Below are positions 1 through 64,000 of a DNA stretch of 64,000 nt, one piece after another; the stretch's first letter is position 1, and every line of letters begins with the position of its first letter. The translations under genes were made by a program, and so were the position numbers. The stretch covers positions 778 through 64,777 of the forward strand of contig JBHELH010000318.1 in assembly GCA_046263215.1 (NCBI GenBank), read 5' to 3'. Source of the DNA: Gemmatimonadaceae bacterium (GTDB lineage: Bacteria; Gemmatimonadota; Gemmatimonadetes; Gemmatimonadales; Gemmatimonadaceae). The notes beneath the pieces were generated by a model. The model was not told where the DNA came from. It saw only the letters and a list, made by a program, of their open reading frames with translations, and ran no database searches.

Positions 1-261
1 GCCCGTCCAGGTCTTCCCGAAGTCGTCGCTCAGCCGAATGGTGCTCCCCCAGTGGTTGCTCTTCGCCGCGGCCAGGACGCGGCAGCGACCACCGCGTTCG
101 TCGTACGCGAGCGCGTAGACCGCCTCGCCCGGGAAATGCGGGCCGTCGATCTTCCACTTCTTGCGCGACTCGTCGGACGAGAGGATGAACGCGCCCTTCA
201 TGGTGCCGACGAGAACGAGGACGTCGCCGGCGGAGTAGCGGGGTTTGGTTCGTGGGGGCAT
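1..261 (-). CDS. BNR/Asp-box (sialidase-like beta-propeller) protein, N-terminal part; gene runs off the left edge
   Basis: Hand translation of minus strand from ATG at 261-259: MPPRTKPRYSAGDVLVLVGTMKGAFILSSDESRKKWKIDGPHFPGEAVYALAYDERGGRCRVLAAAKSNHWGSTIRLSDDFGKTWTG, open to base 1. It contains a canonical Asp-box SxDxGxTW (SDDFGKTW). It is not in the ORF track because no stop lies in the window. Confidence 0.6.
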   Translation of the reverse strand, partial: MPPRTKPRYSAGDVLVLVGTMKGAFILSSDESRKKWKIDGPHFPGEAVYALAYDERGGRCRVLAAAKSNHWGSTIRLSDDFGKTWTG

Positions 262-336
262 GGGAGATCGGGGGTGACGGCGGGAACTGCGTGGGCCAAC
301 GCTGTCGGTTTACCGAGCCGGGCGCAATATGGCCGA

Positions 337-1095
337 TCACTTCGGTCCCGCCAACAACGGGTCCTCGAGGCGCGCCATCACCCGCAGCGTCCTAATCTCC
401 ATCTCGAAGTACGGCTTCCCATCGAGCGTGATCCGGACGCTCCGCGGCCACCGCACGCCGTCGGCTTCGACGACCCCCGCGAGCCACACGTCCTCGACCG
501 CCGGGTTGCCGGTCATCGCGTCCGTCACGCGCGTGCGCAGATGCGCGAGTCGCCCGGTGTTGTCGACGAAGACGTCGACGTCGGGCCGCCCGGCCTGCGT
601 CACACGAACCCCGCGCTGGCCGAGCGAGTCGGGCGCGATGGCACTCAGCTGCGCGGCGGACGCGCGCAGCGGGACAAGCCGCATCACGCTGTACAGGTAG
701 AACTGCTGGCGTTCGTTCGCCAATACAGTCGGCGGCATCGGCGTCAGTTGCCCGCCACGCTCGAGCCACCCGCGGTCGCCGCTCAGGATCAGTCGCCGCA
801 CCGACGCCGGCCCGCGCGACGTCTCATACGTCGACACCACAGCACTCTCGGGCGGCTGCACGGCCCAGTGACCGGTGAGGCGAACCGTGCGGCCGCCCGC
901 GTGCACGGTCGCTTCCCCCTCCCACACGAGTGCGCGCGCCCGCTCGAGCGCCGCGCTCCCGCCCGCGCTCCCGATCGCCCGCGCCATGATCCCCTCGGGC
1001 GCCTCATTACCCACGGCCGCGCCCGCGCCACGCTGGGCGGCGCAGCCGAGGGACGCGATGCCGGCGAGGATCGCCACAGCCTGGCCCCCGTTCAT
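337..1095 (-). CDS. Putative lipoprotein, unknown function
   Basis: 252-aa ORF with a lipobox-like N-terminus, MNGGQAVAILAGIASLGC. Its ATG overlaps the stop of the upstream hydrolase gene (ATGA at 1092-1095), indicating translational coupling. Confidence 0.7.
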   Translation of the reverse strand: MNGGQAVAILAGIASLGCAAQRGAGAAVGNEAPEGIMARAIGSAGGSAALERARALVWEGEATVHAGGRTVRLTGHWAVQPPESAVVSTYETSRGPASVRRLILSGDRGWLERGGQLTPMPPTVLANERQQFYLYSVMRLVPLRASAAQLSAIAPDSLGQRGVRVTQAGRPDVDVFVDNTGRLAHLRTRVTDAMTGNPAVEDVWLAGVVEADGVRWPRSVRITLDGKPYFEMEIRTLRVMARLEDPLLAGPK

Positions 1096-1946
1096 GCGGA
1101 CGTCCGTTCCCGGAGAAACCGCGTCACGACTTCCGCGTACTCTTCCGGCCTGAGCACCGCGGCTGCGTGCCCCGTCCCCTGGAACCGGTGCACCTGCGCC
1201 ATAGGGTAGAGCGCGCGCAGCCGTTCTCGTGCCGCGGCCGGGAACAGCGGATCGTCATCCCCCTCGAGCAACAGCACGCGACCCGGCCACCCCGCGAGAT
1301 CGCCAGGCCCCCAGCTTCTCTGTTCCGCGAATTCCGCCTGGAGCCGAATGCGACTCACGATGTCGACCTTCGTCATCTGGTCGATGGCCTGGTCAAAGTA
1401 ACGGCGCCAGAACGGGTCCGCCGCGTCGAGCGTACGGCCGAGCCTCACCTTGAGCGCCTTGCGGAGCAGCGACGTCGGCATCGCCGCGACCACCGCGGCC
1501 GCGAGTCGGCGACGGCGTCCGTCAGGTGCGCCCGTGTGCGACAGCACGAGCGACGCCACGCGCTCCGGCGCGCGCCGCGCCAGCACCTGCGCGAGCAGCC
1601 CGCCGAACGAGCCGCCGCTGACGTGCGCGCGCTCGACGCGCTCGGCGTCGAGGATGCCGATGAGGCCGTCGATCATCTCGGCAAGCGACGTGACAGCCGG
1701 GTAATCGGGCGCGATCACTCGGAACCGCTGCTCGAAGAGGAGGATCTGCTGGAACGAGAACTCCGCCAGCCCCAGCGCGCCAGTCAACCGAAGGATCACC
1801 TGCTCGCCCGAGCCACCGGCGTAGTAGCTCCACTCGACCCCTTTCCGGCTGACGTGCCGCGGCGCGTGAGCGGCTCGGAACCTGGCCAAACCCTGCTCCA
1901 GCACGTTGGCCGTCGTGTTGGGAGTGGCGCTAAGTCGAGTATTCAT
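1092..1946 (-). CDS. Alpha/beta-fold hydrolase
   Basis: 284-aa ORF with nucleophile elbow GGSFGG (HVSGGSFGGLLAQ) and a C-terminal catalytic-His region (FQGTGHAA). The layout is typical of alpha/beta hydrolases. Confidence 0.85.
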   Translation of the reverse strand: MNTRLSATPNTTANVLEQGLARFRAAHAPRHVSRKGVEWSYYAGGSGEQVILRLTGALGLAEFSFQQILLFEQRFRVIAPDYPAVTSLAEMIDGLIGILDAERVERAHVSGGSFGGLLAQVLARRAPERVASLVLSHTGAPDGRRRRLAAAVVAAMPTSLLRKALKVRLGRTLDAADPFWRRYFDQAIDQMTKVDIVSRIRLQAEFAEQRSWGPGDLAGWPGRVLLLEGDDDPLFPAAARERLRALYPMAQVHRFQGTGHAAAVLRPEEYAEVVTRFLRERTSA

Positions 1947-2079
1947 ATATATTTGCCGGAGACGCTCAGGGTCCGGACCGCTTCCTGCATCCCTGGGTAC
2001 CTATTAGCAGCTGGACGTGACGGCCGAGGTTGGCCTTCCGTCTACCGTATGACAGCTCGACAACCTTTTCAGTTTTCAG

Positions 2080-2910
2080 TTGGTTTTTTTGTCTCGAACG
2101 CCACACGATTCGCCGTACCGCGACGACCCGTCGCCGAACGCCGCACCGCCGCGCAGCTCGTCATCCCGCCCCGCGCGCAAGTCGAACCGGCCGCGCAAGC
2201 AGGACCATCAGCATAAGTCACAGCCCGGAGCCCGGCCGGATAGCGGTCACGCCGCCAATGGCAAGCGCGGCTCACACAAGCCGCGCCCCGCGCATCCCAC
2301 GCGTCCGGCGCACCAGCCGCATCCTCCGCAGGCGCTGCGCGACACGCGCGCGCGAGAGAAACGGCACCCCATCGTCGCTAGCTCCGCTGCCCCGCCGACT
2401 GCTGCGCCGCCTGCTCGACGCCGCTCGCGCCGTCGAGGTCGCGGCGGCGGATCGGGAGCCGCGCCAATCCAGCTGACGTCGCACCCGACAGGACGGGCGG
2501 CCTACGCCGACACCCGCGCCTGGCTGCTCGAGCAGCATGGTCCCGTCTGCGCGTACTGTGCGCGGGAGTTCACGCCGCAGGTGATGACGCTCGACCACGT
2601 GGCGCCCCGCCGTGGTCAGACGGCCTACGACCGGCGCGACAACCTCGTGCTCGCCTGCCGCGGGTGCAACGAGGCGAAGCGCGATCTGTCACCGCTCGCC
2701 TACCTGCTCGCCGTTCGCAGCCGTGCCGCGAACCTGCTCCGCTACGGCACGCACCTCAGTCCCGGTCTGCTCGACCTCGCGCGGTCGCTGATGCCGAAGG
2801 ACCACGCCCACGCGGAGTCGAACGGCGGCAACGGCAACGGCGCCCACGCTGGCCGCGAGACGTTCGGCATCACGGACGACGACGACGGCGAGTCGCCGTA
2901 CCGCGACTGA
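2080..2910 (+). CDS. HNH endonuclease; 5' part uncertain (possible frameshift or unusual start)
   Basis: HNH motif CAYCAREFTPQVMTLDHVAPRRGQTAYDRRDNLVLACRGCNEAKRD at about 2530-2700. The only in-frame canonical starts are TTG at 2080/2089, preceded by a long Arg/Pro-rich stretch. Between 2400 and 2475 third-position GC favours a different frame (see findings). Confidence 0.7.
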   Translation: MVFLSRTPHDSPYRDDPSPNAAPPRSSSSRPARKSNRPRKQDHQHKSQPGARPDSGHAANGKRGSHKPRPAHPTRPAHQPHPPQALRDTRAREKRHPIVASSAAPPTAAPPARRRSRRRGRGGGSGAAPIQLTSHPTGRAAYADTRAWLLEQHGPVCAYCAREFTPQVMTLDHVAPRRGQTAYDRRDNLVLACRGCNEAKRDLSPLAYLLAVRSRAANLLRYGTHLSPGLLDLARSLMPKDHAHAESNGGNGNGAHAGRETFGITDDDDGESPYRD

Positions 2911-2926
2911 CGCTCAACGCGGCGAC

Positions 2927-3697
2927 CTAACGGCCGAAGCCCGCCCAGCGCCACTTGGCAGCAGGAGGGCGCAGCTCACACGGGAAGTGATCGTGCGCCG
3001 GTCGCTGCGCCCTCTGCTCCCTCGACTCGATCAGCTCGATCCGCTCGAAGCGCACCGGGTAAGCCGCTCGTATCCGCGCCACGTGCAGCTGGCGCCGGCG
3101 CGGTGAATCGGGTCTCCTCTCGTCGAACGGGGTCCAATCCGCCAGCGTATCGGCGCGCCGCTGATCCGGCAGCGCGCGGTACCAGACCGGGTCGATACCC
3201 GACGGCTGCACTCCCTGACGCCACTCGGATCGGACGTAGATCACACGTGTGGTGTCGACGCGGTTGGCTGAGTCACCGCGTAACGCGACGGGAGCGTCGA
3301 GTGTGAGGCGCCACCTCGAGAGCACAGGATGAGATCCACGCCCGCCCTGCAGTAGCTCCGGCACTCGAACCACGCGCCGTCCGGTCGCTTCGGCAACAAC
3401 GCGCACGGTGCACTCCGGGCTCAGCGGCACGTCGTACTCGGCGCCCGCCGGGATCGCGATTGTCAGGAATCGCAGGGCACCGGACGGTCCGGCTCGCACG
3501 CTGCCGTCGTCGGCGACGTGGTAGCCCATGTCGCGCGCGGGAATCGCCATGATCAGCGTCTGGAATCCCGCCGCGGAATAGAGCGGGACCAGGTACCGTG
3601 GCTCGAGGACGTCGAGGACGTGCTCGGGCCACGTGCGCGGTACCGGCTCGTACGGCGACTCGGCGAGGTAAACGCGCGGGCCCGGCGCGGCCGCCAC
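2927..3697 (-). CDS. Hypothetical protein; probably a lipoprotein whose true start is ATG 3764 (frameshifted)
   Basis: 256-aa ORF with a GTG start and no signal peptide. An ATG at 3764, 4 nt after the stop of the upstream gene, opens MKPSAESVSRVPALLPVAAFVGC (lipobox-like) in another frame. That frame merges with this ORF near 3690 if one base is removed. Confidence 0.65.
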   Translation of the reverse strand: MAAAPGPRVYLAESPYEPVPRTWPEHVLDVLEPRYLVPLYSAAGFQTLIMAIPARDMGYHVADDGSVRAGPSGALRFLTIAIPAGAEYDVPLSPECTVRVVAEATGRRVVRVPELLQGGRGSHPVLSRWRLTLDAPVALRGDSANRVDTTRVIYVRSEWRQGVQPSGIDPVWYRALPDQRRADTLADWTPFDERRPDSPRRRQLHVARIRAAYPVRFERIELIESREQRAQRPAHDHFPCELRPPAAKWRWAGFGR

Positions 3698-3768
3698 AGC
3701 CGACGAACGCCGCCACGGGGAGGAGCGCGGGGACTCGACTCACGGATTCGGCGCTGGGCTTCATTCGG

Positions 3769-4041
3769 TCATCCTCGATTGGACCGACTCTGCCACCACC
3801 GCCAAACTGAACCGGCGGCCAGGTCGCCGGCGATGACCAGCGCCAACCCGAGCGTAAAGAGCACGCCCGCGCCGCCGATCAAGCCGACGGCGAGCCGCCA
3901 ACCGAGGAAGCGCTGGGCGATGGCGGCGAACGCCGCCAGTGCGAGCCATACCAGCAGGAGTACCCACGCGAGCCGCGCAAGGTCGGCGCGGGTCGGATCT
4001 GGCTCCTCATCAGGCCGCGGCGCGCCGGAGGGCGGCTTCAC
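3769..4041 (-). CDS. Small membrane protein (2 predicted TM helices)
   Basis: Hydrophobic segments LAWVLLLVWLALAAFAAIA and LAVGLIGGAGVLFTLGLALVIAG. I chose GTG at 4041, 1 nt after the stop of the DUF2071 gene (4043-4045), rather than the TTG at 4071 used in the track. Confidence 0.6.
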   Translation of the reverse strand: MKPPSGAPRPDEEPDPTRADLARLAWVLLLVWLALAAFAAIAQRFLGWRLAVGLIGGAGVLFTLGLALVIAGDLAAGSVWRWWQSRSNRG

Positions 4042-4042
4042 G

Positions 4043-4804
4043 TCACCCCACGTGCTCGGGCAACCAGACAAGGACGTCCAGCCGCCGCGAGAATGAGAGC
4101 CGCGCCGGATCGGTCGTCAGCGTGAGTCCCGCCGCCGCGGCCATCGTGTCGCGCTCGATCTCGACCTCGGCGGGTTGCAACGGCCACGGGTGGTGGTGGA
4201 TCTCCGCGCGAAATACCCGCCGTGACGCGTCGAGTGCGTACAGGCAGTAGCGCTCGGTCAGCCAATGGTCGAGCGTGCCCGCCTTGCTGTGCGTCACGGC
4301 GCCCGTCGGCCGATACTGTGCGACGAACTCCGCCGCCGGCGCCGTGTGATGTGTGCGATGACTCCGATAGTGGATCGTCCCGTCGCGCGCCTCGCGTACG
4401 CTCATCGAGGCGCGGAAGTACGGCAGTCGGTACAGCGTGCGCGCACCGTACACCGCCAGGGGATTTCCTGCATCGAGGCTGAAAAAGTAGACGCCGGGCT
4501 TCCCGCCAACCGTGACGTACGTCCGCACGTTCAGCTCGGGAAAGGCCGACACCCATGGCAGCGGCGGTATCCCGCGCGGCCGCAGGTGGCTGAGGTAGAA
4601 CGGCGTCACCGACACCCACGCGACGCCCTTGTGTAAGTCGAGCGTCAGCTGCCGCGGCACGAGCGCGCGCAGTGCCTCGACCTCCGCCCGCCGGTGTATG
4701 AAGAGCAGGTTGCTCCACCGCTGCGCCATCACCCACGGCCCGCTCGGCAGCGGCCACGGACGATGCGCGACTTCGGCGAGCGGATGTGGGTCCAGCGTCG
4801 ACAT
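4043..4804 (-). CDS. DUF2071 (YqjF-like) family protein
   Basis: 253-aa ORF. The N-terminal W-M-Q-W-LLF-H pattern (PWVMAQRWSNLLFIHRR) and overall length match the DUF2071 family as I remember it. Confidence 0.8.
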   Translation of the reverse strand: MSTLDPHPLAEVAHRPWPLPSGPWVMAQRWSNLLFIHRRAEVEALRALVPRQLTLDLHKGVAWVSVTPFYLSHLRPRGIPPLPWVSAFPELNVRTYVTVGGKPGVYFFSLDAGNPLAVYGARTLYRLPYFRASMSVREARDGTIHYRSHRTHHTAPAAEFVAQYRPTGAVTHSKAGTLDHWLTERYCLYALDASRRVFRAEIHHHPWPLQPAEVEIERDTMAAAAGLTLTTDPARLSFSRRLDVLVWLPEHVG

Positions 4805-4824
4805 CGGACCGGTGAGGAGTTAGT

Positions 4825-5177
4825 CGGGAAGAACGTTACTCGGAAGACGGCGGAAGAGGGCGGAAGAGCGGGGAAGAGCGGGCACGCGGATGGCCGCGGA
4901 GGCAACCGCGATGGCCACGGATAACTCCGCGGGGGGTCCCGACTCCTCTCGCCGGCCCGAGAGAAGACCTTGGCTACACCCCCGGGACGCCACGGAGCGA
5001 GGGCGCTAGTCTCCTCGGCCAGTAGCGTCCCGAGCGTGTATAAGCAAAAGCATCGCCCGGGCTCGTGGCGGTATGCAGGCCCGACAGCCGAGGAGCCATC
5101 CGCGGCCATCGCCCTTCATCAATCCGCGCTCGTCCGCGTCCGCGCCCTTCCCCGGAACGACGTCGCTCTTCCGCTCT
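4825..5177. repeat. Composite nested-palindromic element, copy A (outer + middle modules)
   Basis: Tandem decamers (CGGAAGACGG CGGAAGAGGG CGGAAGAGCG GGGAAGAGCG), then CACGCGGATGGCCGCGGA and GAGAAGACCTTGGCTACACCCCCGGGACGC. Mirrored partners follow (AAGCATCGCCCGGGCTCGTGGCGG, ATCCGCGGCCATCGCCCTTCATCAATCCGCGCTCGTCCGCG, CGCTCTTCCGCTCTT). It shares these blocks with copies at 20161, 23330, 48672 and 62568. Confidence 0.9.
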
Positions 5178-7832
5178 TTAGCGACTCCTCCCCACCGCGC
5201 CCACGTTCCCCGCAACGTACAAATCGGACTCGACCCGGATGTAGCTGCACACGCCCCGCGTCGCGTCGGCGGAGATGCTCACGGCCATGCCGCACCCTTC
5301 GGGGAGCGGGGCGTAGAGCTCCGGGCGGCCCACTGGGCCGCGCATCCGCCACAGCTCGAGGTGCACCGACCCGTGGTCCGTGGCGAGCGCACGATTGCGT
5401 ACCAGGTAAATCCAGCCGTTGCGGTGCCAAGCGACTGGGAACGTCTCGCCGTGCGGACCGCGAATGCGCCGCCAGCGGCGCCCGTTGCCGAAGACGAGCC
5501 ACAATGTCGCCCGTTCGTCCCGCGGTCCGATCGTGCTCGCGAGGAGCTGCGTCCCATTCGGCGACGGCACGACGGAGAAATAGCCGGTGCCGACCGAGTC
5601 GGGCACGCGAAGGACCGACTCCGCCCGCCGTTGGAGGTTCACGAGCGCGATGCGTCGGAGGTCCTGGCCGTAGTAAGCGATGTGCCGTCCCGATGCCGAC
5701 CACTGCGCAGCGGCGGCTCCACCGCGCGGACCGACGGCGTCAGCGGCGGAGGTACCGGGACCGGGAAGCGAGCCGACGCGCTCCGCGACGCCGGTTCGCG
5801 CGTCAGCCATCACGAGCCGACGACTGACCGAGTCTTCGCGCGCGAACGTCAGGCGCGTCCCGTCGGGCGACCACGCCGGCGACTCCTCGCGCGCGCGGGA
5901 CGACGCGACGACCCTCGCCGAGCCGCCGCCGAACGCTACCGCGTGGATGTCCCGCTCCGCGCCACGCGTCGCCGTGTACGCGATCCACTGCCCGTCGGGC
6001 GATACGGCCGCGGCGGAGACGCGTACTGTTCCCTCGTCCAGCGCGCGCTCCTCGACGACACGCCGCGGCGCCGGGCCTCCGAGAACAAACGTCCGCGCCT
6101 GCGCGCCGGGACTGGTCTGCGTGTGGACGAGCCGGTCGACTCCAACGTCGAACGCGTCCGCCGCGAGTAGCGACGTCACGCGGGCCGCGCGGCCGACGGC
6201 GCTTCCGGACAGCAGGTCGATGCCGACACGCAGGAGATCGACAGCGCCGGCCGGCCCGGCGAGGGAGTACACAGCGTCCGAGCCCGCGGCCCAGCGAATC
6301 TTCCGCGCCCCCTCAGCCACTCGGCTCGGCGACCCGCCGGCGGCGGCGACGACCCAGAGCGCGTCGCCGGCGTCCGTGAACGCGAGCCAACGGCGGTCCG
6401 GCGACCAGGCCACCTCAATGACCGCACCGATCGAGTCGGGAAGCGTGATCCGACGCACCGGCTTACCGGACGCGAGGCTCACCATCTCGAGACGCCCGCG
6501 CTCGCGCGGCGCGCGAACGATGATCGTCGAGTCGGCGCCAGCGTCGAACGGTCGCGCCTCGTCGACCACCTTCCGGGCAGGACCGCCGCTCACAGATACG
6601 AGGTAGGTCGCCGCGGCTTCGGTGCTGTCGGGCGTCATCGTGACGACGAGCGCCTTACCGTCGCCGGTCCATCGGGCAGCCGAAATGCTGCGCGCGGACG
6701 GCACGAGGCGCACCGGCGCGCCGCCGTCGAGCCGCTGGACGATGAGCGCTCGGCCGCTGGCCACGTAAGCCACCGAACGCCCGTCCGGTGAGAGATCGGG
6801 GGACGTCGCCGTGCCCGTGAAGGTCAGCTGACGATGCGCGGCGGGAGCGAGCGTGGTCGTGCGGCGGCTCAGGACGACGCGTGAGCCCATCGCGACACCT
6901 GCCGCGACCATCAGGACGACCAACGACGCCCCGACCGCGACCCGCCAGCGTGAGCGCCTTCCGGCAGTTGTCGCCGCGGGATCGGCGGAGGGCAGGGCAG
7001 GCGTGGCCCTCCCACCGTGCAGCGCGGCCATGAACTCGCTCACCGTGTCGAACCGGTCCGCCGGCGCCTTCGACAGCGCGCGGTAGATCGCCCGCTCGAT
7101 GATGCGCGGTACGACGCGCACCGCGGTGAGCCGCGGTGGCGGCTCGTTCAGCACTCGCGCAATGAGTGCCGGCACGCTGGGCGCCGAGTACGGCGGCTCG
7201 CCGGCGAGCATCTCGTAGAGCACCGAGGCGAGGCTGTACTGGTCGCTCCGGCCGTCGACCGCGCGGCCACCGACGGCCTGCTCGGGGCTCATGTACGCCG
7301 GCGTTCCGAAGACCCCTGCCTCGACGGTCTGCTCCCGCGCCGCGCCGGCCAGGCCACGCGCGAGCCCGAAGTCGGCGACGAGCGGCTGACCGGCGTAGAG
7401 GAGGATCTTCTCCGGCTTGACGTCTCCGTGGACGATCCCGCGCCGGTGCGCGAACTCCAGAGCGGACGCCACGCCGCCGGCGATCCTGAGCGACTCGTCG
7501 ATGGGAAGCTGCCGCTCGCGCTCCAGCCGCTCACGTAGCGTCTCGCCTTCGGCGTGCGGCGTGACGAAGTAGACGACCCCGTCGGCGAAGCCGACGTCGA
7601 TCAGCGGCAGGATGTTCGGATGCTCCAGCCCGGCCGTCGCCTTGATGGCCTCGACCACTCGGTCGGTTCCGAGTGCCGCCGCAAGCTCAGGACGGAGCAC
7701 CTTGAGCGCGACCGCCTGCTCGGTCCGGAGGTCTCGCGCGAGGTAGACGATCGCGACGCCGGCGCGCCGCAGCTCGCGTTCGATGACGTAGCGACCGTTG
7801 AGAGCCGTTTGCTGGGACAGGGTCTGAGGCAC
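5178..7832 (-). CDS. Ser/Thr protein kinase fused to TolB-like PD40/WD40 beta-propeller repeats
   Basis: 884-aa ORF. Kinase motifs are VALKVL, IVHGDVKPEKILL, DFGLA and TPAYMSPEQ. A TM segment (VAVGASLVVLMVAAGVAMG) follows, then repeated SPDG-type PD40 motifs (SPDGRSVAY, WSPDRRWLAF, VSPDGQWIAY, WSPDGTRLTF). Confidence 0.95.
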   Translation of the reverse strand: MPQTLSQQTALNGRYVIERELRRAGVAIVYLARDLRTEQAVALKVLRPELAAALGTDRVVEAIKATAGLEHPNILPLIDVGFADGVVYFVTPHAEGETLRERLERERQLPIDESLRIAGGVASALEFAHRRGIVHGDVKPEKILLYAGQPLVADFGLARGLAGAAREQTVEAGVFGTPAYMSPEQAVGGRAVDGRSDQYSLASVLYEMLAGEPPYSAPSVPALIARVLNEPPPRLTAVRVVPRIIERAIYRALSKAPADRFDTVSEFMAALHGGRATPALPSADPAATTAGRRSRWRVAVGASLVVLMVAAGVAMGSRVVLSRRTTTLAPAAHRQLTFTGTATSPDLSPDGRSVAYVASGRALIVQRLDGGAPVRLVPSARSISAARWTGDGKALVVTMTPDSTEAAATYLVSVSGGPARKVVDEARPFDAGADSTIIVRAPRERGRLEMVSLASGKPVRRITLPDSIGAVIEVAWSPDRRWLAFTDAGDALWVVAAAGGSPSRVAEGARKIRWAAGSDAVYSLAGPAGAVDLLRVGIDLLSGSAVGRAARVTSLLAADAFDVGVDRLVHTQTSPGAQARTFVLGGPAPRRVVEERALDEGTVRVSAAAVSPDGQWIAYTATRGAERDIHAVAFGGGSARVVASSRAREESPAWSPDGTRLTFAREDSVSRRLVMADARTGVAERVGSLPGPGTSAADAVGPRGGAAAAQWSASGRHIAYYGQDLRRIALVNLQRRAESVLRVPDSVGTGYFSVVPSPNGTQLLASTIGPRDERATLWLVFGNGRRWRRIRGPHGETFPVAWHRNGWIYLVRNRALATDHGSVHLELWRMRGPVGRPELYAPLPEGCGMAVSISADATRGVCSYIRVESDLYVAGNVGAVGRSR

Positions 7833-7908
7833 CGTAGTCGGGCGTATAGACCTCGATCATACGGGCTCGACAGCAGCCCGGAAAGCCCCAATCTGTCCGC
7901 TGGCGGAC

Positions 7909-8760
7909 CTACCCCACGGCCGCGAGCGCTACCGGGCCGCTAGCCAGCCGGCCACGTCGCGCCAGAGAGTCGGCGTGACGCCCGGCCGGAAGAACCCGAA
8001 GTGGCCCAATCCGCGCCGCCCCCAGCTCTTCCGGAGCGATGCTCCAGCGCTGCTGCTTGCGGCTGCCGTACCGCGTGTGCAGCGCGTCGACGGCCGCTGG
8101 CGGAGCAAAGGGGTCGTCCATGAAGCCGATGGCGAGAATGGGCGCGGCGAACGCGCGGTGGCCCGACCAATCTCCGAGGTACGACGGCGTCCGGCACCAC
8201 CGCGCCCACTGGAGCGCGACGCCGCGCGGCAGGTCCTCGCCGAGCCGGAAGAGTCGCGCCGGGAAGTAGCCGGCGAGGTCGGTGACGAGCGGCATCGCGA
8301 CGTACCAGAGCACCGCGTACAGGTACCTCTTCGGCCGCGGCCAGTGGCCCCAGTACCCGCTCTGCGCGCCGACGGTCACGAGCCCGCGAACGCGGTCGCG
8401 GTTCGGGGCGAGGCCGACTGCCTGCCCGCCGAAGCTGTGGCCGACGACCAGGAGGCGTGCGTCCGGATAGCGCACGGTCGCCCAATCGATGACGCCCGCG
8501 AGGTCGCGCTCCCCCCACTCGCGCATCGTCACCCGGAAGGCGCGCAGCGACTTGGGACGGCTGTCTCCGGTGCCGCGCCAGTCCCACGTCACGACGGCGA
8601 AGCCTTCGGCGGCGAGAAACTCCGCGAACGGGCGATAGAGTCGGCGGCGGACGCCAGTCGCGGGAGCGATCAGGACCACCCGTTCGGCGCGCGCCCCGTC
8701 GCCGAACTCCGTGCCGGCGAGCGAGAACTCGTCGGTCGCGCGGATGGTGACGTCGATCAT
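7909..8760 (-). CDS. Alpha/beta hydrolase (COG4757-like); 3' end appears frameshifted
   Basis: 283-aa ORF with GHSFGG nucleophile elbow. After codon ...AARIG the ORF reads a poor-GC3 tail. Shifting one base at the GGG run (plus-strand CCC 8005-8007) gives IGHFGFFRPGVTPTLWRDVAGWLAAR and a stop at 7929-7931. Confidence 0.85.
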   Translation of the reverse strand: MIDVTIRATDEFSLAGTEFGDGARAERVVLIAPATGVRRRLYRPFAEFLAAEGFAVVTWDWRGTGDSRPKSLRAFRVTMREWGERDLAGVIDWATVRYPDARLLVVGHSFGGQAVGLAPNRDRVRGLVTVGAQSGYWGHWPRPKRYLYAVLWYVAMPLVTDLAGYFPARLFRLGEDLPRGVALQWARWCRTPSYLGDWSGHRAFAAPILAIGFMDDPFAPPAAVDALHTRYGSRKQQRWSIAPEELGAARIGPLRVLPAGRHADSLARRGRLASGPVALAAVG

Positions 8761-8820
8761 CGCCGCAAGCTACGACGGCACGCGCGGCGAGCGCGAACCA
8801 CCGGCCCGGCGGCGACGGCT

Positions 8821-9063
8821 TCAGTCGGCTGTCAATTGCCGATACCAGCGCCCGCACAACGTCGTGCGCGGCCCGTCATAGGACTGAGGGACGCGACACC
8901 CACGCGCCTCGAGGTCGCGGCGGACGGTCTGCGGCAGGTCGGCAAAGGCCGACGGTGCCAGGCGCTGGACGGCGCTCAGCGGGTCGCCCGTCGGGCGCTG
9001 CGCCGCGGAGCTGGGCGCCGCGGCCGCGAGGAGCGCGGCGGCAATAAGTGTAGGACGCGTCAT
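8821..9063 (-). CDS. Small secreted protein, unknown function
   Basis: Internal ATG at 9063 of track ORF 8821..9738 gives an 80-aa protein with signal peptide MTRPTLIAAALLAAAAPSSAAQ and two Cys. The rest of the track ORF overlaps the GT4 gene in another frame. Confidence 0.5.
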   Translation of the reverse strand: MTRPTLIAAALLAAAAPSSAAQRPTGDPLSAVQRLAPSAFADLPQTVRRDLEARGCRVPQSYDGPRTTLCGRWYRQLTAD

Positions 9064-9113
9064 GAAGGGCAGACGCCAGACGCCCGCGCAGGTAACGTCG
9101 AGGCGCCGGCTTG

Positions 9114-10796
9114 CTAGGGCGCGCTTGCGCCGGCCATCGCCGGTGCCATCACTGCCTCGGCGGCGATTGCGTCGAGCTCGCGCGCCAGCTTCCGGCCGAC
9201 GCTCGTCCAGTCGTGCCGCTCGCGTGCGGCGCGCGCGAGCACGTCCTTGTAGCGAACACCCATGCGCAGCGCGGTCGACGCCTTCCTCGCGATCTCTTTC
9301 ACGACGTGCTGCGGGTCGATGCGCATCGCCTCGACGATGTGCGGCGGGAGCAGGTCGGCGATCGCGTCGATGCTCGCCTTCATGCCGCCGAAGTTCGTGC
9401 CGAGCGGAAAGCACCCCGACGCCAGCGCCTCGAGGAAGACGAGCGGACCGGCCTCCTTGACCAGTGACGGGAAGATCCCAACGTCGCAGCACGGAAACAG
9501 GTGCTGGAGCTCCTGATGCGTCAGATAGCCGGTGAAGACGACGCGGTCCGCGCGCACGTGCTCGCGCGCGAGCTCCAGGTATCCGTCGAGCAGTCCTTGC
9601 CAGCGCAGGTCGTCGAAGAACTCGCTCACCTTCCCGAGTTCCGTCGCGCCGCCCGTTCCGTCGGGGTCTCCCTCGAGGATGCGCCCGCACTCGACGACGC
9701 GATCGACCAGCGCGAGGTCCCCGTGCTCCAGCGCCCATACGAACGCTTCCATGACCTCGCGCAGCGGTCCGTGTCCGACGACGAGCAGCCGCACCCCCGG
9801 ATCCTCGGCGAGCAGGAACGGTAGCGCCGCTAGTCCCGCTTGCACTCCCTTGGCCGAGATGAGACGGCCGACGAAGAGCATGATGGCGTCGTGCTCCCAG
9901 TCGATCTCCTCGAGCTTCTCCTCCAGGTCCGCGTCCGGCGCTTTCGTGTCGTATTGAATGCTCGTCAATGCCGCGCGGAGCTGCTCGGTGTCCTCAGCCC
10001 CGGTGACGGCTTCGAGCATCGCCGCGAGCTGCTCCGGCCGTCTGCCTCGGGACCTATCGGCCAGGCTGACCAACAGTCGGCCCATCTTCTCCCGCCGCCG
10101 CTCGCGCGGCACGGGCTCGAACTGCCAGGTGTGCACGCCCAGCGGGAGCGTCGTGAACTTGTCGTCGAGGCCTGGCACGTCACCGACGATTGCCTTCACG
10201 CGCGCGCGCATCTCCGCGCCGTGGACGAAGACGCGACCCGCCACGGTCAGCGTACGCTGCGCCCAGCGCAGGAACCGCTCGTCCTTCTTGAGCGCGTACT
10301 CGAGCTCACTCCCGTGCGGCATCACGGCGAACGGCACGCCCGCGGCCTCGCTCGAGCGCTGCGCGACGACCGCGAGGAGCGCCGCGTGGTTGGCGTGGAT
10401 CGCGTGAATGCCGTAGCGGCGCACGACGTCGTTCACGACCCGCACGTTGCGCTCGACGTACTCCTCGAGCGCCTCATCCGGGAGGTTGATCATCGGCACC
10501 GGGTTCGAGAACTCCTCGTACCGATCCCACACGAAGACCGGCAGCGTCTCGCCGAGCTGCGGCTTGTGCATGACGCACTTCCCGCGGTACGGCACCTCGC
10601 GCCTGAACAGCGTCTCCACCGTGCCATCCGGCTCGTACCGATACGCCTCGGCGATGCAGTCGTACTGCTCCGGGTGCGGCTCCTGACACACGAGGTGAAT
10701 CGTCTGCCCGTCCCTGCACAGCGACTCCACGACGCACCGCGTCCAGAGGTTGCTGCCCGAACCTTCGAGGAGGTAGCCGTGGAGAAGGCAGATCAT
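9114..10796 (-). CDS. Glycosyltransferase family 4 (GT-B fold)
   Basis: Start re-set to ATG 10796 (MICLLHGYLLEGSGSNLW...). The upstream 160 codons of the track ORF are Ser/Arg-rich junk overlapping the next gene. C-terminal GT4 signature: IFPSLVKEAGPLVFLEALASGCFPLG. Confidence 0.9.
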   Translation of the reverse strand: MICLLHGYLLEGSGSNLWTRCVVESLCRDGQTIHLVCQEPHPEQYDCIAEAYRYEPDGTVETLFRREVPYRGKCVMHKPQLGETLPVFVWDRYEEFSNPVPMINLPDEALEEYVERNVRVVNDVVRRYGIHAIHANHAALLAVVAQRSSEAAGVPFAVMPHGSELEYALKKDERFLRWAQRTLTVAGRVFVHGAEMRARVKAIVGDVPGLDDKFTTLPLGVHTWQFEPVPRERRREKMGRLLVSLADRSRGRRPEQLAAMLEAVTGAEDTEQLRAALTSIQYDTKAPDADLEEKLEEIDWEHDAIMLFVGRLISAKGVQAGLAALPFLLAEDPGVRLLVVGHGPLREVMEAFVWALEHGDLALVDRVVECGRILEGDPDGTGGATELGKVSEFFDDLRWQGLLDGYLELAREHVRADRVVFTGYLTHQELQHLFPCCDVGIFPSLVKEAGPLVFLEALASGCFPLGTNFGGMKASIDAIADLLPPHIVEAMRIDPQHVVKEIARKASTALRMGVRYKDVLARAARERHDWTSVGRKLARELDAIAAEAVMAPAMAGASAP

Positions 10797-10827
10797 GCCG
10801 GGCGTAGGTGCAAGAAGCTGGCGAGAA

Positions 10828-10854
10828 CGACTGCGGACTGCAGACTGCAGTCGG
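10828..10854. repeat. Short GACTGCG-type palindromic hairpin between DUF218 and GT4 genes
   Basis: CGACTGCGGACTGCAGACTGCAGTCGG contains the perfect palindrome GACTGCAG-A-CTGCAGTC. It uses the same heptamer as the repeats at 18029, 54268 and 61031. Confidence 0.7.
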
Positions 10855-11556
10855 CTAGAGCTCCACCTCCCGCTCCTGCCTCGCCCTGTGCCCCCGCAGG
10901 CCATGCGTCTCGACGACCCGGTGAACCCGGGCGATCTCGTTGACGCGCTCTTGGATCTCCTCACGCGAGACGGAAGGGTTCCGCGCGTAGCCGGGGTGCT
11001 CTTCGTGGATGAAGCGCTCGATCGCCTCGCGATCCCCCTCGGCGATCGGCCCGATCCACTCCATGAGGAAGGTGATGATGTCGCCCTCCGCGCGCGCTCG
11101 CGCGGCGATGATCGTCGCGTCGAGCTCCGTGGACGCCGGGGAGAAGGCAACGTCGTAGCTCGGCCCGAGGATCTTGCCGAAGACCCACGTCGTACGCGGG
11201 ACGTGGAAGTCGGACGTGACGACACGGATCGAGGTCCACTCGTTCGGCTCGAGGAACTTGCGGCCGACGAAGTACGCATTGCCGATCGTGTCGCGTGACT
11301 CCTCCTCGAGGAGGATCACGTCGGCGGGCGTACCGAGGGACTGGGCGTAGGCAGCCATCGCGGCGGCCTCGGAGACGGGCGGCGGTTCGCTCGCGGTCAG
11401 ATTGCAGCGGCCGCTGAAGATGACCCGCGGCGCGACGCCGGCGGCGCAGAGCATTGCGGCGCGTACGGCGCGCTGGCGGGCGTGCAGCGGGAGCGTGCCG
11501 TCCTCGTTGACCGTGGAGCCGAGGACGACGATCGCGTCCGCGTGATAGCCGCGCAC
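10855..11556 (-). CDS. YdcF/ElyC/SanA-like DUF218 protein
   Basis: DUF218 pattern: DAIVVLGSTV...IFSGRCN...SEAAAMAAYAQSLGTPADVILLEEESRDTIGNAYF. I chose GTG 11556 (preceded by GAAGAGGGAG), just downstream of the stop of the upstream gene (11564), rather than 11643. Confidence 0.85.
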   Translation of the reverse strand: MRGYHADAIVVLGSTVNEDGTLPLHARQRAVRAAMLCAAGVAPRVIFSGRCNLTASEPPPVSEAAAMAAYAQSLGTPADVILLEEESRDTIGNAYFVGRKFLEPNEWTSIRVVTSDFHVPRTTWVFGKILGPSYDVAFSPASTELDATIIAARARAEGDIITFLMEWIGPIAEGDREAIERFIHEEHPGYARNPSVSREEIQERVNEIARVHRVVETHGLRGHRARQEREVEL

Positions 11557-11563
11557 TCCCTCT

Positions 11564-11917
11564 TCAGCGGCTCTCGCGGACGAGTTTGACGAGGTAAACC
11601 GCCGTGCCGACGACGAGCCCGCCGGTGAAGCCGACGACTCCATCCGAGACGATCATGAGCTTCCTGTCGCTGCCGTGCTCGAACGCCAGCGCATACGCGA
11701 CGCCCAGCGCTCCCCCAATCGCGCCGCCCCAGCCGGCGTACCGGCCCAACTCGTAAAGGTCGACGGGCGGCACGCGAAGGTCGGTCTCGGCAGCGCCAGT
11801 ACGGGCGAGCGGAACAACCGCGCTTGGCGAGACGCGTGGACCCTGGGCGCGCGCCGAGCCCGGAGCGCCGAGGATCGTCACGGCGAACAGGGCGAACGCG
11901 AGGACGGCCGGTTTCAC
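11564..11917 (-). CDS. Small secreted/membrane protein, Gly-rich C-terminal hydrophobic region
   Basis: 117-aa ORF with signal peptide MKPAVLAFALFAVTILGAPGSARAQ and a C-terminal glycine-zipper-like segment (GWGGAIGGALGVAYA, GFTGGLVVGTAVYL). Confidence 0.55.
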   Translation of the reverse strand: MKPAVLAFALFAVTILGAPGSARAQGPRVSPSAVVPLARTGAAETDLRVPPVDLYELGRYAGWGGAIGGALGVAYALAFEHGSDRKLMIVSDGVVGFTGGLVVGTAVYLVKLVRESR

Positions 11918-12017
11918 CTCGCACCAATAAGTAGCGAGGCGGCCGCGCGGTAGTCCCGCTCGCGGTTTGCGATGACGAGCGACATCTCGAAGTACGGGCG
12001 AGTCGGCTGGCGACGCG

Positions 12018-12977
12018 CTACCGTGGCGCCACCCCCCATACCTCCACCCGTCCCATCACCGACACCGGCACCGCGACCTGCCCCCGCCGCGTGTCGACTC
12101 CGATGTCCGCCGGCTCCGGCACCGGTCGGATCACCTGCGCGGTCTGCTTCCCGTCGGCTCCGAGAATGTGTACGCTCGAGTCGCTCCAGCTCGAGACGAG
12201 GATCCGCCCGTCCGCGAGCGCCTCCACGCCGTCCCACTTTCCCTTCCCGCGCGCGAGCACGGTGCGCGCCGTGTCACCCTCGCGCAGCGTGTAGAGCGTG
12301 CTGGAGAACGGATCGAACGTCACGACGAGCCACCGCTTTCCGCGCCCGTCCCACGTGATTCCGTTCGGCCGGCCGAGGCGCGAGCCTTCGGCGATGACCG
12401 AGATCGACCGGCGCGGACCGACCGCGAACACGCGGTCGCCGCCGGCGTAGATGACGCCGAACTCGGTCATCTGAATTCCGGTGTCGGTCACGTAAATCCG
12501 CCCGTCCGGCCCGAGTGCGACGTCGTTGAGCAGCGTCGGTCGCTGCGCCGCGAAGTCGATTGTCGCTACCGGCGCGCCCGACCGCCGATCGAACCCGCGC
12601 AGTACGTCGATGTCCGCCACCCACAGCGTGTCACCGTGGATCGCCATCCCCTTCGGCGCATTGAGCGTTACGCCGTTCTTGCCCGACTCGGCGAACATCG
12701 TGAGCTGTGACGGCTCGCCCGCGGGGACGCGAACGATGTAACCGTTGTTGTCCTTCACCGACCCGAAGCCGTTCATCATCGAGATGAAGTACGCGTCCTG
12801 GTCAGGGTCGTAGCGTACCGACTCCGGGTCGCGCGCGCCGAGAATGGTGAGGACGCGGTGCGGGCGGGAGCTATTGGTGGATTCCAGGTCGAGCGCGGCT
12901 TCGCCGCGCGTGCAGCCGACGGCGGCGATGGTGATGCCCAGCGCATGAGCGACCGATACGAGAGCGCGTATCATCAT
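12018..12977 (-). CDS. Beta-propeller lipoprotein (SMP-30/gluconolactonase/NHL-like)
   Basis: Start re-set to ATG 12977 (MMIRALVSVAHALGITIAAVGC lipobox); the track start 13193 would overlap the divergent gene at 13083. Repeated propeller-like motifs: GPDGRIYVTDTG, PNGITWDG, DGVEALADGRILVSSW. Confidence 0.75.
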   Translation of the reverse strand: MMIRALVSVAHALGITIAAVGCTRGEAALDLESTNSSRPHRVLTILGARDPESVRYDPDQDAYFISMMNGFGSVKDNNGYIVRVPAGEPSQLTMFAESGKNGVTLNAPKGMAIHGDTLWVADIDVLRGFDRRSGAPVATIDFAAQRPTLLNDVALGPDGRIYVTDTGIQMTEFGVIYAGGDRVFAVGPRRSISVIAEGSRLGRPNGITWDGRGKRWLVVTFDPFSSTLYTLREGDTARTVLARGKGKWDGVEALADGRILVSSWSDSSVHILGADGKQTAQVIRPVPEPADIGVDTRRGQVAVPVSVMGRVEVWGVAPR

Positions 12978-13082
12978 ACCGCCGGGTGGAGCATGGGGTG
13001 TGCCCGGCAGCGTGCGCTCTAGCGGCTGGAACCGGACGGCGGCATCATCTTCCACCCCAATCTCCCCGAAGGAGACCACACA

Positions 13083-14468
13083 ATGGTGACGCCTATCTCC
13101 GCCGCAACGCCAACTGCGGACTTCGTCCCGGGATTCTCCGGAGAGCTGGTTGGTAGAGACAGCCTGGACTACGAGGTGGCGAGACGCGTTCATAACGGCC
13201 TAATCGACAAGCATCCGGTGCTCGTCGCGCGCTGCCGCAGCACAGCCGACGTCGCCGCTGCGGTGAGTTCTGCCCGCCGGCACGGGCTCGAGATCGCCGT
13301 GCGCGCGGGCGGGCACAACGTCGCCGGGCGCGCGACCGTGGACGACGGCCTGGTGATCGACCTCTCGCTGATGCGCGACGTTCGCGTCGATCCCGAAGCC
13401 CGCACGGCGCGCGCGCAGGGCGGAGCGACGTGGGGCGACTTCAACCGCGCGACGCAGGCGCACGGGCTGGCGACGACGGGCGGCATCATCTCGACGACCG
13501 GCGTCGCCGGCCTCACACTCGGCGGCGGCCTCGGATGGCTGCTCGGGCGGTACGGGCTGAGCGTCGACAACCTGCTGTCCGCGGAGGTCGTCACCGCCGA
13601 CGGCCGGACGTCGAGGGCGAGCGCGGAGGAAAACCCGGACCTCTTCTGGGCAATTCGCGGCGCGGGCGCGAACTTCGGCGTCGCGACGGCGCTGGAGTTC
13701 CGGCTGCACCCTGTCGGACCGATTATCACAGGCGGCCTGGTCGCCTATCCGGTGGATCAGGCGCGCGACGTCCTCCGCTTCTACCGCGAGCTGACGGCGC
13801 GGTCGTCGGACGACCTGACCGTGTACGTAGGACTCGTCCCGGCGCCCGACGGCTCGGGCGTCAAGCTCGCCGGAGTTCTCGCCTGTCACTGCGGCGACCT
13901 TCGCGACGGCGAGGCCGCGGTGCGCCCGATCAAGCAGTTCGGACCCCCCGCGATGGACGCGATGGGCCCGATGCCGTACGCCGACTTCAACTCGATGCTC
14001 GACGGCGGCTACCCGCGCGGGGCGCTCAACTACTGGAAGGCGACCTTCATCGACAGCCTGACCGACGACGTCATCGACGCAATGATCGACGCCTTCGCCC
14101 GGTGCCCCTCGCCGATGGGCCAGATCGTGCTCGAGCACGTGCACGGCGCGGCGGCGCGCGTCGATCCGCGCGCGACCGCGTTCGCGCACCGCGGCGTTGG
14201 CTACAGCGCGCTCGTGTTGGCGCAGTGGACGCAGCCGGCGGACACGGATCGCAACATCCGTTGGGCGCGTGAGTCGTACGCGGCGCTCGAGCCGTTCGGC
14301 GCCGGGGCCAGTTACGTCAACTACCTCGGCCACGACGAGGGTGATGACCGCGTGGTGAGTGCGTACGGCCCGAACTACGCGCGGCTTCGTGAGCTCAAGG
14401 GGAAGTACGACCCCGACAACGTCTTCCACCTCAATCAGAACATCCCGCCGGCGTCTTCCAGGTCGTGA
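13083..14468 (+). CDS. FAD-binding oxidoreductase (PCMH-type FAD domain + BBE-like C-terminus)
   Basis: 461-aa ORF. The FAD-binding region is AVRAGGHNVAGRATVDDGLVIDLSLM...TGGIISTTGVAGLTLGGGLGWL, and the C-terminal berberine-bridge-like motif is YDPDNVFHLNQNI. Confidence 0.9.
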   Translation: MVTPISAATPTADFVPGFSGELVGRDSLDYEVARRVHNGLIDKHPVLVARCRSTADVAAAVSSARRHGLEIAVRAGGHNVAGRATVDDGLVIDLSLMRDVRVDPEARTARAQGGATWGDFNRATQAHGLATTGGIISTTGVAGLTLGGGLGWLLGRYGLSVDNLLSAEVVTADGRTSRASAEENPDLFWAIRGAGANFGVATALEFRLHPVGPIITGGLVAYPVDQARDVLRFYRELTARSSDDLTVYVGLVPAPDGSGVKLAGVLACHCGDLRDGEAAVRPIKQFGPPAMDAMGPMPYADFNSMLDGGYPRGALNYWKATFIDSLTDDVIDAMIDAFARCPSPMGQIVLEHVHGAAARVDPRATAFAHRGVGYSALVLAQWTQPADTDRNIRWARESYAALEPFGAGASYVNYLGHDEGDDRVVSAYGPNYARLRELKGKYDPDNVFHLNQNIPPASSRS

Positions 14469-16234
14469 GGCGTGTGCCGCCGAAGCAGCTGCCCATGACC
14501 CGACTCGGATTTCTCTGCGGGCCACCGATTCTCGCCTGCGTCGCGGTGTGCTCAGCGTGCACGGCAGGTGTCGGACGTACCCCACCGCAACGCGAGATCC
14601 CGACAACGGCGACGGCCGCTGCGATTGGGAGCATCAGGGACGACGACCTACGACGACATACCGAGGTGCTCGCGTCCGACGCCTATGAGGGACGCGGTCC
14701 GGGCAGCCGCGGTGAAGACTCGACCGTGGCATACTTGACGAGGCAGTTCGTGCGCGCCGGCCTCCGCCCCGGGAACTCGGACCGCACCTACGTGCAGTGG
14801 GTTCCCCTGACCGCCGTCAGGGTGCGGGCCGCCGGGTCGTACACCGCGGGCGGGAAGACCGTCGAGCTCAGGTCACCGGAGGACTTCACCATCTCTCCCG
14901 GGCGCGCGGTGCCGGAGCTCGTCGTGCGGGGCTCCGATGTCGTGTTCGCGGGGTACGGGCTCGTGGCGTCGGAACACGGCTGGGATGCCTACCGCGGGCT
15001 CGACCTCCACGGCAAGACGGCGATGCTCCTCTTCGGCGACCCGCCCGCGTCGAGCGCTGGCGACTCGGCGAGGATCCGCAATCTCATCAACACGTGGCAG
15101 GCGCAAGGGCTCGGCAGCTGGCGGCAGCGTGTGCAGATGGCCGTGCAGCGCGGAGCCGCCGCGGTGATCACCGTGCACGAGACCGCAGCCGCGGGCCTGT
15201 CGTACGAGGCGATTGCGGGGTCGGGCACTCGCGAGCGGATGCAGCCGACACAGGCATCGGCCGACACGACGCGTCCTTTCCCCCTCGCGATCATGCGACT
15301 CGACGTCGCGAGGCGATTGATCGCCGCCGGCGGCGGTGACTTCGAGCGCCTGAAGCGGCAGGCGGCGGCGAGCGTGACCTTCACGCCGGTGCCGCTCGGC
15401 GTCGAGGTGAACTTTCGCGTCAGCTACTCGATGGGCGAGCTCCGCACGCGAAACGTCGTCGCGCGTCTCGACGGATCGGACCCGGCGCTCGCCCGGGAGT
15501 ACGTGTTGTATACCGCGCACTGGGACCATCTGGGGCGAGACGAAGCGCTCGCAGGCGACCAGACCTACAACGGCGCCATCGACAACGCCGGCGGAACCGC
15601 CCAGCTGCTCGAGATCGCGGAGGCGTTCACGAGGTTACGCCCGCCGCCGAGGCGCACCATCCTCTTCATGGCGACGGCGGCAGAAGAGCAGGGGCTCCTC
15701 GGCGCGCGGTACTACGCGACGCACCCCCTACATCCCCTCGAGCACACGGTCGCCGTGATCAACCTCGATTGGTTCTTCCCGTGGGGGCGCACCCGCGACG
15801 TCCTGAACATCGGCCACGGGAACACGACGCTCGACGACGTCCTCACCGACGCTGCGCGGCACCAGGGTCGCACCGTGACGCCCGACCCGTGGGCGGAGCA
15901 GAACTACTTCCTCCGGTCCGACCAGTTTCCGTTCGTGGAGCGGGGCATACCCGCGCTCTTCGTCGGGGCGGGCCTCGATTACACCGGACGGCCAGCCGAC
16001 TGGGGCAAGTCGATGATGAGCGAGTACGAGGCGAACCACTACCACCGCGTCTCCGACGAAATACGCCCCGGCTGGGACTACTCGGGCGCCGCCGAGGACG
16101 CGCGGCTCCTGTTCGACGTCGGATACCGCGTCGCGCAAAGCACGACCCGCCCGCGATGGAAGACCACGACTGCGTACCCCGCATTCAGGGCGGCGCACGC
16201 GGCGTTACTGCGGCGGGCGGGCGTTTCGCGATGA
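14465..16234 (+). CDS. M28 family metallopeptidase (secreted aminopeptidase-like)
   Basis: GTG start overlaps the previous stop (GTGA 14465-14468); an alternative ATG lies at 14495. M28 metal-ligand regions: YTAHWDHLG, NGAIDNAGGTAQLLEIAEAF, ILFMATAAEEQGLLGARYY. Confidence 0.9.
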   Translation: MRRVPPKQLPMTRLGFLCGPPILACVAVCSACTAGVGRTPPQREIPTTATAAAIGSIRDDDLRRHTEVLASDAYEGRGPGSRGEDSTVAYLTRQFVRAGLRPGNSDRTYVQWVPLTAVRVRAAGSYTAGGKTVELRSPEDFTISPGRAVPELVVRGSDVVFAGYGLVASEHGWDAYRGLDLHGKTAMLLFGDPPASSAGDSARIRNLINTWQAQGLGSWRQRVQMAVQRGAAAVITVHETAAAGLSYEAIAGSGTRERMQPTQASADTTRPFPLAIMRLDVARRLIAAGGGDFERLKRQAAASVTFTPVPLGVEVNFRVSYSMGELRTRNVVARLDGSDPALAREYVLYTAHWDHLGRDEALAGDQTYNGAIDNAGGTAQLLEIAEAFTRLRPPPRRTILFMATAAEEQGLLGARYYATHPLHPLEHTVAVINLDWFFPWGRTRDVLNIGHGNTTLDDVLTDAARHQGRTVTPDPWAEQNYFLRSDQFPFVERGIPALFVGAGLDYTGRPADWGKSMMSEYEANHYHRVSDEIRPGWDYSGAAEDARLLFDVGYRVAQSTTRPRWKTTTAYPAFRAAHAALLRRAGVSR

Positions 16235-17583
16235 GGCGCTGGCTTCGCCTCTGGTTCACATTCGAGGAGCGCGTCGGGCGCCGGGAGTATGTCGTGAGCG
16301 GTCTCGCCTTGGCGCTGATCAAGTACGCGGGGGACGCGCTGCTCGTCTGGGCGGTCGCTGGCCAAGTGTGGACGCCGGTCGACTACCTGACGACCGTGCA
16401 CTCCGTGCTGTCTTCGCGCTTCGCCGGCTCGCCGCGGTGGCTCGGGCCCGCGCTCGCCGCGTGGTCGCTGCCGTTCATGTGGATCGGCTTCAGCATGAGC
16501 CTACGACGGGCGCTCGATGCCGGGCGCACGGCGTGGCTCTCGCTGCTCTTTCTCATCCCCTACGTCACCTACGCGCTCATCGCGATGCTGAGCATCCTGC
16601 CGACCGCGGCGTTGCCTCGCCGCGTGGCGGCGCTCGTGCCGCGCGCGCACGAGCGGCGTCTGCCGAGCGCCTTGCTGTCGATCGCGGCGGGGGTCGGCGT
16701 CGCACTCGCGATGGTCACGCTCAGCATCCTCGCGTTTCGCAGCTACGGCGTCGCGCTCTTTCTCAGCACGCCGTTCGTGACCGGCGTCATCACGGGATTC
16801 CTGCTCAACCGGCGGTACCCGGCCCGCGCCCGGGAGACAAGGGAGGTCGTGGCGATGACCATCCTGGCCACCGCGGGCGCGCTGATTCTCACCGCGATCG
16901 AGGGTGGGCTCTGCGTCTTGATGGCGGCGCCACTCGCGCTGCCCATCGCCGTGCTCGGCGGCGCGGCGGGGCGGCACATCGCGCTCCGTGACCGGTCACG
17001 GAACGTCAACGCGCTCGCCGCGCTGGCCGTGGTGCCGGTCGTGGCGTCGACTGATGCCACCCGGGGGCCGACGCCACTCAGAGAGGTTCGCTCAGCCGTC
17101 GAGATCGACGCGCCGCCGGACGTCGTGTGGAGACACGTCATCGCCTTCCCGCCGCTCGCCGAGCCGCCGGCTCTCGTTTTCCGGCTCGGGGTCGCGTACC
17201 CGTTGCGCGCCGAGATCGTCGGCCGCGGCGTCGGCGCGGTGCGGCATTGCGTGTTCTCGACCGGCGCGTTCGTCGAGCCGATCACGGTGTGGGAGCCTGG
17301 CCGGCGAGTGAGCTTCGACGTCGCCGCGCAGCCCCCGCCACTCCACGAGTGGAGCCCATATGCCGGCGTCGTTCCGCCGCACCTCGACGGCTACTTCCGC
17401 TCACGTCGCGGCGAGTTCCGGCTCGTTCCGCTCGCTGGCGGACGCACGCGACTCGAAGGGAGCACGTGGTACGAGATGCGGCTCTACCCGGAGGCGTACT
17501 GGGTGCTGTTCGCCGACGCCCTCGTGTCGGGCATTCACAGGCGCGTGCTGCGCCACGTGCAGACGTTGGCTGAGGCGGACTAG
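16231..17583 (+). CDS. Membrane protein: DUF805-like N-terminus, multi-TM core, C-terminal SRPBCC/START-like domain
   Basis: Start re-set to ATG 16231, overlapping the previous stop (ATGA). The N-terminus is MRRWLRLWFTFEERVGRREYVVSG, followed by about 6 hydrophobic helices. The C-terminal 150 aa (VEIDAPPDVVWRHVIAF...GEFRLVPLAGGRTRLEGSTWY) look like a polyketide-cyclase/SRPBCC fold. Confidence 0.8.
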   Translation: MRRWLRLWFTFEERVGRREYVVSGLALALIKYAGDALLVWAVAGQVWTPVDYLTTVHSVLSSRFAGSPRWLGPALAAWSLPFMWIGFSMSLRRALDAGRTAWLSLLFLIPYVTYALIAMLSILPTAALPRRVAALVPRAHERRLPSALLSIAAGVGVALAMVTLSILAFRSYGVALFLSTPFVTGVITGFLLNRRYPARARETREVVAMTILATAGALILTAIEGGLCVLMAAPLALPIAVLGGAAGRHIALRDRSRNVNALAALAVVPVVASTDATRGPTPLREVRSAVEIDAPPDVVWRHVIAFPPLAEPPALVFRLGVAYPLRAEIVGRGVGAVRHCVFSTGAFVEPITVWEPGRRVSFDVAAQPPPLHEWSPYAGVVPPHLDGYFRSRRGEFRLVPLAGGRTRLEGSTWYEMRLYPEAYWVLFADALVSGIHRRVLRHVQTLAEAD

Positions 17584-17630
17584 ACAGGTGCGTCTAGGCG
17601 TCGAGCCGAAGAGCGGTGCTCACACGCATC

Positions 17631-18002
17631 TCACTTGGTCCTCGACGACAATACGAACCGGTTTCCATCGGCGTCCTTGAAGATCGCGGCCGTTCCCCAG
17701 TGCTCGGTCTTCGGCGGCATCGGGAACTCGACGCCCTTCGCCGAGAGCTCGTCGTAGGTCCGCTGCACGTCGTCGGCGACGAAGGTGATGTTGGTGACGT
17801 CGCCGATGCGGTCCTCCCAGCCGTCCGGGGTGAAGAGGACGATCCGCGTGTCGGCGCCGGGGATGCGCATCTCGATCCAGCGCTGCTTGTCGTCAAACGG
17901 CTGGTCGGTGGCGACGATGAAGCCGAGCTTCTCGCTGTAGAACGCGATCGCGCGATCCTGGTCGCGCACCGGCACGTTGGCGAACTTGATCCCTTTGATC
18001 AT
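17631..18002 (-). CDS. VOC/glyoxalase-bleomycin resistance family protein
   Basis: Start re-set to ATG 18002 (MIKGIKFANVPVRDQDRAIAFYSEKLGF...). The 123-aa length is typical of single-module VOC proteins. The upstream 30 codons of the track ORF run through a repeat arm. Confidence 0.9.
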   Translation of the reverse strand: MIKGIKFANVPVRDQDRAIAFYSEKLGFIVATDQPFDDKQRWIEMRIPGADTRIVLFTPDGWEDRIGDVTNITFVADDVQRTYDELSAKGVEFPMPPKTEHWGTAAIFKDADGNRFVLSSRTK

Positions 18003-18028
18003 CGCGGCACCCCCGGAGCGAGAGACGG

Positions 18029-18268
18029 TCGACTGCGCTCGACTGCGGACTGCGCACTGCGGACGAGGCGCCGCGAGCACCGGTTGTCGCACGTTCGGCG
18101 GCGTCGCCTGTCTGGAGGAATCTCCGGTGCCCCGGCGGCGAAGTCCAGTCCGGAGAGTGGTGCTCGGATAGCGTTTGCTATAGTATTCGCTACCACACTG
18201 CGTGCAGGCTGGCGACCGACCGAGGCCGTTAGCCCGCAGTCCGCAGTCCGCAGTCGGCCGTCCGCAGC
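18029..18268. repeat. GACTGCG-armed inverted repeat bracketing a divergent intergenic region
   Basis: The left arm is CGACTGCGCTCGACTGCGGACTGCGCACTGCGGAC (18029-18064). The right arm is CCGCAGTCCGCAGTCCGCAGTCGGCCGTCCGCAG (18233-18268). About 170 bp of unique sequence lies between them. Confidence 0.8.
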
Positions 18269-18320
18269 CCCTCTTCCCCTGTCGAGTCTAGCCGTCGACG
18301 ACTACGTCGTTCGCACGCTG

Positions 18321-18584
18321 ATGCCCGATCTCGTCGGGCACGACCGGCAGCCGTCGGCGTTCGTCGTCTTCCTGTTCCTTTGGGAGCGGAGCGCAGGCGC
18401 TCGCCAGCGCAACGTGCGGCTCAGCCTCCGCGAGATCGCGGAGGGCACGGGACTCTCCAAGCGAGCGGTCCAGACGGCAGTCGGCGTGCTCGCGCGGCGG
18501 CGGCTCGTGACGGCGCGGCGGGACGGGCCAACGACTGTGCCGGAGTATACGGTCCACCGCCCCTGGGCGCGGCGCGCGGGCTGA
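18321..18584 (+). CDS. Small winged-helix DNA-binding protein
   Basis: This is the C-terminal part of track ORF 17616..18584, and the only canonical in-frame start is ATG 18321. An HTH-like segment (SLREIAEGTGLSKRAVQTAVGVLARRRLV) is followed by a wing (TTVPEYTV). Confidence 0.6.
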   Translation: MPDLVGHDRQPSAFVVFLFLWERSAGARQRNVRLSLREIAEGTGLSKRAVQTAVGVLARRRLVTARRDGPTTVPEYTVHRPWARRAG

Positions 18585-18621
18585 GCGAGCACGGGCCGTA
18601 GGCCGAGCACGGGAGGCACTG

Positions 18622-19101
18622 ATGGCGTCGAGTAACAGCAACCGGATTGTGCTGGCCGCGGCCCTCGCGTCAGTGCTCGCGCCGGCGGCCCTCGCGCAGG
18701 CCCCGGACGGGTGTACCTACGACCGCTGTGCGCTCCGCTTCGAGGAGCCATTTGTCGTCCGCGGCCTCGGTGCGGAGCGCCTCGTCAGGCTAAGCTGGTG
18801 GTCGTCGCCCAGGCTCACGCCAATCATGCAACGGTCGGACTCCGCGCTGTATCACGCGCGGCTCGCCGAGGCGAGTCAGCGGCGCGGCGTGGTCGCGGGA
18901 GGGGTCAGCCTCGTCACGGCGGTTGCGGCGGCCGTGTGGGCCGCAAACACTGAAAGCGGGTTCGGGATACCGGACCCGGAACCGTTCGCCCTCCTGCTCG
19001 GGGCGGAAGTGATCGCGATCTACGGCCAGTTCCAGCTTCGCGACGCGAGGCGCTCGCTTGGCCGGGCGATCTGGTGGTACAACCGTCACCTGCCGCGCTG
19101 A
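18622..19101 (+). CDS. Secreted/membrane hypothetical protein
   Basis: 159-aa ORF with signal peptide MASSNSNRIVLAAALASVLAPAALAQA plus an internal hydrophobic helix. Its stop overlaps the start of the next gene (TGATG at 19099-19103). Confidence 0.65.
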   Translation: MASSNSNRIVLAAALASVLAPAALAQAPDGCTYDRCALRFEEPFVVRGLGAERLVRLSWWSSPRLTPIMQRSDSALYHARLAEASQRRGVVAGGVSLVTAVAAAVWAANTESGFGIPDPEPFALLLGAEVIAIYGQFQLRDARRSLGRAIWWYNRHLPR

Positions 19102-20159
19102 TGGCGCTCGCGGCGCCGGATACTCGACCTCGCCGCCGTCGCCGACGCACTGCGTTGATCTGGACTGTCGCCCTCCTTCTCGGCCTCCCGCTGCTCCTCG
19201 CCCTGTGCGCGTGGCTCTACGTCGTGCACATGCCGGGCGAGACAGGACGCCGGACGCTGTCGTCGCTCACCCCCGCGCAGCGGGAGGTACGGCGGCGGCT
19301 CGAGGCGCATGTACGCGAGCTCGCGGGCCGCATCGGTGAGCGGAACAGCGTGCACTACGAGGCGCTCGAGCAGGCGGCCGCGTACGTCGAGCGCGAGCTG
19401 GCGGCGCTCGGCTACACCGTGACGTCGCAGCGTTGGACGGGCGCCGGCGGCCAGGCGTTTCGGAACCTCGAGGTAACGCTCCCGGGCCGCGCGCGCCCGG
19501 CGGAGGTCCTCGTCGTCGGCGCGCACTACGACTCGAACCGCGGGACACCTGGCGCCGACGACAACGCGAGCGGCGTCGCGGCGATGATCGAGCTGGCCCG
19601 ACTGCTACGTGCCGACAGCGCGGCCGGCCACGCGCGCACGATCCGCTTCGTCGCGTTCGCGAACGAGGAGGTGCCGTTCTTCGGGACCGCCGACCAGGGC
19701 GCGCGTCGCTACGTCGCGGCGCTGAAGGAGCGTGGCGACGACGTACGCTCGATGCTCTCGATCGAGACGATCGGCTACTACGCGACCGGCCCGAAGACGC
19801 AGGTGTACCCGACGCCGCTCAACTGGTTCTACCCCGACACGGGCAACTTCATCGGGTTCGTCGGCGATCTGTCCTCGCGCGCGCTGGTGCACGAAGCGAT
19901 CGGCGCCTTCCGGAGACACACGTCGTTCCCGTCACACGGCGCCGCCGCTCCGGCGTCGATTCCGGGGGTCGGCTGGTCCGACCACGAGGCGTTCTGGGCG
20001 GCGGGCATTCCGGCAGTCATGATCACGGACACGGCGCCGTTCCGGAATCCCTACTACCACACGCGCGGCGACACGCCGGACCGGCTCGACTACGAGCGCA
20101 TGACTCACGTCGTCGACGGGCTAGTGGCGGTGGTCCGACACCTGGCGCGGGCTGACTGA
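19101..20159 (+). CDS. M28 family metallopeptidase, membrane-anchored
   Basis: Start re-set to ATG 19101. An N-terminal anchor (ALIWTVALLLGLPLLLALCAWLYV) is followed by M28 motifs VGAHYDS, GADDNASGVAAMIELARLL, FVAFANEEVPFFG and SDHEAFW. Confidence 0.9.
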   Translation: MALAAPDTRPRRRRRRTALIWTVALLLGLPLLLALCAWLYVVHMPGETGRRTLSSLTPAQREVRRRLEAHVRELAGRIGERNSVHYEALEQAAAYVERELAALGYTVTSQRWTGAGGQAFRNLEVTLPGRARPAEVLVVGAHYDSNRGTPGADDNASGVAAMIELARLLRADSAAGHARTIRFVAFANEEVPFFGTADQGARRYVAALKERGDDVRSMLSIETIGYYATGPKTQVYPTPLNWFYPDTGNFIGFVGDLSSRALVHEAIGAFRRHTSFPSHGAAAPASIPGVGWSDHEAFWAAGIPAVMITDTAPFRNPYYHTRGDTPDRLDYERMTHVVDGLVAVVRHLARAD

Positions 20160-20160
20160 C

Positions 20161-20570
20161 GGGGGAAGGGCGACGGCGTTTCGAGTTGTTCGTTGGGGCA
20201 CGCGGACGAGCGCGGATCGATGAAGGGCGGTGGCCGCGGATCGCTCCTCTGCGCTACAAGACTCCACGCCGCGACGAGCCCGGACGATGCTTTGGCTACA
20301 CCGCCGGGAGGCTACTCTCGCCCCTTCTGTCACCCCGCAGGAGCGAGCGAAGCGAGCGAGTGCGGGGCACCCGCGCAGCGGGCCGGCGCGTCCCGGGGGT
20401 GTAGCAAAGGTCTTCTCGCGGGCCGGCGAACGGAGCCCGGAACGTCCGCGCGGCTATCCGCGCGTGTTCGCCCTTCGCCGATCCGCGGCCATCCGCGTGC
20501 GCGCTTTTCCCCGCTCTTCCGCGCTCTTCCGCGCTCTTCCGCGCTCTTCCCCGAAACGCCCCTCGCCCGT
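20161..20570. repeat. Composite nested-palindromic element, copy B (inverted relative to copy A)
   Basis: Begins immediately after the M28 stop. Contains GGCGTTTCG...CACGCGGACGAGCGCGGATCGATGAAGGGCGGTGGCCGCGGAT, one arm of the core hairpin (CTGTCACCCCGCAGGAGCGAGCGAAGCGAGCGAGTGCGGGG), GCGTCCCGGGGGTGTAGCAAAGGTCTTCTC, and four CGCTCTTCCG decamers. It ends in CCGAAACGCCCCTCGCCC. Confidence 0.9.
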
Positions 20571-20586
20571 CCGCTCTCCGAGCGAA

Positions 20587-21201
20587 CTACCTTGCGTAGA
20601 ACTCCACCACCGACGCCACGTCCACCACGAACGGGACGTCCGCGCGGAGGGGGGAGGCGATGACGCGGCCCGCGAAATCGTCCGACGGGTCCTTGGCGAG
20701 GTACTGCGGGAGCCGGACCTGCGGCCCGCGGGTCATCGAGTCGACGACGGCCGGGTTCTCGCGGGCGCGCGGAGCGACAGTGACCGTGTCGCCCGGCTTC
20801 GTCAGATACGACGGCCGGTCGACCTTCTTGCCATTGACGCGCACATGTCCGTGGACTACCAGCTGGCGCGCCGCGGGGATCGTCGGCGTGAGGCCGAGCC
20901 GGAAGACGACGTTGTCGAGGCGGCGCTCGAGGTAGGCGAGCAGCGCATCGCCGGTGACGCCAGGCTGGCGGAGAGCCGCCTGCAGGTACCGGCGCAGTTG
21001 CGTCTCGGTCACGCCGTAGTTGAAGCGGATCTTCTGCTTCTCTTCGAGCTGCTTGCGGTACGCGCTCTTCTTCCGGCGGCCGGACGCGTGCCCGTGCTGC
21101 CCGGGCGGCTGCGGCCGGCGCTCACCCGACTTGCGGGTCAGACCCGGCAGCTGCACCCCGAGACGACGAACGATCTTGAGACGAGGCCCGCGATGTGGCA
21201 C
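20587..21201 (-). CDS. rpsD: 30S ribosomal protein S4
   Basis: Start re-set to GTG 21201, preceded by AGGGGAGGGAG. The product, (M)PHRGPRLKIVRRLG...YRKQLEEKQKIRFNYGVTETQ...RLDNVVFRLGL...ARQLVVHGHVRVNGKKVDRPSY, is 204 aa, a canonical S4 length and sequence. Confidence 0.95.
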   Translation of the reverse strand: MPHRGPRLKIVRRLGVQLPGLTRKSGERRPQPPGQHGHASGRRKKSAYRKQLEEKQKIRFNYGVTETQLRRYLQAALRQPGVTGDALLAYLERRLDNVVFRLGLTPTIPAARQLVVHGHVRVNGKKVDRPSYLTKPGDTVTVAPRARENPAVVDSMTRGPQVRLPQYLAKDPSDDFAGRVIASPLRADVPFVVDVASVVEFYAR

Positions 21202-21314
21202 ACTCCCTCCCCTGATTTCCTGAAATGGCTGGACGAGTCCTGAAATTTCGGTAGGGGCGACCCCGGCATGCAAGCCCCGGAACCCCAAAACCTTACGCTC
21301 CGACCCGACCTCGC

Positions 21315-22436
21315 GTGGCCCGACTGCTCTCCAAGGAGAATTGGCTCCTCGCGCTGCTGGTCTTCTTCCCGATCGCGCTCCTCCTCGAGTACGCGGTCCA
21401 CGCGTCGGCGCTCGCGACCTTCCTCGCCTCGGCGGCGGCCATCATTCCGCTCGCCGCGCTCATGGGCCGCGCGACGGAGCAACTCGCGGAACGGCTCGGC
21501 GAAGGGGTCGGCGGGCTGCTCAACGCGACCTTCGGCAATGCGGCCGAGCTGATCATCGCCATCGTCGCGCTGCGCGCCGGCCTCTTCGACCTCGTCAAGG
21601 CGTCGATCACCGGGTCGATCATCGGGAACATTCTCCTCGTTTTCGGCGCGAGCGCGCTCTGGGGCGGAGTCAAGTACGAGATGCAGCGCTTCAACAAGAC
21701 CGCCGCGTCGCTCAACGCCACGCTGCTCGTGCTGAGCGCGATCGGGCTCGTCGTGCCGGCGATCTTCCACCTCGTCGTCGGTATCGGCGGCTCCGCTCCC
21801 GCCTCGGCCGCGGCCGGCGGCATCACCGAGCAGACGCTGAGCCTCGAGATCGCGATCGTGCTGCTCGTGACGTACGCGCTGAGCCTCCTCTTCTCGCTGC
21901 GCACGCACAGCCACCTGTACGTCGGCGAGGCGGGCGAGCACACGGACGAGCTGGTGCCCGGCGCGCCGTCGGTGTCGAAAGCGGTGACGCTACTGCTCCT
22001 CGCGACCGCCGGCGTCGCCGTGATGAGTGAGTTGCTCGTCGGCGCAGTCGAGGAGACGGCGCGGGTGTTCGGGATGAACGAGGTCTTCGTCGGCGTGATC
22101 CTCGTCGCGCTCATCGGCAACGCTGCCGAGCACTCGTCGGCGATTCTCATGGCGGCGCGGAACAAGATGGACGCGGCGATCACGATCGCGATCGGCTCGT
22201 CGATCCAAGTCGCGCTCTTCGTCGGGCCGGTGCTCGTTCTCCTCAGCTACCTCATCGCGCCGTCGCCGATGGATCTGCGGTTCACGACGCTCGAAGTCGT
22301 CGCCGTCGGCATCTCGGTGTGGATCATGTCGCTCGTCGCGCAGGACGGCGAGTCGCACTGGATGGAAGGCGTGCAGCTCCTCGCGGTCTACGTCATCCTC
22401 GGGATGGCGTTCTATTGGTTGCCGATGCCGTCTTGA
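21315..22436 (+). CDS. cax: Ca2+/H+ antiporter (CaCA family)
   Basis: 373-aa polytopic ORF with the two alpha-repeat signatures [13 protein letters not shown] and [13 protein letters not shown]. Confidence 0.92.
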
Positions 22437-22473
22437 CGAGCAGTCCGCAATCTCCCACTACAGAGGCCCCCGC

Positions 22474-23076
22474 ATGCAATCGAAATTGCTTCTCCGTTGC
22501 CTGCTTCCTGCGTCGCTCGCGATCCTCGCACCGCCGTTCGCGCGTGCACAGGTGGCGGCAATAACCCGCGACACCGCGAGTTCGAGCGCGATGACGCCGC
22601 CGGGCACGTGGGGAGCGGAGCTCGGCATCGGGTCGGGCCAGAGCGCCATACTGCTCCGCTTTCGGTCTCCGACGTCGGCAGTCCTGCTCGGCGCCGAGTT
22701 GTTCTGGGTCGACGTCAGCGAGGAGCTGCCCGATGTGGCCGGAACGCGAACTGATCGGTCGACGACGGCCAACATCACAGGACGTCTCGGCTTCCGCCGC
22801 TACCGTGGCACGGCGGTGGGTGCCCGGCCGTTTACAAGCGTGGGCGTGTTGGCCGGGTATACCAGTGACCGGGGCGCTCCGGGATGGACAGCCGGCGCGT
22901 TTGCGGAGCTCGGCGCCAGCTACTTTTTCTCGCCGCACGTCAGCCTCGGCGCGGTGGGCGGTCTGCAGGCCATCTACGGGAGCGCGAGTCGTCCGTTCAA
23001 CAACGAGGACTTCACGCGTCGCCAGTTCCTGGTCCGCGCTAGCGCAGTGCAGCTACTCGGCGCGGTCTACTTCTGA
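22474..23076 (+). CDS. Outer-membrane beta-barrel protein
   Basis: 200-aa ORF with a signal peptide ending ARAQ, alternating hydrophobic beta-strand pattern, and a C-terminal aromatic signature LLGAVYF. Confidence 0.7.
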   Translation: MQSKLLLRCLLPASLAILAPPFARAQVAAITRDTASSSAMTPPGTWGAELGIGSGQSAILLRFRSPTSAVLLGAELFWVDVSEELPDVAGTRTDRSTTANITGRLGFRRYRGTAVGARPFTSVGVLAGYTSDRGAPGWTAGAFAELGASYFFSPHVSLGAVGGLQAIYGSASRPFNNEDFTRRQFLVRASAVQLLGAVYF

Positions 23077-23093
23077 ACCGGAGCCCGACATCG

Positions 23094-23327
23094 ATGCTAC
23101 GCTTCGCGGTGGTCGTCATGCCATTCCTCGCGGGCGTGACGGTTTTGAGCGGGCTCTATTTCATCTACGTGGGTGCGCGGACGGTCATCGCGGGCCGATA
23201 CGTCGCAATCGGCTTGGGCTTCATGGCGTTCGGGGGCGTCGGACTGATATTGGCGTATGCGTTGTGGAGCGTGCGACGGCAGATACTGGCGCGGGTGAGT
23301 CGGGTAGGTGGGGAGGGGCCGGGGTGA
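23094..23327 (+). CDS. Small membrane protein (2 TM)
   Basis: 77-aa ORF with two clear hydrophobic helices (FAVVVMPFLAGVTVLSGLYFIYV and VAIGLGFMAFGGVGLILAYALW). It lies 18 nt after the preceding gene. Confidence 0.5.
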   Translation: MLRFAVVVMPFLAGVTVLSGLYFIYVGARTVIAGRYVAIGLGFMAFGGVGLILAYALWSVRRQILARVSRVGGEGPG

Positions 23328-23329
23328 GG

Positions 23330-23812
23330 TCGGAGGGGACGGCGGAAGGGCATGGCGTTGTTCGTTGGGCACGGACGAGCGCGGATCGGCGAGGGGCGAA
23401 AGCGCGGATGGCTCCGCGGCCGTTCGGGGTCCCCCTCGCCGGGCCTTGAGAAGACCTCGCTACCGCCGCTCGGGACGCTCCGACCCCGCCGTGTTGTCAT
23501 CCCGCACGAGCGCAGCGAGTGTCGGGGTCTACTACGCGCGGGGCGTGGCCACCTACGGAGCAGTGCAAGTAGATCCCGACACTCGCTCGCTTCGCTCGCT
23601 CCTGCGGGATGACAAGAGAGGGCGAGAGAAGCCTCCCGGGGGGTGTAGCCACAGCATCCTCCGAGCTGTGGCCGTTGGGCATCTCGTAATGCCGAGGGAC
23701 TATCCACGCGTTTTCGTCTTTCGCCGATCCGCGCTCGTCCGCGCGCCGAGCGATCAAGCCCAACGATTACCTGGAAACGCCTTCGCCCTTCCGCCTTCCT
23801 CGCCCGACCCAG
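23330..23812. repeat. Composite nested-palindromic element, copy C (full, with complete core hairpin)
   Basis: Ends are GGCGGAAGGGCATGGCGTTGTTCGTTGGGCACGGACGAGCGCGGATCGGCGA ... TCGCCGATCCGCGCTCGTCCGCGCGCC...GGAAACGCCTTCGCCCTTCCGCC. The middle module is GAGAAGACCTCGCTACCGCC.../GGGGGGTGTAGCC. The core hairpin is at 23496-23613. The right end overlaps the last codons of the permease gene. Confidence 0.9.
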
Positions 23813-25161
23813 AACAGGTACACCGGCACCCCCGCCACCAGGATCAAAACGCCAACCCCCGCGTCGCGCGGGAACTGGTAAACGGTGCTCAGCGCCAACG
23901 TCCAGAACGCCGCCACGAAGATCAACGTCGTCACCGGGTGGCCCGGGGTCCGAAGACGAAAGGCGGTGTCCGGGGATCGCGGCTCGCCGGCGCCGCGCCG
24001 CTCTCGCGCCCGAAACACCAGCAGCGCCGCTCCCGTCAACCCGAAGAACATCGCGTCGATGGCCACGACGTAGTTGAGGATGCGCTCGTAGGGGAGGAAC
24101 GCGACGATCGAGGCAACGAGGCCCTGGAGCGCGATCGCGACCGCCGGCGCGTGCGTGCGCGGGTGCAGTGAGCCGACGCGACGGAAGAAGACGCCGTCGC
24201 GCGCCATCGCGAAGTAGACGCGCGGCGCGGTGAGCATGCCGTGACTCAGGTAGCCGACGGTGGAGACGGCGATGCCAGCGGCGATGAGGCCTGCGCCGGT
24301 GTCGCCGAGTGCGGCGCGCATCACGGCCGTCGCGGGTGCCGGCGTCGCGGCGAGACCGGAGGGCCCGAGCGCGCGGAGGCAGACGATGTTCACCGCGAGA
24401 TAGAGCACGACGACCCCGATCACGCCGACCAGCAGGCCGCGCGGGAGATCGCGCCGCGGGTCCTTGAGCTCACCAGCGACGAAGCTCGCGTTCTGCCAGC
24501 CGCCGAAGGCGAAGAGAACGGGAACGAGCGCGGCGGCGAACGACGCGGGTAGCGGGCGCTGGGCGGGCGGCGATGCAATGGCGTCGGGAGGCGTCGCTCC
24601 GCCTGTGGCGAGCCAGCCGATCGTCACCAGCGCGACGATCGCCGCGATCTTCAGGACCATCAATGCGCTCTGGACGTTGCTGCCGGTGCGCACGCCGAGC
24701 CAGTTCACGATCGTGAGAACCGCAAGCGTCGCGACGGCGATCGCCTGCTCCGGCGCCGCGAATCCGGCCAGCTCGTTGAAGTACCGCGCGAACGTCACCG
24801 CGACCGCCGCCATCCCGCCACTCTGGACCACGAGCAAGAGCGTCCAGCCGTAGAGGAATGCCGCCACCGGGTGAAAGGCGTCGCGGATGTACGCGTAGAC
24901 GCCGCCCACGGCGGGGCGGAGCGCCGCAAGCTCCGCGTACACGAACGCGCCAATCAACGCGACGACCCCGCCGGCCGCCCATGCGCCGAGGATCAGGGCA
25001 GGCGACTGGACGTGGCGAGCGACGACGTGCGGACTGACGAAGATGCCGGCGCCGATGATGCCGCCCATCACGAGCATCGTCGCGTCGAAGGCGTTGAGCC
25101 GCCGGGCGAGGCCGGGGTCCGCCGGGGGCGGCGTGGCGGGTCGGGGCGTGGCCGGCGACAT
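23767..25161 (-). CDS. APC-family amino acid permease
   Basis: Start re-set to ATG 25161 (MSPATPRPATPPP...). Typical APC N-terminal signature LNAFDATMLVMGGIIGAGIFVSP, and about 12 hydrophobic helices. Confidence 0.9.
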   Translation of the reverse strand: MSPATPRPATPPPADPGLARRLNAFDATMLVMGGIIGAGIFVSPHVVARHVQSPALILGAWAAGGVVALIGAFVYAELAALRPAVGGVYAYIRDAFHPVAAFLYGWTLLLVVQSGGMAAVAVTFARYFNELAGFAAPEQAIAVATLAVLTIVNWLGVRTGSNVQSALMVLKIAAIVALVTIGWLATGGATPPDAIASPPAQRPLPASFAAALVPVLFAFGGWQNASFVAGELKDPRRDLPRGLLVGVIGVVVLYLAVNIVCLRALGPSGLAATPAPATAVMRAALGDTGAGLIAAGIAVSTVGYLSHGMLTAPRVYFAMARDGVFFRRVGSLHPRTHAPAVAIALQGLVASIVAFLPYERILNYVVAIDAMFFGLTGAALLVFRARERRGAGEPRSPDTAFRLRTPGHPVTTLIFVAAFWTLALSTVYQFPRDAGVGVLILVAGVPVYLFWVGRGRRKGEGVSR

Positions 25162-25291
25162 CGGCGCCGCAGATTCTACGTCCGACCCAGTCCGGCGACA
25201 AGCAAACAGCGACGCGCGCGCGGGACCATCTGGCGCCGGACGCCACGGCGGGACATCGTGGAGCGCCGCTTTCAGCCACGGAGACCGACAC

Positions 25292-26224
25292 ATGCGCGCG
25301 ACGTCCGAACGCGTCCTCTGCACCCTCGCCGCCGTCCTCACGCTCGCCCTCGCGACGCTGGTCGCTACGCCGCGCGCGGCGTACGGTCAGGACCCCGCGG
25401 TCCGGGACACGGCGCGCGCGGACAGCGCGCAGATGTACATCCTCCGGACGCGCGACGGCTCGCTTTTCGTCGGACGGCTGATCCGGGCAACCGTGGATTC
25501 CGTCTACTTCGTGAGCTCCGGCGGACCGATCACGGTCCCGCGGTCCAGCATCCTCGAGCTCCGCCAAGTGGGCCGAGGCGCAATGCGTGCCGGGATCTAC
25601 TGGGCGCCGAACCCCAACGAGACGCGCCTCTTCATCGCGCCGACCGGCCGGATGCTCGCCCAGGGCGAGGGGTACTTTTCCGATACGTACTTGTTCCTGC
25701 TCCTCTTCGCCGGCGGCCTCTCATCGAACTTCACGCTCGGCGGCGGGCTCTCCATACTCCCCAGCGATGATTTCTTCAGGAACAACATCTATTACATCAC
25801 GCCGAAGATCGGCCTCATCCAGAAACCCAACGTCAACGTCGCAGCCGGCGCGTTCATCGGCTTTGCCGGTTGGGACTTCGACGGAAGTGAGGACGTCGGA
25901 TCGTTCGGCATCCTTTACGGCGTCGCCACCTTTGGCTCCGCCGACGGGAGCGTGACCATCGGGTCGGGCCTCGGATACGGAGGCGGCGACCTGGCGGACC
26001 GCCCGATCTTCATGCTCGGTGGAGAGAAGCGCATCGCGCGGCGGGCGTCGCTCGTGACTGAGAATTACGTCCTGCCCGGCGAGTCCAACGCGGCCGTCTC
26101 CTACGGAATCCGCTTCTTCGGGGAGAAGCTGGCGGTCGACCTCGCGTTCTGGAACGCGTTCGGCTCCGACGTGGACCCGATCTTTCCCGGCATCCCCTAC
26201 GTCGCCTTCGCCGTGAAATTCTGA
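25292..26224 (+). CDS. Hypothetical outer-membrane protein
   Basis: Start re-set to ATG 25292, giving signal peptide MRATSERVLCTLAAVLTLALATLVATPRAAYGQ. The Gly/aromatic-rich C-terminal half ends in the OMP-like YVAFAVKF. Confidence 0.7.
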   Translation: MRATSERVLCTLAAVLTLALATLVATPRAAYGQDPAVRDTARADSAQMYILRTRDGSLFVGRLIRATVDSVYFVSSGGPITVPRSSILELRQVGRGAMRAGIYWAPNPNETRLFIAPTGRMLAQGEGYFSDTYLFLLLFAGGLSSNFTLGGGLSILPSDDFFRNNIYYITPKIGLIQKPNVNVAAGAFIGFAGWDFDGSEDVGSFGILYGVATFGSADGSVTIGSGLGYGGGDLADRPIFMLGGEKRIARRASLVTENYVLPGESNAAVSYGIRFFGEKLAVDLAFWNAFGSDVDPIFPGIPYVAFAVKF

Positions 26225-26243
26225 GTGTGGCTGTCGTCGCGCC

Positions 26244-26380
26244 CTAGGCGCCGCCGAGCGCGCGGCGATCTCGCCACGACGCCACGATCTGCACGCCGCG
26301 GCGTACGTCGGCCTCGTTGCTCGGGAGCCCGAGCGACATCCGCACAGCGAATGAGAGATCCGAGCTCCTAGCTTCCAGTG
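26244..26380 (-). pseudogene. Possible 3' remnant of a class-V aminotransferase / cysteine desulfurase gene
   Basis: The last ~45 codons of track ORF 26244..26657 read STRALEARSSDLSFAVRMSLGLPSNEADVRRGVQIVASWRDR. This resembles the conserved C-terminus of IscS/NifS-type enzymes (..VL.A.G.....A...+R.SLG..T.E.+V). The upstream codons are Arg-rich junk, so only a fragment is present. Confidence 0.3.
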
Positions 26381-26431
26381 CCCGGGTACTCCGCGCCGCC
26401 GAAATCGCCATCGATCTTGCGCGCGGAACGC

Positions 26432-27052
26432 TCAACAGCCGCGTCGCAGGATGCGGCCGACGGCGGCAGCTTCGGAGCGTCGTGAGGGGAGGGGGGCGGT
26501 GGCCGGTGGCACCTGAGCGGACGGCGCGGGCGACACAACGGGGGTGCCGCCGAAGTAGCGGCTCAGCTCGAGCTGCTCCCGCTGCGCGGCATGATCCGCG
26601 GGAATAGCGGTCGTTGGGAGCGCGGAGAGGCGTGGCTCGGCGATCTGCTCGATCCACGCGAGCAATCCGCCGCGGAGGATGCGTACGTCGGCGACGCCCC
26701 GCGCACGCAGCGCCGTCGCCACTTCGGCAGCCTGATCGTCGCTCTCCGCGTACACGACGATCGTTTCGTCACGTGACGGCTTGCGACGGGTGAGCTCGCG
26801 CGGCGCGGCGCGGCGAGCGCCGGGAATGTGGTAGGCGACGAATTGGCTGTCCGGACGAACGTCGAGTAGGCGGAGGTTGTCCTTCCCGTCGCGAAGCCAG
26901 CGCGCGAGCTCGATCGCGGTGACGGCCGCTGCCTCGCGCTGCACCGTACGAGCGCGGCGTGAGGGATACGGATCGCCGGCGGCGACGGCAAGCGTGCCCA
27001 GCACGCCGCCGAGGATGGCAAGCGGCCGGTGCGCGCGCGAGCGTTCAGCCAT
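26432..27052 (-). CDS. Rhodanese-domain protein with N-terminal membrane anchor
   Basis: Start re-set to ATG 27052, overlapping the upstream stop by 8 nt. Anchor LAILGGVLGTLAVAA, then rhodanese fold LRLLDVRPDSQFVAYHIPGARR...IVVYAESDDQAAEVATALRARGVADVRILRGGLLAW. No active-site Cys loop was recognised, so it may be non-catalytic. Confidence 0.8.
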   Translation of the reverse strand: MAERSRAHRPLAILGGVLGTLAVAAGDPYPSRRARTVQREAAAVTAIELARWLRDGKDNLRLLDVRPDSQFVAYHIPGARRAAPRELTRRKPSRDETIVVYAESDDQAAEVATALRARGVADVRILRGGLLAWIEQIAEPRLSALPTTAIPADHAAQREQLELSRYFGGTPVVSPAPSAQVPPATAPLPSRRSEAAAVGRILRRGC

Positions 27053-27665
27053 TCGCCGCACCAGCACGCTCGAGTCGACCGACGCCGGCAAAGGCGCCGA
27101 GCGCGATCGCCACGACGGCGAAGACGACCACGCCGTACGGTACGCCCAACAGATCGGGAAAGGTCAGCGCGCCCTGCGGTGTGCTTCCGTAGAAGCGCTC
27201 GATCACCGGGAACGCTTCCCCGAAGAGCCAGACGCCGAGAAGCATCCCGCCGACGAGCGCGAGACCGTCGAGGCGTCCCGTCGCCGCGGCGACGCAGGAG
27301 GTGCCGGGACAGAGCCCGCCGACGACGAAACCGGCACCGAAGACGAGGCCACCCGCGAGCTGCGGAATCAGGAACGTCTCAGGCACATAGACGCGCGATA
27401 CGTCCACGACGCCCAGCCTGCCGAGCCAGAAGAGCCCGAGCATTGCCGTGAGGATCGCGCTGAACATCACCTTGAAGACGGTGAAGTCCGTGAGGTAGAA
27501 CTGCCCCGCGAGCTTGCGCGCGTTTCCCAGGCCGCCGCGCTCGAGGAACCAGCCGAAGGCGGCGCCGAGCAGTAGCGCCGTCGCGAGTGCCACGCCGTCG
27601 CCGATCCGACCGAGCCCGTAGAGTGGCGCGACGGGGTCGACCGTCACCGGGGTCGGCGTCGTCAT
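27045..27665 (-). CDS. YeeE/YedE-family sulfur-compound transporter subunit (half-size)
   Basis: Start re-set to ATG 27665 (ATGA overlap with the upstream stop). 206 aa, with the family's conserved Cys motif GGLCPGTSCVAAA and 4-5 TM helices. Confidence 0.88.
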   Translation of the reverse strand: MTTPTPVTVDPVAPLYGLGRIGDGVALATALLLGAAFGWFLERGGLGNARKLAGQFYLTDFTVFKVMFSAILTAMLGLFWLGRLGVVDVSRVYVPETFLIPQLAGGLVFGAGFVVGGLCPGTSCVAAATGRLDGLALVGGMLLGVWLFGEAFPVIERFYGSTPQGALTFPDLLGVPYGVVVFAVVAIALGAFAGVGRLERAGAANG

Positions 27666-28216
27666 CGCCACTGCCTGCGCACGAGTGGCGCGACAAGAAA
27701 CGCCGCCGCGAACGCGGCCGCGATGAATGTCCAGCTGCCGACGCTGAGGAGCGCTCCGCCCGTCAGCGCCTGCCCGCTCGTGCAGCCGCGAGCGAGCTTC
27801 GCGCCGATCCCCATCACCGCCCCACCGGCGACAGCGTACGCCACACGAGTGCCGCGGCCGGCGTGCGGGCCGCGCTCGACCGCGCCCCACTTGACGCGTC
27901 CGGACAACACGCCGGACAGCAGCGCGCCGAGTGTGATCCCAATGACCTCGAGCACGAGCCAATCGCGAAGGAGCCCTGCGCCCGTGACCGCGCCAGCGCC
28001 TGTGGCCGCGGCGTATCGCGCGTGGTACGGGCTCGCCGCGGCATGCGCCGGCGCGACGGCCGTCACCGTGGCGGTGACGACACTCGAGAAGGCCCCTGAA
28101 GCGCCGAGACCGCGACCCATGATGACGTACGCGAGGAGAAGGACGACGCCGATCCCGACGCCCGCCAGGTAGGGACTCATGTACGGCCGCGCGGCGCGGG
28201 CATGCTGCCGTGGCAT
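27662..28216 (-). CDS. YeeE/YedE-family sulfur-compound transporter subunit (half-size)
   Basis: Start re-set to ATG 28216, 4 nt after the upstream stop (alternative ATG at 28180). 184 aa, with conserved LARGCTSGQALTG motif and multiple TM helices. Confidence 0.88.
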   Translation of the reverse strand: MPRQHARAARPYMSPYLAGVGIGVVLLLAYVIMGRGLGASGAFSSVVTATVTAVAPAHAAASPYHARYAAATGAGAVTGAGLLRDWLVLEVIGITLGALLSGVLSGRVKWGAVERGPHAGRGTRVAYAVAGGAVMGIGAKLARGCTSGQALTGGALLSVGSWTFIAAAFAAAFLVAPLVRRQWR

Positions 28217-28220
28217 GATC

Positions 28221-29183
28221 TCAGCGCCCGTCGCCGCCGCTCCGGTGACCAGTCTTGCGCCCTCCTTCGACTGGTAGCTCTTTCCGCGCCGACCAGTCGT
28301 CGAACGACCCGTCGTACAACCGAGCTGTGTACCCGAGCGAGCGCGCCGCGAAGATGACTGCCGTCGCCTGCTGGCCAATGTGGCAATAGACAACAACGGT
28401 GTCACCGGGCTTGACGCCGGCTTTCCGGAAGAGCGTCGTGAGCGAGTCTGCACCGAGCAACCGTAGGTCATCTCCAAAGACGGAGTTGAACGGCAGGCTG
28501 ACGGCGCTCGGGATGTGGCCCGCTCGGTGCTCGCCGTGCGACGGCCCGTCGTAGAACATCGGCGCGCGCGCGTCGACGATCGTAACACCCGGCGCGCGGA
28601 TGCTCCGCTGCACGAAGGCATGGTCGACGGTGAGCTCAGCTCGCGTCGGACGCGCGGTGAGCCGTCCGGGCTTCGCCGCCGGAGGCGCGGCCGCGGTCAC
28701 CGGTCTGCCCTCCTGCTTCCAAAGCGGCATCCCGCCGTCGAGGAGCGAGGTCCGATCGCCGAGCCCGATCCAGTCGAGCGTCAGGACGACGCGCGTCGAC
28801 GGCGAGACCCAGTCCTTTCCGTAGTAGACGACGACCCGCGAGTCATCCGAGATGCCGAGGCCCTCCAGCCGCCTGCGAAGCTCCTCAGGGGCGAGCATCT
28901 CGAGCGCCAGCGTCCCCGGCGCGTGCGGCGTCGAGATGTCACGGAGGGAGACGAGCCGCGCCCCGGGAATGTGCTCGGCGCGGTATTCCCGCTCCTCGCC
29001 GACATGCAGGAGGACGAGGTCGGGATCGTTCAGGTGGTTGGCGAGCCACTCCGTGGAGACGAGAAGCGCCTCGCGTGGGCTCGCGACAGCGGCCGCTCGT
29101 ACGGTGACGGCCGGCGTTAGTACGTGGGCATCGACGATAGGCGTCACGATCGTGATGACGGCGGCCGCGACATGAATGAGCAC
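28221..29183 (-). CDS. Two-domain rhodanese sulfurtransferase (thiosulfate/3-mercaptopyruvate sulfurtransferase-like), exported
   Basis: Start re-set to GTG 29183, preceded by GAGGA at -11. Two rhodanese modules are present (LVSTEWLANHLNDPDLVLLHVG...; VTIVDARAPMFYDG...) with catalytic loop VVYCHIGQQATAV. The 5' 330 codons of the track ORF are junk. Confidence 0.9.
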   Translation of the reverse strand: MLIHVAAAVITIVTPIVDAHVLTPAVTVRAAAVASPREALLVSTEWLANHLNDPDLVLLHVGEEREYRAEHIPGARLVSLRDISTPHAPGTLALEMLAPEELRRRLEGLGISDDSRVVVYYGKDWVSPSTRVVLTLDWIGLGDRTSLLDGGMPLWKQEGRPVTAAAPPAAKPGRLTARPTRAELTVDHAFVQRSIRAPGVTIVDARAPMFYDGPSHGEHRAGHIPSAVSLPFNSVFGDDLRLLGADSLTTLFRKAGVKPGDTVVVYCHIGQQATAVIFAARSLGYTARLYDGSFDDWSARKELPVEGGRKTGHRSGGDGR

Positions 29184-29255
29184 GGGATGTCCTCGGAGGC
29201 GTGCGACTCGAGTCGTGCCGGCCGGGAAGGGATCGGCCGGCGAGCGTACGATATG

Positions 29256-29288
29256 AAACGGCCACCAGCGCGTGGTGGCCGTTTGTTG
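29256..29288. terminator. Hairpin terminator downstream of the response-regulator operon
   Basis: AAACGGCCACCAGCGCGTGGTGGCCGTTT has a 12-bp stem (9 core G/C-rich pairs plus 3 A-T pairs) and is flanked by T-containing runs on both strands. It begins ~20 nt after the stop (29309-29311) of the small frameshifted ORF. Confidence 0.55.
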
Positions 29289-29308
29289 CCGGAGTTGTGA
29301 TGGAAATG

Positions 29309-29615
29309 TCAGCGCGCGCCGGCGAGCGGATCCGCGAGCGGCCACTTGCCAACGAGCCGCAAGCGCAGCGCGGTGACCGACGTGCCAATAACCGGCTCCG
29401 ATCTGATGACGTCCACGCGGGGCCCGGACAGGCCGCGGAGGGCGGGGCCGCTGGCGAGCGGGACGACCGACAGTGAGAACTCGCGGGCTCTGAGGCTCGC
29501 TGCCACGCTCGACGAGGTAGACCCGGACAGGGTCGCTCGTGGCGTTGTCGAACAACAACAGCGCTTCCGGCCTCGCGCGGAGCGGAGGACGTGAAGCTTG
29601 CAAGTTGCAGTTCAC
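29309..29615 (-). CDS. Small unannotated ORF coupled to the response-regulator stop; interrupted by a 1-nt frame change
   Basis: GTG at 29615-29613 overlaps the regulator stop (GTGA). This frame has high third-position GC to about 29510 (..EALLLFDNATSDPVRVYLVE). High GC3 then continues in the frame of track ORF 29309..29506 (..SLSVVPLASGPALRGLSGPRVDVIRSEPVIGTSVTALRLRLVGKWPLADP), and a terminator follows. The plus-strand ORF 29346..29594 shares the same third positions, so strand assignment rests on context. Confidence 0.35.
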
Positions 29616-30298
29616 CTCTCGAACCGATACCCCACTTTCCACACCGTGACGATGTGTGACGGATCTGCGGGATCGTCCTCGAGCTTGCGACGCAGCTCGG
29701 CGACGTGCGAGTCGACGGTCCGCGAGACGACGAACGCGCCATAGCCCCAGACCTCCCGCAAGAGCTCCTGCCGCGTCACCACCTTCCCCTCGCGCGCGAT
29801 CAGCGCCATGAGGAGGTCGAACGCCTTCGGCGAGAGCTGCACCGGTCGGCCCCGGCGCGTCACGGTTCGCGCCGTCGGGTCGACGACGACGGCGCCGAAG
29901 CGGATCTGTGCGTCCCCCTCCCGGGCGTCGCGTGCCGCCGAGCGCCGCAGGAGCGCGCCGACGCGCTCGAGGAGCTCGAGGACACCGAACGGCTTCGTCA
30001 CGTACTGGTCGGCGTCGAGTCGGAAACCGCGCACCTTGTCCGCCTCCTCGCCACGCGCGGTGAGAATCATGACCGGCACGTTGTTCCGGTCGCCGCGGAT
30101 CGCGCGCAGGACCTCGTAGCCGTCGATCCCCGGCAGCATGAGGTCGAGGATGACGAGGTCGGGGCACCACTCGCGCGCGAGCGCCAGCCCGCGTCGCCCG
30201 TCTTCGGCGACCTGCACCTCGTGACCCTCGAGGCCGAGGTTGTACTCGATGCCGGCGGCGAGAGCGGCGTTGTCCTCGATGACGAGGATGCGGGGCAT
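29612..30298 (-). CDS. OmpR-family two-component response regulator
   Basis: 228-aa ORF with a receiver domain (ILVIEDN..., DLVILDLMLPGIDG, TARG, KPF) and a winged-helix output domain (VSRTVDSHVAELRRKLE...IVTVWKVGYRF). Confidence 0.95.
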   Translation of the reverse strand: MPRILVIEDNAALAAGIEYNLGLEGHEVQVAEDGRRGLALAREWCPDLVILDLMLPGIDGYEVLRAIRGDRNNVPVMILTARGEEADKVRGFRLDADQYVTKPFGVLELLERVGALLRRSAARDAREGDAQIRFGAVVVDPTARTVTRRGRPVQLSPKAFDLLMALIAREGKVVTRQELLREVWGYGAFVVSRTVDSHVAELRRKLEDDPADPSHIVTVWKVGYRFER

Positions 30299-30300
30299 GC

Positions 30301-30395
30301 GAGGGGTGGAGGGTGGAGGGTGGAGCGAGCTTCGGTCAGGAAGGCCTCGGCATGAGGGGGACGGCCTTCTGCACCCTCAACCCTCCACCTTCCAC
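30301..30395. repeat. GGTGGAG-armed hairpin spanning the His-kinase stop and the regulator start region
   Basis: The plus-strand left arm is GAGGGGTGGAGGGTGGAGGGTGGAG (30301-30325) and the right arm is CACCCTCAACCCTCCACCTTCCAC (30372-30395). An inner stem is GAAGGCC/GGCCTTC. Confidence 0.8.
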
Positions 30396-32120
30396 GCTCG
30401 CCGGTACGGGAAGCTCAACGACGAAGGCCGCTCCTCCTGCGGACCCCTCCTCCACCCACGCCTTCCCGTCGTGCTCGTCCACGATCTCCCGCACCACCGT
30501 CAAGCCGATTCCGCTCCCGCCTGCACCCTCGCGCGCGGCGCTCCCGCGTTGGAAAGGACGCCAGATCGACTCGCGCTCGCCGGCGGGGACGCCGGGGCCT
30601 TGGTCCTCGACGGCGACGCGGATGGTGTCCGCGGATGGCGACGTCACTCGAACGCGCACAGTCTGACCGACGGGGCCGTACTTGACCGCGTTGTCGAGGA
30701 GGTTGAGGAGGACCTGGCGGAAGGTGCCGGGGCGCATCTGGACCTCTGCGACCGGGGTCGGTTCGGCGAGCTCCACGACGACCTGCGCCCTGCGCACCGC
30801 GGCGAGCGGTTCGAACTCGGCCACGATCTCCGCCGTCTCATGGGGGACGTTCACCAGGCCGCGGGGGGTCGATCTGTCGGCGGGTCCGCGCGCGCCGCGA
30901 GCGAAGCGCAGTACGTTCTCGACGAGGTGCGACAGGCGGCGCGTCTCGCGGTCGATGTGCTCGACGGCGCGTGTGCGCTGCGCGTCGGTAGCGAAACGGC
31001 CGAGCCGCATCGTCTCGACGTAGAGTCGGATCTGCGCGAGCGGCGTGCGCAGCTCGTGCGACACGCTGGACACGAAATCGGCCCGGATGCGCGCCAGCTC
31101 CCCCTCGCGCCGGAGCTGCGCGACGGCGACGATCGAGAGCGCCGCCGCGAGCGCGAGCAGCGCGAGGAGGAAGGGCAGGCGCGAGCGCGGCAGACCGCCG
31201 ATCAGCAAGTCCCCCGCGAGGTCCGGCCGGATCTGCGCGTGGATCACCATCCCGCCGTAGCTCGCGGCCATCGTCTGCGACGCGTCGAGATCCCAGCCGC
31301 GCCGCTTGTCCGAGGAGAAGAGGAGCGGCCCGTGACCGCGCATCATCACCTCGACGGACATCATCTCGCGGTTCGAGCGACCCGCGGTGAGCGCGGCCGG
31401 GAGAATGCCCTGCCGGTCCAGGACGCGACCCATGAGACCCTCGAAGTCCTTCGCCGCGTACTCGACGCCGTAAATGATCGTGTCGCCCCACGCCGTCGGC
31501 ATGAGCGTGTACGCGAGGTAGCGAGGCTTGTCGCGGTACTCGCCGATGACGTAGGCGAAACCCCAGTCGGAGCGGAATCCGGAGCGCACGAGCGCCGTCA
31601 GTGTGTCGTTGACCCAGGCGCGCTCGGCCGGCGTATAGCCGGTGATCGCCGCGGCGGGCCCGCCGTGGGGAGGCGGGAGGTCGACGACCCAGCCGACGTC
31701 CGGACGCTCGCTCATGTTGACGCCGACGCCGAGCGTGTCGGTGCCGAGCTTGAAGCCGAAGAAGATCCCCGGGTTCGGCCCGTACCCGGCGCGGTGACAG
31801 AAGCAGCGGTCGTCCCAGTCCAGGTAGTGGGCGAGCCCGCTCGCATTCGGGATGCTAGGCGAGGTGTGCACCTGGTGGCCGTGGTTCACGGCTCCGAGCA
31901 CCTCGCGCGCGGCCGCGGTCAGGACTTCGCGCAAGTGCTGCTGGTAGCTCCAGGCGGCGAAGCTGGCATATCCCTGGAGCGCGCGCTCGGCGGTCGCACG
32001 CTGTGAGCGAACGGCGCGCTGGGCGTCGACGGCCGCGATCGCCGTGACGCCGATGCTGACGAGGAGGAGCGCGAGCGGCCAGCGGAGGCGAGCGGACGCG
32101 GGAAGGGACAGCCGGGCCAT
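30336..32120 (-). CDS. Sensor histidine kinase (periplasmic sensor, HisKA + HATPase_c)
   Basis: Start re-set to ATG 32120 (MARLSLPASARLRWPLALLLVSIGVTAIAAV). A second TM helix is followed by the H-box FVSSVSHELRTPLAQI, N-box LLNLLDNAVKYG, and G-boxes DQGPGV and GGSGIGLTVV. Confidence 0.92.
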   Translation of the reverse strand: MARLSLPASARLRWPLALLLVSIGVTAIAAVDAQRAVRSQRATAERALQGYASFAAWSYQQHLREVLTAAAREVLGAVNHGHQVHTSPSIPNASGLAHYLDWDDRCFCHRAGYGPNPGIFFGFKLGTDTLGVGVNMSERPDVGWVVDLPPPHGGPAAAITGYTPAERAWVNDTLTALVRSGFRSDWGFAYVIGEYRDKPRYLAYTLMPTAWGDTIIYGVEYAAKDFEGLMGRVLDRQGILPAALTAGRSNREMMSVEVMMRGHGPLLFSSDKRRGWDLDASQTMAASYGGMVIHAQIRPDLAGDLLIGGLPRSRLPFLLALLALAAALSIVAVAQLRREGELARIRADFVSSVSHELRTPLAQIRLYVETMRLGRFATDAQRTRAVEHIDRETRRLSHLVENVLRFARGARGPADRSTPRGLVNVPHETAEIVAEFEPLAAVRRAQVVVELAEPTPVAEVQMRPGTFRQVLLNLLDNAVKYGPVGQTVRVRVTSPSADTIRVAVEDQGPGVPAGERESIWRPFQRGSAAREGAGGSGIGLTVVREIVDEHDGKAWVEEGSAGGAAFVVELPVPASVEGGGLRVQKAVPLMPRPS

Positions 32121-32167
32121 CGGCCTCAAGATGGGACCGGCCTCGCGGGCGCGACAATGGCGGATTT

Positions 32168-32665
32168 GTGAGGGATCTGTGCAGGGCTCCGGACGCGGGG
32201 CCGAAGCCCGCCGGCTTGCGTCGGGGCGATCTGCCGGCGTTGATTTTCGTCGTGGGCGCGACACTGATCGAATCGCCGGATGAGCACCATTGGGTGCTTC
32301 TCGACCACCAAGTGACACAGCTTGTGATCGAGGCGGGCTCCTTTCGTATCCAGACGTGGTCACTCGACGCGTCGGCGGAGATCCGGTGCGCAGCGCCGTT
32401 CACGCTCCGTCAGCCGTCCGGAGCGGAGCGGCTGATCGATCCGTCTGAGACGGAGACGTTGGCCCCGGTGCTCACGTTGCTGCGGCGGCGGCTGGAGAGC
32501 ATCACGGTCACGCGCGACGGGGAGCTGACGGCGGCGTTCAGCGGCGGCGTGACCCTCGTCGTCGGCGGTCGCCGGCGGACACCTGCCTGGGAGGTGCAGG
32601 GCGGGGGCGCCCTCGAGGGGATGAGCTACAGCGGCGCGCTGCCGACGGGGGCCGAGCGGGGATAG
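32168..32665 (+). CDS. Hypothetical protein (DUF6188-like by pattern); start uncertain
   Basis: 165-aa ORF. More likely starts are TTG 32240 or GTG 32252 (..VGATLIESPDEHHWVLL). The pattern ..LVIEAGSFRIQTW...APFTLRQPSG...LAPVLTLL...ITVTRDGELTAAFSGG..AWEVQG resembles DUF6188 proteins as I recall them. Confidence 0.55.
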   Translation: MRDLCRAPDAGPKPAGLRRGDLPALIFVVGATLIESPDEHHWVLLDHQVTQLVIEAGSFRIQTWSLDASAEIRCAAPFTLRQPSGAERLIDPSETETLAPVLTLLRRRLESITVTRDGELTAAFSGGVTLVVGGRRRTPAWEVQGGGALEGMSYSGALPTGAERG

Positions 32666-32697
32666 CAACGCGCGCGAGTGTCGGGATGACTAACGGC

Positions 32698-33549
32698 TCA
32701 CTTCATCCGCACTGTCACTAGCAACGGCCGGTGATCCGACGCCGCGGTCTCGAGAACGATCGCGCTCGCGCACGTCGCACTCCCCGTGAGATACAGGTAA
32801 TCGATGCGCTTCGTCGGCGCGTCGGCCGGGTACGTGAAGCCGTCGCCGTGGCCGCACTCGAGCCACGCGTCGCGCAGCCCGCCCGTCCGCACCTCGGCTT
32901 GCACTTCGCTGTCCGGCGTCGAGTTGAGGTCGCCGCCGACCAGCACCAAGGGTGCCGCGTCGCGGGCGATCGCGAGGACGGTGCGAATCTCTTGCCGGCG
33001 GTAGTGGTCGTCGCGCGACGCGTCGAGGTGCGTGTTCACGAGCGTCAGGTCAGCGCCGGGCACGCGCACGGTCACCCGCTGCGCACCGCGCGGCTCGTAT
33101 GAGCCGCCTGAGCGGCGCTGCGGAGGCTCGACGGGGAGCCGCGTCAGCGTCTGGTGGGTGATCGGCCACCGGGAGAGCGTGGCGATCCCGTATTCGCCGC
33201 CGTCGTAGTCGAGCGTCTTCCCGAATGCGACCGCGAAGCCGGTGCGCCTCGCGAGCGTGTCCGGCTGATCGACCTGACCGGAGCGACGCGTGTAGCGGTC
33301 GACTTCCTGCAGCAGCACGACGTCGGCTCGTACCTCGCGCACGAGGTCGGCCACGCGCGAGAGGTTGTCTCGTCCCGCAGCGTCCTTCCCGGCGTGCACG
33401 TTGTACACGAGCACGCGCATCTCGCGCGGCGTCGCCGGGACGTGCGGTCGTGCACAGGACGCGCCGACCGCGACCGCGAAGACCCAACAAATGACGGCGC
33501 GGCGCCATGACGCGTCTCCCCTCTGCCCGAATCGACCGCGCAGTCTCAT
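32698..33549 (-). CDS. Endonuclease/exonuclease/phosphatase (EEP) family lipoprotein
   Basis: 283-aa ORF with lipobox AVAVGASC and EEP motifs VLVYNVHAG, VVLLQEVD, LVNTHLD, GGDLNS and SDHRPLLV. Confidence 0.9.
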   Translation of the reverse strand: MRLRGRFGQRGDASWRRAVICWVFAVAVGASCARPHVPATPREMRVLVYNVHAGKDAAGRDNLSRVADLVREVRADVVLLQEVDRYTRRSGQVDQPDTLARRTGFAVAFGKTLDYDGGEYGIATLSRWPITHQTLTRLPVEPPQRRSGGSYEPRGAQRVTVRVPGADLTLVNTHLDASRDDHYRRQEIRTVLAIARDAAPLVLVGGDLNSTPDSEVQAEVRTGGLRDAWLECGHGDGFTYPADAPTKRIDYLYLTGSATCASAIVLETAASDHRPLLVTVRMK

Positions 33550-33620
33550 TTCAAGACGCCCTCTCAGAAGGAATGCGCAATCATGAATACTCGCTCCCTG
33601 CCCATCGGTACTCTGGCCAG

Positions 33621-33688
33621 GAGGTAGAGAGGAAGGAGGAAGGAGGAGGGAGGAGCGAGGGGAGAGTGGTGGGGACTCCTCCCTCCTC
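33621..33688. repeat. Purine-rich (GGAAGGA/GGAGGGA)-armed hairpin, copy 1
   Basis: GAGGTAGAGAGGAAGGAGGAAGGAGGAGGGAGGAG...GGGGACTCCTCCCTCCTC. It shares AGAGAGGAAGGAGGAAGGAGGA and ACTCCTCCCTCCTCA with the inverted copy at 51014-51095, and overlaps the stop of the M48 gene. Confidence 0.8.
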
Positions 33689-35120
33689 AGCCCCTTACGA
33701 CTCGCTTCATGCGCCGACCGGCGCGCAGCGTCGAGTTGGCGCCGGCGATGCGGTTCAGCAGGGCAACTTCCTCCGCATCGACGGCTGACGGGTAGCGGCG
33801 GTTGAACTCCGCGAACGTCGTCGCCCGGCCGAGGCGAACGATGTTGATCCGGTTCGGCCGCACCTCGAGCAGCCGCGAGTCCGCAACGGGTGCGAAGCTG
33901 CCGACGGCTTGGCGAAAAGCTTCGGTGTGACCGTTGCCGGCCTGGCTAGTCGCGACGCCCACGATCTGGTAGGTCCGCCCGCCATAGCCGATCCATGCCG
34001 CGACGCCGGTCCCGGCGCTCGCGTTCGTCGTCGCGCGGAACGGCACGACGACGAACGCATTGCCGCTGACGCTATCCGTTGCGGTGTTTCCCGTCGCACG
34101 GACGCCGGGTTGTCCGAGAAACCGCTCTGCCGCCTCGTCCGGGCCCGCCTGCTCGACGACCGCGAGCTGCATTGCCGCCTCCCGGTCCGGGCTTGTCGCG
34201 ACCACGGCCTGGGCGAGGCTGCGGTAGCTCCACCCGGCTGGGAGCTCGAGGCGGAAGCGGAGATCCGGATGCACGAACGTCGGGCCTCGGAAGAACCCCT
34301 GCCGCGGGTCGTGGCCGTAGACCAGGTCTTCGATCTGCTCCAGGTACTCGCTCCGGTTCAGACTCAGCGAATCGGGCGGGTCCAAGACCGCACCGGCTCG
34401 CCGCGTGGCCGTCTCGACGCGGTCGCCCGGGTCGGGGTGTGTCACGAGCCAGGACGGAAGCGCACTCCGCCCGCCGATTGTCTCGAGGCGGCCGAGCGCG
34501 GAGAAGACGCCGCCCATCTCACGGACGTCGTAGCCCGCAGCGAGCATGTTCCGGAAGCTCATGTCGTCCGCCTGTCGCTCGGCGTCGGGTCCGTGCTCGA
34601 CGAAGAGCAGACCGGCGCCCGCGGCCGCGCCGCCGCCGAGCGATCGTAGCTCCGCGACCGGAACCGCCCAGACGCCAAGCTGCGCCCCGGCCTGCCGCGT
34701 GAGCGCTTGGATGCCGTGCTTGGCGTTCACGTGCGCGATCTCGTGGGCGATGACACCGGCCAGCTCCGCCTCCGAGTTGATGACGCCGAGCATCCCGCGC
34801 GTGACGAAGACGTACCCGCCGGGGAGTGCGAATGCGTTCGGCATCGGGTCGTCGACGACGCGGAAGGTCCACGGGAGCTGGGACCGTTCGGACGCCGCGG
34901 CCAGTCTCGCCCCGACCTGCTGGACGTAGTCCTGGAGAGCTTGATCGGCGACGAGCCCCAACGTCCGCGTCACCTCGCGCGCGGCCCGCTGTCCGGCCCG
35001 GATCTCCTGCGCCTCGGAGAGTCGGGGTGCGAGAATGCCCGTCCCGCCGGTGCCAGGCGCTCCGGCGCAGGCGGTGGTCGAGACGACCCCGAAGACCGCG
35101 ATGGTGCGGATCGCGCCCAT
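33687..35120 (-). CDS. M48-family zinc metalloprotease, exported
   Basis: HEXXH motif VIAHEIAHVNAKHG and signal peptide MGAIRTIAVFGVVSTTACAG. Start set to ATG 35120, because the TTG 35156 of the track lies inside the U-tract of the upstream terminator. Confidence 0.9.
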   Translation of the reverse strand: MGAIRTIAVFGVVSTTACAGAPGTGGTGILAPRLSEAQEIRAGQRAAREVTRTLGLVADQALQDYVQQVGARLAAASERSQLPWTFRVVDDPMPNAFALPGGYVFVTRGMLGVINSEAELAGVIAHEIAHVNAKHGIQALTRQAGAQLGVWAVPVAELRSLGGGAAAGAGLLFVEHGPDAERQADDMSFRNMLAAGYDVREMGGVFSALGRLETIGGRSALPSWLVTHPDPGDRVETATRRAGAVLDPPDSLSLNRSEYLEQIEDLVYGHDPRQGFFRGPTFVHPDLRFRLELPAGWSYRSLAQAVVATSPDREAAMQLAVVEQAGPDEAAERFLGQPGVRATGNTATDSVSGNAFVVVPFRATTNASAGTGVAAWIGYGGRTYQIVGVATSQAGNGHTEAFRQAVGSFAPVADSRLLEVRPNRINIVRLGRATTFAEFNRRYPSAVDAEEVALLNRIAGANSTLRAGRRMKRVVRG

Positions 35121-35145
35121 GCCCCACTTCCTATCGATGGGTGGC

Positions 35146-35184
35146 CGGAAAAACAAGGCGGGGCGGCTTCCGGGCCGCCCCGCG
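35146..35184 (-). terminator. Rho-independent terminator after the L,D-transpeptidase gene
   Basis: Minus strand reads GCGGGGCGGCCCGGAAGCCGCCCCGCCTTGTTTTTCC: a GC-rich stem followed by a T5 run, ~35 nt after the stop at 35220. Confidence 0.75.
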
Positions 35185-35219
35185 CGAGGTGCTCGCGACG
35201 CTCACGCGCCGGATTCGAA

Positions 35220-36167
35220 CTAGTAGATGTACACGTGGGTCCCGATGGGGATGTTGTTGTACAGCCACTCGATGTCCTCGGCCTTCAGCCGCACGCACCC
35301 ATGCGTCGCGGCCGTCCCGATCGTGTTCTCGTAGGGCGTGCCGTGGAGGAGGAAGCCATTGCCGAGGTCCAGCTTGTACTTCCCGAGCTCCCCTTCGATC
35401 CGCCGGTTCTTCGTGCCGAGCGGCGGGATGAAGAGCGTGTTCTCGAAGACGATCTCCTCGTCGAGCGGGAGCGGCGCCCATTCATAGCCAGGGATGATCA
35501 GCCCGACGACGCTGTCGCGGACCGCAATCCGGCGACCGTCGGAAAGCCGGTATCCCCTCTTCGGCAGCGCGCGCAGCTTGAGCCCGTGGTCGCGCGCGAC
35601 CTCGGCGTAGTGCCAATCGGGCGGAATCCAGGCCGGGTCGGCCTCCTTCCGGCGGACGATGCGTCGGCCGCGCGGCGTGTCGAACTCCCACCGCCGCCCC
35701 TGGTACTCGAACTCGCTGCGCATGACCGTCGCCGCCGGGGCGACGCGGAGCGTGTCCTGGTCGTTGAGGACCCAGAGCTGCTTGTCGAACAGTGAGACGA
35801 CGACGCGGAGGCCCTTCGCATCCCGGGCCATCCGGTAGGCCTTGACGAACTCGATGCTGTCCTTGCGCGAGATGAATCGCCGGCGGGAGATGGCCGACCT
35901 CGTCGGCGCGGTGCGTGGAATCCCCATTCCCGAGCGCGCGACGTCACCGGGCCGTGTCACCGTGGCGACCGACCGGCGGGCCCACTCCTCGCCCGAGGAG
36001 GTGACCGGGCGGGGATCCGGCTCCGGCTGCGGCGGCTCCTGGGCGCGGACCGTGCCCGTCGTGGTGCACGCCGACGCGGCGACCCCAAGAAGGGCGAGAG
36101 CGACCGTCGCGCGGGTGACCCCGGAGAACGCCCGGCTGGTGGCGGTGAAGATACGTCTTCCCTTCAT
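35220..36167 (-). CDS. L,D-transpeptidase (YkuD domain) lipoprotein
   Basis: Start re-set to ATG 36167 (MKGRRIF...ALALLGVAASAC lipobox). YkuD catalytic motif: LHGTPYENTIGTAATHGCVRL. Confidence 0.9.
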   Translation of the reverse strand: MKGRRIFTATSRAFSGVTRATVALALLGVAASACTTTGTVRAQEPPQPEPDPRPVTSSGEEWARRSVATVTRPGDVARSGMGIPRTAPTRSAISRRRFISRKDSIEFVKAYRMARDAKGLRVVVSLFDKQLWVLNDQDTLRVAPAATVMRSEFEYQGRRWEFDTPRGRRIVRRKEADPAWIPPDWHYAEVARDHGLKLRALPKRGYRLSDGRRIAVRDSVVGLIIPGYEWAPLPLDEEIVFENTLFIPPLGTKNRRIEGELGKYKLDLGNGFLLHGTPYENTIGTAATHGCVRLKAEDIEWLYNNIPIGTHVYIY

Positions 36168-36328
36168 TTTCGATGTGTCCTTCGTGATCGTCTGCAGCTC
36201 GAGTGCGTTCGTTTTGTGTACCCGACTGTGGGCTATACGATCGCTTGTCGGCAATGGATTCTAACGATTTCGGTTCGAGCCGGCCCGATTTAATGCACTG
36301 CTGCCGAGTCCGCCAGTCCCTGACGTAG

Positions 36329-36366
36329 GAAAACGGGTGGTACAGAACTCTGCACCACCCGTTTCC
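36329..36366 (-). terminator. Bidirectional-looking rho-independent terminator after the OMP gene
   Basis: Minus strand reads GAAACGGGTGGTGCAGAGTTCTGTACCACCCGTTTTCC. A second hairpin (GCCGGCGG...CCGCCGGC at 36384-36420, with the T-run on the plus strand) lies closer to the stop. Confidence 0.65.
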
Positions 36367-36435
36367 ATATCTGCTCGATTTGTGCCAGCCGGCGGCGTGC
36401 GGAGTCCGCCGGCTTTTTCCTTCGGTCAGCTCAAC

Positions 36436-37332
36436 TTAGAACGTCAGGCCGATGATGATCGGCACGAAGCTCCGGTTGCTGCCGACGCCCATCCAGCGCG
36501 CCTCGAGGAAGACGTTCGACGGGCCGAAGCCGAAGCCGACGCCACCGCCGAGGTTCCAGCCGAAGTCGTCCGACCACTCGTCGCAGTTACCCGCGGTAGG
36601 CGACTCGCCCTCCTCACCGCAGCTGACCTGCGCGGTCGTAGCTCTCTCCGGGCCAAACAGCAGGTTCTTGTGACGGTAGTAGCTGCCGCCGCCGACCGCA
36701 TAGAGCTCGGCGCGACCGCCCGTCTCGACGCCGTAGAGCGGGAAGCGCAGCTTGCCGTTCAGGTGGGCGCTGAGGATCGACGGATCGGCCGCGAGGGCCG
36801 CGTACTGGCTGCGCTCACTGAACTGATCGTAGGCCACGTCGAACCGGACGCCGAACGGGCTGCCGATCGGGTCCCAGCCGAGCATACCGGTCACGTTGAA
36901 GCCGGGCTCGAAGGTCGTGTTGAGCTGCTGACGTGGGGCGGTCAGACCGCCGCCGAGGCCCCAGTAGAATCCGCCCATGCGGACGGTCGGGAAGACGGGT
37001 GACTGCTGTACCGTCACCGTGTCGGTGCGGCTGACCGTGACCGTGTCCGTGCGCATGCGGAAGACCGTATCGCTGCGGACCTGGAAGACGGTGTCGACGC
37101 GCACCTGAACCGGGACTTCCTTGCCGGTCGTCGGGATCGCGACGTCCGAGCGGGCCGCGGCCGCACGCCGCGCCGCCGCCCGACGCGCCGCCGCCCGACG
37201 CGCCGCCGCACGACGGCGAGCCGCCGCGGTGTCCGTCGGCGCCTGCGCCTGTACGTACGAGCTGGACCCGTCGACGGCCAGCAGCGCTGCGGCCAAGCCG
37301 AGCGCACACGCTGTCGAGAAACGAAAACGCAT
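36436..37332 (-). CDS. Outer-membrane beta-barrel protein with repetitive N-terminal linker
   Basis: 298-aa ORF with signal peptide MRFRFSTACALGLAAALLA, tandem AARRA repeats and DTV(F/T)V repeats. An OmpA-like 8-strand-type barrel region ends IIIGLTF. Confidence 0.8.
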   Translation of the reverse strand: MRFRFSTACALGLAAALLAVDGSSSYVQAQAPTDTAAARRRAAARRAAARRAAARRAAAARSDVAIPTTGKEVPVQVRVDTVFQVRSDTVFRMRTDTVTVSRTDTVTVQQSPVFPTVRMGGFYWGLGGGLTAPRQQLNTTFEPGFNVTGMLGWDPIGSPFGVRFDVAYDQFSERSQYAALAADPSILSAHLNGKLRFPLYGVETGGRAELYAVGGGSYYRHKNLLFGPERATTAQVSCGEEGESPTAGNCDEWSDDFGWNLGGGVGFGFGPSNVFLEARWMGVGSNRSFVPIIIGLTF

Positions 37333-37784
37333 ACTGTGCTTCTCCTCTAATCGGCCGCCCTGCGCTCATTGCCCCCGCGGGCGTACAGCGGGCGGGATGC
37401 GACCTGTCTGCATCCCGGACGACGGGTATCGTCGCGGCACCGCGCCCGTCCGACGGCAGGCTGCGTGCCGTTGCGGACGTATGCGCGGGATTTCCACAAG
37501 TCTGATGCGCAACAGTTCAAGCGAGTGCAGATCTTTCGAGCCCACCGTTCCCGGGCTGTTGAGTGACTTGCGTCACGCATGTGACGTGCGCCTGCGATGC
37601 GTGGGTTTCTCTCTATTTGCCCGTGCGCACCCACTCCGTCAGGGGCGCTATCACTGTAGAGGCCGCTCGTCGCGCACACGCGTGCCTCTCGCATCAACTG
37701 CAACTGCTCGCGTCGCGCACACGCTCACACATTCAGAGTGCGACGTCAAGGGGTAAGTAGATCGCTCGCCGCCTGCGGCGGCGG

Positions 37785-38077
37785 CGCTATCCGCTATCGG
37801 TCGCGCTGCGCGCGACGCTATCAGCTATGCGTTATCAGCTATCACCAGTTCGGATGGCCCGGCGCTTCGCGCCGGGCGTTTCATTTGAATGTGCTCAGCA
37901 TAACCACGTAGCTCCGAGCGGAGTCACAGGCCGCGCGCACTCGCGGCGCAGGCCAACTTCGTTGTGCGCAGGATCACCAAATGCAGCAAAGCCCGGCCGC
38001 GCATGCGCGGCCGGGCACACCAAAGTACCGATAGCTGATAGCTGATAGCGGATAGCGTCGCGCGCCGAGCGCGCGAC
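37785..38077. repeat. GCTATCR-armed ~290-bp inverted repeat enclosing two facing terminator hairpins
   Basis: The left arm is CGCTATCCGCTATCGGTCGCGCTGCGCGCGACGCTATCAGCTATGCGTTATCAGCTATCACC. The right arm is CGATAGCTGATAGCTGATAGCGGATAGCGTCGCGCGCCGAGCGCGCGAC. Confidence 0.85.
37981..38016 (-). terminator. Rho-independent terminator of the amidohydrolase gene
   Basis: Minus strand reads GCCCGGCCGCGCATGCGCGGCCGGGCTTTGCTGCATTTGG, ~105 nt after the stop at 38121. A mirror hairpin with a plus-strand T-run (GGCCCGGCGCTTCGCGCCGGGCGTTTCATTTG, 37856-37888) has no plus-strand gene upstream. Confidence 0.65.
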
Positions 38078-38120
38078 TGTGTCACACCGAGACGTGTCCC
38101 TGTGCTACTGCGCCCGCCCC

Positions 38121-39605
38121 CTACGGCGCCGCTGCGTATCGCGCCGCGAGCTCCTCGAGGCCCGTGCGCAGCTCGTCGGCGCTCACCCAGCGGCCGCGCA
38201 CCATCACGCCCGCGCGCCGCGTGAGGTTGCCGACATCGTCGAGCGGGTTGGCGTCCAACAGGACGAGGTCCGCCCGGCTGCCCACGGCGACGGTGCCGAA
38301 GCGCCCATCGAGTTTGAGCTCCTCGGCCGCGTAGCGCCCGACGTTCTTCGTCCCGCTCTCGAGCACCTGGTAGGGCGTGAGCCCCGCCGACACGGCGAGC
38401 GAGAGCTCGCGGTGGAGCGAGAACCCGGGCACGCTGAAGAGCTGTGGGGAGTCGGTCCCCATGAGCAGAGGCGCGCCCGCATCGCCGAGCGCCTTGAGCA
38501 TCCGGCGGCGCGCCGTCATGAACTGAGCCGCGAGCTCCGGCGTCACACCCTGCTGCGCGTCCTGGTTGATCCTGTTCCGCTTCGTGTTCGTCCAGGTAAC
38601 GACCGTCTGGCGCGGCACGTAGCGGTTCTCCGGACGCCGCGCCAGCTCCTCGGGCGACGTGCGGTCGAACAAGTTCTCCCACAGCGCGGCTGTCGGAACG
38701 TTCCACACGCCGGCGGCGCGCGACAGGCGCGCGAGCTCGCCGAAGCGCGACTCGTCGACGTTGCGGATCAAGTCGGCCAGCGTGGCGCCGCCCCCCTGTA
38801 GCCGCACCGCCGTCGTCTCTGGCACCGATGCCTCGAGGTAGCCGTCCATGTGGTCGATGGTCGACTGGCGCGCCGCGATCGCGTGGCGCAGACCGACGGC
38901 CTGTGGAACGTGCCCGGCCCACGTGATGCTGACCTCGCGCGCCGTCGCGACGATCGCGTCGTACGTCTCGCGCGAGAGCCCGGGGTGGATCTTCAGCAGA
39001 TCGTAGCCCGCCGCCTTGTGCGCGCGGACGAGCTTCGCCGCCGTGTCCGGATTGGGCGCGGAGTTCCCGTTGAGCGACGGCGCGGCGACGTACATCGTCG
39101 GCCCGAGCAGCTCGTTGGCCGCGAGACGATCGCGCAGTACAAGCTGGTTGGGAGCGCCGAGCATCGCGCGGATCGTGGTGATGCCGTTGGCGATGTAAAG
39201 GAAGAAGATGTCGCGGTTGAGCCGCTCGTCGGCATTGCCCTGCGCCTGCGCGGGGAGCACGTGCGCGTGCATCTCGGCCAGTCCGGGCATGAGGTACTTC
39301 CCGCGCCCGTCTATACGAACGGCACCGGCAGGTATGCCGGTGCCGCGCGTGGGCCCAACGGCCTCGATCCGGTCACCGCGCACGATGACGGTCTGACCGG
39401 CGACAACGCGCTGGCGGTCCATCGGGATGACGTTGACATCGATGAAAGCGACGGCCGGTGCGCCGGCGGGCGCACGACGGGGCGCAGACGCGGCGGCGGA
39501 CGATGCGCTCTGCGCCGTCGCGACCGACGTCGCGACGGACAGCAGCAGCCCGGTGGCGACCGGCGCCAGCGCAGCGCGCGCGGAGGGTAGGCCAGAAGGA
39601 GGCAT
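38121..39605 (-). CDS. Amidohydrolase-family metallo-hydrolase, exported
   Basis: 494-aa ORF with a signal peptide, then the composite-domain pattern VIVRGDRIEAVGP and the metal-binding YLMPGLAEMHAHV motif of the amidohydrolase superfamily. Confidence 0.9.
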   Translation of the reverse strand: MPPSGLPSARAALAPVATGLLLSVATSVATAQSASSAAASAPRRAPAGAPAVAFIDVNVIPMDRQRVVAGQTVIVRGDRIEAVGPTRGTGIPAGAVRIDGRGKYLMPGLAEMHAHVLPAQAQGNADERLNRDIFFLYIANGITTIRAMLGAPNQLVLRDRLAANELLGPTMYVAAPSLNGNSAPNPDTAAKLVRAHKAAGYDLLKIHPGLSRETYDAIVATAREVSITWAGHVPQAVGLRHAIAARQSTIDHMDGYLEASVPETTAVRLQGGGATLADLIRNVDESRFGELARLSRAAGVWNVPTAALWENLFDRTSPEELARRPENRYVPRQTVVTWTNTKRNRINQDAQQGVTPELAAQFMTARRRMLKALGDAGAPLLMGTDSPQLFSVPGFSLHRELSLAVSAGLTPYQVLESGTKNVGRYAAEELKLDGRFGTVAVGSRADLVLLDANPLDDVGNLTRRAGVMVRGRWVSADELRTGLEELAARYAAAP

Positions 39606-39779
39606 GGGCGGGGACGGGGGAAGCGCGACGAGATGGGAGAGAGAGGACAGAGATACGATAGCGGCCGGGCGTGGGCGCGCTACCGAGAAATCGTTCGGCG
39701 GATGTTAGGAAATACACGAGACGGAGGGGAGCGGGAGTTGGCCACTCCGCGTCCCGCTCCCCCTCCCACGGCTCCTCTT

Positions 39780-40439
39780 CTATCTCGTGTCGCGGGGGCT
39801 TTCGTCTCGCGACCGATACCGCACCGTCCCGCTAGTCGGGCGCGGCGCCTCCGCGTCGTCCTCGAGCAGTTGGTCGCGTCGGCGCTCGATGCGCACTTCG
39901 CGCTCCGTCGCGCGGCGCGCCGCTTCGCGCTCTGCCGCCTCGCGCGCGCTCCGCCGCGCGAAGTGCACGTCGGCGTCGCCGTGCGGCAGAACGTAATCGC
40001 GATCGTCGGCCCAGCCACGGTCACCGTACGCCCGCTCGTATCGCTCGCCGAATTGCCGCGCGTCCTCGTCACCCGAACCGTGGTCTGCCAGCGACGGAAG
40101 CTCCTCGTCCTGAAGATCCCCGGTATCGAGCCGCACGACACGTGCGGTCCGGTCGATCATCGCCGCGCGCACCGGCGCGAAGCTGTGCCGGTTGCCGTTG
40201 CGGACGTCGATGTCGAGCATCACGACCTCGCCCGCCTCCGCGTCGACCAGCAGCTCGGCGACCTCGCCGAGCTGGCGGCCGCTGATGGTCCGCACCTCCC
40301 AGCCACGGATGTCCGGCTCGCCGTCGGCGACCCTGTACGAGCCCAACTCGCTCAACCGAACGAGCCGCACGCCCTTGCGCACGTACGGGCCGACGCCGGC
40401 GGCGTCGCTGCGGCCGCGGCCTTTATCCTTCTTCGCCAT
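39780..40439 (-). CDS. PRC-barrel domain protein
   Basis: Start re-set to ATG 40439 (MAKKDKGRGRS...). PRC-barrel-like core: GSYRVADGEPDIRGWEVRTISGRQLGEVAELLVDAEAGEVVMLDIDV. The C-terminal tail is charged. Confidence 0.8.
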   Translation of the reverse strand: MAKKDKGRGRSDAAGVGPYVRKGVRLVRLSELGSYRVADGEPDIRGWEVRTISGRQLGEVAELLVDAEAGEVVMLDIDVRNGNRHSFAPVRAAMIDRTARVVRLDTGDLQDEELPSLADHGSGDEDARQFGERYERAYGDRGWADDRDYVLPHGDADVHFARRSAREAAEREAARRATEREVRIERRRDQLLEDDAEAPRPTSGTVRYRSRDESPRDTR

Positions 40440-40617
40440 ACCGACCTCCGAGTGCGGGCTGGATCGCGCCGGTCGTCGGCGGAGCGCCGGCGGGTGCGGT
40501 CGTGGTGCGTCCCGGATACAGGAAGTACCAGGCGAGCACGGCAACGATGAGAAGGGCAAGCAGCAGCCATAGCCATCCGAGCCCGCGACCTTTCCGCTCG
40601 ATGCGAATCTCCGCCAT
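40423..40617 (-). CDS. Small single-pass membrane protein
   Basis: An internal ATG 40617 of the track ORF gives MAEIRIERKGRGLGWLWLLLALLIVAVLAWYFLYPG... (64 aa). It overlaps the PRC-barrel start by 17 nt. Confidence 0.5.
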   Translation of the reverse strand: MAEIRIERKGRGLGWLWLLLALLIVAVLAWYFLYPGRTTTAPAGAPPTTGAIQPALGGRYGEEG

Positions 40618-40704
40618 GCGTTTCTCCGAGTCTTCCGGCGTCGTGTCTTCGTTGTGCTCCCCGCACGCGATGATCGAGAGTGCAAGCGTGGCGCCAGAAG
40701 GCAA

Positions 40705-40750
40705 GAAAAGCCCCCCAGGGCGGCACGCCGCAAACCTGAGGGGCCTTCAA
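40705..40750 (-). terminator. Orphan terminator-like hairpin in the leader upstream of the small-membrane/PRC-barrel genes
   Basis: Minus strand reads GCCCCTCAGGTTTGCGGCGTGCCGCCCTGGGGGGCTTTTCTTGCC: 9 of 10 stem pairs plus a U-rich tail. No credible minus-strand CDS lies upstream of it within the 510-bp gap. Confidence 0.45.
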
Positions 40751-41127
40751 TCGCTGGCGGGATTCGATCTTTTTTTCGGTGCCACGGACGTGCGTGGCGC
40801 GATCGACTTCCCTTACCCTTGCCGCACGGTTACAGCTCAGGTGCTTCGGAATTCACGAAGCGAACGGTTGTGGCCAGCGACCTCACAACCGACCCGCCGA
40901 CGCCGAACCGCCGACGAGCTGCCCACCGGTAGCGTCCCACCGGGAAGGCCCACGCCCGACGAAGTACCGTGTCGTCGAGCGCTGCGCCATTATCGGGGAC
41001 CAGGGCGGGAGCCGTCAATCGAGAAAATATCCCGAAGGGAGCAGCCTCGGCCGGCCGGTGACGCCGCGCTCGCTCCCGACTAGAATTCGCGCTCTCGGCC
41101 CGCCCAACAGATGAGCCCAATGCCCCG

Positions 41128-42246
41128 ATGACCTTCAGAATCGCGCTCGCCACTCTCGCGCTGCCCGCAGTGCTCGCGGCGCAGCAGTCGTCCGGCGCGT
41201 CGTCGCGCACGCCTGCTGGTACACGTACGGCACGTCCCGTCCTCATCGACTCCGCGCGGGCTCGCATGCTCTATGTGAGCAACCGGCCGGACGACCACCC
41301 GGTCCCCGACTTCGACGCACAGCTTCGCAGCAAGGCGCGTACGGACAGCATCTACCGCGCGCACGCGCGCGGGAACTACGAGTTCCAGAAGGTGAAGTAC
41401 CGGAGCCGCGCCGATGGCATGGAGATCCCCGCGTACGTCTTTCAGCCGCTTCAGCGGCGCGGCGCGCGCGGGCACGCCGCGATGATCTGGGTGCACGGGG
41501 GCGTGCACGGCGACTGGAGCGAGGGAATGATGCCGTTCGTGAAGGAGGCGGTGCAGCGCGGCTACGTCATCGTCGCTCCCGAGTACCGCGGGTCGACCGG
41601 CTACGGCCCGCAGCACTACTTCGCGATCGACTACGGCGGCAAGGAAATCGACGACGTGATCAGCGCGTACGACTACATCACGCAGAGCCTCCCGCACGTC
41701 GACCCGGACCGCGTGGGCATGATGGGCTGGAGCCACGGCGGATTCATCACCGCGCACTCGCTCTTCCGCGACCAACACCCGTTCAAAGCCGGCGCGGCGA
41801 TCGTTCCGGTCACGAACCTGCTCCACCGGCTGAGCCGAAAGGGACCCCGGTACCAGCGGTCCTTCGCGACGCAGCAGACGATCCAAGGGCTCCCGTTCGA
41901 GAAGCCCGAGGAGTACATCCGGCGCTCGCCGCTCTTCCACGTCGACAAGCTGCGCGTGCCGATCCTCGTCCACGTCGCGACGAACGACGAGGACGTGAAC
42001 TTCGACGAGGACGTGCAACTCGTCTACGCGCTCCGATCGCAGAAGCCCGACCTCGCCGAGACCAAGGTCTACGTCGACCCCGCGCCGTGGGGGAACAGCG
42101 TCGGCCACGCCTTCAGTCGCCGCGTCGACCTGGCGACGCTTCAGCGCGTGGACAGCCCGGAGCAGATCGACTCGTGGAACCGAACGTGGGTGTTCTTCGA
42201 GTGGATCTTGCGACCGTACGAGGATCGGTCCAAGGCGAACAGATAG
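41128..42246 (+). CDS. S9 (prolyl oligopeptidase family) serine peptidase / alpha-beta hydrolase, exported
   Basis: 372-aa ORF with a signal peptide, nucleophile elbow GWSHGG, and a typical YRGSTGYG region upstream. Confidence 0.9.
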   Translation: MTFRIALATLALPAVLAAQQSSGASSRTPAGTRTARPVLIDSARARMLYVSNRPDDHPVPDFDAQLRSKARTDSIYRAHARGNYEFQKVKYRSRADGMEIPAYVFQPLQRRGARGHAAMIWVHGGVHGDWSEGMMPFVKEAVQRGYVIVAPEYRGSTGYGPQHYFAIDYGGKEIDDVISAYDYITQSLPHVDPDRVGMMGWSHGGFITAHSLFRDQHPFKAGAAIVPVTNLLHRLSRKGPRYQRSFATQQTIQGLPFEKPEEYIRRSPLFHVDKLRVPILVHVATNDEDVNFDEDVQLVYALRSQKPDLAETKVYVDPAPWGNSVGHAFSRRVDLATLQRVDSPEQIDSWNRTWVFFEWILRPYEDRSKANR

Positions 42247-42306
42247 CGAGCTGCGAGCTGTGAACCAGAGGCCCGACGGTCCTAGCTCGCAGCTCACAGC
42301 TCGCAG
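42246..42306. repeat. GCGAGCT-armed hairpin between convergent genes
   Basis: GCGAGCTGCGAGCTGTGAACCAGAGGCCCGACGGTCCTAGCTCGCAGCTCACAGCTCGCAG. The right arm supplies the last codons (..KNCEL stop) of the MpaB-like gene. Confidence 0.8.
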
Positions 42307-43073
42307 TTCTTATCGAGACCACGCACGTGTCCCAAGTGCTCTCGCGGTACCAACGCGAGCCGTGCGACCGGAGCGAGGCGGAGGTGTCTGAGCGCGCGGT
42401 ACGCGGCGATCGCGGGCCGCGTCCACCCTGTGCGGCGGGGGAGGCGCAGCAGGTCGGCGACGAGTCGCGGCGAGAGCAGCGCCTGAAGGTGTCGGAGGAG
42501 CCCGTACCGCCAGGGACCGAGCTGCTCGCGGTAGCGCGCGTACAACGCCGCCGTGTGTTCACTGTACGCGAGGTCATCGCGCATGTGTCGCTCGCGGTCG
42601 GGTCGCCAGTCGGCGTACGTCGGCGGGAGCCGCGCGATAGCGAGGCCTTCTCCGACGCGACGGAAGACGTCATACAGGTCGTCGCGCTCCGCTGGCGTGA
42701 GCGCACCGCGCAGCAGCGTCTCCGCGCGCTCGGAGTAGTCGATGAGCAGGTAGAGGACATCGCGATGGGCCCAGTCGGGGATTTGCGCTCCGCGCGACTG
42801 CTCGACGGCCGCGTGGGCCGTGCGAATCCGCGCGAGCGTCTGCTCCGCAGTGGCCCGGCTCGCGAAAACGATCTCCTGAGCGTACGCCGCCGTGCGGAAG
42901 AGGCGTCCGATTGGGTCGGCGGGGATCGCGCCGGTGAAGAAGAGCCAGTCGACCGCCCGATTCAACGCGAACTCCGCCGCCGCGCCCGCGAAGACGAGGA
43001 GCACGGCGTCGGCGTCGCCCCAAATCCGTCGCACTACCGACCCCCGGGGGACAAACGCGTCCGGCGACGTCAC
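42294..43073 (-). CDS. DUF2236 / MpaB-family oxygenase-like protein
   Basis: Start re-set to GTG 43073, overlapping the upstream stop (GTGA). Family-like N-terminus GSVVRRIWGDADAVLLVFAGAAAEFALNRAVDWL. Confidence 0.8.
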   Translation of the reverse strand: MTSPDAFVPRGSVVRRIWGDADAVLLVFAGAAAEFALNRAVDWLFFTGAIPADPIGRLFRTAAYAQEIVFASRATAEQTLARIRTAHAAVEQSRGAQIPDWAHRDVLYLLIDYSERAETLLRGALTPAERDDLYDVFRRVGEGLAIARLPPTYADWRPDRERHMRDDLAYSEHTAALYARYREQLGPWRYGLLRHLQALLSPRLVADLLRLPRRTGWTRPAIAAYRALRHLRLAPVARLALVPREHLGHVRGLDKNCEL

Positions 43074-44218
43074 CGCGCGAGGGTCGACTCCGCGAACCGG
43101 CCGAGCCTGAACGGCGACAGATCGAATGAGCTCGTCCCCCGCGTCGTGAGGTCGGCGGCGATCTCGCCGATGGCGCTGGCGAACTTGAACCCGTGACCGG
43201 AGCATGGGCTCAGGATGAGTGCCTCGGGACGCGCGGGGTGCGCGTCGACGAGGAAATCGCGGTCGGGAGTGTTGGTGTACAGGCACACGCGCGCCTCGAG
43301 CTGTCGGCCGGCGGCGTGTGGCATGAGGCGTGACAGCAACGCGCGGATGCCCGCGTCCTCTTCGGGCGTCGTCGTCCGGCGCACGGACGTCGGGTCGGTC
43401 GTCTCCCCCTCGTGGTGCACCCCGGCCTTGACGCCGTCACCGACGTCGGGGAAGGTCGCCACCATGCGGTCGCGCTCGAACTCCCAGAGCGCGAGTGGAC
43501 AGCGCGACGCGGCGTGCAACTCACGCCGCGACGATGGCTCGAACCAGTGGAACATCTGTCGCTCGACCACGAGCGGCAGCGGCAAGTCGGGGACGAGCTC
43601 GCGGAGCCAGGGACCCGCCGCGAGCACGACGCGCGCCGCGCCGTAGGTCGTCGCGCTGGTGGTGATCGTGACGCCGCCGCCCCCCACACTCCAGCGCACG
43701 ACGCGCTCGCCGGTGCGCACCGCCGCCCCGTTCTGCTGCGCGAGCTGCAGGTAAGTCTCGACACACGCTTCCGGAAGCAGAAGCCCGGCGCGCAGCTCGA
43801 ACAGCGCCGCGTGGTCGTCGGGTGGAGCGTAGGCGGGCCACCGGCGCCGGACCTCGTCGGCGCCGAGCAGCTCGTGCGCCACGTCGTACTCGATAGCGCT
43901 CCGCCGCGCGCCGGCGACGATCGCCCCGTCGGCCGGCCCGATCATCAAGCCGCCGGTCCGGTGGAAGAGCGTCCGTCCCGACTCGCTTTCTAGCTCGTCC
44001 CACAGCTCGTACGCCCGGCGGACGAGTGGCACATACAGGGGATGCTCGAAGTACGCCTCGCGGATGATGCGGGTGCGCCCGTGCGTCGAGCCCACCGTGT
44101 GGGGCGGCACGAGCTGGTCGATGCCGAGCACGCGCACACCGCGACGCGTGAGATGGTGGAGCGTTGCGCTCCCCATCGCGCCCAGGCCGACGACGACGAC
44201 ATCGACGTTCGTCTTCAC
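43070..44218 (-). CDS. solA: Monomeric sarcosine oxidase / N-methyl-L-tryptophan oxidase-like FAD enzyme
   Basis: 382-aa ORF with dinucleotide fold VDVVVVGLGAMGSA, STHGRTRIIREAY, and the covalent-FAD Cys motif SPCSGHGFKF. Confidence 0.9.
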   Translation of the reverse strand: MKTNVDVVVVGLGAMGSATLHHLTRRGVRVLGIDQLVPPHTVGSTHGRTRIIREAYFEHPLYVPLVRRAYELWDELESESGRTLFHRTGGLMIGPADGAIVAGARRSAIEYDVAHELLGADEVRRRWPAYAPPDDHAALFELRAGLLLPEACVETYLQLAQQNGAAVRTGERVVRWSVGGGGVTITTSATTYGAARVVLAAGPWLRELVPDLPLPLVVERQMFHWFEPSSRRELHAASRCPLALWEFERDRMVATFPDVGDGVKAGVHHEGETTDPTSVRRTTTPEEDAGIRALLSRLMPHAAGRQLEARVCLYTNTPDRDFLVDAHPARPEALILSPCSGHGFKFASAIGEIAADLTTRGTSSFDLSPFRLGRFAESTLAR

Positions 44219-44224
44219 ATTTCG

Positions 44225-44722
44225 TTAGTCGCGACGGAACTGCGCAACGAGCCGGGACCCCGCGGCCGCAAGAATCCCCTGCGTAACGGAGAAAAGTACG
44301 ACCGCGCCAACCCTCCCGAGCGACTGATCAAACTCCTCGGTGATGAGATGCTCGAGCCCAACGCCGACGGCCACGCCGGCGGCGGCCCCGAGAAAGGCGC
44401 CAGCTAGGGACGGATCCGTGCCCGCCCACCGGCCGGCGACCATCGTGCCGAGAGTCGCGCCGGCGACGCCAATGATACCGGTGATGCCGAGGCGCCGGAG
44501 CGTGCAGACGACATCGTCCTCGGATGGGCAGTCGTCGGGCTTGGCAATCGCGAGTCCGATCGCGATGCCGAGCGCCGACCCAACGGTGCCGCCGAGTGCC
44601 TCGGTGGCGAAGGCACTGACACCGGTGACCGCCGCCGGTGCCGCGCGCTGCGCTTGAACGGCAGACGCGGGCAGCACGATCAGGAGAAGGAGAAACGCGT
44701 TGGACTTTCCGGGCAATGACAC
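44225..44722 (-). CDS. Gly/Ala-rich membrane protein, unknown function
   Basis: 165-aa ORF with signal peptide MSLPGKSNAFLLLLIVLPASAVQAQ and several glycine-zipper-like hydrophobic segments. It lies 6 nt after the solA-like stop. Confidence 0.6.
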   Translation of the reverse strand: MSLPGKSNAFLLLLIVLPASAVQAQRAAPAAVTGVSAFATEALGGTVGSALGIAIGLAIAKPDDCPSEDDVVCTLRRLGITGIIGVAGATLGTMVAGRWAGTDPSLAGAFLGAAAGVAVGVGLEHLITEEFDQSLGRVGAVVLFSVTQGILAAAGSRLVAQFRRD

Positions 44723-44848
44723 TCCACACCTCCGCAGCTGATCCCGTGCCGCGTCACAGCTGGTGTCGCGACACCTCAGCTCTTAACCCCGCCGACACTC
44801 GTAACAGTTTTCACCCCCCTAGCCACGGCCCGAATGCCGGCCGCCCGC

Positions 44849-47398
44849 TCAGTTCCGCGGCCGGACGTGCCTCGTTGGAACTGCTTGAAAGGGGTCGTCG
44901 GGCCAGTAATGCTTCGGGTAACGCCCCTTGAGTTCCTTCTTCACGTCGAAGTAGCCTCTCCGCCAGAAGCCGGCGAGATCGGTAGTGACCTGAACGGGAC
45001 GGCGCGCCGGTGAGAGCAGGTGGAGCGTCAGCGGAACGCGGCCACGCGCGATACGGGGTGTCTCCGTCAGCCCAAAGAGCTCCTGTAGCCGCACCGCGAG
45101 GACCGGGGACTGCGGGTCGCTGTAGTCTATCCGAATGCGCGAGCCGCTTGGCACCATGAGGTGCGACGGCGCCAGCTCGTCGAGCGCCGCGCGCTGCTCC
45201 CAGGTGAGGGCACCGAGCAGGATCGACGCGAGGTCGAGCCGCCGCAGCTCCTCCCGCCGTGTGAGGCCGTACACGTGGGGGCCGAGCCAGGCGGCGAGTG
45301 TCGCGGTGAGCGTGGCGTCGGACATGTCTGGCCACGTCGGGTCGAGCTGGTGCAGGAAGGAGATACGCTGCTGGAGTTGGCGCGCGCCGTCGGTCCACGA
45401 CAGCCCACGGAGTCCGTCGTTCGCAAGGCCGCCCAGCAGCGCCGCCACTACGGCCCCCGGGTCGGGCGACGAGAGCGCTCGTTCCCGCAGGATGATGGCG
45501 CCGAGCCGCTCGCGTTCCTTCGCCCGTACCATTCCGGCTTCCGCGTCCCAGGTGACCTCCTGGTCGTACCCTATCTGATGCCCGAAATGCGCCTCGATCT
45601 CGTCGAGTGCGATGGCGGCCGCAAGGTAGATCCGCGACTCCGGTGGTTGACCGCCCAGCTCCGCCACGACCACGTACGGCTCGGCCGACAGTGCCTGCGG
45701 TGACGGAAAGGCCGCACCCACGCCGTTTCGAAGAAGGAATCGTCCGGTCGTGGAGCGCGAGTCGTCGGGATCGCCTCGGCGTTGCGCGATGCGGTCGGGG
45801 TAGGCGAAGGCGAGAAGCAAACCGGTAGGGTCGACAGTGGATGGCCGAGGGTCGAGGCGGAGCGTGCGGGCGAGATCCCGGGACATGGCCAGCGCGCGTT
45901 GAACGGCCCCGCGATCCACGGTCGCGCCGTGTGCGTGCGCGCGAGGTGCGCCGCCGCGGGCCGCGTCGTGTAGAGTCTCGACGCGGAGCCTCAGGTCTGC
46001 GTCTACCGCAGCGCCGGCGTCGAAACGGAAGACGTCGCGCTCGCTCACCAGCGCCGCTACGTCGCAGGCGAGCGCACCATGTCCGATGCGCACGCCCGTG
46101 ACAAGCATGTGCGCGAGCCGCGGGTGAATAGCGAGTCGCGTCATTTGTCGGCCGTGCTCGGTGATGCGACCGTCGGCGCCGAGCGCGCCAAGCTGCGTGA
46201 GGAGCTCGCGCGCCTGCGCGATCGCGGCCGTGGGGGGCGGGTCGAGCCAGCGCAGCTGCGCGGGGTCGACCACGCCGGCTTCCGCGAGCTCGAGTGCGAG
46301 CGGAGCGAGGTCGGCGTCGAGAATCTCTGGTCGGCCGTGGGCCGCTAGCTGTTGCTCCTCCTGCTCGCCCCAGAGCCGGTAGCAGACGCCCGGGGCGACG
46401 CGCCCGGCGCGGCCGCGGCGCTGGTCCGCCGAGGCGCGTGTGACACGCACCGTCTCGAGCCGCGTCATCCCGGAGCGCGGCGAAAACCGGGGAACGCGCA
46501 TCAAGCCGCCGTCGACGACGACGCGGACGCCTTCGATCGTCAGGCTGGTCTCGGCGATCGAGGTCGCGAGAACGATCTTGCGTGTCCCCGGTGGGCTCGG
46601 CTCGATCGCGCGGTCCTGCGCGTCCTGCGCAAGGTCCCCGAAGAGCGGGGCGACGTAAACGCCTCGTGGCAGCTGCGAGTCCGCAAGAAGGGCCTCGACT
46701 TGCCGGATCTCGGCGGCGCCGGGAAGAAAGACGAGGACGTCACCCTCGTCCTCCGCAAGTGTACGACGGACAACGGCCGCGACGGCGGGCTCGAACGGAC
46801 GGTCCGCGGCGCGCGCGATGTGTCGCGTTTCCACGGGAAAGCTTCGGCCCGCGCTGGTGACGATCGGAGCCCTGCCGTCGGCCACGTCGCCGATGAGTGC
46901 AGCGACCGGCGCGCCGTCGAGCGTCGCGGACATCACGAGGAGGCGGAGATCCTCGCGCAAGAGCGCGCGGGTCTGCAGGGCGAGCGCGAGCCCGAGGTCG
47001 GCATGCAGGCTGCGCTCGTGGAACTCGTCGAAGACGACGAGACCTACATCTTCGAGCCCGGGGTCGGCCTGGACGAGGCGCGTCAGCACACCCTCGGTGA
47101 CGACCTCGATGCGTGTACGCGTGGACACCTTTGTGTCCATGCGCACGCGATAGCCGATCGTTTCGCCGACACGCTCGCCGAGCGACCGTGCCATGAACCC
47201 CGCGGCTGCGCGCGCGGCGAGTCGGCGGGGCTCGAGTAGCACAATCTTCCGCCCAGCCAGCCAGGGCTCGTTGAGGAGCGTGAGTGGGACACGCGTCGTC
47301 TTGCCTGCGCCTGGTGGAGCCTGGAGGACGGCGCCGTGGTGATCGCGAAGGGCCGCGCGGAGAATAGGGACGACGGATTCAATCGGAAGATCGGGCAC
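44849..47398 (-). CDS. hrpB: ATP-dependent RNA helicase HrpB (DEAH-box)
   Basis: 849-aa ORF with Walker A APPGAGKTT and a DEFHERS motif. The C-terminal HrpB-specific region ends ...GRYPKHYWPDDP. Confidence 0.95.
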   Translation of the reverse strand: MPDLPIESVVPILRAALRDHHGAVLQAPPGAGKTTRVPLTLLNEPWLAGRKIVLLEPRRLAARAAAGFMARSLGERVGETIGYRVRMDTKVSTRTRIEVVTEGVLTRLVQADPGLEDVGLVVFDEFHERSLHADLGLALALQTRALLREDLRLLVMSATLDGAPVAALIGDVADGRAPIVTSAGRSFPVETRHIARAADRPFEPAVAAVVRRTLAEDEGDVLVFLPGAAEIRQVEALLADSQLPRGVYVAPLFGDLAQDAQDRAIEPSPPGTRKIVLATSIAETSLTIEGVRVVVDGGLMRVPRFSPRSGMTRLETVRVTRASADQRRGRAGRVAPGVCYRLWGEQEEQQLAAHGRPEILDADLAPLALELAEAGVVDPAQLRWLDPPPTAAIAQARELLTQLGALGADGRITEHGRQMTRLAIHPRLAHMLVTGVRIGHGALACDVAALVSERDVFRFDAGAAVDADLRLRVETLHDAARGGAPRAHAHGATVDRGAVQRALAMSRDLARTLRLDPRPSTVDPTGLLLAFAYPDRIAQRRGDPDDSRSTTGRFLLRNGVGAAFPSPQALSAEPYVVVAELGGQPPESRIYLAAAIALDEIEAHFGHQIGYDQEVTWDAEAGMVRAKERERLGAIILRERALSSPDPGAVVAALLGGLANDGLRGLSWTDGARQLQQRISFLHQLDPTWPDMSDATLTATLAAWLGPHVYGLTRREELRRLDLASILLGALTWEQRAALDELAPSHLMVPSGSRIRIDYSDPQSPVLAVRLQELFGLTETPRIARGRVPLTLHLLSPARRPVQVTTDLAGFWRRGYFDVKKELKGRYPKHYWPDDPFQAVPTRHVRPRN

Positions 47399-47413
47399 AG
47401 GGGGAAGCTGCCG

Positions 47414-47461
47414 GGTGTTGGGTGCCGGATGCCAGGTGGCGGGGCCCTGGCACCCGACACC
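47414..47461. repeat. Hairpin in the hrpB / alaX divergent intergenic region
   Basis: GGTGTTGGGTGCCGGATGCCAGG...CCTGGCACCCGACACC, followed by a second GACACC unit. Confidence 0.6.
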
Positions 47462-47483
47462 CGGCGCCTGACACCTTTCGCTG

Positions 47484-48671
47484 ATGACGGCCCGACTCTA
47501 TTACACGGATTCCTATCTGACGACGTTCGACGCCCAGGTCGTCGAGCGCGGCGAGGCCGGGCGCCGCGTCTACCTCGATCGCACGGCGTTCTATCCGACG
47601 TCGGGCGGACAGCCGGCCGACGCCGGGACGATCGACGGCATCCAGGTCGCCGACGTGGTCGATGAGGGTGAGCGTATCGCCCACATGCTCAGCGAGCCGC
47701 TCGCCGACACCACCATCGGTGTGTCAGGAGCGATCGACTGGTCGCGCCGCTTCGACCACATGCAGCAGCACACTGGGCAGCACCTGCTGTCGGCCGTGAT
47801 CGCCGAGATGCTCGGCCACCAGACCGTCAGCGTGCACTTCGGCGCCCACGCGTCGTCCCTCGACCTGGACGTCGATTCGGTCGGGCGGGAGCATGTCGTC
47901 GCGGTCGAGAGACGAGCGAACGAGCTCGTCGTCGCCAACCGGCTGGTCACGATCTCGTTCGAGGAGGCGGCGTCGGTGGACGGGCTTCGCAGAGCGTCAG
48001 CGCGAGAAGGGACGCTCCGCGTCGTCGCGATCGAGGGTGTCGACCGCAGCGCGTGCGGCGGAACTCACGTGCGCGCGACGGGCGAGATCGGTCCGATCCT
48101 CGTCCGGAAGATCGATCGGGTGAAGAAACAGGTGCGGCTGGAGTTCGTGTGCGGGCTGAGAGCGGTGCGCCGCGCGCGCGCCGACTTCGAGCTACTGTCG
48201 CGGCTCGGGCAGGGGCTCTCGGCGTCGATCGACGAGATTCCGGCGCTCGTCGAGTCGCAGGCCGATCGGCTGCGTGCGGCCGACGGGCAGCGTCGGCGGC
48301 TGGAGGCCGAGCTGCATGCGTATCGCGCACGGCTCCTGTACGAGGCTGCCGAGCGCGACGAGTCCGGCGTGCGCCGCGCGGTGCAACGCCGCGAGACGGG
48401 ATCGCTCGAGGCGCTTCGCGGGCTCGCGCAGGCGTACTGCGTTCTCCCCAAGGCAGTGCTCATCGGTGCCGTCGACGATCCGCCGGCGGTTCTCCTCGCC
48501 GCATCGGAGGATTCCGGGATCGACGCGGGACGCGTGCTCAAGGCGGCCTTAGCGAGCGTCGGCGGCCGGGGCGGCGGATCGCCGCGCATGGCGCAGGGAA
48601 GCGTGCCGGGCGCGGAAGTCATCCCGAAAGTGATCGAGGCAGTGGTGGAGGCGGTGCGTGCGGCGAGGTAG
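47484..48671 (+). CDS. alaX: AlaX-L type alanyl-tRNA editing protein (AlaRS second additional domain + DHHA1)
   Basis: 395-aa ORF with N-terminus LYYTDSYLTTFDAQV, zinc/editing motifs HMQQHTGQHLLSA and CGGTHV, and a C-terminal GGGSPRMAQG DHHA1-like motif. Confidence 0.9.
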   Translation: MTARLYYTDSYLTTFDAQVVERGEAGRRVYLDRTAFYPTSGGQPADAGTIDGIQVADVVDEGERIAHMLSEPLADTTIGVSGAIDWSRRFDHMQQHTGQHLLSAVIAEMLGHQTVSVHFGAHASSLDLDVDSVGREHVVAVERRANELVVANRLVTISFEEAASVDGLRRASAREGTLRVVAIEGVDRSACGGTHVRATGEIGPILVRKIDRVKKQVRLEFVCGLRAVRRARADFELLSRLGQGLSASIDEIPALVESQADRLRAADGQRRRLEAELHAYRARLLYEAAERDESGVRRAVQRRETGSLEALRGLAQAYCVLPKAVLIGAVDDPPAVLLAASEDSGIDAGRVLKAALASVGGRGGGSPRMAQGSVPGAEVIPKVIEAVVEAVRAAR

Positions 48672-48840
48672 GAGGGCGGAAGGGCGAGGGCGTTGCGGGG
48701 AAGAGCGGGAAGAACGCGCACGCGGATGGCCGCGGAGGAAACTGCGATGGCCGCCGAGAGCCCCGCGGGGTGCTCCGGGCTCCGCGTGCACGCTCTTCCC
48801 CGCTCTTTCCCGAAACGCACAACGCCGTCGCTGTTCCGCC
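48672..48840. repeat. Composite palindromic element, copy D (minimal, outer module only)
   Basis: GGAGGGCGGAAGGGCGAGGGCGTTGCGGGGAAGAGCGGGAAGAACGCGCACGCGGATGGCCGCGGAGG...CCGGGCTCCGCGTGCACGCTCTTCCCCGCTCTTTCCCGAAACGCACAACGCCGTCGCTGTTCCGCCC. It starts immediately after the alaX stop. Confidence 0.9.
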
Positions 48841-49133
48841 CTTTAATAAGGTATGCGGCGCGCTAGTAACCGAACGCCGCCGTGCGAGAACGGTTCAGGG
48901 CGGCGTTGCACAAGAATGGTTCGCGCGGCGCGCTCGACTTGATCGGCGGTCATGTGCGCGACGTTGCGGCGGCGGACATTCGCGAATCCCACTTCCTCTA
49001 AATGACAACGTTGTTAGCTTGAGAGCCCTCGTCGGACTTCGCGCGCTCGCACGCTTTCGCGACGACGCCTCGTGAGTCTCGAGCCCCTCCTCACAGGTCG
49101 ACACGCTCACACGCTCACACGCTCCGCCCCTCC

Positions 49134-50876
49134 ATGCGCGTCAACTGCCACGCCCACATCTACAACCTGCGGTCCGTCATCACGCGCCGGACGAACTCGC
49201 TCATCGTCGATCGTCTCACTCGGGAAGGATTTCCGCCGTTCGCGACCGCGGCCGTGTCGGAGCTACTCGAGGAGTACCAGTTCCGGCCCGAGTATCTCGT
49301 CGAGGAAGAGCTGTTGACGCGGTTGCTGCGCAAGATGGTGCGGCAGCCGACCTTCCGGAGCTTCGTGCTGGGTGACGGCGCGCTCCCGCCGGAGATTCGC
49401 CTGCTCGCGGAGGCGCGCTCGACGGAGGCGTTGAATGGCGACGCGTTGCGCGCGCTCCTCGACAAGCTCTCGGCCTCGTTCAACCGGGCCGCCAACGGCG
49501 ACAGTCGCGGGACCTCGCTCTCCGACCTCGTGGAGACCCTGCGCCTCGCGATGCAGCCCGAGATCGCCGACGTCGCGGACCGCCTACTCCAGCGGATGCG
49601 GCCTGACGATGCCCTCGTCGCGCTCGCGACCGATCTCACCGCGCAGGACGAGGGTGAGGGCGAGCAGAAGCTCTTCTGGAATCAGCTTGTTGGCACTCGC
49701 GCGGCAGCGTTGCGCCACCCAGGTCGTGTCCTCCCCTTCGTCGGCGTCGACACGCAGCGCGCCGAGCACTTCGAGACCCTGCAGCACGCCGTGGAGCGGT
49801 TCGGGTTCGTCGGCGTCAAGCTCTACCCGCCGCTGGGATCGCAGGTCGACACGCCGGCGATGGACAAGATCTACTCGTTCTGCATCGAGCACGAGCTGCC
49901 GATCGTCGTTCACTGCTCGCGCGGGGGGTTCCAGGCGCGGCGCGAGATGGCGGACAACGCTCGGCCTGAGCTCTGGCGTCCGGTCCTCGCCGAGTACCCG
50001 GAGCTCCGCGTCTGCTTCGCCCACTTCGGCGGCTGGGCCGGGCTCGGGCAGCCGGACGGCGACCCGTGGGCGCAAGAGATCATGGCACTGATGCGCGACT
50101 TCGAGTGGGTCTTCGCCGACGTCTCCGGCCACGTCGACATGATGCAGGGCGGCGAGCGCGAGGCGACGTACTTCCGCAACCTCAAGCGCCTGCTCGCCGA
50201 GGCGCCGTACGCGAATCGGATCCTCTTCGGGACCGACTCGTGGGTGGCGCGGCTCCGGCTCGCGGACGAGCACTACTGGCAATACTTCGCCGCGCGCCTC
50301 AGCGACGCCGAGTTCCAGTGGATCACCGAGGACACGCCGCGGCTGTTCCTCGGCCTCCCGAACGACGCGGGTATCGGCGAGCGCGCAAACATGCGGCGTT
50401 TCGTCTCCTTCATTGTGGAAAACCGCGACCGGCTCGGCGCGGAGCCCACACGCTGGGTGCGGCAACTCGTGGATCGCTTCCACGGCTCGACCACATTCAC
50501 AGTCAGCCGCACCGATTCCGGCTGGTCGCCGAACAACGAGGCGCACTACCAGACGTATCGCTTCTTCCGCCGCGAGCAGCTCGCGGGCGAGCACGAGCGC
50601 ATGCTGTTCGAGGAGACGAAGCACCTCCGGCTGCGGCAGATGCTCTACTGGAACCGCGATCACGACGGCGCCGATATCTTCCAGCGGAAGTGCTACATGC
50701 TGGCGGAGAACTTCGACGACTACCTCCGCAAGAAGGGCGCGGCGGACGAGAACGGGTCGGACCGGTCCAGAGCGGTGGCGAAGCTCGCGGGAGCGGTGGC
50801 CGAAGGGGGGAGGACGCTCGCGGATGTGGGGCGGATCGTGGACGCGCTGTACCGCTTCAGGGCGGAGGGGAATTGA
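49134..50876 (+). CDS. Amidohydrolase-2 (TIM-barrel metal hydrolase) with large N-terminal insertion and ~170-aa unique C-terminal extension
   Basis: 580-aa ORF with metal-ligand pattern NCHAHIY, VKLYPPLG, IVVHCS, CFAHFGGW and FGTDSW. There is no signal peptide. Confidence 0.85.
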   Translation: MRVNCHAHIYNLRSVITRRTNSLIVDRLTREGFPPFATAAVSELLEEYQFRPEYLVEEELLTRLLRKMVRQPTFRSFVLGDGALPPEIRLLAEARSTEALNGDALRALLDKLSASFNRAANGDSRGTSLSDLVETLRLAMQPEIADVADRLLQRMRPDDALVALATDLTAQDEGEGEQKLFWNQLVGTRAAALRHPGRVLPFVGVDTQRAEHFETLQHAVERFGFVGVKLYPPLGSQVDTPAMDKIYSFCIEHELPIVVHCSRGGFQARREMADNARPELWRPVLAEYPELRVCFAHFGGWAGLGQPDGDPWAQEIMALMRDFEWVFADVSGHVDMMQGGEREATYFRNLKRLLAEAPYANRILFGTDSWVARLRLADEHYWQYFAARLSDAEFQWITEDTPRLFLGLPNDAGIGERANMRRFVSFIVENRDRLGAEPTRWVRQLVDRFHGSTTFTVSRTDSGWSPNNEAHYQTYRFFRREQLAGEHERMLFEETKHLRLRQMLYWNRDHDGADIFQRKCYMLAENFDDYLRKKGAADENGSDRSRAVAKLAGAVAEGGRTLADVGRIVDALYRFRAEGN

Positions 50877-50880
50877 CAGG

Positions 50881-50935
50881 GCTTGTGAGCTTGTGAGCTT
50901 GTGAGGGCCCGGCTCCTCAAAAGCTCATAAGCTCG
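50881..50935. repeat. GCTTGTGA-armed hairpin after the amidohydrolase gene
   Basis: GCTTGTGA x3, GGGCCCGGCTC, then CTCAAAAG CTCATAAG CTCGC (8-nt units mirrored). Confidence 0.75.
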
Positions 50936-51013
50936 CCGCAGTAGGTGTCGCCGGAGCAGGCCGCGGGGGAGCGGGAGATCGACGGGCGGGGCGACATCTA
51001 CTCGCTGTTGGCT

Positions 51014-51095
51014 GGTGAGGAGGGAGGAGTGAATAGCTTGCGCCCACTTCTCCTTTCGCGTTCCTCCTTCCTCCTTCCTCTCTCCTCCTCCCTCA
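51014..51095. repeat. Purine-rich (GGAGGGA/GGAAGGA)-armed hairpin, copy 2 (inverted relative to 33621)
   Basis: GGTGAGGAGGGAGGAGTG...TTCCTCCTTCCTCCTTCCTCTCTCCTCCTCCCTCA. It covers the SD-like sequence, the GTG 51029 start and the first ~22 codons of the downstream gene. Confidence 0.8.
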
Positions 51096-52672
51096 TTCCT
51101 GCCGTCAACGTGCTCGCCTTCCTACTTCTTTCGGCCACAGTCAGCGCGCAGTCGCCAGCGCCGCGTGCGACGACTGACCCGGCGCTGACGCTCGACACGT
51201 ACGCCGCGAAAGCGGTGCGGGACTGGCAGGTAACCGGGCTCGCCCTCGCGGTGGTGAAGGATGGCCGGGTCGTCCTCGCCAAGGGTTACGGCGTCCGCGA
51301 GCTGGGCCGGTTGGCCCCCGTCGACACGCAGACGCTCTTCGCGATCGGGTCGACGACAAAGGCGATGACGGCGGCGGCGCTCGGCATGCTCGTCGACGAG
51401 GGGAACGTTCGGTGGGACGATCCCGCCACGCGGTACCTCCCCGCGTTCCAGACCGGCGACCCCTACGTCACGCGCGAGATCACCGTCCGCGATCTGCTGA
51501 CCCACCGCGCCGGCCTCGGGAACGCGGACTTTCTATGGTATGAGTCGGATCTCACCGCCGCCGAGGTGAGGCGCCGGGTGCGAATGCTGCGGCCGGCGTA
51601 CTCGTTCCGCTCAAGCTTCATCTACCAGAACGTCATGTACGCCCTCGCCGGAGACGTCGTCGAGGCGGCCAGCGGGATGCCGTGGGAGGAGTTCGTCCGT
51701 CGGCGGATCTTCACGCCACTCGGAATGACGCGCACTGTCGCGACGCTCCGGGAAGCCGAGGCGCGCGAGAACGTGGCCTCGCCGCACGATTGGGTAGATG
51801 GAGCCGTCCGCGCCATCAGGAATGCGAGCGTCGATCCTGTCGCGCCGGCCGGCTCGATCTGGTCGAGTGTGGCCGACATGGCGAGGTGGATGCGCTTCAT
51901 GCTCGACACCGCGCGCGCCGCCGACGGCCGACAGCTCATTAAAACGGGGACGTGGTCCGAGCTGCTCAAGCCGCAGACGATCGTCACGCCGCAGGGGTTC
52001 TATCCGACCGCGCGCCTGACGCGGCCGCACTGGACGACCTACGCCCTCGGCTGGTTCCAGCATGACTACAACGGCCGCGCGGTCAGCTTCCACACGGGAA
52101 GCATCGACGGCATGGTCGCCATCATCGGACTCATCCCCGACGAGCGGCTCGGCGTCGCCGTGCTGGCCAACCTCGACCACGCCGAGGTGAGGCACGCATT
52201 GATGTATACGGTGTTCGATCTTTGGGCACCGGCACCGGTGCGCGCGGTGAGCAACCACCCGCCTTCGGCGGGCCTACGTGAAGTGCGCGACTGGAGCTCC
52301 GAGCTGCTCAGGCTCTACGGCGGCATTCGGGCGCAGGCGGATTCAGCGAGGATGCGCCAGGTAGCACAACGCGTGGCGGGGACGCGGCCAACGCTGCCGC
52401 TCGAGCGCTATGCGGGGACGTATGTCGATTCGCTCCATGGCGCGGCGACGGTGACCCACGAGCGGGGGCAACTCATGCTGCGCCGCGGCGCGCGCACCGC
52501 CGTGCTCGAGCATTGGCACTACGACACGTTCCGCGCGCGCTGGGCCAACGCCTGGCAGGGAACGTCGACTCTGACGTTTGTCATCGGCGCGCGTGGGACG
52601 CCGGAGCGTCTCGAGATCGGCAGCGCGACGTTCCGCCGAAGCGAGCGCGGCCCCGACGCAGGCACGCCGTAG
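51029..52672 (+). CDS. Serine hydrolase, class C beta-lactamase/DD-peptidase family with C-terminal beta-domain; start uncertain
   Basis: S-x-x-K active site (FAIGSTTKAMTAAA) and YxN region (IYQNVMY), with a signal-like segment AVNVLAFLLLSATVSAQS. GTG 51029 is preceded by GGAGGGAGGA; the track start 50945 has no support. Confidence 0.88.
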   Translation: MNSLRPLLLSRSSFLLPLSSSLIPAVNVLAFLLLSATVSAQSPAPRATTDPALTLDTYAAKAVRDWQVTGLALAVVKDGRVVLAKGYGVRELGRLAPVDTQTLFAIGSTTKAMTAAALGMLVDEGNVRWDDPATRYLPAFQTGDPYVTREITVRDLLTHRAGLGNADFLWYESDLTAAEVRRRVRMLRPAYSFRSSFIYQNVMYALAGDVVEAASGMPWEEFVRRRIFTPLGMTRTVATLREAEARENVASPHDWVDGAVRAIRNASVDPVAPAGSIWSSVADMARWMRFMLDTARAADGRQLIKTGTWSELLKPQTIVTPQGFYPTARLTRPHWTTYALGWFQHDYNGRAVSFHTGSIDGMVAIIGLIPDERLGVAVLANLDHAEVRHALMYTVFDLWAPAPVRAVSNHPPSAGLREVRDWSSELLRLYGGIRAQADSARMRQVAQRVAGTRPTLPLERYAGTYVDSLHGAATVTHERGQLMLRRGARTAVLEHWHYDTFRARWANAWQGTSTLTFVIGARGTPERLEIGSATFRRSERGPDAGTP

Positions 52673-52806
52673 ATCGCGCGGCGTCCGCGCCCCCGCGCCC
52701 GCACCCGCGGCTGGACCCGGCGGTCGTCCGCGGCGGCGTCGCAAGCACGGAACGTGCGGCGGCGGCCTCACTTTTCTGAGATCGCCGCGACGAGAGGGAG
52801 AACAGC

Positions 52807-53865
52807 ATGAGTCCGGGCAAGGCAGTCAAGACGGTTGCGGCGCTGGCGCTCGTCGCCGGCGTCGGCGTTGGCGCATCGATCGCCGCTCGGCGAGCGGGGC
52901 CGCTGCCGGGAGCGGGCGCGCCGCAGTTGATCGGGTTGCCGATCGCGGCACAGCAGGCGGCTCGCGATGACGGCGAGGCAACCGTCATTCGCGTCGCGCG
53001 TCAGGCTACGCCGGCTGTCGTTGCCGTCAGCGTGCGCGGTGGCTCGGGCTCCGGCGTGATCGTGCGCCGCGACGGCGTTGTCATCACGAACGCCCACGTG
53101 GTCGGCAACGCGGCCGACGTGGAGATTGGGCTCGCCGATGGGCGGCGCGTCGCGGGACGCGTCCTCGGCCGCGACCCGAGCGTCGACATCGTCGTCGTTC
53201 GAATCCCGGCGGCCGACCTACCGGTCGCGCCGCTCGCCGACTCCGATCAGCTGCAGGTAGGACAGACAGCCATCGCCATCGGCAATCCGATCGGTCTCGA
53301 GCGAACGGTGACGACGGGCGTCGTCTCGGCAGTGAACCGCAGCCCCCGAGGGTTCGAGCTCGGGGGCCTGATCCAAACCGACGCCGCGATCAACCCCGGG
53401 AACTCCGGCGGCCCGCTCCTCGACTCGCAAGGGCGCGTCATGGGGATCAACACCGTCATCGTCCGGGGCACGACCGGGCTCGGCTTCGCGATCCCGATCA
53501 ACCTCGCGCGGGACATCGCGGAGCAGGTGCTGACGACGGGACGCATCCGCCGGACCTACCTGGGCATCGTGCCTGACGATCTGATCCCCGAGCTCGCGCA
53601 GCAGTACAACCTGCCGGTACGCGAGGGGATCATCGTCCGGCACGTCGAGCCGGGGTCACCCGCCGCGCGCGCAGGGCTTCAGCTCGCGGACATCATCACG
53701 CGCATCGAGGGGCAGCCGGTGGCGACGAGCGGTGACCTGCGCCGGATCCTCCGCAGCCGCAGGCCAGGCGACACCGTTCGGCTCACGGTCGTGCGGGTCG
53801 CGGGCCGGGATCGAGCAACGACACTGACGTTGACGGCCCGACTCGGGGAAGCGACGGAAGGGTGA
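52807..53865 (+). CDS. HtrA/DegP-family S1C serine protease with one PDZ domain
   Basis: 352-aa ORF with catalytic triad contexts TNAHVV, DIVVVRI and GNSGGPLL. The C-terminal PDZ contains YLGIV...GIIVRHVEPGSPAARAGL. Confidence 0.93.
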   Translation: MSPGKAVKTVAALALVAGVGVGASIAARRAGPLPGAGAPQLIGLPIAAQQAARDDGEATVIRVARQATPAVVAVSVRGGSGSGVIVRRDGVVITNAHVVGNAADVEIGLADGRRVAGRVLGRDPSVDIVVVRIPAADLPVAPLADSDQLQVGQTAIAIGNPIGLERTVTTGVVSAVNRSPRGFELGGLIQTDAAINPGNSGGPLLDSQGRVMGINTVIVRGTTGLGFAIPINLARDIAEQVLTTGRIRRTYLGIVPDDLIPELAQQYNLPVREGIIVRHVEPGSPAARAGLQLADIITRIEGQPVATSGDLRRILRSRRPGDTVRLTVVRVAGRDRATTLTLTARLGEATEG

Positions 53866-53881
53866 GGAGACGCGGCTGATC

Positions 53882-54220
53882 ATGAACTCTCTCATCTGCG
53901 AAGCGATCCGGAAGATGCGCCTGCTGATGTTCGGCTACGGCGACTTCGTGCGCGTTGTCGAGCCGCACATGTTCGGGGTGAACAGTGCAGGGCACGAGAT
54001 GCTGAGCGCTTGGCTGCGGCCGGGGCACAGCCGGAGCGATCCGGACGGTGGGTGGCGGAACTACCTCACGTCGGACATCACGAACTTGCAGATGCTCGAC
54101 GAAACATTTGCCCGGCCGCGCGAGGGGTTCAACGCGGCCGATCCGCGGATGCGCGAGATTTACTGCCAGCTCGGAGCGACCGGCGCGGCAGTCGCGGCTC
54201 GCCCTGACGAGAGCCGGTGA
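53882..54220 (+). CDS. Small stand-alone WYL-like (Sm/SH3-type barrel) protein
   Basis: 112-aa ORF. The pattern LLMFGYGDFVRVVEPHMFGVNSAGHEMLSAWL...GGWRNYLTSDITNLQMLDETF matches the WYL-domain logic (R-V-EP, aromatic-x-L strand, F/L-x-x-I-x-x-L-x-x-L-x-x-F). Confidence 0.65.
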   Translation: MNSLICEAIRKMRLLMFGYGDFVRVVEPHMFGVNSAGHEMLSAWLRPGHSRSDPDGGWRNYLTSDITNLQMLDETFARPREGFNAADPRMREIYCQLGATGAAVAARPDESR

Positions 54221-54267
54221 GCGGCGTCGGTCGCCTAAGCGCGTGTGGCGGAGAACAGCAGTCGGAG

Positions 54268-54373
54268 ACGACTGCGGACTGCGGAGTGCGGACTAGAACC
54301 CCCGGGATGCCCCTGTCACCGGCTCGGAGCGTCCCAGGGATTTGTGTCCGCAGTTCGCAGTCCGCAATCGGAC
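54268..54373. repeat. GACTGCG-armed hairpin with conserved core, copy 1
   Basis: GACGACTGCGGACTGCGGAGTGCGGACTAGAACCCCCGGGATGCCCCT...GAGCGTCCCAGGG...GTCCGCAGTTCGCAGTCCGCAATCGGAC. The core and arms are homologous to 61031-61160. Confidence 0.85.
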
Positions 54374-54384
54374 GCGGTCGTCCC

Positions 54385-55275
54385 TCACCCCCTCACGAGA
54401 ATCAAGTATCGCGACCCGGCCCAGAACTGATCGGGCGCAGTGACGCGCAGCGTGCCGGCCACCTTGCCCCCGTCCACCGTATCGGGCCTCACCAACTCGA
54501 TGCTGTGGCGGGACACAATCCGGTATCGGCCCGGCGGGAGCGGGATCGTGCGCGTCTTCGACATGTCGATCGCATTGAACGCGCCAGGCGGCAGGCGGCG
54601 CGCCGGCTGGATCGAACGCGGACCGGCGACGAGGTAGCGACGGCCGCCCTCGCGCTCGATCACGCCGCGCTCGAGGAGCTCCTTCTCAGTCGCGGCGACG
54701 TAGTAGACGGTGTTCGCCGAATCGCTGAGGCGGGCGAGGCGCGCGGCGAGGCGTGCGGTGTCCGCGGCGAGCGTCGCGACCGTGCCCTCCAGCGCGGCGA
54801 TCCGGGCGTTGAGCGCACGCTGCTCCTCCACCGCTGTCGTGCGCAGCGAATCGAGTCGCGCCGTCAGCGACGCCGCGCGCCCGTTGAGCGCTGACTCGCG
54901 GCCCGCCAGCCGCGTCACCCGCTGCCGCGCGCGCTCCAAGCGCGCTTCGCTCGAGTCGAGCTGCGCGAGGATGTCGCGCACGCGCCGGGCGAGCGCCTCA
55001 CGCTCGCGCTTCGCCTCGGCGATCTTGGACTCACCCGCCGCGCCCGTGCTCAGCTCCACGCGCAGCCGGCCCGCGCGCGCGAGCTCGTTGTTGAGCTCAC
55101 CCACGAACTCCATAACGGCCATCGATTCGGCGAGGAGCGTCGCCTGCGCGACGTCGACGCTGTCGCGCGGCGCCGGCGCGTTGCGCGTGCCGCGGCCCGC
55201 CACCACCGACTCCGCGGCGCCGTCGCTGCACGCCGCCGCGCCGGCGATGGCGGCAACCACCCAGACCCGTTTCAT
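54385..55275 (-). CDS. Coiled-coil lipoprotein, unknown function
   Basis: ATG 55275 gives a MKRVWVVAAIAGAAAC lipobox. A long Ala/Arg/Leu/Glu heptad-like central region is followed by a beta-rich C-terminal ~100 aa. Confidence 0.75.
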   Translation of the reverse strand: MKRVWVVAAIAGAAACSDGAAESVVAGRGTRNAPAPRDSVDVAQATLLAESMAVMEFVGELNNELARAGRLRVELSTGAAGESKIAEAKREREALARRVRDILAQLDSSEARLERARQRVTRLAGRESALNGRAASLTARLDSLRTTAVEEQRALNARIAALEGTVATLAADTARLAARLARLSDSANTVYYVAATEKELLERGVIEREGGRRYLVAGPRSIQPARRLPPGAFNAIDMSKTRTIPLPPGRYRIVSRHSIELVRPDTVDGGKVAGTLRVTAPDQFWAGSRYLILVRG

Positions 55276-55556
55276 TGGAACCTCTCCCATGCTCTACGGG
55301 TCCCGTAGCAGTACTTGCTCGGGATCCGTCCAGTTTCCCCCGTTGCGGCGCGGCTGCGCCGCCGCTCACCCGCTTCGCGGGTACCCGCCGACGCGCAGAA
55401 TAGTGCGCGCGTGCGCGGCGGAGCGACGTGACGAGGATCACGCGTGCGGCTGCGGGCTGCGCGCCGCGGGCCGTGGCCCTGGCGCCGAGGCAGCGGCGTG
55501 ACAGGTTTCATTGACGCAGGATCCCCACAGCCGTCGCTCAGATCGAGGTCGGAGAC

Positions 55557-58500
55557 ATGACACGCCCGCACCTTGGCCCACGAACGATCGCCGCCGTCTC
55601 ACGCCGCGTCATCGGCGTGACCCAAGTCACCACGCTCGCGATGGCCGCCACGGCCGTGGGCGCGCTTCCGCTCTTCGCGCAGGCTCGGCCGGTGCCCGCG
55701 GGCGAGCGGCGGCCACCGGAGCGCGTCAGGCCTGTCGGCTCGCTCGTCACCCGCTCCGACCTGGCCGGTCTCACGCCGGACACCGTCTCTGTCTTCGACC
55801 CCGCGGCGTTCAAGGCGCTGCGCTACCGAATGGTTGGCCCGGCCCGCGGCGGGCGAGTGACCGCGGTGACGGGCGTGCCGCAGCAGCCGCACACGTTCTA
55901 CATGGGCGCGACCGGTGGCGGCGTCTGGAAGACGACCGACGGCGGGATCACGTGGGTCAACGTCTCCGACCCGTACTTCGAGGTGGGATCGATCGGCTCG
56001 ATCGACGTCGCGGACAGCGACCCGAACATCGTCTACGTCGGCACGGGATCAGAAGGACTCCGGAGCAACGTCTCGATCGGCAAGGGCGTGTACAAGTCGA
56101 CCGACGCGGGACGCACGTGGACGCACGTCGGGCTGCGCGAGACGGGGCAGATCGGCGCTGTCGTGATCCACCCGACGAATCCGGAGATCGCGTACGTCGC
56201 CGCCCTCGGCGACCCGTTCCGTCCGACCAACGAGCGCGGCGTGTACCGCACGCGGGACGGCGGGCGCACCTGGCAGCGCGTGCTCTACGTCAGCGACTCG
56301 ACGGGAGCCGTCGACATCGAACTTCAACCTGGGAACCCCAGCGTCGTCTACGCGACGATGTGGCGCGCGGAGCGGAAGCCGTGGACGATCATCAGTGGCG
56401 CGCGCGAGGGTGGCATTTACAAGAGCACCGACGGCGGAGACGACTGGCGGAAGCTGACGAACGGGCTTCCCAATCAGCTCGTCGGAAAGAGCGACCTCGC
56501 CGTCTCACCGGCGATGCCGAACCGGCTCTACGTGCTGATCGAGGCGAAGCCGGGCGGCGGGTTGTACCGCTCGGATGACGCGGGCGAGAGCTTCTCGGCG
56601 GTCAACACGACGACGCCGGGCTTGATCACACGCCCGTTCTACTACACGAATGTCGACGCGGACCCGCTGGACGCCGACGTCGTCTACGTCGGCACCGAGG
56701 CGTTCTACAAGTCGACCGACGGCGGCCGCACCTTCCGCACGATGCGCACCCCGCACGGCGACAACCACGACCTCTGGATCAACCCGAACAACTCGAATGT
56801 CATGATCCAGTCGAACGACGGCGGCGCGAACGTGTCACTGGACGCCGGCCGCACCTGGTCGACGCAGTACAACCAGCCGACCGCCGAGCTATACCAGGTC
56901 TACGTCGACAACCAGTACCCGTATCGCCTGTACGGGGCGCAGCAGGACAACTCGACGCTCATCCTGCCGAGCCGCCCGCTGACGGCGAGTCCGCCCGATG
57001 ACCCAATGCAGCAATGGCGCCAGGGCCCGGGCTGTGAGACCGGTCCCATCATCCCTCACGCCACCAATCCGGACACCGTCTATGGCTCCTGTAAAGGACA
57101 GTACAGCCGGATGTCGCTGCGCACCGGCCAGGAGAAGCAGTACTGGGTCGGCGCGCAGTCGCTGTACGGGAACCCGGGGAAGGACCTCATCTACCGGTTC
57201 CAGCGCGTCTCGCCGATGGAGATCTCGCCGCACGACGCGACGACGCTCTACTACGGCTCGCAGCACGTGCATCGCACGCGCGACGAAGGGGTCACGTGGG
57301 AGCGCATCAGTCCCGATCTCACCGCGAACGAGCCGCAGTACCAGCAGCGCGTCTCCGGCGAGCCGATCACCATCGACGTCACGGGCGAGGAGTTCTACAG
57401 CACGCTCTACGCGATCCGCGAGTCGCCGCTCGAGCGGGGCGTGATCTGGACGGGCGCGAACGACGGCCCGTTCCACCTCTCGCGCGATAACGGCCGGACG
57501 TGGACGAACGTCACGCCTCGCGGATTGCCGCCCGGGGGACGCGTGCAGAACATCGAGCCGTCACCCAACCGCCGCGGCTCGGCGTACTACGCGGTGCACC
57601 GCTACCTTCTCGGCGACTGGCGGCCGTACATCTATCGTACGAACGACTACGGCCGGACGTGGACGCTCCTCACGCCGGGCACCAACGGCATCCCGGCCGA
57701 TCACCCGACGCGCGTCGTGCGCGAGGACCCCGACCGGCCCGGGCTCCTCTACGCCGGCACAGAGTTCGGCGTGTTCGTCTCGTTCGACGACGGCCAGCGG
57801 TGGCACTCACTCCAGCTCAACCTGCCGCGCACGCCGGTCACCGACATGAAGGTGCACCGCAAGGACCTCGTGCTCTCTACGCAGGGCCGGTCGTTCTGGA
57901 TCCTCGACGACTTGACGCCGCTGCACCAGGTTGGCGACCGGGTGCTGGCGGCACGGGCCCACCTGTTCCGTCCCCGCACTGCGTACCGCATGCGTTATTC
58001 GACGCGGTTCGGCGGCGCGGAGTCGGAGCGGCCGGCAGCGCCTGACGAGCCGCAGTATCCGCCGCCCGGCGCGGTGATCGACTACTGGCTCCGCGGTGAC
58101 GCCCAGGGACCGGTCGCGCTCGAGATTCTCGACCCGACCGGGAAGGTGATTCGTAGCTTCTCGAGCGAGGCGCCCGCCCCGGCCACGTCGCGCGCCGCGC
58201 AGGACTCCGCGGCGACGCGGCAGGAGGAAGAGCCCGGGATGCGCGCACCAACACCGGAGCGTCTTGGCGCGGCGAAGCTGCCCGTCGGCCCGGGACTCAA
58301 TCGATTCACCTGGGACTTCGCCTACGCGGGTCCGTGGGACGCGAATGCGCAGCGTAGTGGGCGCAACGGCCCGCTCGCGGCGCCGGGTGCGTACACCGTG
58401 CGCGTGACGAGCGGCGACTGGACTGCGACTCAGCCCCTCGAGGTCCGAATGGACCCGCGCCTCGCGCGCGACGGCGTGACGCTCGCCCAGCTGCGCGAGC

Positions 58501-58841
58501 AGCTCGAGCACAATCTCCGCGTTCGCGACCTGGTGAGCGAGGTGAACCTCGCCGTCGCGCGGCTACAACGAGCGAAACGCCGTCTGCAAGCGACGACGGG
58601 GAACGCCGCCGCGGCCGACACGCTCCAACGCTTGACGGCACTCGAGGCGAAGCTCGTCACGCCGCCCATCCGCTACAGTCAGCCCGCCCTCCAGGCGCAC
58701 ATCGCGTATCTGTACGGTCTCACCACTCGCGCGGACCAGGAGATAGGGCAAGACGCGGTGGAGCGGCTCCGTGTGTTGAAGCGGGAGTTGGATGCGCGGT
58801 TGGCGGAGTTGAGGGGGATTCTAGGGGCGGGCGGGAGATAG
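55557..58841 (+). CDS. Very large Asp-box/BNR-repeat (sortilin/VPS10-like double beta-propeller) exported protein
   Basis: 1094-aa ORF with at least 9 Asp-boxes (YKSTDAGRTW, YRTRDGGRTW, YKSTDGGDDW, YKSTDGGRTF, SLDAGRTW, TRDEGVTW, SRDNGRTW, TNDYGRTW, SFDDGQRW). Confidence 0.93.
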   Translation: MTRPHLGPRTIAAVSRRVIGVTQVTTLAMAATAVGALPLFAQARPVPAGERRPPERVRPVGSLVTRSDLAGLTPDTVSVFDPAAFKALRYRMVGPARGGRVTAVTGVPQQPHTFYMGATGGGVWKTTDGGITWVNVSDPYFEVGSIGSIDVADSDPNIVYVGTGSEGLRSNVSIGKGVYKSTDAGRTWTHVGLRETGQIGAVVIHPTNPEIAYVAALGDPFRPTNERGVYRTRDGGRTWQRVLYVSDSTGAVDIELQPGNPSVVYATMWRAERKPWTIISGAREGGIYKSTDGGDDWRKLTNGLPNQLVGKSDLAVSPAMPNRLYVLIEAKPGGGLYRSDDAGESFSAVNTTTPGLITRPFYYTNVDADPLDADVVYVGTEAFYKSTDGGRTFRTMRTPHGDNHDLWINPNNSNVMIQSNDGGANVSLDAGRTWSTQYNQPTAELYQVYVDNQYPYRLYGAQQDNSTLILPSRPLTASPPDDPMQQWRQGPGCETGPIIPHATNPDTVYGSCKGQYSRMSLRTGQEKQYWVGAQSLYGNPGKDLIYRFQRVSPMEISPHDATTLYYGSQHVHRTRDEGVTWERISPDLTANEPQYQQRVSGEPITIDVTGEEFYSTLYAIRESPLERGVIWTGANDGPFHLSRDNGRTWTNVTPRGLPPGGRVQNIEPSPNRRGSAYYAVHRYLLGDWRPYIYRTNDYGRTWTLLTPGTNGIPADHPTRVVREDPDRPGLLYAGTEFGVFVSFDDGQRWHSLQLNLPRTPVTDMKVHRKDLVLSTQGRSFWILDDLTPLHQVGDRVLAARAHLFRPRTAYRMRYSTRFGGAESERPAAPDEPQYPPPGAVIDYWLRGDAQGPVALEILDPTGKVIRSFSSEAPAPATSRAAQDSAATRQEEEPGMRAPTPERLGAAKLPVGPGLNRFTWDFAYAGPWDANAQRSGRNGPLAAPGAYTVRVTSGDWTATQPLEVRMDPRLARDGVTLAQLREQLEHNLRVRDLVSEVNLAVARLQRAKRRLQATTGNAAAADTLQRLTALEAKLVTPPIRYSQPALQAHIAYLYGLTTRADQEIGQDAVERLRVLKRELDARLAELRGILGAGGR

Positions 58842-58845
58842 CGGG

Positions 58846-58980
58846 GCTTGAGAGTTTGTCGGCTTGTGGGCTTGTGGGCTTTTGAGCGGGCGTTGTTAGG
58901 AAGCTCCTCGGCATAAGAAAGGGTCCCCAGTCGGGGACCCTTTCCTCTCAAGCTCTCAAGCCCACAAGCTCACAAGCTTG
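58846..58980. repeat. GCTTGTGG/GCTTGAGA-armed hairpin enclosing a bidirectional terminator
   Basis: The left arm is five 8-nt units (GCTTGAGA GTTTGTCG GCTTGTGG GCTTGTGG GCTTTTGA). The inner hairpin is AAAGGGTCCCCAGTCGGGGACCCTTT (58918-58943). The right arm is CTCAAGCT CTCAAGCC CACAAGCT CACAAGCT. Confidence 0.85.
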
Positions 58981-58984
58981 TTCT

Positions 58985-59557
58985 CTACGGCACTCGACGC
59001 TTCTTCACGTCCACCGTATGTCCGATAATTCCGCCGAGCACACCGCCGGCGGCGGCGCCGATGACGGCGCCTTTGACCTTGTTCTTGCTGGTCGCGGCGC
59101 CAATGACCGCGCCCGCGGCCGCGCCGATCGCAGCGTCGCGCCTGGTGTTCCGCTCGACGACCACTCGCCCCTCGCTGCGCGTGCCGACGTCGACGTCACC
59201 GGCCGAGGCCGTGCTCGTGCGGCCGCTGCTCGTCGAGCGGCGGCGCGTGGATGTCGGCGTCGTGCGCGTACCGCGGCGCGCGGGGCTCGACGCCGTCCGA
59301 CGGCTCGAGGTCGCCGAGCTGGCCGTCCGTCGGGCCGGCGCGGGAGCGGCCACCGGTGCGGGCTCCTCCTGCGTGGCCGGCGCCGTCTCGAACGCCGACA
59401 CGCTATCGAGGCTCTGATAGGGGCGCGCCTGCGTAGCGAGGTTCAGGTCGCGCGACAAAGCCGTGTCGCTGGCAAGTGTGCTCGCATTCTGCCCTCGGTC
59501 ACAGGCCGCGAGACCCGCCATCGCGAGCCCGATCATGATCGCATTGAGTTTCCGCAT
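58985..59557 (-). CDS. Lipoprotein with Ser/Thr/Arg-rich linker and C-terminal glycine-zipper domain
   Basis: 190-aa ORF with lipobox IGLAMAGLAAC, a low-complexity RRTASS repeats region, and a C-terminal AAIGAAAGAVIGAATS...GAVIGAAAGGVLGGIIG glycine zipper. Confidence 0.75.
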   Translation of the reverse strand: MRKLNAIMIGLAMAGLAACDRGQNASTLASDTALSRDLNLATQARPYQSLDSVSAFETAPATQEEPAPVAAPAPARRTASSATSSRRTASSPARRGTRTTPTSTRRRSTSSGRTSTASAGDVDVGTRSEGRVVVERNTRRDAAIGAAAGAVIGAATSKNKVKGAVIGAAAGGVLGGIIGHTVDVKKRRVP

Positions 59558-59989
59558 CGCTCCCTCCCGTTGCTTCGCTCGTACCCCGCATTCCGCCGTT
59601 TGTTTGCGAGCACTGCCGTTCGCTCGAGGAAGCTAGGAAGGGCAGGGGACATGCCAAACGGCCCTGCGCGACTCGTCTTCGGCCGGACTCGGCGGACGAT
59701 CGTAACTGTTCTGGCTGCAATGACTTCCAGAATGTAACAATCCTCGTCGAGTCCGTTACGAGGACCTCCAAGCGGGCCTGGATGTACTAGATTTCACCTC
59801 CGCCAAACGTATGCATATGGACCCTGTTGAGCTCGGTTCATATGCGTTCGTGCTTCGCGGCGAAGGGCCCGCTATCTGTGGGCCAAGTAACAGGTTCGGA
59901 AGGGATAGCGATCGGAAGGCCGAGCTCCATGTAGCGAACTCTAGTGTTCACAGTGCTCTCGACGAGCACCAGAGATTACGGATCGGGCG

Positions 59990-61036
59990 ATGATCAAGAG
60001 ACGTAACATTCTGGCATTGCTGCTGGCCGGCGGTCTGGTCAGTTGCGGGGAGACGCCCGGCATTCGGGACGTTTCGCCGAGCTCGGCCGTGGACATGCTG
60101 GCCGGCGTCGTCGAGAACGTCGCGAGCGCCGTGACGGGGAAGGGTCACCTCGGCTTCGACACCGGGATCTATCCGGGCGACGAGACGATGCGTGTGTGGC
60201 GCGCGACCGCACCGTACAAGTGGGTCGGCTATTACCTCCCGGCTCCCTGCCACAAGGACGACTCCTGGGCCGGCAAGCGTGCCCAGCTCACCGACATGGG
60301 CTGGGGGCTCGCGGTCATCTACGTCGGTCAGCAAACGTGGTCGGGCGTCCCCGCCAAGCACTCGACGGTCTACCGCACGACGTACAAGACCAAGACGGTC
60401 ACCAAGTACGTCAGCAAGCGCGTGAAGACCTACGTCAAGAAGAATGGCAAGCGCGTGCCGAAGTACGTGACGAAGCGTGTGCCGACCCGGGTCAAGCAGC
60501 GGGTTCCAGTCCGCACGCCGGTGCGCGTCGCGTTCGAGGAGTCGAAGCACGGACTCATGAGCTGCCAGCGGAACCTCGTCACGCAGTCGCGTGGCGCGCT
60601 CGAGGCGGCTGACGCGATCGCGAAGACCGCCGGCGAGGGCTTCCCGCGCGGCACGGTGATCTTCCTCGACATCGAGCGGATGGATGTGACGCCGAAGGCG
60701 ATGCGTGACTACTACAAGGAGTGGGTCGCGCGCGTGCTCGCGGACGGACGCTTCGTGCCGGGGATCTACGCGCACACGCACAACGCCTCGCTCATCTACC
60801 GGGACGTGAAGGCGGTCTACGCGGGTGCTGGTCGAACCGAGGAGCCGCCGTTCTGGATCGCCGGCGGGCGCAACTTCGCGCCGACGAAGGCGCCGAAGGA
60901 GATCGGGCACGCGTTCGCGGCCGTGTGGCAGGGCGTGCTCGACGTCGTCCAGGAGTGGAACGGCCACAAGGTCAAGATCGATGTCAACGTCGCTGAGACG
61001 CCGTCGCCGTCGCTGCACCGGGTCGAGGCGGACTAG
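59990..61036 (+). CDS. DUF1906 (Rv2525c-like glycoside-hydrolase-like) lipoprotein with Lys/Val/Thr-rich insertion
   Basis: 348-aa ORF with lipobox LLLAGGLVSC and DUF1906 opening GFDTGIYPGDETMRVWRATAPYKWVGYYL. It is a paralog of the next gene apart from a ~65-aa basic insert (aa ~122-186). Confidence 0.85.
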   Translation: MIKRRNILALLLAGGLVSCGETPGIRDVSPSSAVDMLAGVVENVASAVTGKGHLGFDTGIYPGDETMRVWRATAPYKWVGYYLPAPCHKDDSWAGKRAQLTDMGWGLAVIYVGQQTWSGVPAKHSTVYRTTYKTKTVTKYVSKRVKTYVKKNGKRVPKYVTKRVPTRVKQRVPVRTPVRVAFEESKHGLMSCQRNLVTQSRGALEAADAIAKTAGEGFPRGTVIFLDIERMDVTPKAMRDYYKEWVARVLADGRFVPGIYAHTHNASLIYRDVKAVYAGAGRTEEPPFWIAGGRNFAPTKAPKEIGHAFAAVWQGVLDVVQEWNGHKVKIDVNVAETPSPSLHRVEAD

Positions 61037-61160
61037 ACCAGACTAGACCGACTGCGGACTGCGGACTGCGGACTGCGGACTAGAACCCTCGGGATGCTCC
61101 TAAAGCGCTAGAAGCGTCCCGAGGCCGTGAGTCCGCAGTTCGCAATCCGCAGTCGTTTTT
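61031..61160 (+). terminator. GACTGCG-armed hairpin with conserved core, copy 2, ending in T5 (likely terminator between the paralogs)
   Basis: GACTAGACCAGACTAGACC(GACTGCG)x4 GACTAGAACCCTCGGGATGCTCCT...GAAGCGTCCCGAGG...GTCCGCAGTTCGCAATCCGCAGTCGTTTTT. Confidence 0.75.
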
Positions 61161-61189
61161 CGGTACGGTTCTTCCGTCGACTGCGGCGC

Positions 61190-62116
61190 GTGACTAATCC
61201 ACTACGCTTCGCATTGCTGCTCGTGCTCGCCTCGGGTTGCGCGCGGGTCGCGACGACACGCCCTCGGCCGGTAACGCAGAGCTTCGCCGGTTTCGACGTC
61301 GCCATTTATCCGGGCGAGGCCGCGATGCGCGCGTGGCTGCGGCCGAACTCGCCCTACTACTGGGTCGGCTACTACCTCCCCGCGCCCTGCCACCGCGACA
61401 CGTCGTGGGCCGGTAAGCGCGCGACCCTCGCCGGGATGGGTTGGGGACTCGCGGTGCTCTACGTCGGTCAGCAGGCGTGGGAAGGCGTCCCCGAACGGGT
61501 CGCGGCGGCAGACACCGCGCGTCCGGCGGGAGACACGGCGGGCGCCGCGGCGGGCGTGCAACGCAACATCGTGTGTTCGCGCACGCTGCTCACCGCGGCG
61601 CAGGGATTAGCCGAGGCGAACGACGCCATCACCAAAGCATCCGCCGACGGCTTCCCGCGCGGCACGCACATCTTCCTCGACATCGAGCGGATGACGACGA
61701 TCCCGCAGGCGATGCGGGACTACTACCGCGCGTGGGTGGCGCGCGTGCTGGCCGACGGGCGTTTCCGTCCCGCGATCTACGCGCACCAGCGCAACGCGGC
61801 CGAAATTTACGGGGACGTTCGCGCGACATTCGACGCGGCCGGCGTCCGCGACGAGCCGTCATTTTGGGTGTCGAGCCCCGCAGCGGCCACCCTGACCAGC
61901 TCGCCGTCCGAGGTCGGCTTCCGTTTCGCGCGTGTTTGGCAGCACGCGCTCGATGCGTCGCAGACGTTCAACGGCGTCACGTTGCGGCGAATCGACGCGA
62001 ACGTCTCCGACAGCCCGTCGCCGTCGGCGGCAGGGCCTGTCATCGCGAACTCAGGGCAGAGCGCGGCACGCGGGCCCGCGGGAGCGCCGCCTGGGCTGGT
62101 GACGGTCTCGCCGTGA
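61190..62116 (+). CDS. DUF1906 (Rv2525c-like) lipoprotein, paralog 2
   Basis: Start re-set to GVG 61190 read as GTG (VTNPLRFALLLVLASGC lipobox); the track start 61127 lies inside the repeat arm. Long blocks are collinear with the upstream paralog (WVGYYLPAPCH.D.SWAGKRA.L..MGWGLAV.YVGQQ.W.GVP; GFPRGT.IFLDIERM...P.AMRDYY..WVARVLADGRF.P.IYAH). Confidence 0.85.
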   Translation: MTNPLRFALLLVLASGCARVATTRPRPVTQSFAGFDVAIYPGEAAMRAWLRPNSPYYWVGYYLPAPCHRDTSWAGKRATLAGMGWGLAVLYVGQQAWEGVPERVAAADTARPAGDTAGAAAGVQRNIVCSRTLLTAAQGLAEANDAITKASADGFPRGTHIFLDIERMTTIPQAMRDYYRAWVARVLADGRFRPAIYAHQRNAAEIYGDVRATFDAAGVRDEPSFWVSSPAAATLTSSPSEVGFRFARVWQHALDASQTFNGVTLRRIDANVSDSPSPSAAGPVIANSGQSAARGPAGAPPGLVTVSP

Positions 62117-62153
62117 CGGGCCGCCGGCGCCCCACGCAGCACGCACGCGGACG

Positions 62154-62564
62154 ATGCGACACGGATTGATGTACCAGGGTGGGTTCGAGCAGAACTTCGC
62201 GACGCTCGAGCCTGGCGCGCGCACCTTCCGCACGTCGGACGGCGCGGAGCAGTCGATTCCCGACTGGCCGGAGACAGTCGACGGTGTACGCTTCGGCTAC
62301 ATGGAGCGTCGCGGTCGGAAGTTCCTGCTCGTGCGTCTCCAATTCGATGAGCACGACGTCGTCCTCCGCACGCCGGTGGCGCTCGACCGGATGCGGCACA
62401 TGGGCAACCAGCGCTTCGCCCCGCGGCCGATCCTGCTGACCGACGCCAACGCGTCAGCGCTGCTCGACGACGTGATCGAGTGCAACCCCGAGCAGAGCAC
62501 CGAGATCGCACTGTTGATCAACCGCGTGAACCAGGTGAGGCGTGGTCGGGTAGTGTCGTCGTAG
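62154..62564 (+). CDS. Hypothetical cytoplasmic protein
   Basis: 136-aa ORF with good third-position GC, 37 nt after the paralog stop. I recognised no family. Confidence 0.6.
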   Translation: MRHGLMYQGGFEQNFATLEPGARTFRTSDGAEQSIPDWPETVDGVRFGYMERRGRKFLLVRLQFDEHDVVLRTPVALDRMRHMGNQRFAPRPILLTDANASALLDDVIECNPEQSTEIALLINRVNQVRRGRVVSS

Positions 62565-62567
62565 GGC

Positions 62568-63032
62568 TCGGGCTGCGAGGGCGGAGGGGCGAGGGCGTTT
62601 CGGGGAAACAGCGTGGCCGCGGATGACGCGGATGACGCGGAAACGCGCTGATCGCTCCGTGGGACGGTCCGGCCTCCGCTCGCTGGCCCCTGGAAGACCT
62701 TTGCTACACCCCCGGGACGCCACGAGGCACCCTCCCTGTCATCCCGCAGGAGCGAGCGAAGCGAGCGAGTGTCGGGATCTACTTTACGTGCCCTGTGGGT
62801 AGCCACGCTGCAGTGGAAGTAGATCCCGACACTCGCGGCCGCATGCGGCGGCGCTCCTGCGGGATGACAGGGACGGGGCGAGGGTGGCTCCCCGCGGGTG
62901 TAGCCGAGGCATCGTCCGGGCTCGTGGCGGCGCGGAGCCTGGAGCGCAGAGGGGCGATCCGCGCTCTTCCGCGTCATCCGCGTCATCCGCGGCCGCGCCG
63001 TTCGCGAACGACGCCCTCGCCCTTCCGCCGTC
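62568..63032. repeat. Composite nested-palindromic element, copy E (full; best-preserved core hairpin)
   Basis: GCGAGGGCGGAGGGGCGAGGGCGTTTCGGGG...GGCCGCGGATGACGCGGATGACGCGG...GGAAGACCTTTGCTACACCCCCGGGACGC...core hairpin 62736-62870...GGGTGTAGCCGAGGCATCGTCCGGGCTCGTGGCGG...CCGCGTCATCCGCGTCATCCGCGGCC...CGAACGACGCCCTCGCCCTTCCGCCGTCGC. Confidence 0.9.
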
Positions 63033-63038
63033 GCTTCC

Positions 63039-63572
63039 CTACCGCTTCGGCAGATCGGGACAGTTCTCTCGCCGCCGGGTGTCGGTCAATCCGAAGATGC
63101 GCCAGCCTGCGGGGCGGCGAACCATCTGGAAGGCATCGACTCCGCAGTGGTTCTTTCGGTCGCCGATGTAGAAGGTGTAATCGACCCACGCGACCGCGTA
63201 GGGACCGTCGATGAGGACGCGCTCGTTGGCGATTCGCTCGTCATAGACTTCCGCGTGCGGCGTGCCGATCGCGCGCAAGAACATGCCGAGCGAGTCGTCG
63301 GAGACGGTGAGTGCGCCCTGACGGACGCCGACGCTCTGGAGGCGCGCCCCGGGCTCGAAAAGCGCCCGCGCCGCGCTGCTGTCCTGCGCGCGCATCGCGT
63401 CGAACAGACGCTGGACGACGTCGACCACCTCGCGCTCGCGAGCACCAAGTGTGGCGGTCTGCGACCGAGAGCTCGCGGCAACGGTTGCCGATGACGAGGC
63501 GCTACTGCGCGGCGCCGGCACCGTACAGGCGGCGGCGAGCAAAGCTGTGGCGGCGAGAGGTGCGCAACGCAT
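63039..63572 (-). CDS. NTF2-like (SnoaL/DUF4440-type) lipoprotein
   Basis: Start re-set to ATG 63572 (MRCAPLAATALLAAAC lipobox). NTF2-like core: VVDVVQRLFDAMRAQD...ERVLIDGPYAVAWVDYTFYIG...GVDAFQMVRRPAGWRIFGLTD. Confidence 0.75.
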   Translation of the reverse strand: MRCAPLAATALLAAACTVPAPRSSASSSATVAASSRSQTATLGAREREVVDVVQRLFDAMRAQDSSAARALFEPGARLQSVGVRQGALTVSDDSLGMFLRAIGTPHAEVYDERIANERVLIDGPYAVAWVDYTFYIGDRKNHCGVDAFQMVRRPAGWRIFGLTDTRRRENCPDLPKR

Positions 63573-63666
63573 TAGCTGAGGCGTGAAGGCGTCGGAGAGA
63601 ACGTGACGGCGACGCCCCGTGCTGTCCAGCGTCCGTCGCGGGGGCTTACAGTTTCCGAACCGCGGC

Positions 63667-63945
63667 TCACCAGTCGCCGCGCTCCTCGCCACGCCGGTAC
63701 GCGCGCAGCAGCGTGAAGACGATTCCGGTATTGCCGACGATCACCCCGGAGTAGAACGCGAGCCTCGCGTAGCGGTCGTCGGTCGTATGCATCGACCAGC
63801 CGAGCAGGTAGAGACCGATCAGCATCCACATCACGCACAGCGCGCCCGTGCGGACCATGTCGCGTCGTCGGACGCGCTCGGCCTCCAGCTCCGCGGCCTC
63901 TCGGGCCCGGGCCATCTCCTCGAGCAACTCTTTGCGAAGCGGCAT
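63667..63945 (-). CDS. Small membrane protein (2 TM); 5' limit uncertain near window edge
   Basis: ATG 63945 gives MPLRKELLEEMARAREAAELEAERVRRRDMVRTGALCVMWMLIGLYLLGW...FYSGVIVGNTGIVFTLL. The track ORF starts at TTG 63996 and the frame is open to the window end. Confidence 0.5.
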   Translation of the reverse strand: MPLRKELLEEMARAREAAELEAERVRRRDMVRTGALCVMWMLIGLYLLGWSMHTTDDRYARLAFYSGVIVGNTGIVFTLLRAYRRGEERGDW

Positions 63946-64000
63946 GCGACCGGCCCGCGCGGTGGAATCGATCGACGAGTGGATCCGACCAAACAAATGC

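What the first reader, a model, noticed from the sequence alone, without database searches (positions are those of the whole stretch)
54268..54373. GACTGCG-armed hairpin shares a conserved non-repetitive core with a second copy 6.7 kb away
Copies at 54268-54373 and 61031-61160 share more than their heptamer arms. They share the inner sequence GCGGACTAGAACCC(C/T)CGGGATGC(C/T)CCT ... (G/A)AGCGTCCC(A/G)GG ... TCCGCAGTTCGCA(G/A)TCCGCA(A/G)TCG. The GGGATGC/GCGTCCC segments can pair (with G-U), giving a stem nested inside the heptamer stem. The apical ~20 nt differ between the copies. The motif GGGACGC also occurs at the equivalent position of the composite elements (CCCGGGACGC). That hints the hairpin families are related or recognised by the same factor.
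Basis: seen in the sequence. Interest (0 to 1): 0.6.

Follow-up and report, generated by a model that had tools for sequence, protein, structure and literature searches.

The report
Dispersed hairpin repeat with heptamer arms
The two look-alike hairpins are copies of a previously undescribed family of ~100-130-bp palindromic repeats that sits behind genes in a lineage of soil Gemmatimonadaceae; it resembles the REP/REPIN elements of other bacteria, and most likely spreads by copying and folds into a strong stem-loop at transcript 3' ends.

Summary
The copies at 54269-54370 and 61049-61155 share heptamer arms and a non-repetitive core, GGACTAGAACCC(C/T)CGGGATGC ... GCGTCCC(A/G)(G/A)GG. Their flanks are unrelated and their apical ~20 nt differ. 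Both fold into nested hairpins of -75 and -85 kcal/mol.

This is not a local duplication. Arm-plus-core sequence occurs on dozens of contigs with different flanks in each of several soil metagenomes. The same core also occurs with other heptamer arms (GATTGCG, GAGTGCG, CTGAGGA).

A relative (~85% protein identity) carries the element at both orthologous sites. One copy is inverted, and the heptamer is changed on both arms. Other relatives have solo arms, empty sites or unrelated hairpins there.

All six placed copies lie at gene 3' ends. In one relative a core hairpin occupies a site where the window has a canonical bidirectional terminator.

An extended motif, CTA-N-A-(N)-CC-NN-CGGGA-N-GC, links the hairpins to the window's composite elements: 7 hits against 0 in shuffles.

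Best reading: a REPIN/MITE-like dispersed palindrome serving as a 3'-end hairpin. The mobilising enzyme, transcription and termination could not be tested. No Rfam family matches. The family is moderately novel.

The parts
54269..54370 (+). Copy A, whole hairpin. Left arm is 3 heptamer units (GACTGCG GACTGCG GAGTGCG), 54270-54290. Left core is GACTAGAACCCCCGGGATGC, 54291-54310. The variable apex is 54311-54327. Right core is GCGTCCCAGGGATTTGTG, 54328-54345. Right arm is TCCGCAGTTCGCAGTCCGCAATCG, 54346-54370.
   Evidence: (CM 90.5 bits)
61049..61155 (+). Copy B, whole hairpin. Left arm is 4 x GACTGCG, 61050-61077. Left core is GACTAGAACCCTCGGGATGC, 61078-61097. The variable apex is 61098-61113. 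Right core is GCGTCCCGAGGCCGTGAG, 61114-61131. Right arm is TCCGCAGTTCGCAATCCGCAGTCG, 61132-61155.
   Evidence: (CM 91 bits)
61031..61049 (+). Two degenerate GACTAGACC units to the left of copy B. The first contains the TAG stop codon (61034-61036) of the upstream gene. GAC-TAG (Asp-stop) is also the gene end in many orthologues, so this part is at least partly ancestral coding sequence.
61156..61160 (+). TTTTT run directly after the base of copy B's stem. This is the only copy seen with a U-tract.
54291..54310 (+). Family signature (left core) in copy A. The window copies are identical at 19 of these 20 positions, and L194 is identical to copy B. It is the best-conserved part of the family in metagenomes.
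61078..61097 (+). Family signature (left core) in copy B.

Best explanation
The two loci are copies of a dispersed palindromic repeat family (REPIN/MITE-like) of a soil Gemmatimonadaceae lineage.

**Anatomy of a copy**
1. An outer stem made of 2-4 tandem heptamers (GACTGCG here) and their complement.
2. An asymmetric internal loop: CTAGAAC on the 5' side, GTG(A/T)G-like on the 3' side.
3. A conserved GC-rich inner stem of about 12 bp: CCYCGGGATGC / GCGTCCCRRGG.
4. A 15-25-nt apex that is free to vary.

**Shown**
- The family is multi-copy, with unrelated flanks.
- Base pairing is maintained by compensatory change.
- Arms and core are separable modules.
- Occupancy, orientation and arm sequence differ between close relatives.
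- All placed copies are at gene 3' ends.

**Inferred**
- New copies arise by copy-and-paste of the whole hairpin, by a trans-acting enzyme or by template switching or gene conversion between hairpins, preferentially into 3' intergenic or terminator positions.
- Arm length and arm sequence then drift by heptamer slippage, with quasi-palindrome template-switch repair keeping the two arms complementary.
- Transcribed as part of the upstream gene's 3' UTR, the element forms a -75 to -85 kcal/mol stem-loop. This ends transcription or blocks 3' exonucleases and insulates neighbouring or convergent genes. It is therefore tolerated, or selected, where ordinary terminators otherwise sit.
For: **Multi-copy with different flanks**
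- Laying three soil metagenomes on copy A gave 26, 9 and 23 contigs covering 54268-54314. The upstream loose ends disagree (agreement 0.46-0.68).
- On copy B, summed depth over the left core is 170-550 at typical contig depths of ~5. Flanks are again diverse and start after 2, 3 or 4 heptamer units.
- 31-mers of the element occur in soil, rhizosphere and air metagenomes from more than 12 studies.

**Same core, other arms**
- L194 has GATTGCG arms and L195 has CTGAGGA/CCGAGGG arms.
- L198 has GAGTGCG arms.
- L213:2201-2279 has a CTGAGGA arm.

**Orthologous sites in relatives**
- L198 has both sites filled. Site A is inverted, and the heptamer is changed on both arms.
- L213 site B has GACTGCG-type arms but an unrelated interior.
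- Site A is empty in L199 and L217, holds a solo arm in L218 and L211, and holds another hairpin in L212.

**Structure is maintained**
- 88% of cells pair, against 31-42% when partners are slid.
- Six pairs carry double changes (2 of 500 shuffles reach this).
- The covariation score is reached by 0 of 500 shuffles.

**3'-end position**
- A, L195, L198A and the L213 copy lie between convergent genes.
- B (with its orthologue L198B) and L194 lie directly after a stop codon, in sense orientation.

**Interchangeable with terminators**
- At the site after the BNR gene the window has a canonical bidirectional terminator inside octamer arms.
- L217 has a U-tract terminator inside GCGGGTA arms. L213 has the CCTCGGGATGC core hairpin.
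- L214 has only a 9-bp hairpin at site B.

**Background and side evidence**
- High-GC bacteria have longer terminator stems and shorter U-tracts (PMC13613805).
- REPINs show the same conserved ends, variable spacer, compensatory changes and nesting (PMC3116915).
- Contigs carrying close homologues of the neighbouring gene are mostly 1.3-3 kb, as expected if short-read assemblies break at these repeats.
Against: - No transposase or RAYT was found. The flanking genes are ordinary, and the source genome beyond 64 kb was not available.
- No target-site duplication could be defined.
- Only copy B is followed by a U-tract. The others are not.
- No RNA data exist for the locus, so transcription and termination are untested.
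- Both strands fold equally well, so a DNA-level role (cruciform, protein site) is not excluded.
- The left core is 2.5-8 times better represented than the right core. It matches at 27 of 29 positions between A and B, against about 17 of 24 for the right core. A pure hairpin function does not predict this; it suggests sequence-specific recognition.
- None of 185,579 representative genomes contains the core, so family size per genome is only extrapolated.
- With 4 of 6 placed copies between convergent genes, the positional bias is only weakly significant (binomial about 0.04, my calculation).
Confidence: 0.6

Rival explanations
1. Local segmental duplication: the two copies are similar only because a nearby stretch was duplicated.
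For: The copies are 6.7 kb apart. Copy B lies between two tandem paralogues (families D1 and D2).
Against: Similarity stops at the arm boundaries and the flanking genes are unrelated. Many further copies with other flanks exist in metagenomes and on other contigs.
Confidence: 0.02
2. Purely local terminators. Each hairpin evolved in place as a terminator, its arms grew by slippage, and similarity between sites is convergence.
For: Repeat-armed hairpins with many different heptamers or octamers surround ordinary terminators at 3' ends in the window and in relatives. Hairpins at orthologous sites differ in sequence between relatives.
Against: Convergence cannot give a 21-nt non-repetitive core. 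Nor can it give an identical imperfect right arm (CGCAGTT CGCAATC CGCAGTC), for which no alternative base reaches 10%, at dozens of unlinked sites. Copying is required.
Confidence: 0.1
3. DNA-level protein recognition site. The conserved left core (GGACTAGAACCCYCGGGATGC) is bound by a nucleoid, recombination or regulatory protein. The hairpin/cruciform is the scaffold, and the RNA is irrelevant.
For: Conservation is asymmetric: left core far above right core. The motif is shared with the composite elements. Both strands fold equally. REP/BIME elements are known protein-binding sites (background as stated in PMC2817692, abstract seen).
Against: No candidate protein was found. Position at gene 3' ends and replacement by terminators in relatives are not predicted. 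In both independent co-directional contexts the CTAGAAC side is on the sense strand.
Confidence: 0.15
4. A structured non-coding RNA gene (sRNA, riboswitch or ribozyme) with its own function.
For: The structure is very stable and shows covariation. The internal loop is conserved.
Against: No Rfam family matches at gathering scores, and relaxed searches give only generic hairpin hits far below threshold. The apex is unconstrained. The element is a simple rod, has no promoter-like site, is multi-copy with variable arms, and is inverted at an orthologous site.
Confidence: 0.05

Closest known systems
REPINs (REP doublets forming hairpins; Bertels & Rainey 2011, PMC3116915)
   Same: Two conserved ends in inverted orientation. 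A spacer that varies in sequence. A long hairpin in ssDNA or RNA. Compensatory changes. Extragenic and multi-copy. Insertion into or beside other such elements, giving nested or composite clusters.
   Different: The ends here are tandem heptamers plus a non-palindromic 20-nt core, not short REP palindromes. The simple hairpins have CTAG rather than a GTAG tag; the related composite elements do have CTAC/GTAG. The left end is much better conserved than the right. No RAYT gene is known for this lineage.
Convergent heptamer repeat pairs of Xanthomonas (GGGAATC; Rehm et al. 2015, PMC4692102)
   Same: Tandem heptamers on opposite strands facing each other in intergenic DNA, 70-75 pairs per genome. 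Length and sequence vary between close species while the type is preserved.
   Different: Those are G-rich and were studied as G-quadruplex formers, and the passages of that paper read here mention no conserved core between the arms. GACTGCG has no G-tracts, and here a specific core is the family signature.
Intrinsic (Rho-independent) terminators of high-GC bacteria
   Same: A GC-rich stem-loop directly after the stop codon or between convergent genes. Copy B ends in TTTTT. High-GC species have longer stems and shorter U-tracts (PMC13613805). The element is replaced by canonical terminators at orthologous sites.
   Different: The stem is 35-45 bp with an internal loop. Most copies have no U-tract. 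It is a dispersed repeat, not a unique sequence. Termination is untested.
MITEs and other palindromic intergenic repeats (Correia/NEMIS, ERIC, RUP, SMAG; overview PMC3184786)
   Same: About 100-150 bp, terminal inverted repeats, non-coding, intergenic, foldable, with presence/absence polymorphism between strains.
   Different: No target-site duplication and no parent insertion sequence were identified. The inverted repeats are microsatellite arrays that change unit sequence between lineages.
Cyanobacterial STRR heptamer repeats and small dispersed repeats (Elhai et al. 2008). Recalled from my own knowledge: the paper is not in the library and is only cited in PMC3116915.
   Same: Short conserved units embedded in tandem heptamer contexts, with nesting of small palindromic elements.
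   Different: Different phylum and sequences. I could not check the details, so this is a lead only.

Membership tests
REPIN / REP (RAYT-mobilised) | Two conserved inverted ends separated by a less conserved spacer, together forming a hairpin | tested here: met
REPIN / REP (RAYT-mobilised) | High copy number in extragenic space | tested here: inconclusive
   There are 2 copies in 64 kb and dozens of contigs per metagenome with distinct flanks. All 6 placed copies are intergenic. No whole genome was available for a census.
REPIN / REP (RAYT-mobilised) | Each end contains a short imperfect palindrome (REP) with an unpaired GTAG (or CGTC) tag | tested here: not met
   The halves are heptamers plus CTAGAACCCYCGGGATGC and are not self-palindromic. 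The tag is CTAG. The related composite elements carry GCTACA...TGTAGC, but there it is paired.
REPIN / REP (RAYT-mobilised) | A cognate RAYT (Y1 transposase) gene flanked by the same repeats | not testable with these tools
   The source genome beyond the window is not available. The genes next to the elements are not transposases. Scans of representative genomes found no core.
MITE | Terminal inverted repeats | tested here: met
   The arms are inverted repeats of 21-28 nt.
MITE | Target-site duplication flanking the element | tested here: inconclusive
   I saw no consistent direct repeat at the boundaries when reading the flanks of the six copies by eye; this was not a formal search. Filled and empty sites are too diverged to fix boundaries.
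MITE | An autonomous insertion sequence with the same ends | not testable with these tools
   No genome-wide data were available.
Intrinsic terminator | GC-rich stem-loop at the 3' end of a transcription unit | tested here: met
Intrinsic terminator | U-tract immediately 3' of the stem | tested here: not met
   Only copy B has TTTTT. Copy A, L194, L195, L198A and L198B do not. The simple scan does not call them.
Intrinsic terminator | Transcript 3' ends at the element | not testable with these tools
   No RNA run holds the locus.
Xanthomonas-type convergent heptamer repeats | Tandem heptamers in convergent orientation in intergenic DNA | tested here: met
   paper
Xanthomonas-type convergent heptamer repeats | G-tract heptamer able to form G-quadruplexes | tested here: not met
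   GACTGCG and CGCAGTC contain no G-runs.
Any Rfam RNA family | Match at the curated gathering score | tested here: not met

The most novel reading that the evidence does not exclude
The conserved left core would be the recognition site of an unknown hairpin-specific enzyme or copying process. This process would move nested palindromic 'cassettes' between 3' intergenic hairpins in Gemmatimonadota. The microsatellite arms would act as interchangeable homology or landing pads. The arms would be kept complementary by template switching. In effect this would be a system of mobile, exchangeable terminator hairpins, evolving in concert within each genome and distinct from RAYT/REPIN or IS-derived MITEs.
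Probability: 0.2. Interest if true: 0.7.

Novelty: new variant of a known kind. Interest (0 to 1): 0.45.

Why it matters
- **A new phylum for this kind of element.** In the searches run here I found no description of dispersed palindromic repeats in Gemmatimonadota, a major soil phylum. This family, with its nested composite relatives, appears to fill a sizeable share of intergenic space.
- **A practical consequence.** The repeats probably explain why short-read assemblies of these organisms fragment. Contigs carrying close homologues of a neighbouring gene are mostly 1.3-3 kb.
- **A natural experiment in hairpin evolution.** The modular build (conserved core, swappable microsatellite arms, free apex) and the concerted change of both arms between relatives show how long hairpins are maintained.
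- **A biological question.** The data raise the possibility that terminators themselves can be dispersed, exchangeable elements.
- **Useful if termination is confirmed.** The elements would then help operon and 3'-end annotation in high-GC genomes that lack U-tract terminators.

Tried and rejected
**Searches that found nothing real**
- Exact and relaxed core patterns in 185,579 representative genomes gave none or only chance hits: an AT-rich Burkholderiales MAG, Marinacidobacterales and others.
- The family is also absent from viral contigs, phage records and plasmids. Plasmid hits were arm-only matches in Paraburkholderia.
- The metagenome scan returned two real copies and one chance hit, L193.
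- BLAST of the core against about 1.8 Mb of fetched loci found nothing beyond 12-15-mers. An nhmmer run failed on file format and was not repeated.

**Searches that were not specific**
- (GACTGCG)3 occurs in more than 117 loci across many phyla, so the arms do not define the family.
- CCCGGGACGC with up to 1 mismatch is at chance level, so it was dropped as evidence in favour of a longer motif.

**Tests that were uninformative**
- Rfam at gathering and relaxed thresholds gave no family.
- The promoter/terminator scan does not handle such long stems.
- Laying reads on the interior alone recovered few contigs, because the apex varies.
- No RNA runs were available.
- A sliding-window energy scan of relatives' loci was swamped by GC-rich coding sequence.

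**Ideas considered and dropped**
- K-turn or sarcin-ricin readings of the internal loop were dropped: I compared the loop sequences with the motif consensus by eye and recalled knowledge and ran no tool test, and they do not fit.
- CRISPR, attC and tRNA-like readings have no supporting feature.

Full report
**1. The observation**

The window is about 70% G+C throughout. Its genes are most similar to those of Gemmatimonadaceae metagenome-assembled genomes. The best database relatives of two window proteins are 84-88% identical.

At 54269-54370 and 61049-61155 there are two elements with the same build:
- a run of GACTGCG heptamers (3 units in A, 4 in B);
- the non-repetitive sequence GACTAGAACCC(C/T)CGGGATGC;
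- about 20 nt that differ completely between the copies;
- GCGTCCC(A/G)(G/A)GG plus a short GTG-containing segment;
- the imperfect complementary arm GTCCGCAGTTCGCA(G/A)TCCGCA(A/G)TCG.

The alignment is near-identical in arms and left core and unrelated outside the arms. The 21-nt core, allowing 3 mismatches, occurs only at these two places, with none expected.

Both copies fold into one long hairpin with a nested inner stem: -74.9 and -84.7 kcal/mol as RNA, z = -7.6 and -9.8. The minus strand gives almost the same values, and both fold as ssDNA. The proposed GGGATGC/GCGTCCC pairing with one U.G is correct.

**2. Not a local duplication but a dispersed family**

The flanking genes are unrelated:
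- Copy A lies between the convergent genes 53882-54220 (+, no Pfam hit) and 54385-55290 (-, coiled-coil protein).
- Copy B lies directly after the stop codon of an Rv2525c-like glycoside-hydrolase-like gene (59990-61036) and before its tandem paralogue.

Soil metagenome runs that hold relatives of the window were laid on the elements.
- On copy A, 26, 9 and 23 contigs matched arm plus left core (54268-54314). They ran on into unrelated sequence on both sides.
- On copy B, summed depth over the left core was 170-550 at typical contig depths of about 5.
- Upstream flanks began after 2, 3 (commonest) or 4 heptamer units and disagreed with each other.
- Similarity was lost in the apex and partly recovered in the right core and arm.

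Words from the element occur in soil, rhizosphere and air metagenomes from more than a dozen studies.

Pattern scans added two full copies on JGI metagenome contigs. L194 has GATTGCG arms. L195 has CTGAGGA/CCGAGGG-type arms. Both have the same left core.

No representative genome of 185,579 species contains the core. Neither do phage, plasmid or viral collections.

Contigs carrying close homologues of the gene beside copy B are mostly only 1.3-3 kb. That is what one expects if short-read assemblies break at these repeats, and it may explain the family's absence from MAG-based collections.

**3. Behaviour at orthologous sites**

Contigs from relatives (80-88% protein identity) were fetched through neighbouring proteins.

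*Site B, between the two paralogues:*

| Locus | State |
|---|---|
| Window | (GACTGCG)4 plus core |
| L198 | homologous core (GGATTAAAACCCTCAGGATGC ... GCATCCCGACGG), but both arms are GAGTGCG/CGCACTC |
| L213 | GATTGCC/GACTGCG arms around an unrelated 75-nt interior |
| L214 | only a 9-bp hairpin |
| L215, L216 | no armed hairpin |

*Site A:*

| Locus | State |
|---|---|
| Window | full element |
| L198 | full element in the opposite orientation, GAGTGCG/GAATGCG arms |
| L218 | solo right-arm array GTCCGCAGTCCGCAATCCGCATCC |
| L211 | remnant AATCCGCAATCG |
| L199, L217 | empty |
| L212 | a different hairpin, GGGGGAGTGG...CCACTCCCCC |

*Site C, the convergent site after the 1094-aa BNR/sortilin-like gene:*

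| Locus | State |
|---|---|
| Window (58845-58975) | canonical bidirectional terminator (AAGAAAGGGTCCCC-AGTC-GGGGACCCTTTCC) inside octamer (GGCTTGTG) arms |
| L217 | U-tract terminator inside GCGGGTA arms |
| L218 | GGTGCTG-type arms |
| L211 | CCAGGTG arms |
| L213 | CCTCGGGATGC core hairpin with a CTGAGGA arm |

Three conclusions follow:
- A strong hairpin at these 3' sites is the conserved feature, and its sequence turns over.
- Arms and core are separable modules.
- The core hairpin can stand where a canonical terminator stands in a relative.

**4. Structure and conservation**

Six copies were aligned (A2). They give a consensus of 17 outer and 11 inner pairs.
- 88% of cells form standard pairs, against 31-42% when partners are slid by 1-3 columns.
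- Six pairs have changes on both sides (2 of 500 shuffles reach this).
- The covariation score is not reached by any of 500 shuffles.
- Most double changes are in the arms: the variable third heptamer position, GA(C/G/T)TGCG, changes together with its partner.

The sample is small, and the sequences were found through the core, so these numbers support pairing without proving an RNA-level function.

Conservation is asymmetric. The left core matches at 27 of 29 positions between A and B, the right core at about 17 of 24. In metagenomes the left core is 2.5-8 times better represented.

At the wobble position the left T alternates with C in up to about a third of the depth, while no alternative at the right G exceeds about 18% of the depth in X1, apart from about 50% in the low-depth run X7. 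So U.G alternates with C-G.

The right arm's specific imperfections (CGCAGTT, CGCAATC) show no alternative base above 10% among the contigs laid there. That points to copying of the whole unit rather than independent slippage. Perfect arms may, however, have been laid on the other side.

**5. Relation to other elements**

Covariance model R1 and direct scans show that repeat-armed hairpins are common in Gemmatimonadaceae and elsewhere, with many different heptamers. In the window they are at:
- 10829-10853;
- 18024-18269 (GACTGCG arms, 166-nt interior; its right end CCGAGGCCGTTAGCCCGCAG resembles copy B's);
- 30301-30395 (GGAGGGT arms);
- 42246-42311 (GAGCTGC arms);
- 58845-58975 (octamer arms).

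Related cores occur in MAG loci:
- L179 and L180: ACGGCCTCGGGA(A/G)GC-loop-GC(T/C)TCCCGAGGCCGT inside GGGGATG/GGGGAAT arms.
- L040: AAACCCCCGGAAGC...GCTTCCCGGGGGTTT inside GA(A/G)CTGC arms.
- L177: GAAGAACGACCTCGGGATGCTTC without heptamer arms, 150 nt downstream of the site-B orthologue.

The window's large composite elements are nested palindromes: 4860-5150, 20150-20560, 23360-23820, 48660-48830 and 62570-63050. Their inner inverted repeat is GGCTACACCCCCGGGA(C/G)GC.

The motif CTA-N-A-(N)-CC-NN-CGGGA-N-GC occurs 7 times in the window and never in 100 shuffles: in the two hairpins and at five composite sites. A metagenome contig shows an intermediate form (GGGCTACATCCG followed by TCGGGATGC, with GGGCTGC arms).

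The families are therefore related.

The composite at 62570-63050 is present at the orthologous site in L214 and absent in L213 and L215.

**6. What it is and how it probably works**

*Shown:*
- A dispersed, intergenic, palindromic repeat family with conserved ends and a free apex.
- It is maintained as a hairpin.
- It is polymorphic in presence, orientation and arm sequence between close relatives.
- It is located at gene 3' ends. Four of six placed copies lie between convergent genes. Both independent co-directional copies, B and L194, are in sense orientation directly after the stop codon.

*Inferred:*
- **(a) Spread.** Copying of the whole hairpin to new 3' intergenic sites, either by a trans-acting enzyme (as RAYTs are proposed to move REPINs; PMC3116915) or by template switching or gene conversion between hairpins that share arms.
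- **(b) Arm evolution.** Heptamer slippage, with quasi-palindrome template-switch correction keeping the two arms complementary. This is established mutational biology, recalled from my own knowledge and not tested here.
- **(c) Function.** A role, or at least tolerance, as a 3'-end RNA hairpin that terminates transcription or blocks exonucleases. This is consistent with longer stems and shorter U-tracts in high-GC bacteria (PMC13613805) and with the exchange against canonical terminators at orthologous sites.

*Against a simple terminator:* only copy B has a U-tract. *Against a purely structural role:* the left core is conserved beyond what pairing requires, which hints at sequence-specific recognition. 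Transcription could not be examined.

**7. Comparison with known systems**

- **REPINs are the closest analogue in behaviour.** Membership fails on the REP/GTAG feature and cannot be tested for the RAYT.
- **The convergent GGGAATC heptamer pairs of Xanthomonas** (PMC4692102) are the closest analogue for the arms. They are G-quadruplex-type, and the passages of that paper read here mention no conserved core.
- **MITEs** share size and inverted ends, but no target duplication or parent element was seen.
- **No Rfam family matches**.
- **Literature.** Full-text searches for dispersed or hairpin repeats in Gemmatimonas/Gemmatimonadetes returned nothing relevant among the listed hits. The REP survey PMC3733652 does not mention the phylum.

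**8. Verdict**

Its kind is familiar.

I rate it a new variant of a known kind: a REPIN/MITE-like palindromic repeat with microsatellite arms and a conserved asymmetric core, in an under-studied phylum. Interest is moderate at 0.45.

The main open points are the mobilising mechanism, the meaning of the left core, and whether the elements terminate transcription.

Noticed in passing
window 4860-5150, 20150-20560, 23360-23820, 48660-48830, 62570-63050: Large nested palindromic 'composite' elements of 170-480 nt. They have outer purine-rich arms (GGAAGGGCGAGGGCG...), GCGGATGAC-type repeat arms, an inner inverted repeat GGCTACACCCCCGGGACGC, and in some copies a further palindrome nested inside (GTCATCCCGCAGGAGCGAGCG...). 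The one at 62570-63050 is present at the orthologous site in L214 and absent in L213 and L215.
   Followed up: partly
window 58845-58975: A canonical bidirectional intrinsic terminator (AAGAAAGGGTCCCC-AGTC-GGGGACCCTTTCC) enclosed by octamer-repeat arms (GGCTTGTG x3 and complement), between convergent genes. Relatives have different heptamer arms around different inner stems at the same site (L217, L218, L211, L213).
   Followed up: yes
window 18024-18269: A GACTGCG-armed element with a 166-nt interior, upstream of the start of a minus-strand glyoxalase-family gene (17631-18002). Its right end, CCGAGGCCGTTAGCCCGCAG, resembles copy B's right core, but its left side does not. The interior contains an AT-richer stretch, TTGCTATAGTATTCGC.
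   Followed up: partly
window 30301-30395, 42246-42311, 10829-10853: Further repeat-armed hairpins with other units: GGAGGGT arms, GAGCTGC arms directly after the stop of a peptidase S9 gene, and a short GACTGCG/GACTGCA palindrome.
   Followed up: partly
loci L001-L117; plasmid hits H1-H4: (GACTGCG)3 or longer arrays occur in more than 117 representative-genome loci across many phyla (Streptomyces, Acidobacteriota, Planctomycetota, Chloroflexota, Cyanobacteria and others) and on Paraburkholderia fungorum megaplasmids. A minority are inverted pairs around short interiors. The heptamer arm is therefore not lineage-specific.
   Followed up: partly
L179:6205-6300; L180:3315-3405 and 9100-9200: A second core family in other Gemmatimonadaceae MAGs: GGGGATG/GGGGAAT heptamer arms around a near-perfect palindrome ACGGCCTCGGGA(A/G)GC-loop-GC(T/C)TCCCGAGGCCGT. 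It shares TCCCGAGGCCGT with copy B's right core.
   Followed up: partly
window 59990-61036 and 61190-62116: Tandem paralogues (76-77% DNA identity over parts) of an Rv2525c-like glycoside-hydrolase-like protein. The second starts with a lipoprotein-type signal (LASGC). A conserved motif, CGGTAYGNTTCTTCCGT, precedes the second gene in all relatives.
   Followed up: partly
one search hit table (homologues of window 59990-61036): Close homologues (79-88% identity) sit mostly on contigs of only 1.3-3 kb, little longer than the gene. This suggests that short-read assemblies of this lineage break at the flanking repeats.
   Followed up: no
window 20492-20553 and 48781-48812: A 10-nt periodic tract (CGCTCTTCCG repeated about 5 times) at one end of a composite element.
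   Followed up: no
window 53882-54220; L199:8800-8890; L211:2990-3200: The 112-aa gene left of copy A (no Pfam hit) appears only as a truncated or degraded remnant in some relatives, next to the variable site A.
   Followed up: no

Follow-up and report, generated by a model that had tools for sequence, protein, structure and literature searches.

Foldback transposons such as FB of Drosophila and Galileo carry long terminal inverted repeats built of tandem subrepeats, and the subrepeat count differs from copy to copy and from arm to arm. Their centres are variable and most copies are non-coding; they are eukaryotic elements of kilobase scale, with identified transposases and target-site duplications. 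In bacteria, palindromes of the Correia, ERIC and REP type sometimes act as terminators, and insertion of IS elements into REP loops provides a precedent for nesting. The STRR of cyanobacteria are lineage-specific intergenic tandem heptamers. In Xanthomonas campestris and X. axonopodis, 70-75 inverted pairs of GGGAATC arrays were found per genome (Rehm et al. 2015, PMC4692102). These pairs mostly contain about four units per array and lie at a mean distance of 28 nt from the upstream stop codon; 83% are conserved in position with changes in length, the paired type being kept while lengths differ between related genomes (PMC4692102). TAACTGA repeats of Beggiatoaceae, which lie upstream of start codons, form 169 direct sets versus one inverted set, and among long simple repeats a period of seven is the most common (PMC4679880). 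A mutational process relevant to such structures is template switching at inverted repeats, in which one event both makes the arms alike and flips the spacer (PMC8794818, PMC8604942, PMC5941160).

The window, by which we mean the whole 64,000-nt stretch of Gemmatimonadaceae DNA that was analysed, contains elements that resemble the Xanthomonas pairs in several respects. Here too, one unit forms an array on each strand, the two arrays being convergent and closely spaced, and the G-rich unit is that of the 5' arm. The elements lie between genes, adjoining the stop codon of the upstream ORF, and one relative, L003, even has the units TAGGGAT/GGGAATC. The element under study (58842-58984, 143 nt) is a single hairpin lying between two convergent stop codons, TAG at 58839-58841 for the plus-strand gene and CTA at 58985-58987 for the minus-strand gene, and it occupies the entire gap between them. 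The upstream gene (55557-58841, plus strand), the stop of which lies 1 nt before the element, encodes a 1094-aa protein that appears BNR/sortilin-like by eye. The convergent gene (58985-59557, minus strand), with its stop adjoining the element, encodes a glycine-zipper lipoprotein (Pfam Gly-zipper_YMGG, 1.5e-11).

On the plus strand, the left (5') arm (58844-58887) consists of approximately five GCTTGTGR units and variants (GCTTGAGA, GTTTGTCG, GCTTGTGG twice and GCTTTTGA), and is followed by an unpaired spacer (58888-58917, plus strand) without a counterpart on the right side. The inner GC hairpin (58918-58943) is a terminator-like core, with the stem AAAGGGTCCCC at 58918-58928, an AGTC loop and the return arm GGGGACCCTTT at 58933-58943. 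Its flanks are merely A3 and T3, and a consensus scan gave this core no canonical U-tract terminator score, as there is only TTT after the stem. The right (3') arm (58945-58978, plus strand) has about four units (CTCTCAAG twice, CCCACAAG and CTCACAAG), which complement those of the left arm. The original prediction had described five 8-mers on the left and four on the right around a perfect inner stem. TRF bore this out, with arrays of period 8 at 58844-58881 (4.8 copies, 76% matches) and 58945-58978 (4.2 copies, 88% matches; inverted repeats I12 and I18). The predicted RNA folding energy was -79.1 kcal/mol (z = -6.6) for the plus strand and -70.2 kcal/mol (z = -7.4) for the minus strand; none of 200 shuffles reached the folding energy of this element.

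Similar structures were claimed for other intergenic regions of the window, and every locus listed in the original prediction was confirmed to fold as a hairpin with repeat arms. A strict TRF-based scan identified eight mirrored pairs (18041/18234, 30304/30372, 37817/38030, 42246/42284, 50881/50916, 54270/54346, 58844/58945 and 62618/62957), while three listed loci were marginal or very lopsided (10828-10854, 33621-33688 and 51014-51095). A second GCTTGTGA-type hairpin (50881-50935; 3.1 left and 2.4 right units) begins 4 nt past the stop of the 49134-50876 gene. GACTGCG arms are found at 54268-54373 (3.6 and 3.0 units, with convergent genes on either side), at its full-length homologue 61031-61160 (4.6 perfect units on the left and a degenerate right arm with the GTTCGCA variant, as in 54268) and at 18029-18268 (3.4 and 4.9 units around a 170-nt interior), while the marginal member at 10828-10854 has a stem of only 9 bp and three GACTGCR units in direct orientation. 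The right arm of a GGGTGGA hairpin (30301-30395; 3.1 and 4.0 units) overlaps the last codons of a histidine kinase gene. The GCTATCR-armed element (37785-38077; 4.0 and 3.9 units) has a 185-nt interior containing its own GC hairpin, and the GCGAGCT hairpin (42246-42306; 2.1 and 3.3 units) lies wall to wall between convergent genes. Both GGA-rich loci are lopsided: a GGAGGAA-type array of about five units faces a short CCTCC arm of about two (33619-33688), and a short left arm of about two to three GGAGGGA-type units faces 7.3 copies of CTCCTTC (51014-51100). Three composites complete the set, namely a nested palindrome (62560-63049) with a mirrored layer of CGCGGATGA 9-mers (62618-62641 and 62957-62991), an element with outer CGGAAGAGCG 10-mers (4841-5192; 4.1 and about two units) and one with 5.1 copies of CGCGCTCTTC in the right arm and none in the left (20185-20560). 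Searches of the loci with Rfam covariance models gave no match at the gathering score or at permissive thresholds, and sub-threshold matches were generic long hairpins only.

Mirrored pairs were far more frequent than in 100 dinucleotide-preserving shuffles of the window (eight observed; shuffle mean 0.02, maximum 1). In a partner test of arrays with periods of 7, 8, 10 or 11, 11 of 26 window arrays (non-triplet periods) had a partner array in inverted orientation no more than 400 nt away, and none of the 26 had a direct, reversed-only or complemented-only partner. In 500 kb of plasmid 2 of Gemmatirosa kalamazoonensis, 22 of 130 arrays had inverted partners, versus 0, 0 and 0 for the other three types. 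The same structures are present in a finished isolate replicon as well as in many independent MAGs. These results confirm that the mirrored arrays are real and far beyond chance, which the original prediction had considered an unlikely cause. That chance or an assembly artefact produced them, a notion to which the genome's GC richness and repeat content lend all the support there is, has virtually no probability in the face of the shuffles, the internal controls and the recurrence in independent assemblies.

The density of mirrored arrays is 125 per Mb in the window and 38-44 per Mb in G. kalamazoonensis and Gemmatimonad MAGs. In other phyla the architecture is sporadic (approximately 5 per Mb), and it was absent (0) from the Longimicrobia loci examined. 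The elements are 60-500 bp long, with arms in which a lineage-specific unit of 6-11 nt is repeated two to six times in tandem, and usually with a non-repetitive core or loop; unit repertoires differ from genome to genome. Two to four dispersed copies per family occur within the 64-kb window, where the elements at 54268 and 61031 align along their arrays and core and have a right-arm variant in common. The GGACTGAAGAA family of G. kalamazoonensis has six copies and a possible partial seventh at GK 102069 (500 kb), with 3.4 units per arm in five of the six. A conserved terminus, CTCCACGTACG...CGTACGTGGAG, lies outside the arrays in all copies, and loops and linkers are variable; fixed termini with variable loops are the usual MITE pattern. 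Because these families are dispersed and copied as whole palindromes, the loci are not independent, and the six unrelated unit sequences that had been counted as separate cases cannot be treated as such.

Turnover at individual sites was apparent among relatives. Exact-product look-ups of two window proteins were negative, so that the comparison did not extend to strains of the same species, and plasmids queried by megablast with 24 kb likewise gave no match. In the closest relative, the fully syntenic L072, with orthologues of 70-84% amino acid identity, the focal site has approximately 8 nt and no element, and the site corresponding to 54268 has an unrelated ordinary hairpin. Downstream of orthologues of the 1094-aa gene, ordinary terminators are present in L002, L010 and L011, and tandem-armed hairpins with unrelated units in L003, L074 and L076. 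Nested elements were found at GK 83492-83646, in L076 compared with L074 and in the window composites. The L076 contig terminates within an array, and such elements break MAG assemblies.

We consider it about an even chance (probability roughly 0.5) that these loci are small, non-coding, dispersed foldback/MITE-like palindromes, which slippage, and now and then template switching, have remodelled. The inverted GGGAATC pairs of Xanthomonas serve as a precedent in the literature (PMC4692102). In the proposed mechanism, arrays on either arm are made and remodelled when replication slips at short repeats of non-triplet period, as the one-arm unit differences between relatives show (L005, L006 and L007 compared). 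The mirroring of the arms would derive mainly from inverted-copy ancestry and propagation of whole palindromes, and template switching within the hairpin, of which one footprint is described below, may occasionally re-symmetrise arms and flip loops. The presence of families with several copies, of orthologous sites lacking an element and of nesting suggests that copies may spread by mobilisation to further gaps at gene 3' ends, and also into hairpin loops already in place. Judging from position, resident elements would then replace the ordinary terminator hairpins found at the same sites in relatives.

Several observations weigh against this reading. Many families with few copies are unusual for transposase-driven MITEs, U-tracts are mostly absent from the elements, and the element at 18029-18268 sits between divergent genes, in a promoter gap. 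Among the 20 window ORFs scanned, none encodes a transposase, reverse transcriptase or integrase, and no autonomous parent or cognate transposase with the same ends was found in the window or in 500 kb of G. kalamazoonensis. Around the six GGACTGAAGAA copies there was no direct repeat indicative of a target-site duplication; instead, the inverted repeat extends 2-5 nt further.

A purely local origin, in which ordinary terminators grow in place by slippage and selection for RNA stem length, with immobile elements and convergent units, would account for the location at gene 3' ends, the ordinary terminators of relatives at the same sites and the one-arm unit change between L005 and L006. It is also in keeping with the slippage-prone nature of heptamer-type repeats in general (Mrazek 2007, as cited in PMC4679880). 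However, unlinked loci are homologous over their full length, including non-repeat cores and shared arm variants, outer termini are conserved beyond the arrays, and irregular 8-nt variant units are mirrored exactly. Furthermore, selection at the RNA level should leave more G.U than A.C mismatches on the sense strand, and with hairpins oriented by the upstream gene we counted 14 of each. Thus, there is no detectable RNA-level selection, a point that also weighs against the preferred reading, although equal counts favour palindromy at the DNA level. We regard a purely local origin as distinctly unlikely.

Whether the dispersed palindromes are also kept symmetrical at each locus is a related issue. 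The original prediction held that duplication on one arm destroys pairing unless copied to the other, which was wrong, since such a duplication merely adds an extra unpaired unit. It had also proposed an active symmetrising process, of which a footprint can indeed be seen. In an orthologous pair from related MAGs, L005 has GGGGCTCGGC-ATC-GCCGGGCCCC and L006 has GGGGCCCGGC-GAT-GCCGGGCCCC. Between the two, the loop has been flipped and the left arm has come to match the complement of the right arm exactly, so that one template-switch event explains four differences. The proposed check that unit counts of the two arms correlate gave a positive result (Spearman 0.72 for 54 pairs; 0.75 for the 42 pairs left when each family contributes one). 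Irregular variants of the unit occupy matching, mirrored positions in the two arms (L014, 4708-4776; GK 60365), several perfect palindromes of 23-37 bp contain mirrored irregular units, and two ACGCGGAGA copies differ by a compensated G-C/A-T change.

Other observations indicate that any such process is neither strong nor continuous. The same L005/L006 pair differs in unit count by one, in the right arm only. Unmirrored one-sided expansions persist, with left and right counts of 3.9 and 11.4, 4.4 and 15.7, and 0 and 5.1 (the window copy at 20185-20560). The elements at 54268 and 61031 share a right arm that is still degenerate while their left arms are clean, and in the six-copy G. kalamazoonensis family one-sided changes exceed compensated ones by approximately 10 to 1. 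The correlation of counts would also be expected from descent from palindromic founders alone. Hence, although template switching is an established route of hairpin creation and repair (PMC8794818, PMC8604942), it seems unlikely that frequent fold-back or template-switch copying creates and maintains the mirrored arrays locus by locus. Repeat addition at both 3' ends of a break was also considered; it explains arm polarity but predicts independent arm counts, which was not what we found.

Some features of the arms hint at sequence-specific recognition, which lies outside the model of slippage-remodelled palindromes. The 5' arm is G-rich or purine-rich in 31 of 38 families, conservation of arms and termini is approximately 95-100%, in contrast to scrambled loops and linkers, and CGCRRAGG, a motif chosen post hoc, matches 11 of 21 units of at least 8 nt versus 1.6 expected, in several phyla. 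These features would suit arrays that serve as periodic protein binding sites, the alternative raised in the original prediction, either as subterminal repeats of a transposase or as sites for a host nucleic-acid-binding factor, with the arm sequence itself being maintained. Nevertheless, dozens of different units occur within and between genomes, so that no single specificity fits. The periods of 6-11 nt do not match the helical repeat, no candidate protein was found, and the families are not independent; binding-site arrays are therefore a rather improbable explanation.

The G-rich 5' arms could also suggest G-quadruplex or other non-B DNA, as proposed for the GGGNATC arrays of Xanthomonas and Nostoc. 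GGGAATC repeats are reported to form G-quadruplexes in vitro (PMC4692102), and G3 runs are present in some units here (GGGTGGA, GGGCTTGT and those of L003). In contrast, most units lack G3 runs (GACTGCG, GCTATCA, GCGAGCT, GAAGACGA, GGACTGAAGAA and others), the GGGNATC-type unit is absent from the window units (GACTGCG, GCTATCA, GCGAGCT, GCTTGTGR and others) and was seen only in L003, and a G-rich arm never occurs without its complementary arm, as suits a duplex hairpin better. This explanation is very improbable.

As for location, tail-to-head or convergent gaps hold 27 of the 28 intergenic loci, many of them only 1-10 nt away from a stop codon, and about 40% of tail-side gaps in the window carry an element. 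Divergent gaps make up approximately 20% of all gaps, yet have only one element (18029-18268). A consensus scan found one canonical U-tract terminator versus five expected in 50-64 kb, and no match to this consensus at the element loci. On the basis of position, the elements probably act as U-tract-less bidirectional terminators or 3'-end stem-loops. Two other ideas about the arms were rejected. A role in providing translational stops in three frames, through a stop-bearing unit repeated at a non-triplet period, did not hold, as 29 of 41 units have no stop codon and the difference between 5' and 3' arms (8 versus 3) was not significant. Similarly, a purine 5' arm and pyrimidine 3' arm might be a GC-rich analogue of the A-tract and U-tract, but the ordinary hairpins between genes in these sequences, short and perfect, are unpolarised (12 purine-rich versus 13 pyrimidine-rich), indicating that arm polarity is not a general terminator property here.

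If our preferred reading of mobile palindromes is right, a whole bacterial family fills the 3' ends of its genes with foldback elements of fast turnover. This would offer a natural system for the birth of long hairpins and terminators, by slippage and template switching versus mobility, for the ending of transcription in GC-rich bacteria without U-tract terminators and for the tolerance of long near-perfect palindromes, the longest G. kalamazoonensis arms being 55 bp with one mismatch. The elements could serve as markers for strain typing, and the isolated observation of GGGAATC pairs in Xanthomonas would be joined to a broader class of repeats. Much more tentatively, and as an unlikely reading, one may imagine a dedicated structure-directed system in Gemmatimonadaceae, and sporadically in other phyla, that builds or mobilises foldback elements from near-arbitrary units with a CGCRRAGG-like preference and a fixed polarity, the G-rich or purine-rich array being on the 5' arm whichever strand is read. 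Candidates may be a hairpin-specific recombinase or transposase, or repeat-adding fold-back repair at breaks or terminators. If true, this system would be to prokaryotes what Foldback transposons are to eukaryotes.

The elements were also compared with known systems. Xanthomonas has essentially one unit type, read as G-quadruplex-forming, whereas the window has at least eight, mostly incapable of this structure. Non-repeat cores, outer termini and nesting accompany them here, and the character of a dispersed element is undescribed in Xanthomonas. Other intergenic heptamer repeats are likewise lineage-specific and abundant but are overwhelmingly direct rather than mirrored hairpins. Integron attC cores (RYYYAAC ... 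GTTRRRY) were found at 0 of 12 loci on either strand, and the genes flanking the elements are housekeeping genes in both orientations. Template switching matches the L005/L006 difference exactly but is a mutational mechanism rather than an element family; it accounts for how stems arise and are kept, and leaves dispersal, arm polarity and unit preference unaccounted for. Like MITEs, the elements have terminal inverted repeats, are small, lack an ORF and occur in several dispersed copies per family; like Correia, ERIC and REP/BIME repeats, they are small, non-coding, dispersed, hairpin-forming and located at gene ends. Those families are not described as having arms of tandem units, no associated transposase was found here, and the GTAG/GTGG head of the 20-40-nt REP palindromes was absent at the 5' ends of all 12 loci. 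Foldback transposons share inverted arms of tandem subrepeats whose number varies by copy and arm, as in the window and G. kalamazoonensis, though no transposase or target-site duplication was seen in the present elements. Altogether, the elements resemble known foldback or miniature mobile repeats in a prokaryotic form, and do not look like a novel type of system.

The 143-nt gap between the convergent stop codons of two genes is occupied throughout by a single hairpin, in a window whose GC content is ~70%. The upstream gene, which ends with a TAG stop at 58839-58841 on the + strand, encodes a 1094-aa protein that is BNR/sortilin-like as judged by eye, without a Pfam scan, and the convergent gene (stop 58985-58987) encodes a glycine-zipper lipoprotein assigned by Pfam. 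The left arm (58844-58881) consists of 4.8 units of period 8, GCTTGTGR and variants, and is separated by a 30-nt unpaired spacer from a perfect core, AAAGGGTCCCC-AGTC-GGGGACCCTTT (58918-58943), which is followed by 4.2 units complementary to the left arm (58945-58978). The predicted RNA fold had an energy of -79.1 kcal/mol on the + strand (z = -6.6) and -70.2 kcal/mol on the - strand (z = -7.4). The original description of arrays, a perfect core and a complementary arm at this site was correct.

Hairpins with such mirrored tandem arms had been proposed across the window, and all 11 loci listed did form hairpins with repeat arms upon folding, with three of them (starting at 10828, 33621 and 51014) being marginal or very lopsided. 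A strict scan, in which TRF arrays of equal period had to lie within 400 nt of each other and to have units that were reverse complements with at most one mismatch, identified 8 mirrored pairs, versus a mean of 0.02 in 100 dinucleotide-preserving shuffles. The control that we consider best kept the arrays as found and counted the orientation of their partners. Window arrays of period 7, 8, 10 or 11 had an inverted partner in 11 of 26 cases, and never a direct, reversed-only or complemented-only one; in 500 kb of plasmid 2 of Gemmatirosa kalamazoonensis, the corresponding counts were 22 of 130 versus 0, 0 and 0. The view that chance is an unlikely source of these structures was thus borne out. 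Of the 25 longest inverted repeats in the window, the majority are parts of these elements or of the long nested palindromes that make up the composite family. A GC-rich array of four 15-mers, CGCCGCCGCCCGACG, lies within an ORF at 37154-37225, presumably as a coding repeat of low complexity.

We repeated the strict scan on fetched loci totalling 1.1 Mb. Many Gemmatimonad loci carried mirrored arrays built of units that differ from those of the window, including TGGGCTC, TAGGGAT, GGACGGG, GAAGACGA, ACTGCGT, AAGGTCGCG, TTGTCG/ACGACA, GCTCTCG and CACTGA, and a few were found elsewhere (Vicinamibacterales L071, Cyclobacteriaceae L045 and L063, and the unclassified contigs L084, L088 and L107). 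Mirrored pairs per Mb numbered 125 in the window, 38 in the 500 kb of G. kalamazoonensis plasmid 2, 44 in Gemmatimonad MAG loci, 0 in Longimicrobia loci, 4.7 in other genome loci and 17.7 in other metagenome loci. None of the window units occurred in the other genomes compared, and unit repertoires are genome-specific. GGGCTTG-type, CTGCG-type and GGGAATC-type units were each found in more than one taxon.

The nearest relatives of the 1094-aa protein were in Gemmatimonadaceae MAGs (73-75% identity) and in the metagenome contig L072 (84%), which is syntenic with window 51110-59557 over six genes (orthologues 70-84% identical in amino acid sequence). In L072, only ~8 nt separate the stops at the focal site, and the site of the 54268 element holds an ordinary, unrelated hairpin. 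Downstream of other orthologues of the 1094-aa gene, we observed ordinary terminator hairpins, several with T-tracts (L002, L010, L011), or tandem-armed hairpins with unrelated units: TAGGGAT with 3.9 left and 11.4 right units (L003), GCTCTCG with 4.4 and 15.7 (L074), and CACTGR (L076). The L003 hairpin (6703-6832) extends across the stop of the gene and is built of TAGGGAT/GGGAATC units, the heptamer type reported to be enriched in Xanthomonas and Nostoc. The L076 contig terminates within a CGAGAGC array (7560-7615), and so these elements probably fragment metagenome assemblies.

The loci are dispersed elements rather than independent local inventions. The elements at 54268 and 61031 are homologous along their arrays, in a non-repeat core (GGACTAGAACCCYCGGGATGCYCC...GCGTCCC) and in a shared degenerate right-arm unit, GTTCGCA. 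The 61031 element, of the GACTGCG type, is the sole separator of two tandem paralogues, 59990-61036 and 61127-62116; the product of the latter is a Pfam-confirmed Rv2525c-like glycoside-hydrolase-like protein, to which the former was judged similar by eye. The GGACTGAAGAA family of G. kalamazoonensis comprises six copies, plus a possible partial seventh at 102069. These palindromes measure ~115-140 bp, and their outer terminus, CTCCACGTACG...CGTACGTGGAG, does not vary. Five of the six have 3.4 units per arm; a variant middle unit is present on both arms, and loops and linkers are scrambled. Conserved ends with variable interiors are the usual MITE pattern, and the ACGCGGAGA and GCTGCGTG families behaved likewise. 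Elements were also nested: at 83492-83646 of G. kalamazoonensis, a CACAGAGGA hairpin lies within the loop of a CCGCAGAGGG hairpin, and a comparison with L074 placed a composite element inside the GCTCTCG hairpin of L076.

The window composites are layered palindromes of 370-510 nt with a CGGAAGAGCG array as the outer layer. An inner module, GTCATCCCGCAGGAGCGAGC ... GAGTGTCGGGATCT, was present at 20310-20400, 23490-23620 and 62727-62880, and at ~7290-7420 of L076, a MAG locus whose orthologous protein is only 68% identical. The module matched no Rfam family; its conservation suggests an RNA under constraint, or else a core that binds protein or is mobile. In plasmid 2 of G. kalamazoonensis, a finished replicon, a near-perfect palindrome (L110, 35261-35373) pairs at 55 positions around a 7-nt loop, with a single mismatch, and its stable presence indicates that the host is unusually tolerant of long palindromes.

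An active symmetrising process, such as fold-back or template switching, had been proposed to account for the mirrored arms. Consistent with this proposal, left and right unit counts were correlated, a check that had been suggested at the outset (Spearman 0.72, n = 54; 0.75 with one pair per family, n = 42). Irregular units were mirrored in place in L014 (an 8-nt AAGGGGCG among 9-mers) and at 60365 of G. kalamazoonensis (an outer CGCGGAGG), and the two copies of ACGCGGAGA, although both perfectly palindromic, are distinguished by a compensated G-C/A-T pair. The clearest footprint came from L005 and L006, which are ~90% identical overall. Their orthologous hairpin reads GGGGCTCGGC-ATC-GCCGGGCCCC in L005 and GGGGCCCGGC-GAT-GCCGGGCCCC in L006; the loop has been reverse-complemented and the left arm is now the complement of the right, so that one template switch accounts for four differences. 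Published work attributes this signature to template switching at inverted repeats (PMC8604942, PMC8794818).

Other observations spoke against symmetrisation as the main force. The same L005/L006 pair differs by one unit in the right arm only. Large indels between L006 and L005 (L005 16364-16389 and 20583-20630) are one-sided tandem arrays, GTCATGCGCCGCGC x3 and GCGCGGTGA x6, indicating that array birth is fast and often one-sided. Long, perfectly homogeneous arrays remained unmirrored (15.7 versus 4.4 units, 11.4 versus 3.9, and 5.1 versus 0 in the composite at 20185-20560), and the 61031 element has 4.6 perfect units in its left arm, while its right arm retains old variants common to 54268. 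Among the six GGACTGAAGAA copies, one-sided changes outnumbered compensated ones by ~10 to 1. The premise that duplication on one arm destroys pairing was incorrect; it merely adds an unpaired unit, and the stem survives. We conclude that slippage works on each arm separately, that template switching happens but is occasional, and that the mirror symmetry comes mostly by descent from a founder that was itself palindromic. The observation was confirmed and its interpretation partly supported; template switching is real here, but it is not the main explanation. Selection on RNA structure would favor G.U over A.C mismatches; in hairpins whose sense strand was known from the upstream gene, transition-type mismatches were equally divided (14 G.U, 14 A.C), and palindromy therefore looks like a DNA-level property, although the sample is small.

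Gap orientations were taken from a crude GC3-based gene caller, corrected by Pfam results. Of the 28 intergenic elements counted, 12 from the window and 16 from G. kalamazoonensis, all but one (27 of 28) sat in a tail-to-head or convergent gap, often with a stop codon 1-10 nt away or overlapped by the element. The remaining one was in a divergent gap, a class making up ~20% of gaps (binomial P ~0.015). By gap, elements were present in 6 of 9 convergent, 8 of 24 tandem and 1 of 9 divergent gaps of the window. In window 50000-64000, one canonical stem-plus-U-tract terminator was found, versus 5.0 +/- 2.2 expected from shuffles, and a search for sigma-70 consensus promoters in that region found none. 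The position of the elements and the scarcity of U-tract terminators support a terminator or 3'-stem-loop role, which we infer, or at least insertion tolerated only at 3' ends. In the divergent case, 18029-18268, mirrored GACTGCG arms flank the 170-nt promoter region that separates a glyoxalase gene from a MarR-like gene. This region contains a GATAGC/GCTAT mini-palindrome as well as an AT-rich box, TATAGTATT, and the context of the element may be regulatory rather than that of a terminator.

The arms also showed a polarity. Among 41 unit families (window, L110-L119 and other loci), the 5' arm, on both strands, had G > C in 31 versus 7 (31/38) and was purine-rich in 28 versus 8, the families not being fully independent and the P values hence optimistic. 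This polarity was absent from ordinary short hairpins of these sequences, and stop codons within units did not account for it. The motif CGCRRAGG, chosen post hoc, was matched with at most one mismatch by 11 of 21 units of at least 8 nt (1.6 expected), always on the 5' arm. These 8-9-nt units span several phyla (window 62618-62991 and 4841-4882; G. kalamazoonensis L110-L114; L014; Cyclobacteriaceae MAGs L045 and L063; unclassified L088 and L107). Arms were strongly conserved relative to loops. Together, polarity, unit recurrence and arm conservation leave room for a sequence-reading factor or horizontal spread.

In architecture, the nearest class is that of the eukaryotic Foldback transposons, which have inverted arms composed of a variable number of tandem subrepeats. 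The present elements resemble bacterial MITEs and REPs in being small, dispersed and similarly positioned, but REP heads and attC cores, sought at 12 loci, and target-site duplications, sought around the six GGACTGAAGAA copies, were not found. No Rfam family matched the elements, and full-text literature searches revealed no account of them for Gemmatimonadota. The nearest published case was reported by Rehm et al. 2015 in Xanthomonas (PMC4692102), where each genome has ~186 GGGAATC arrays, with 70-75 cases of convergent opposite-strand pairs. The mean distance of those pairs to the stop of the upstream gene is 28 nt, 83% keep their position in a comparison of two species while changing in length, and their 5'-arm polarity is the same as observed here; they were interpreted as G-quadruplex motifs, and a status as dispersed palindromic elements was not considered (PMC4692102). 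The loci described here, which probably serve as terminators, fit best as a variant, enriched in this lineage and comprising several families, of two kinds of element: foldback/MITE-like intergenic palindromes and Xanthomonas-type inverted short-repeat pairs.
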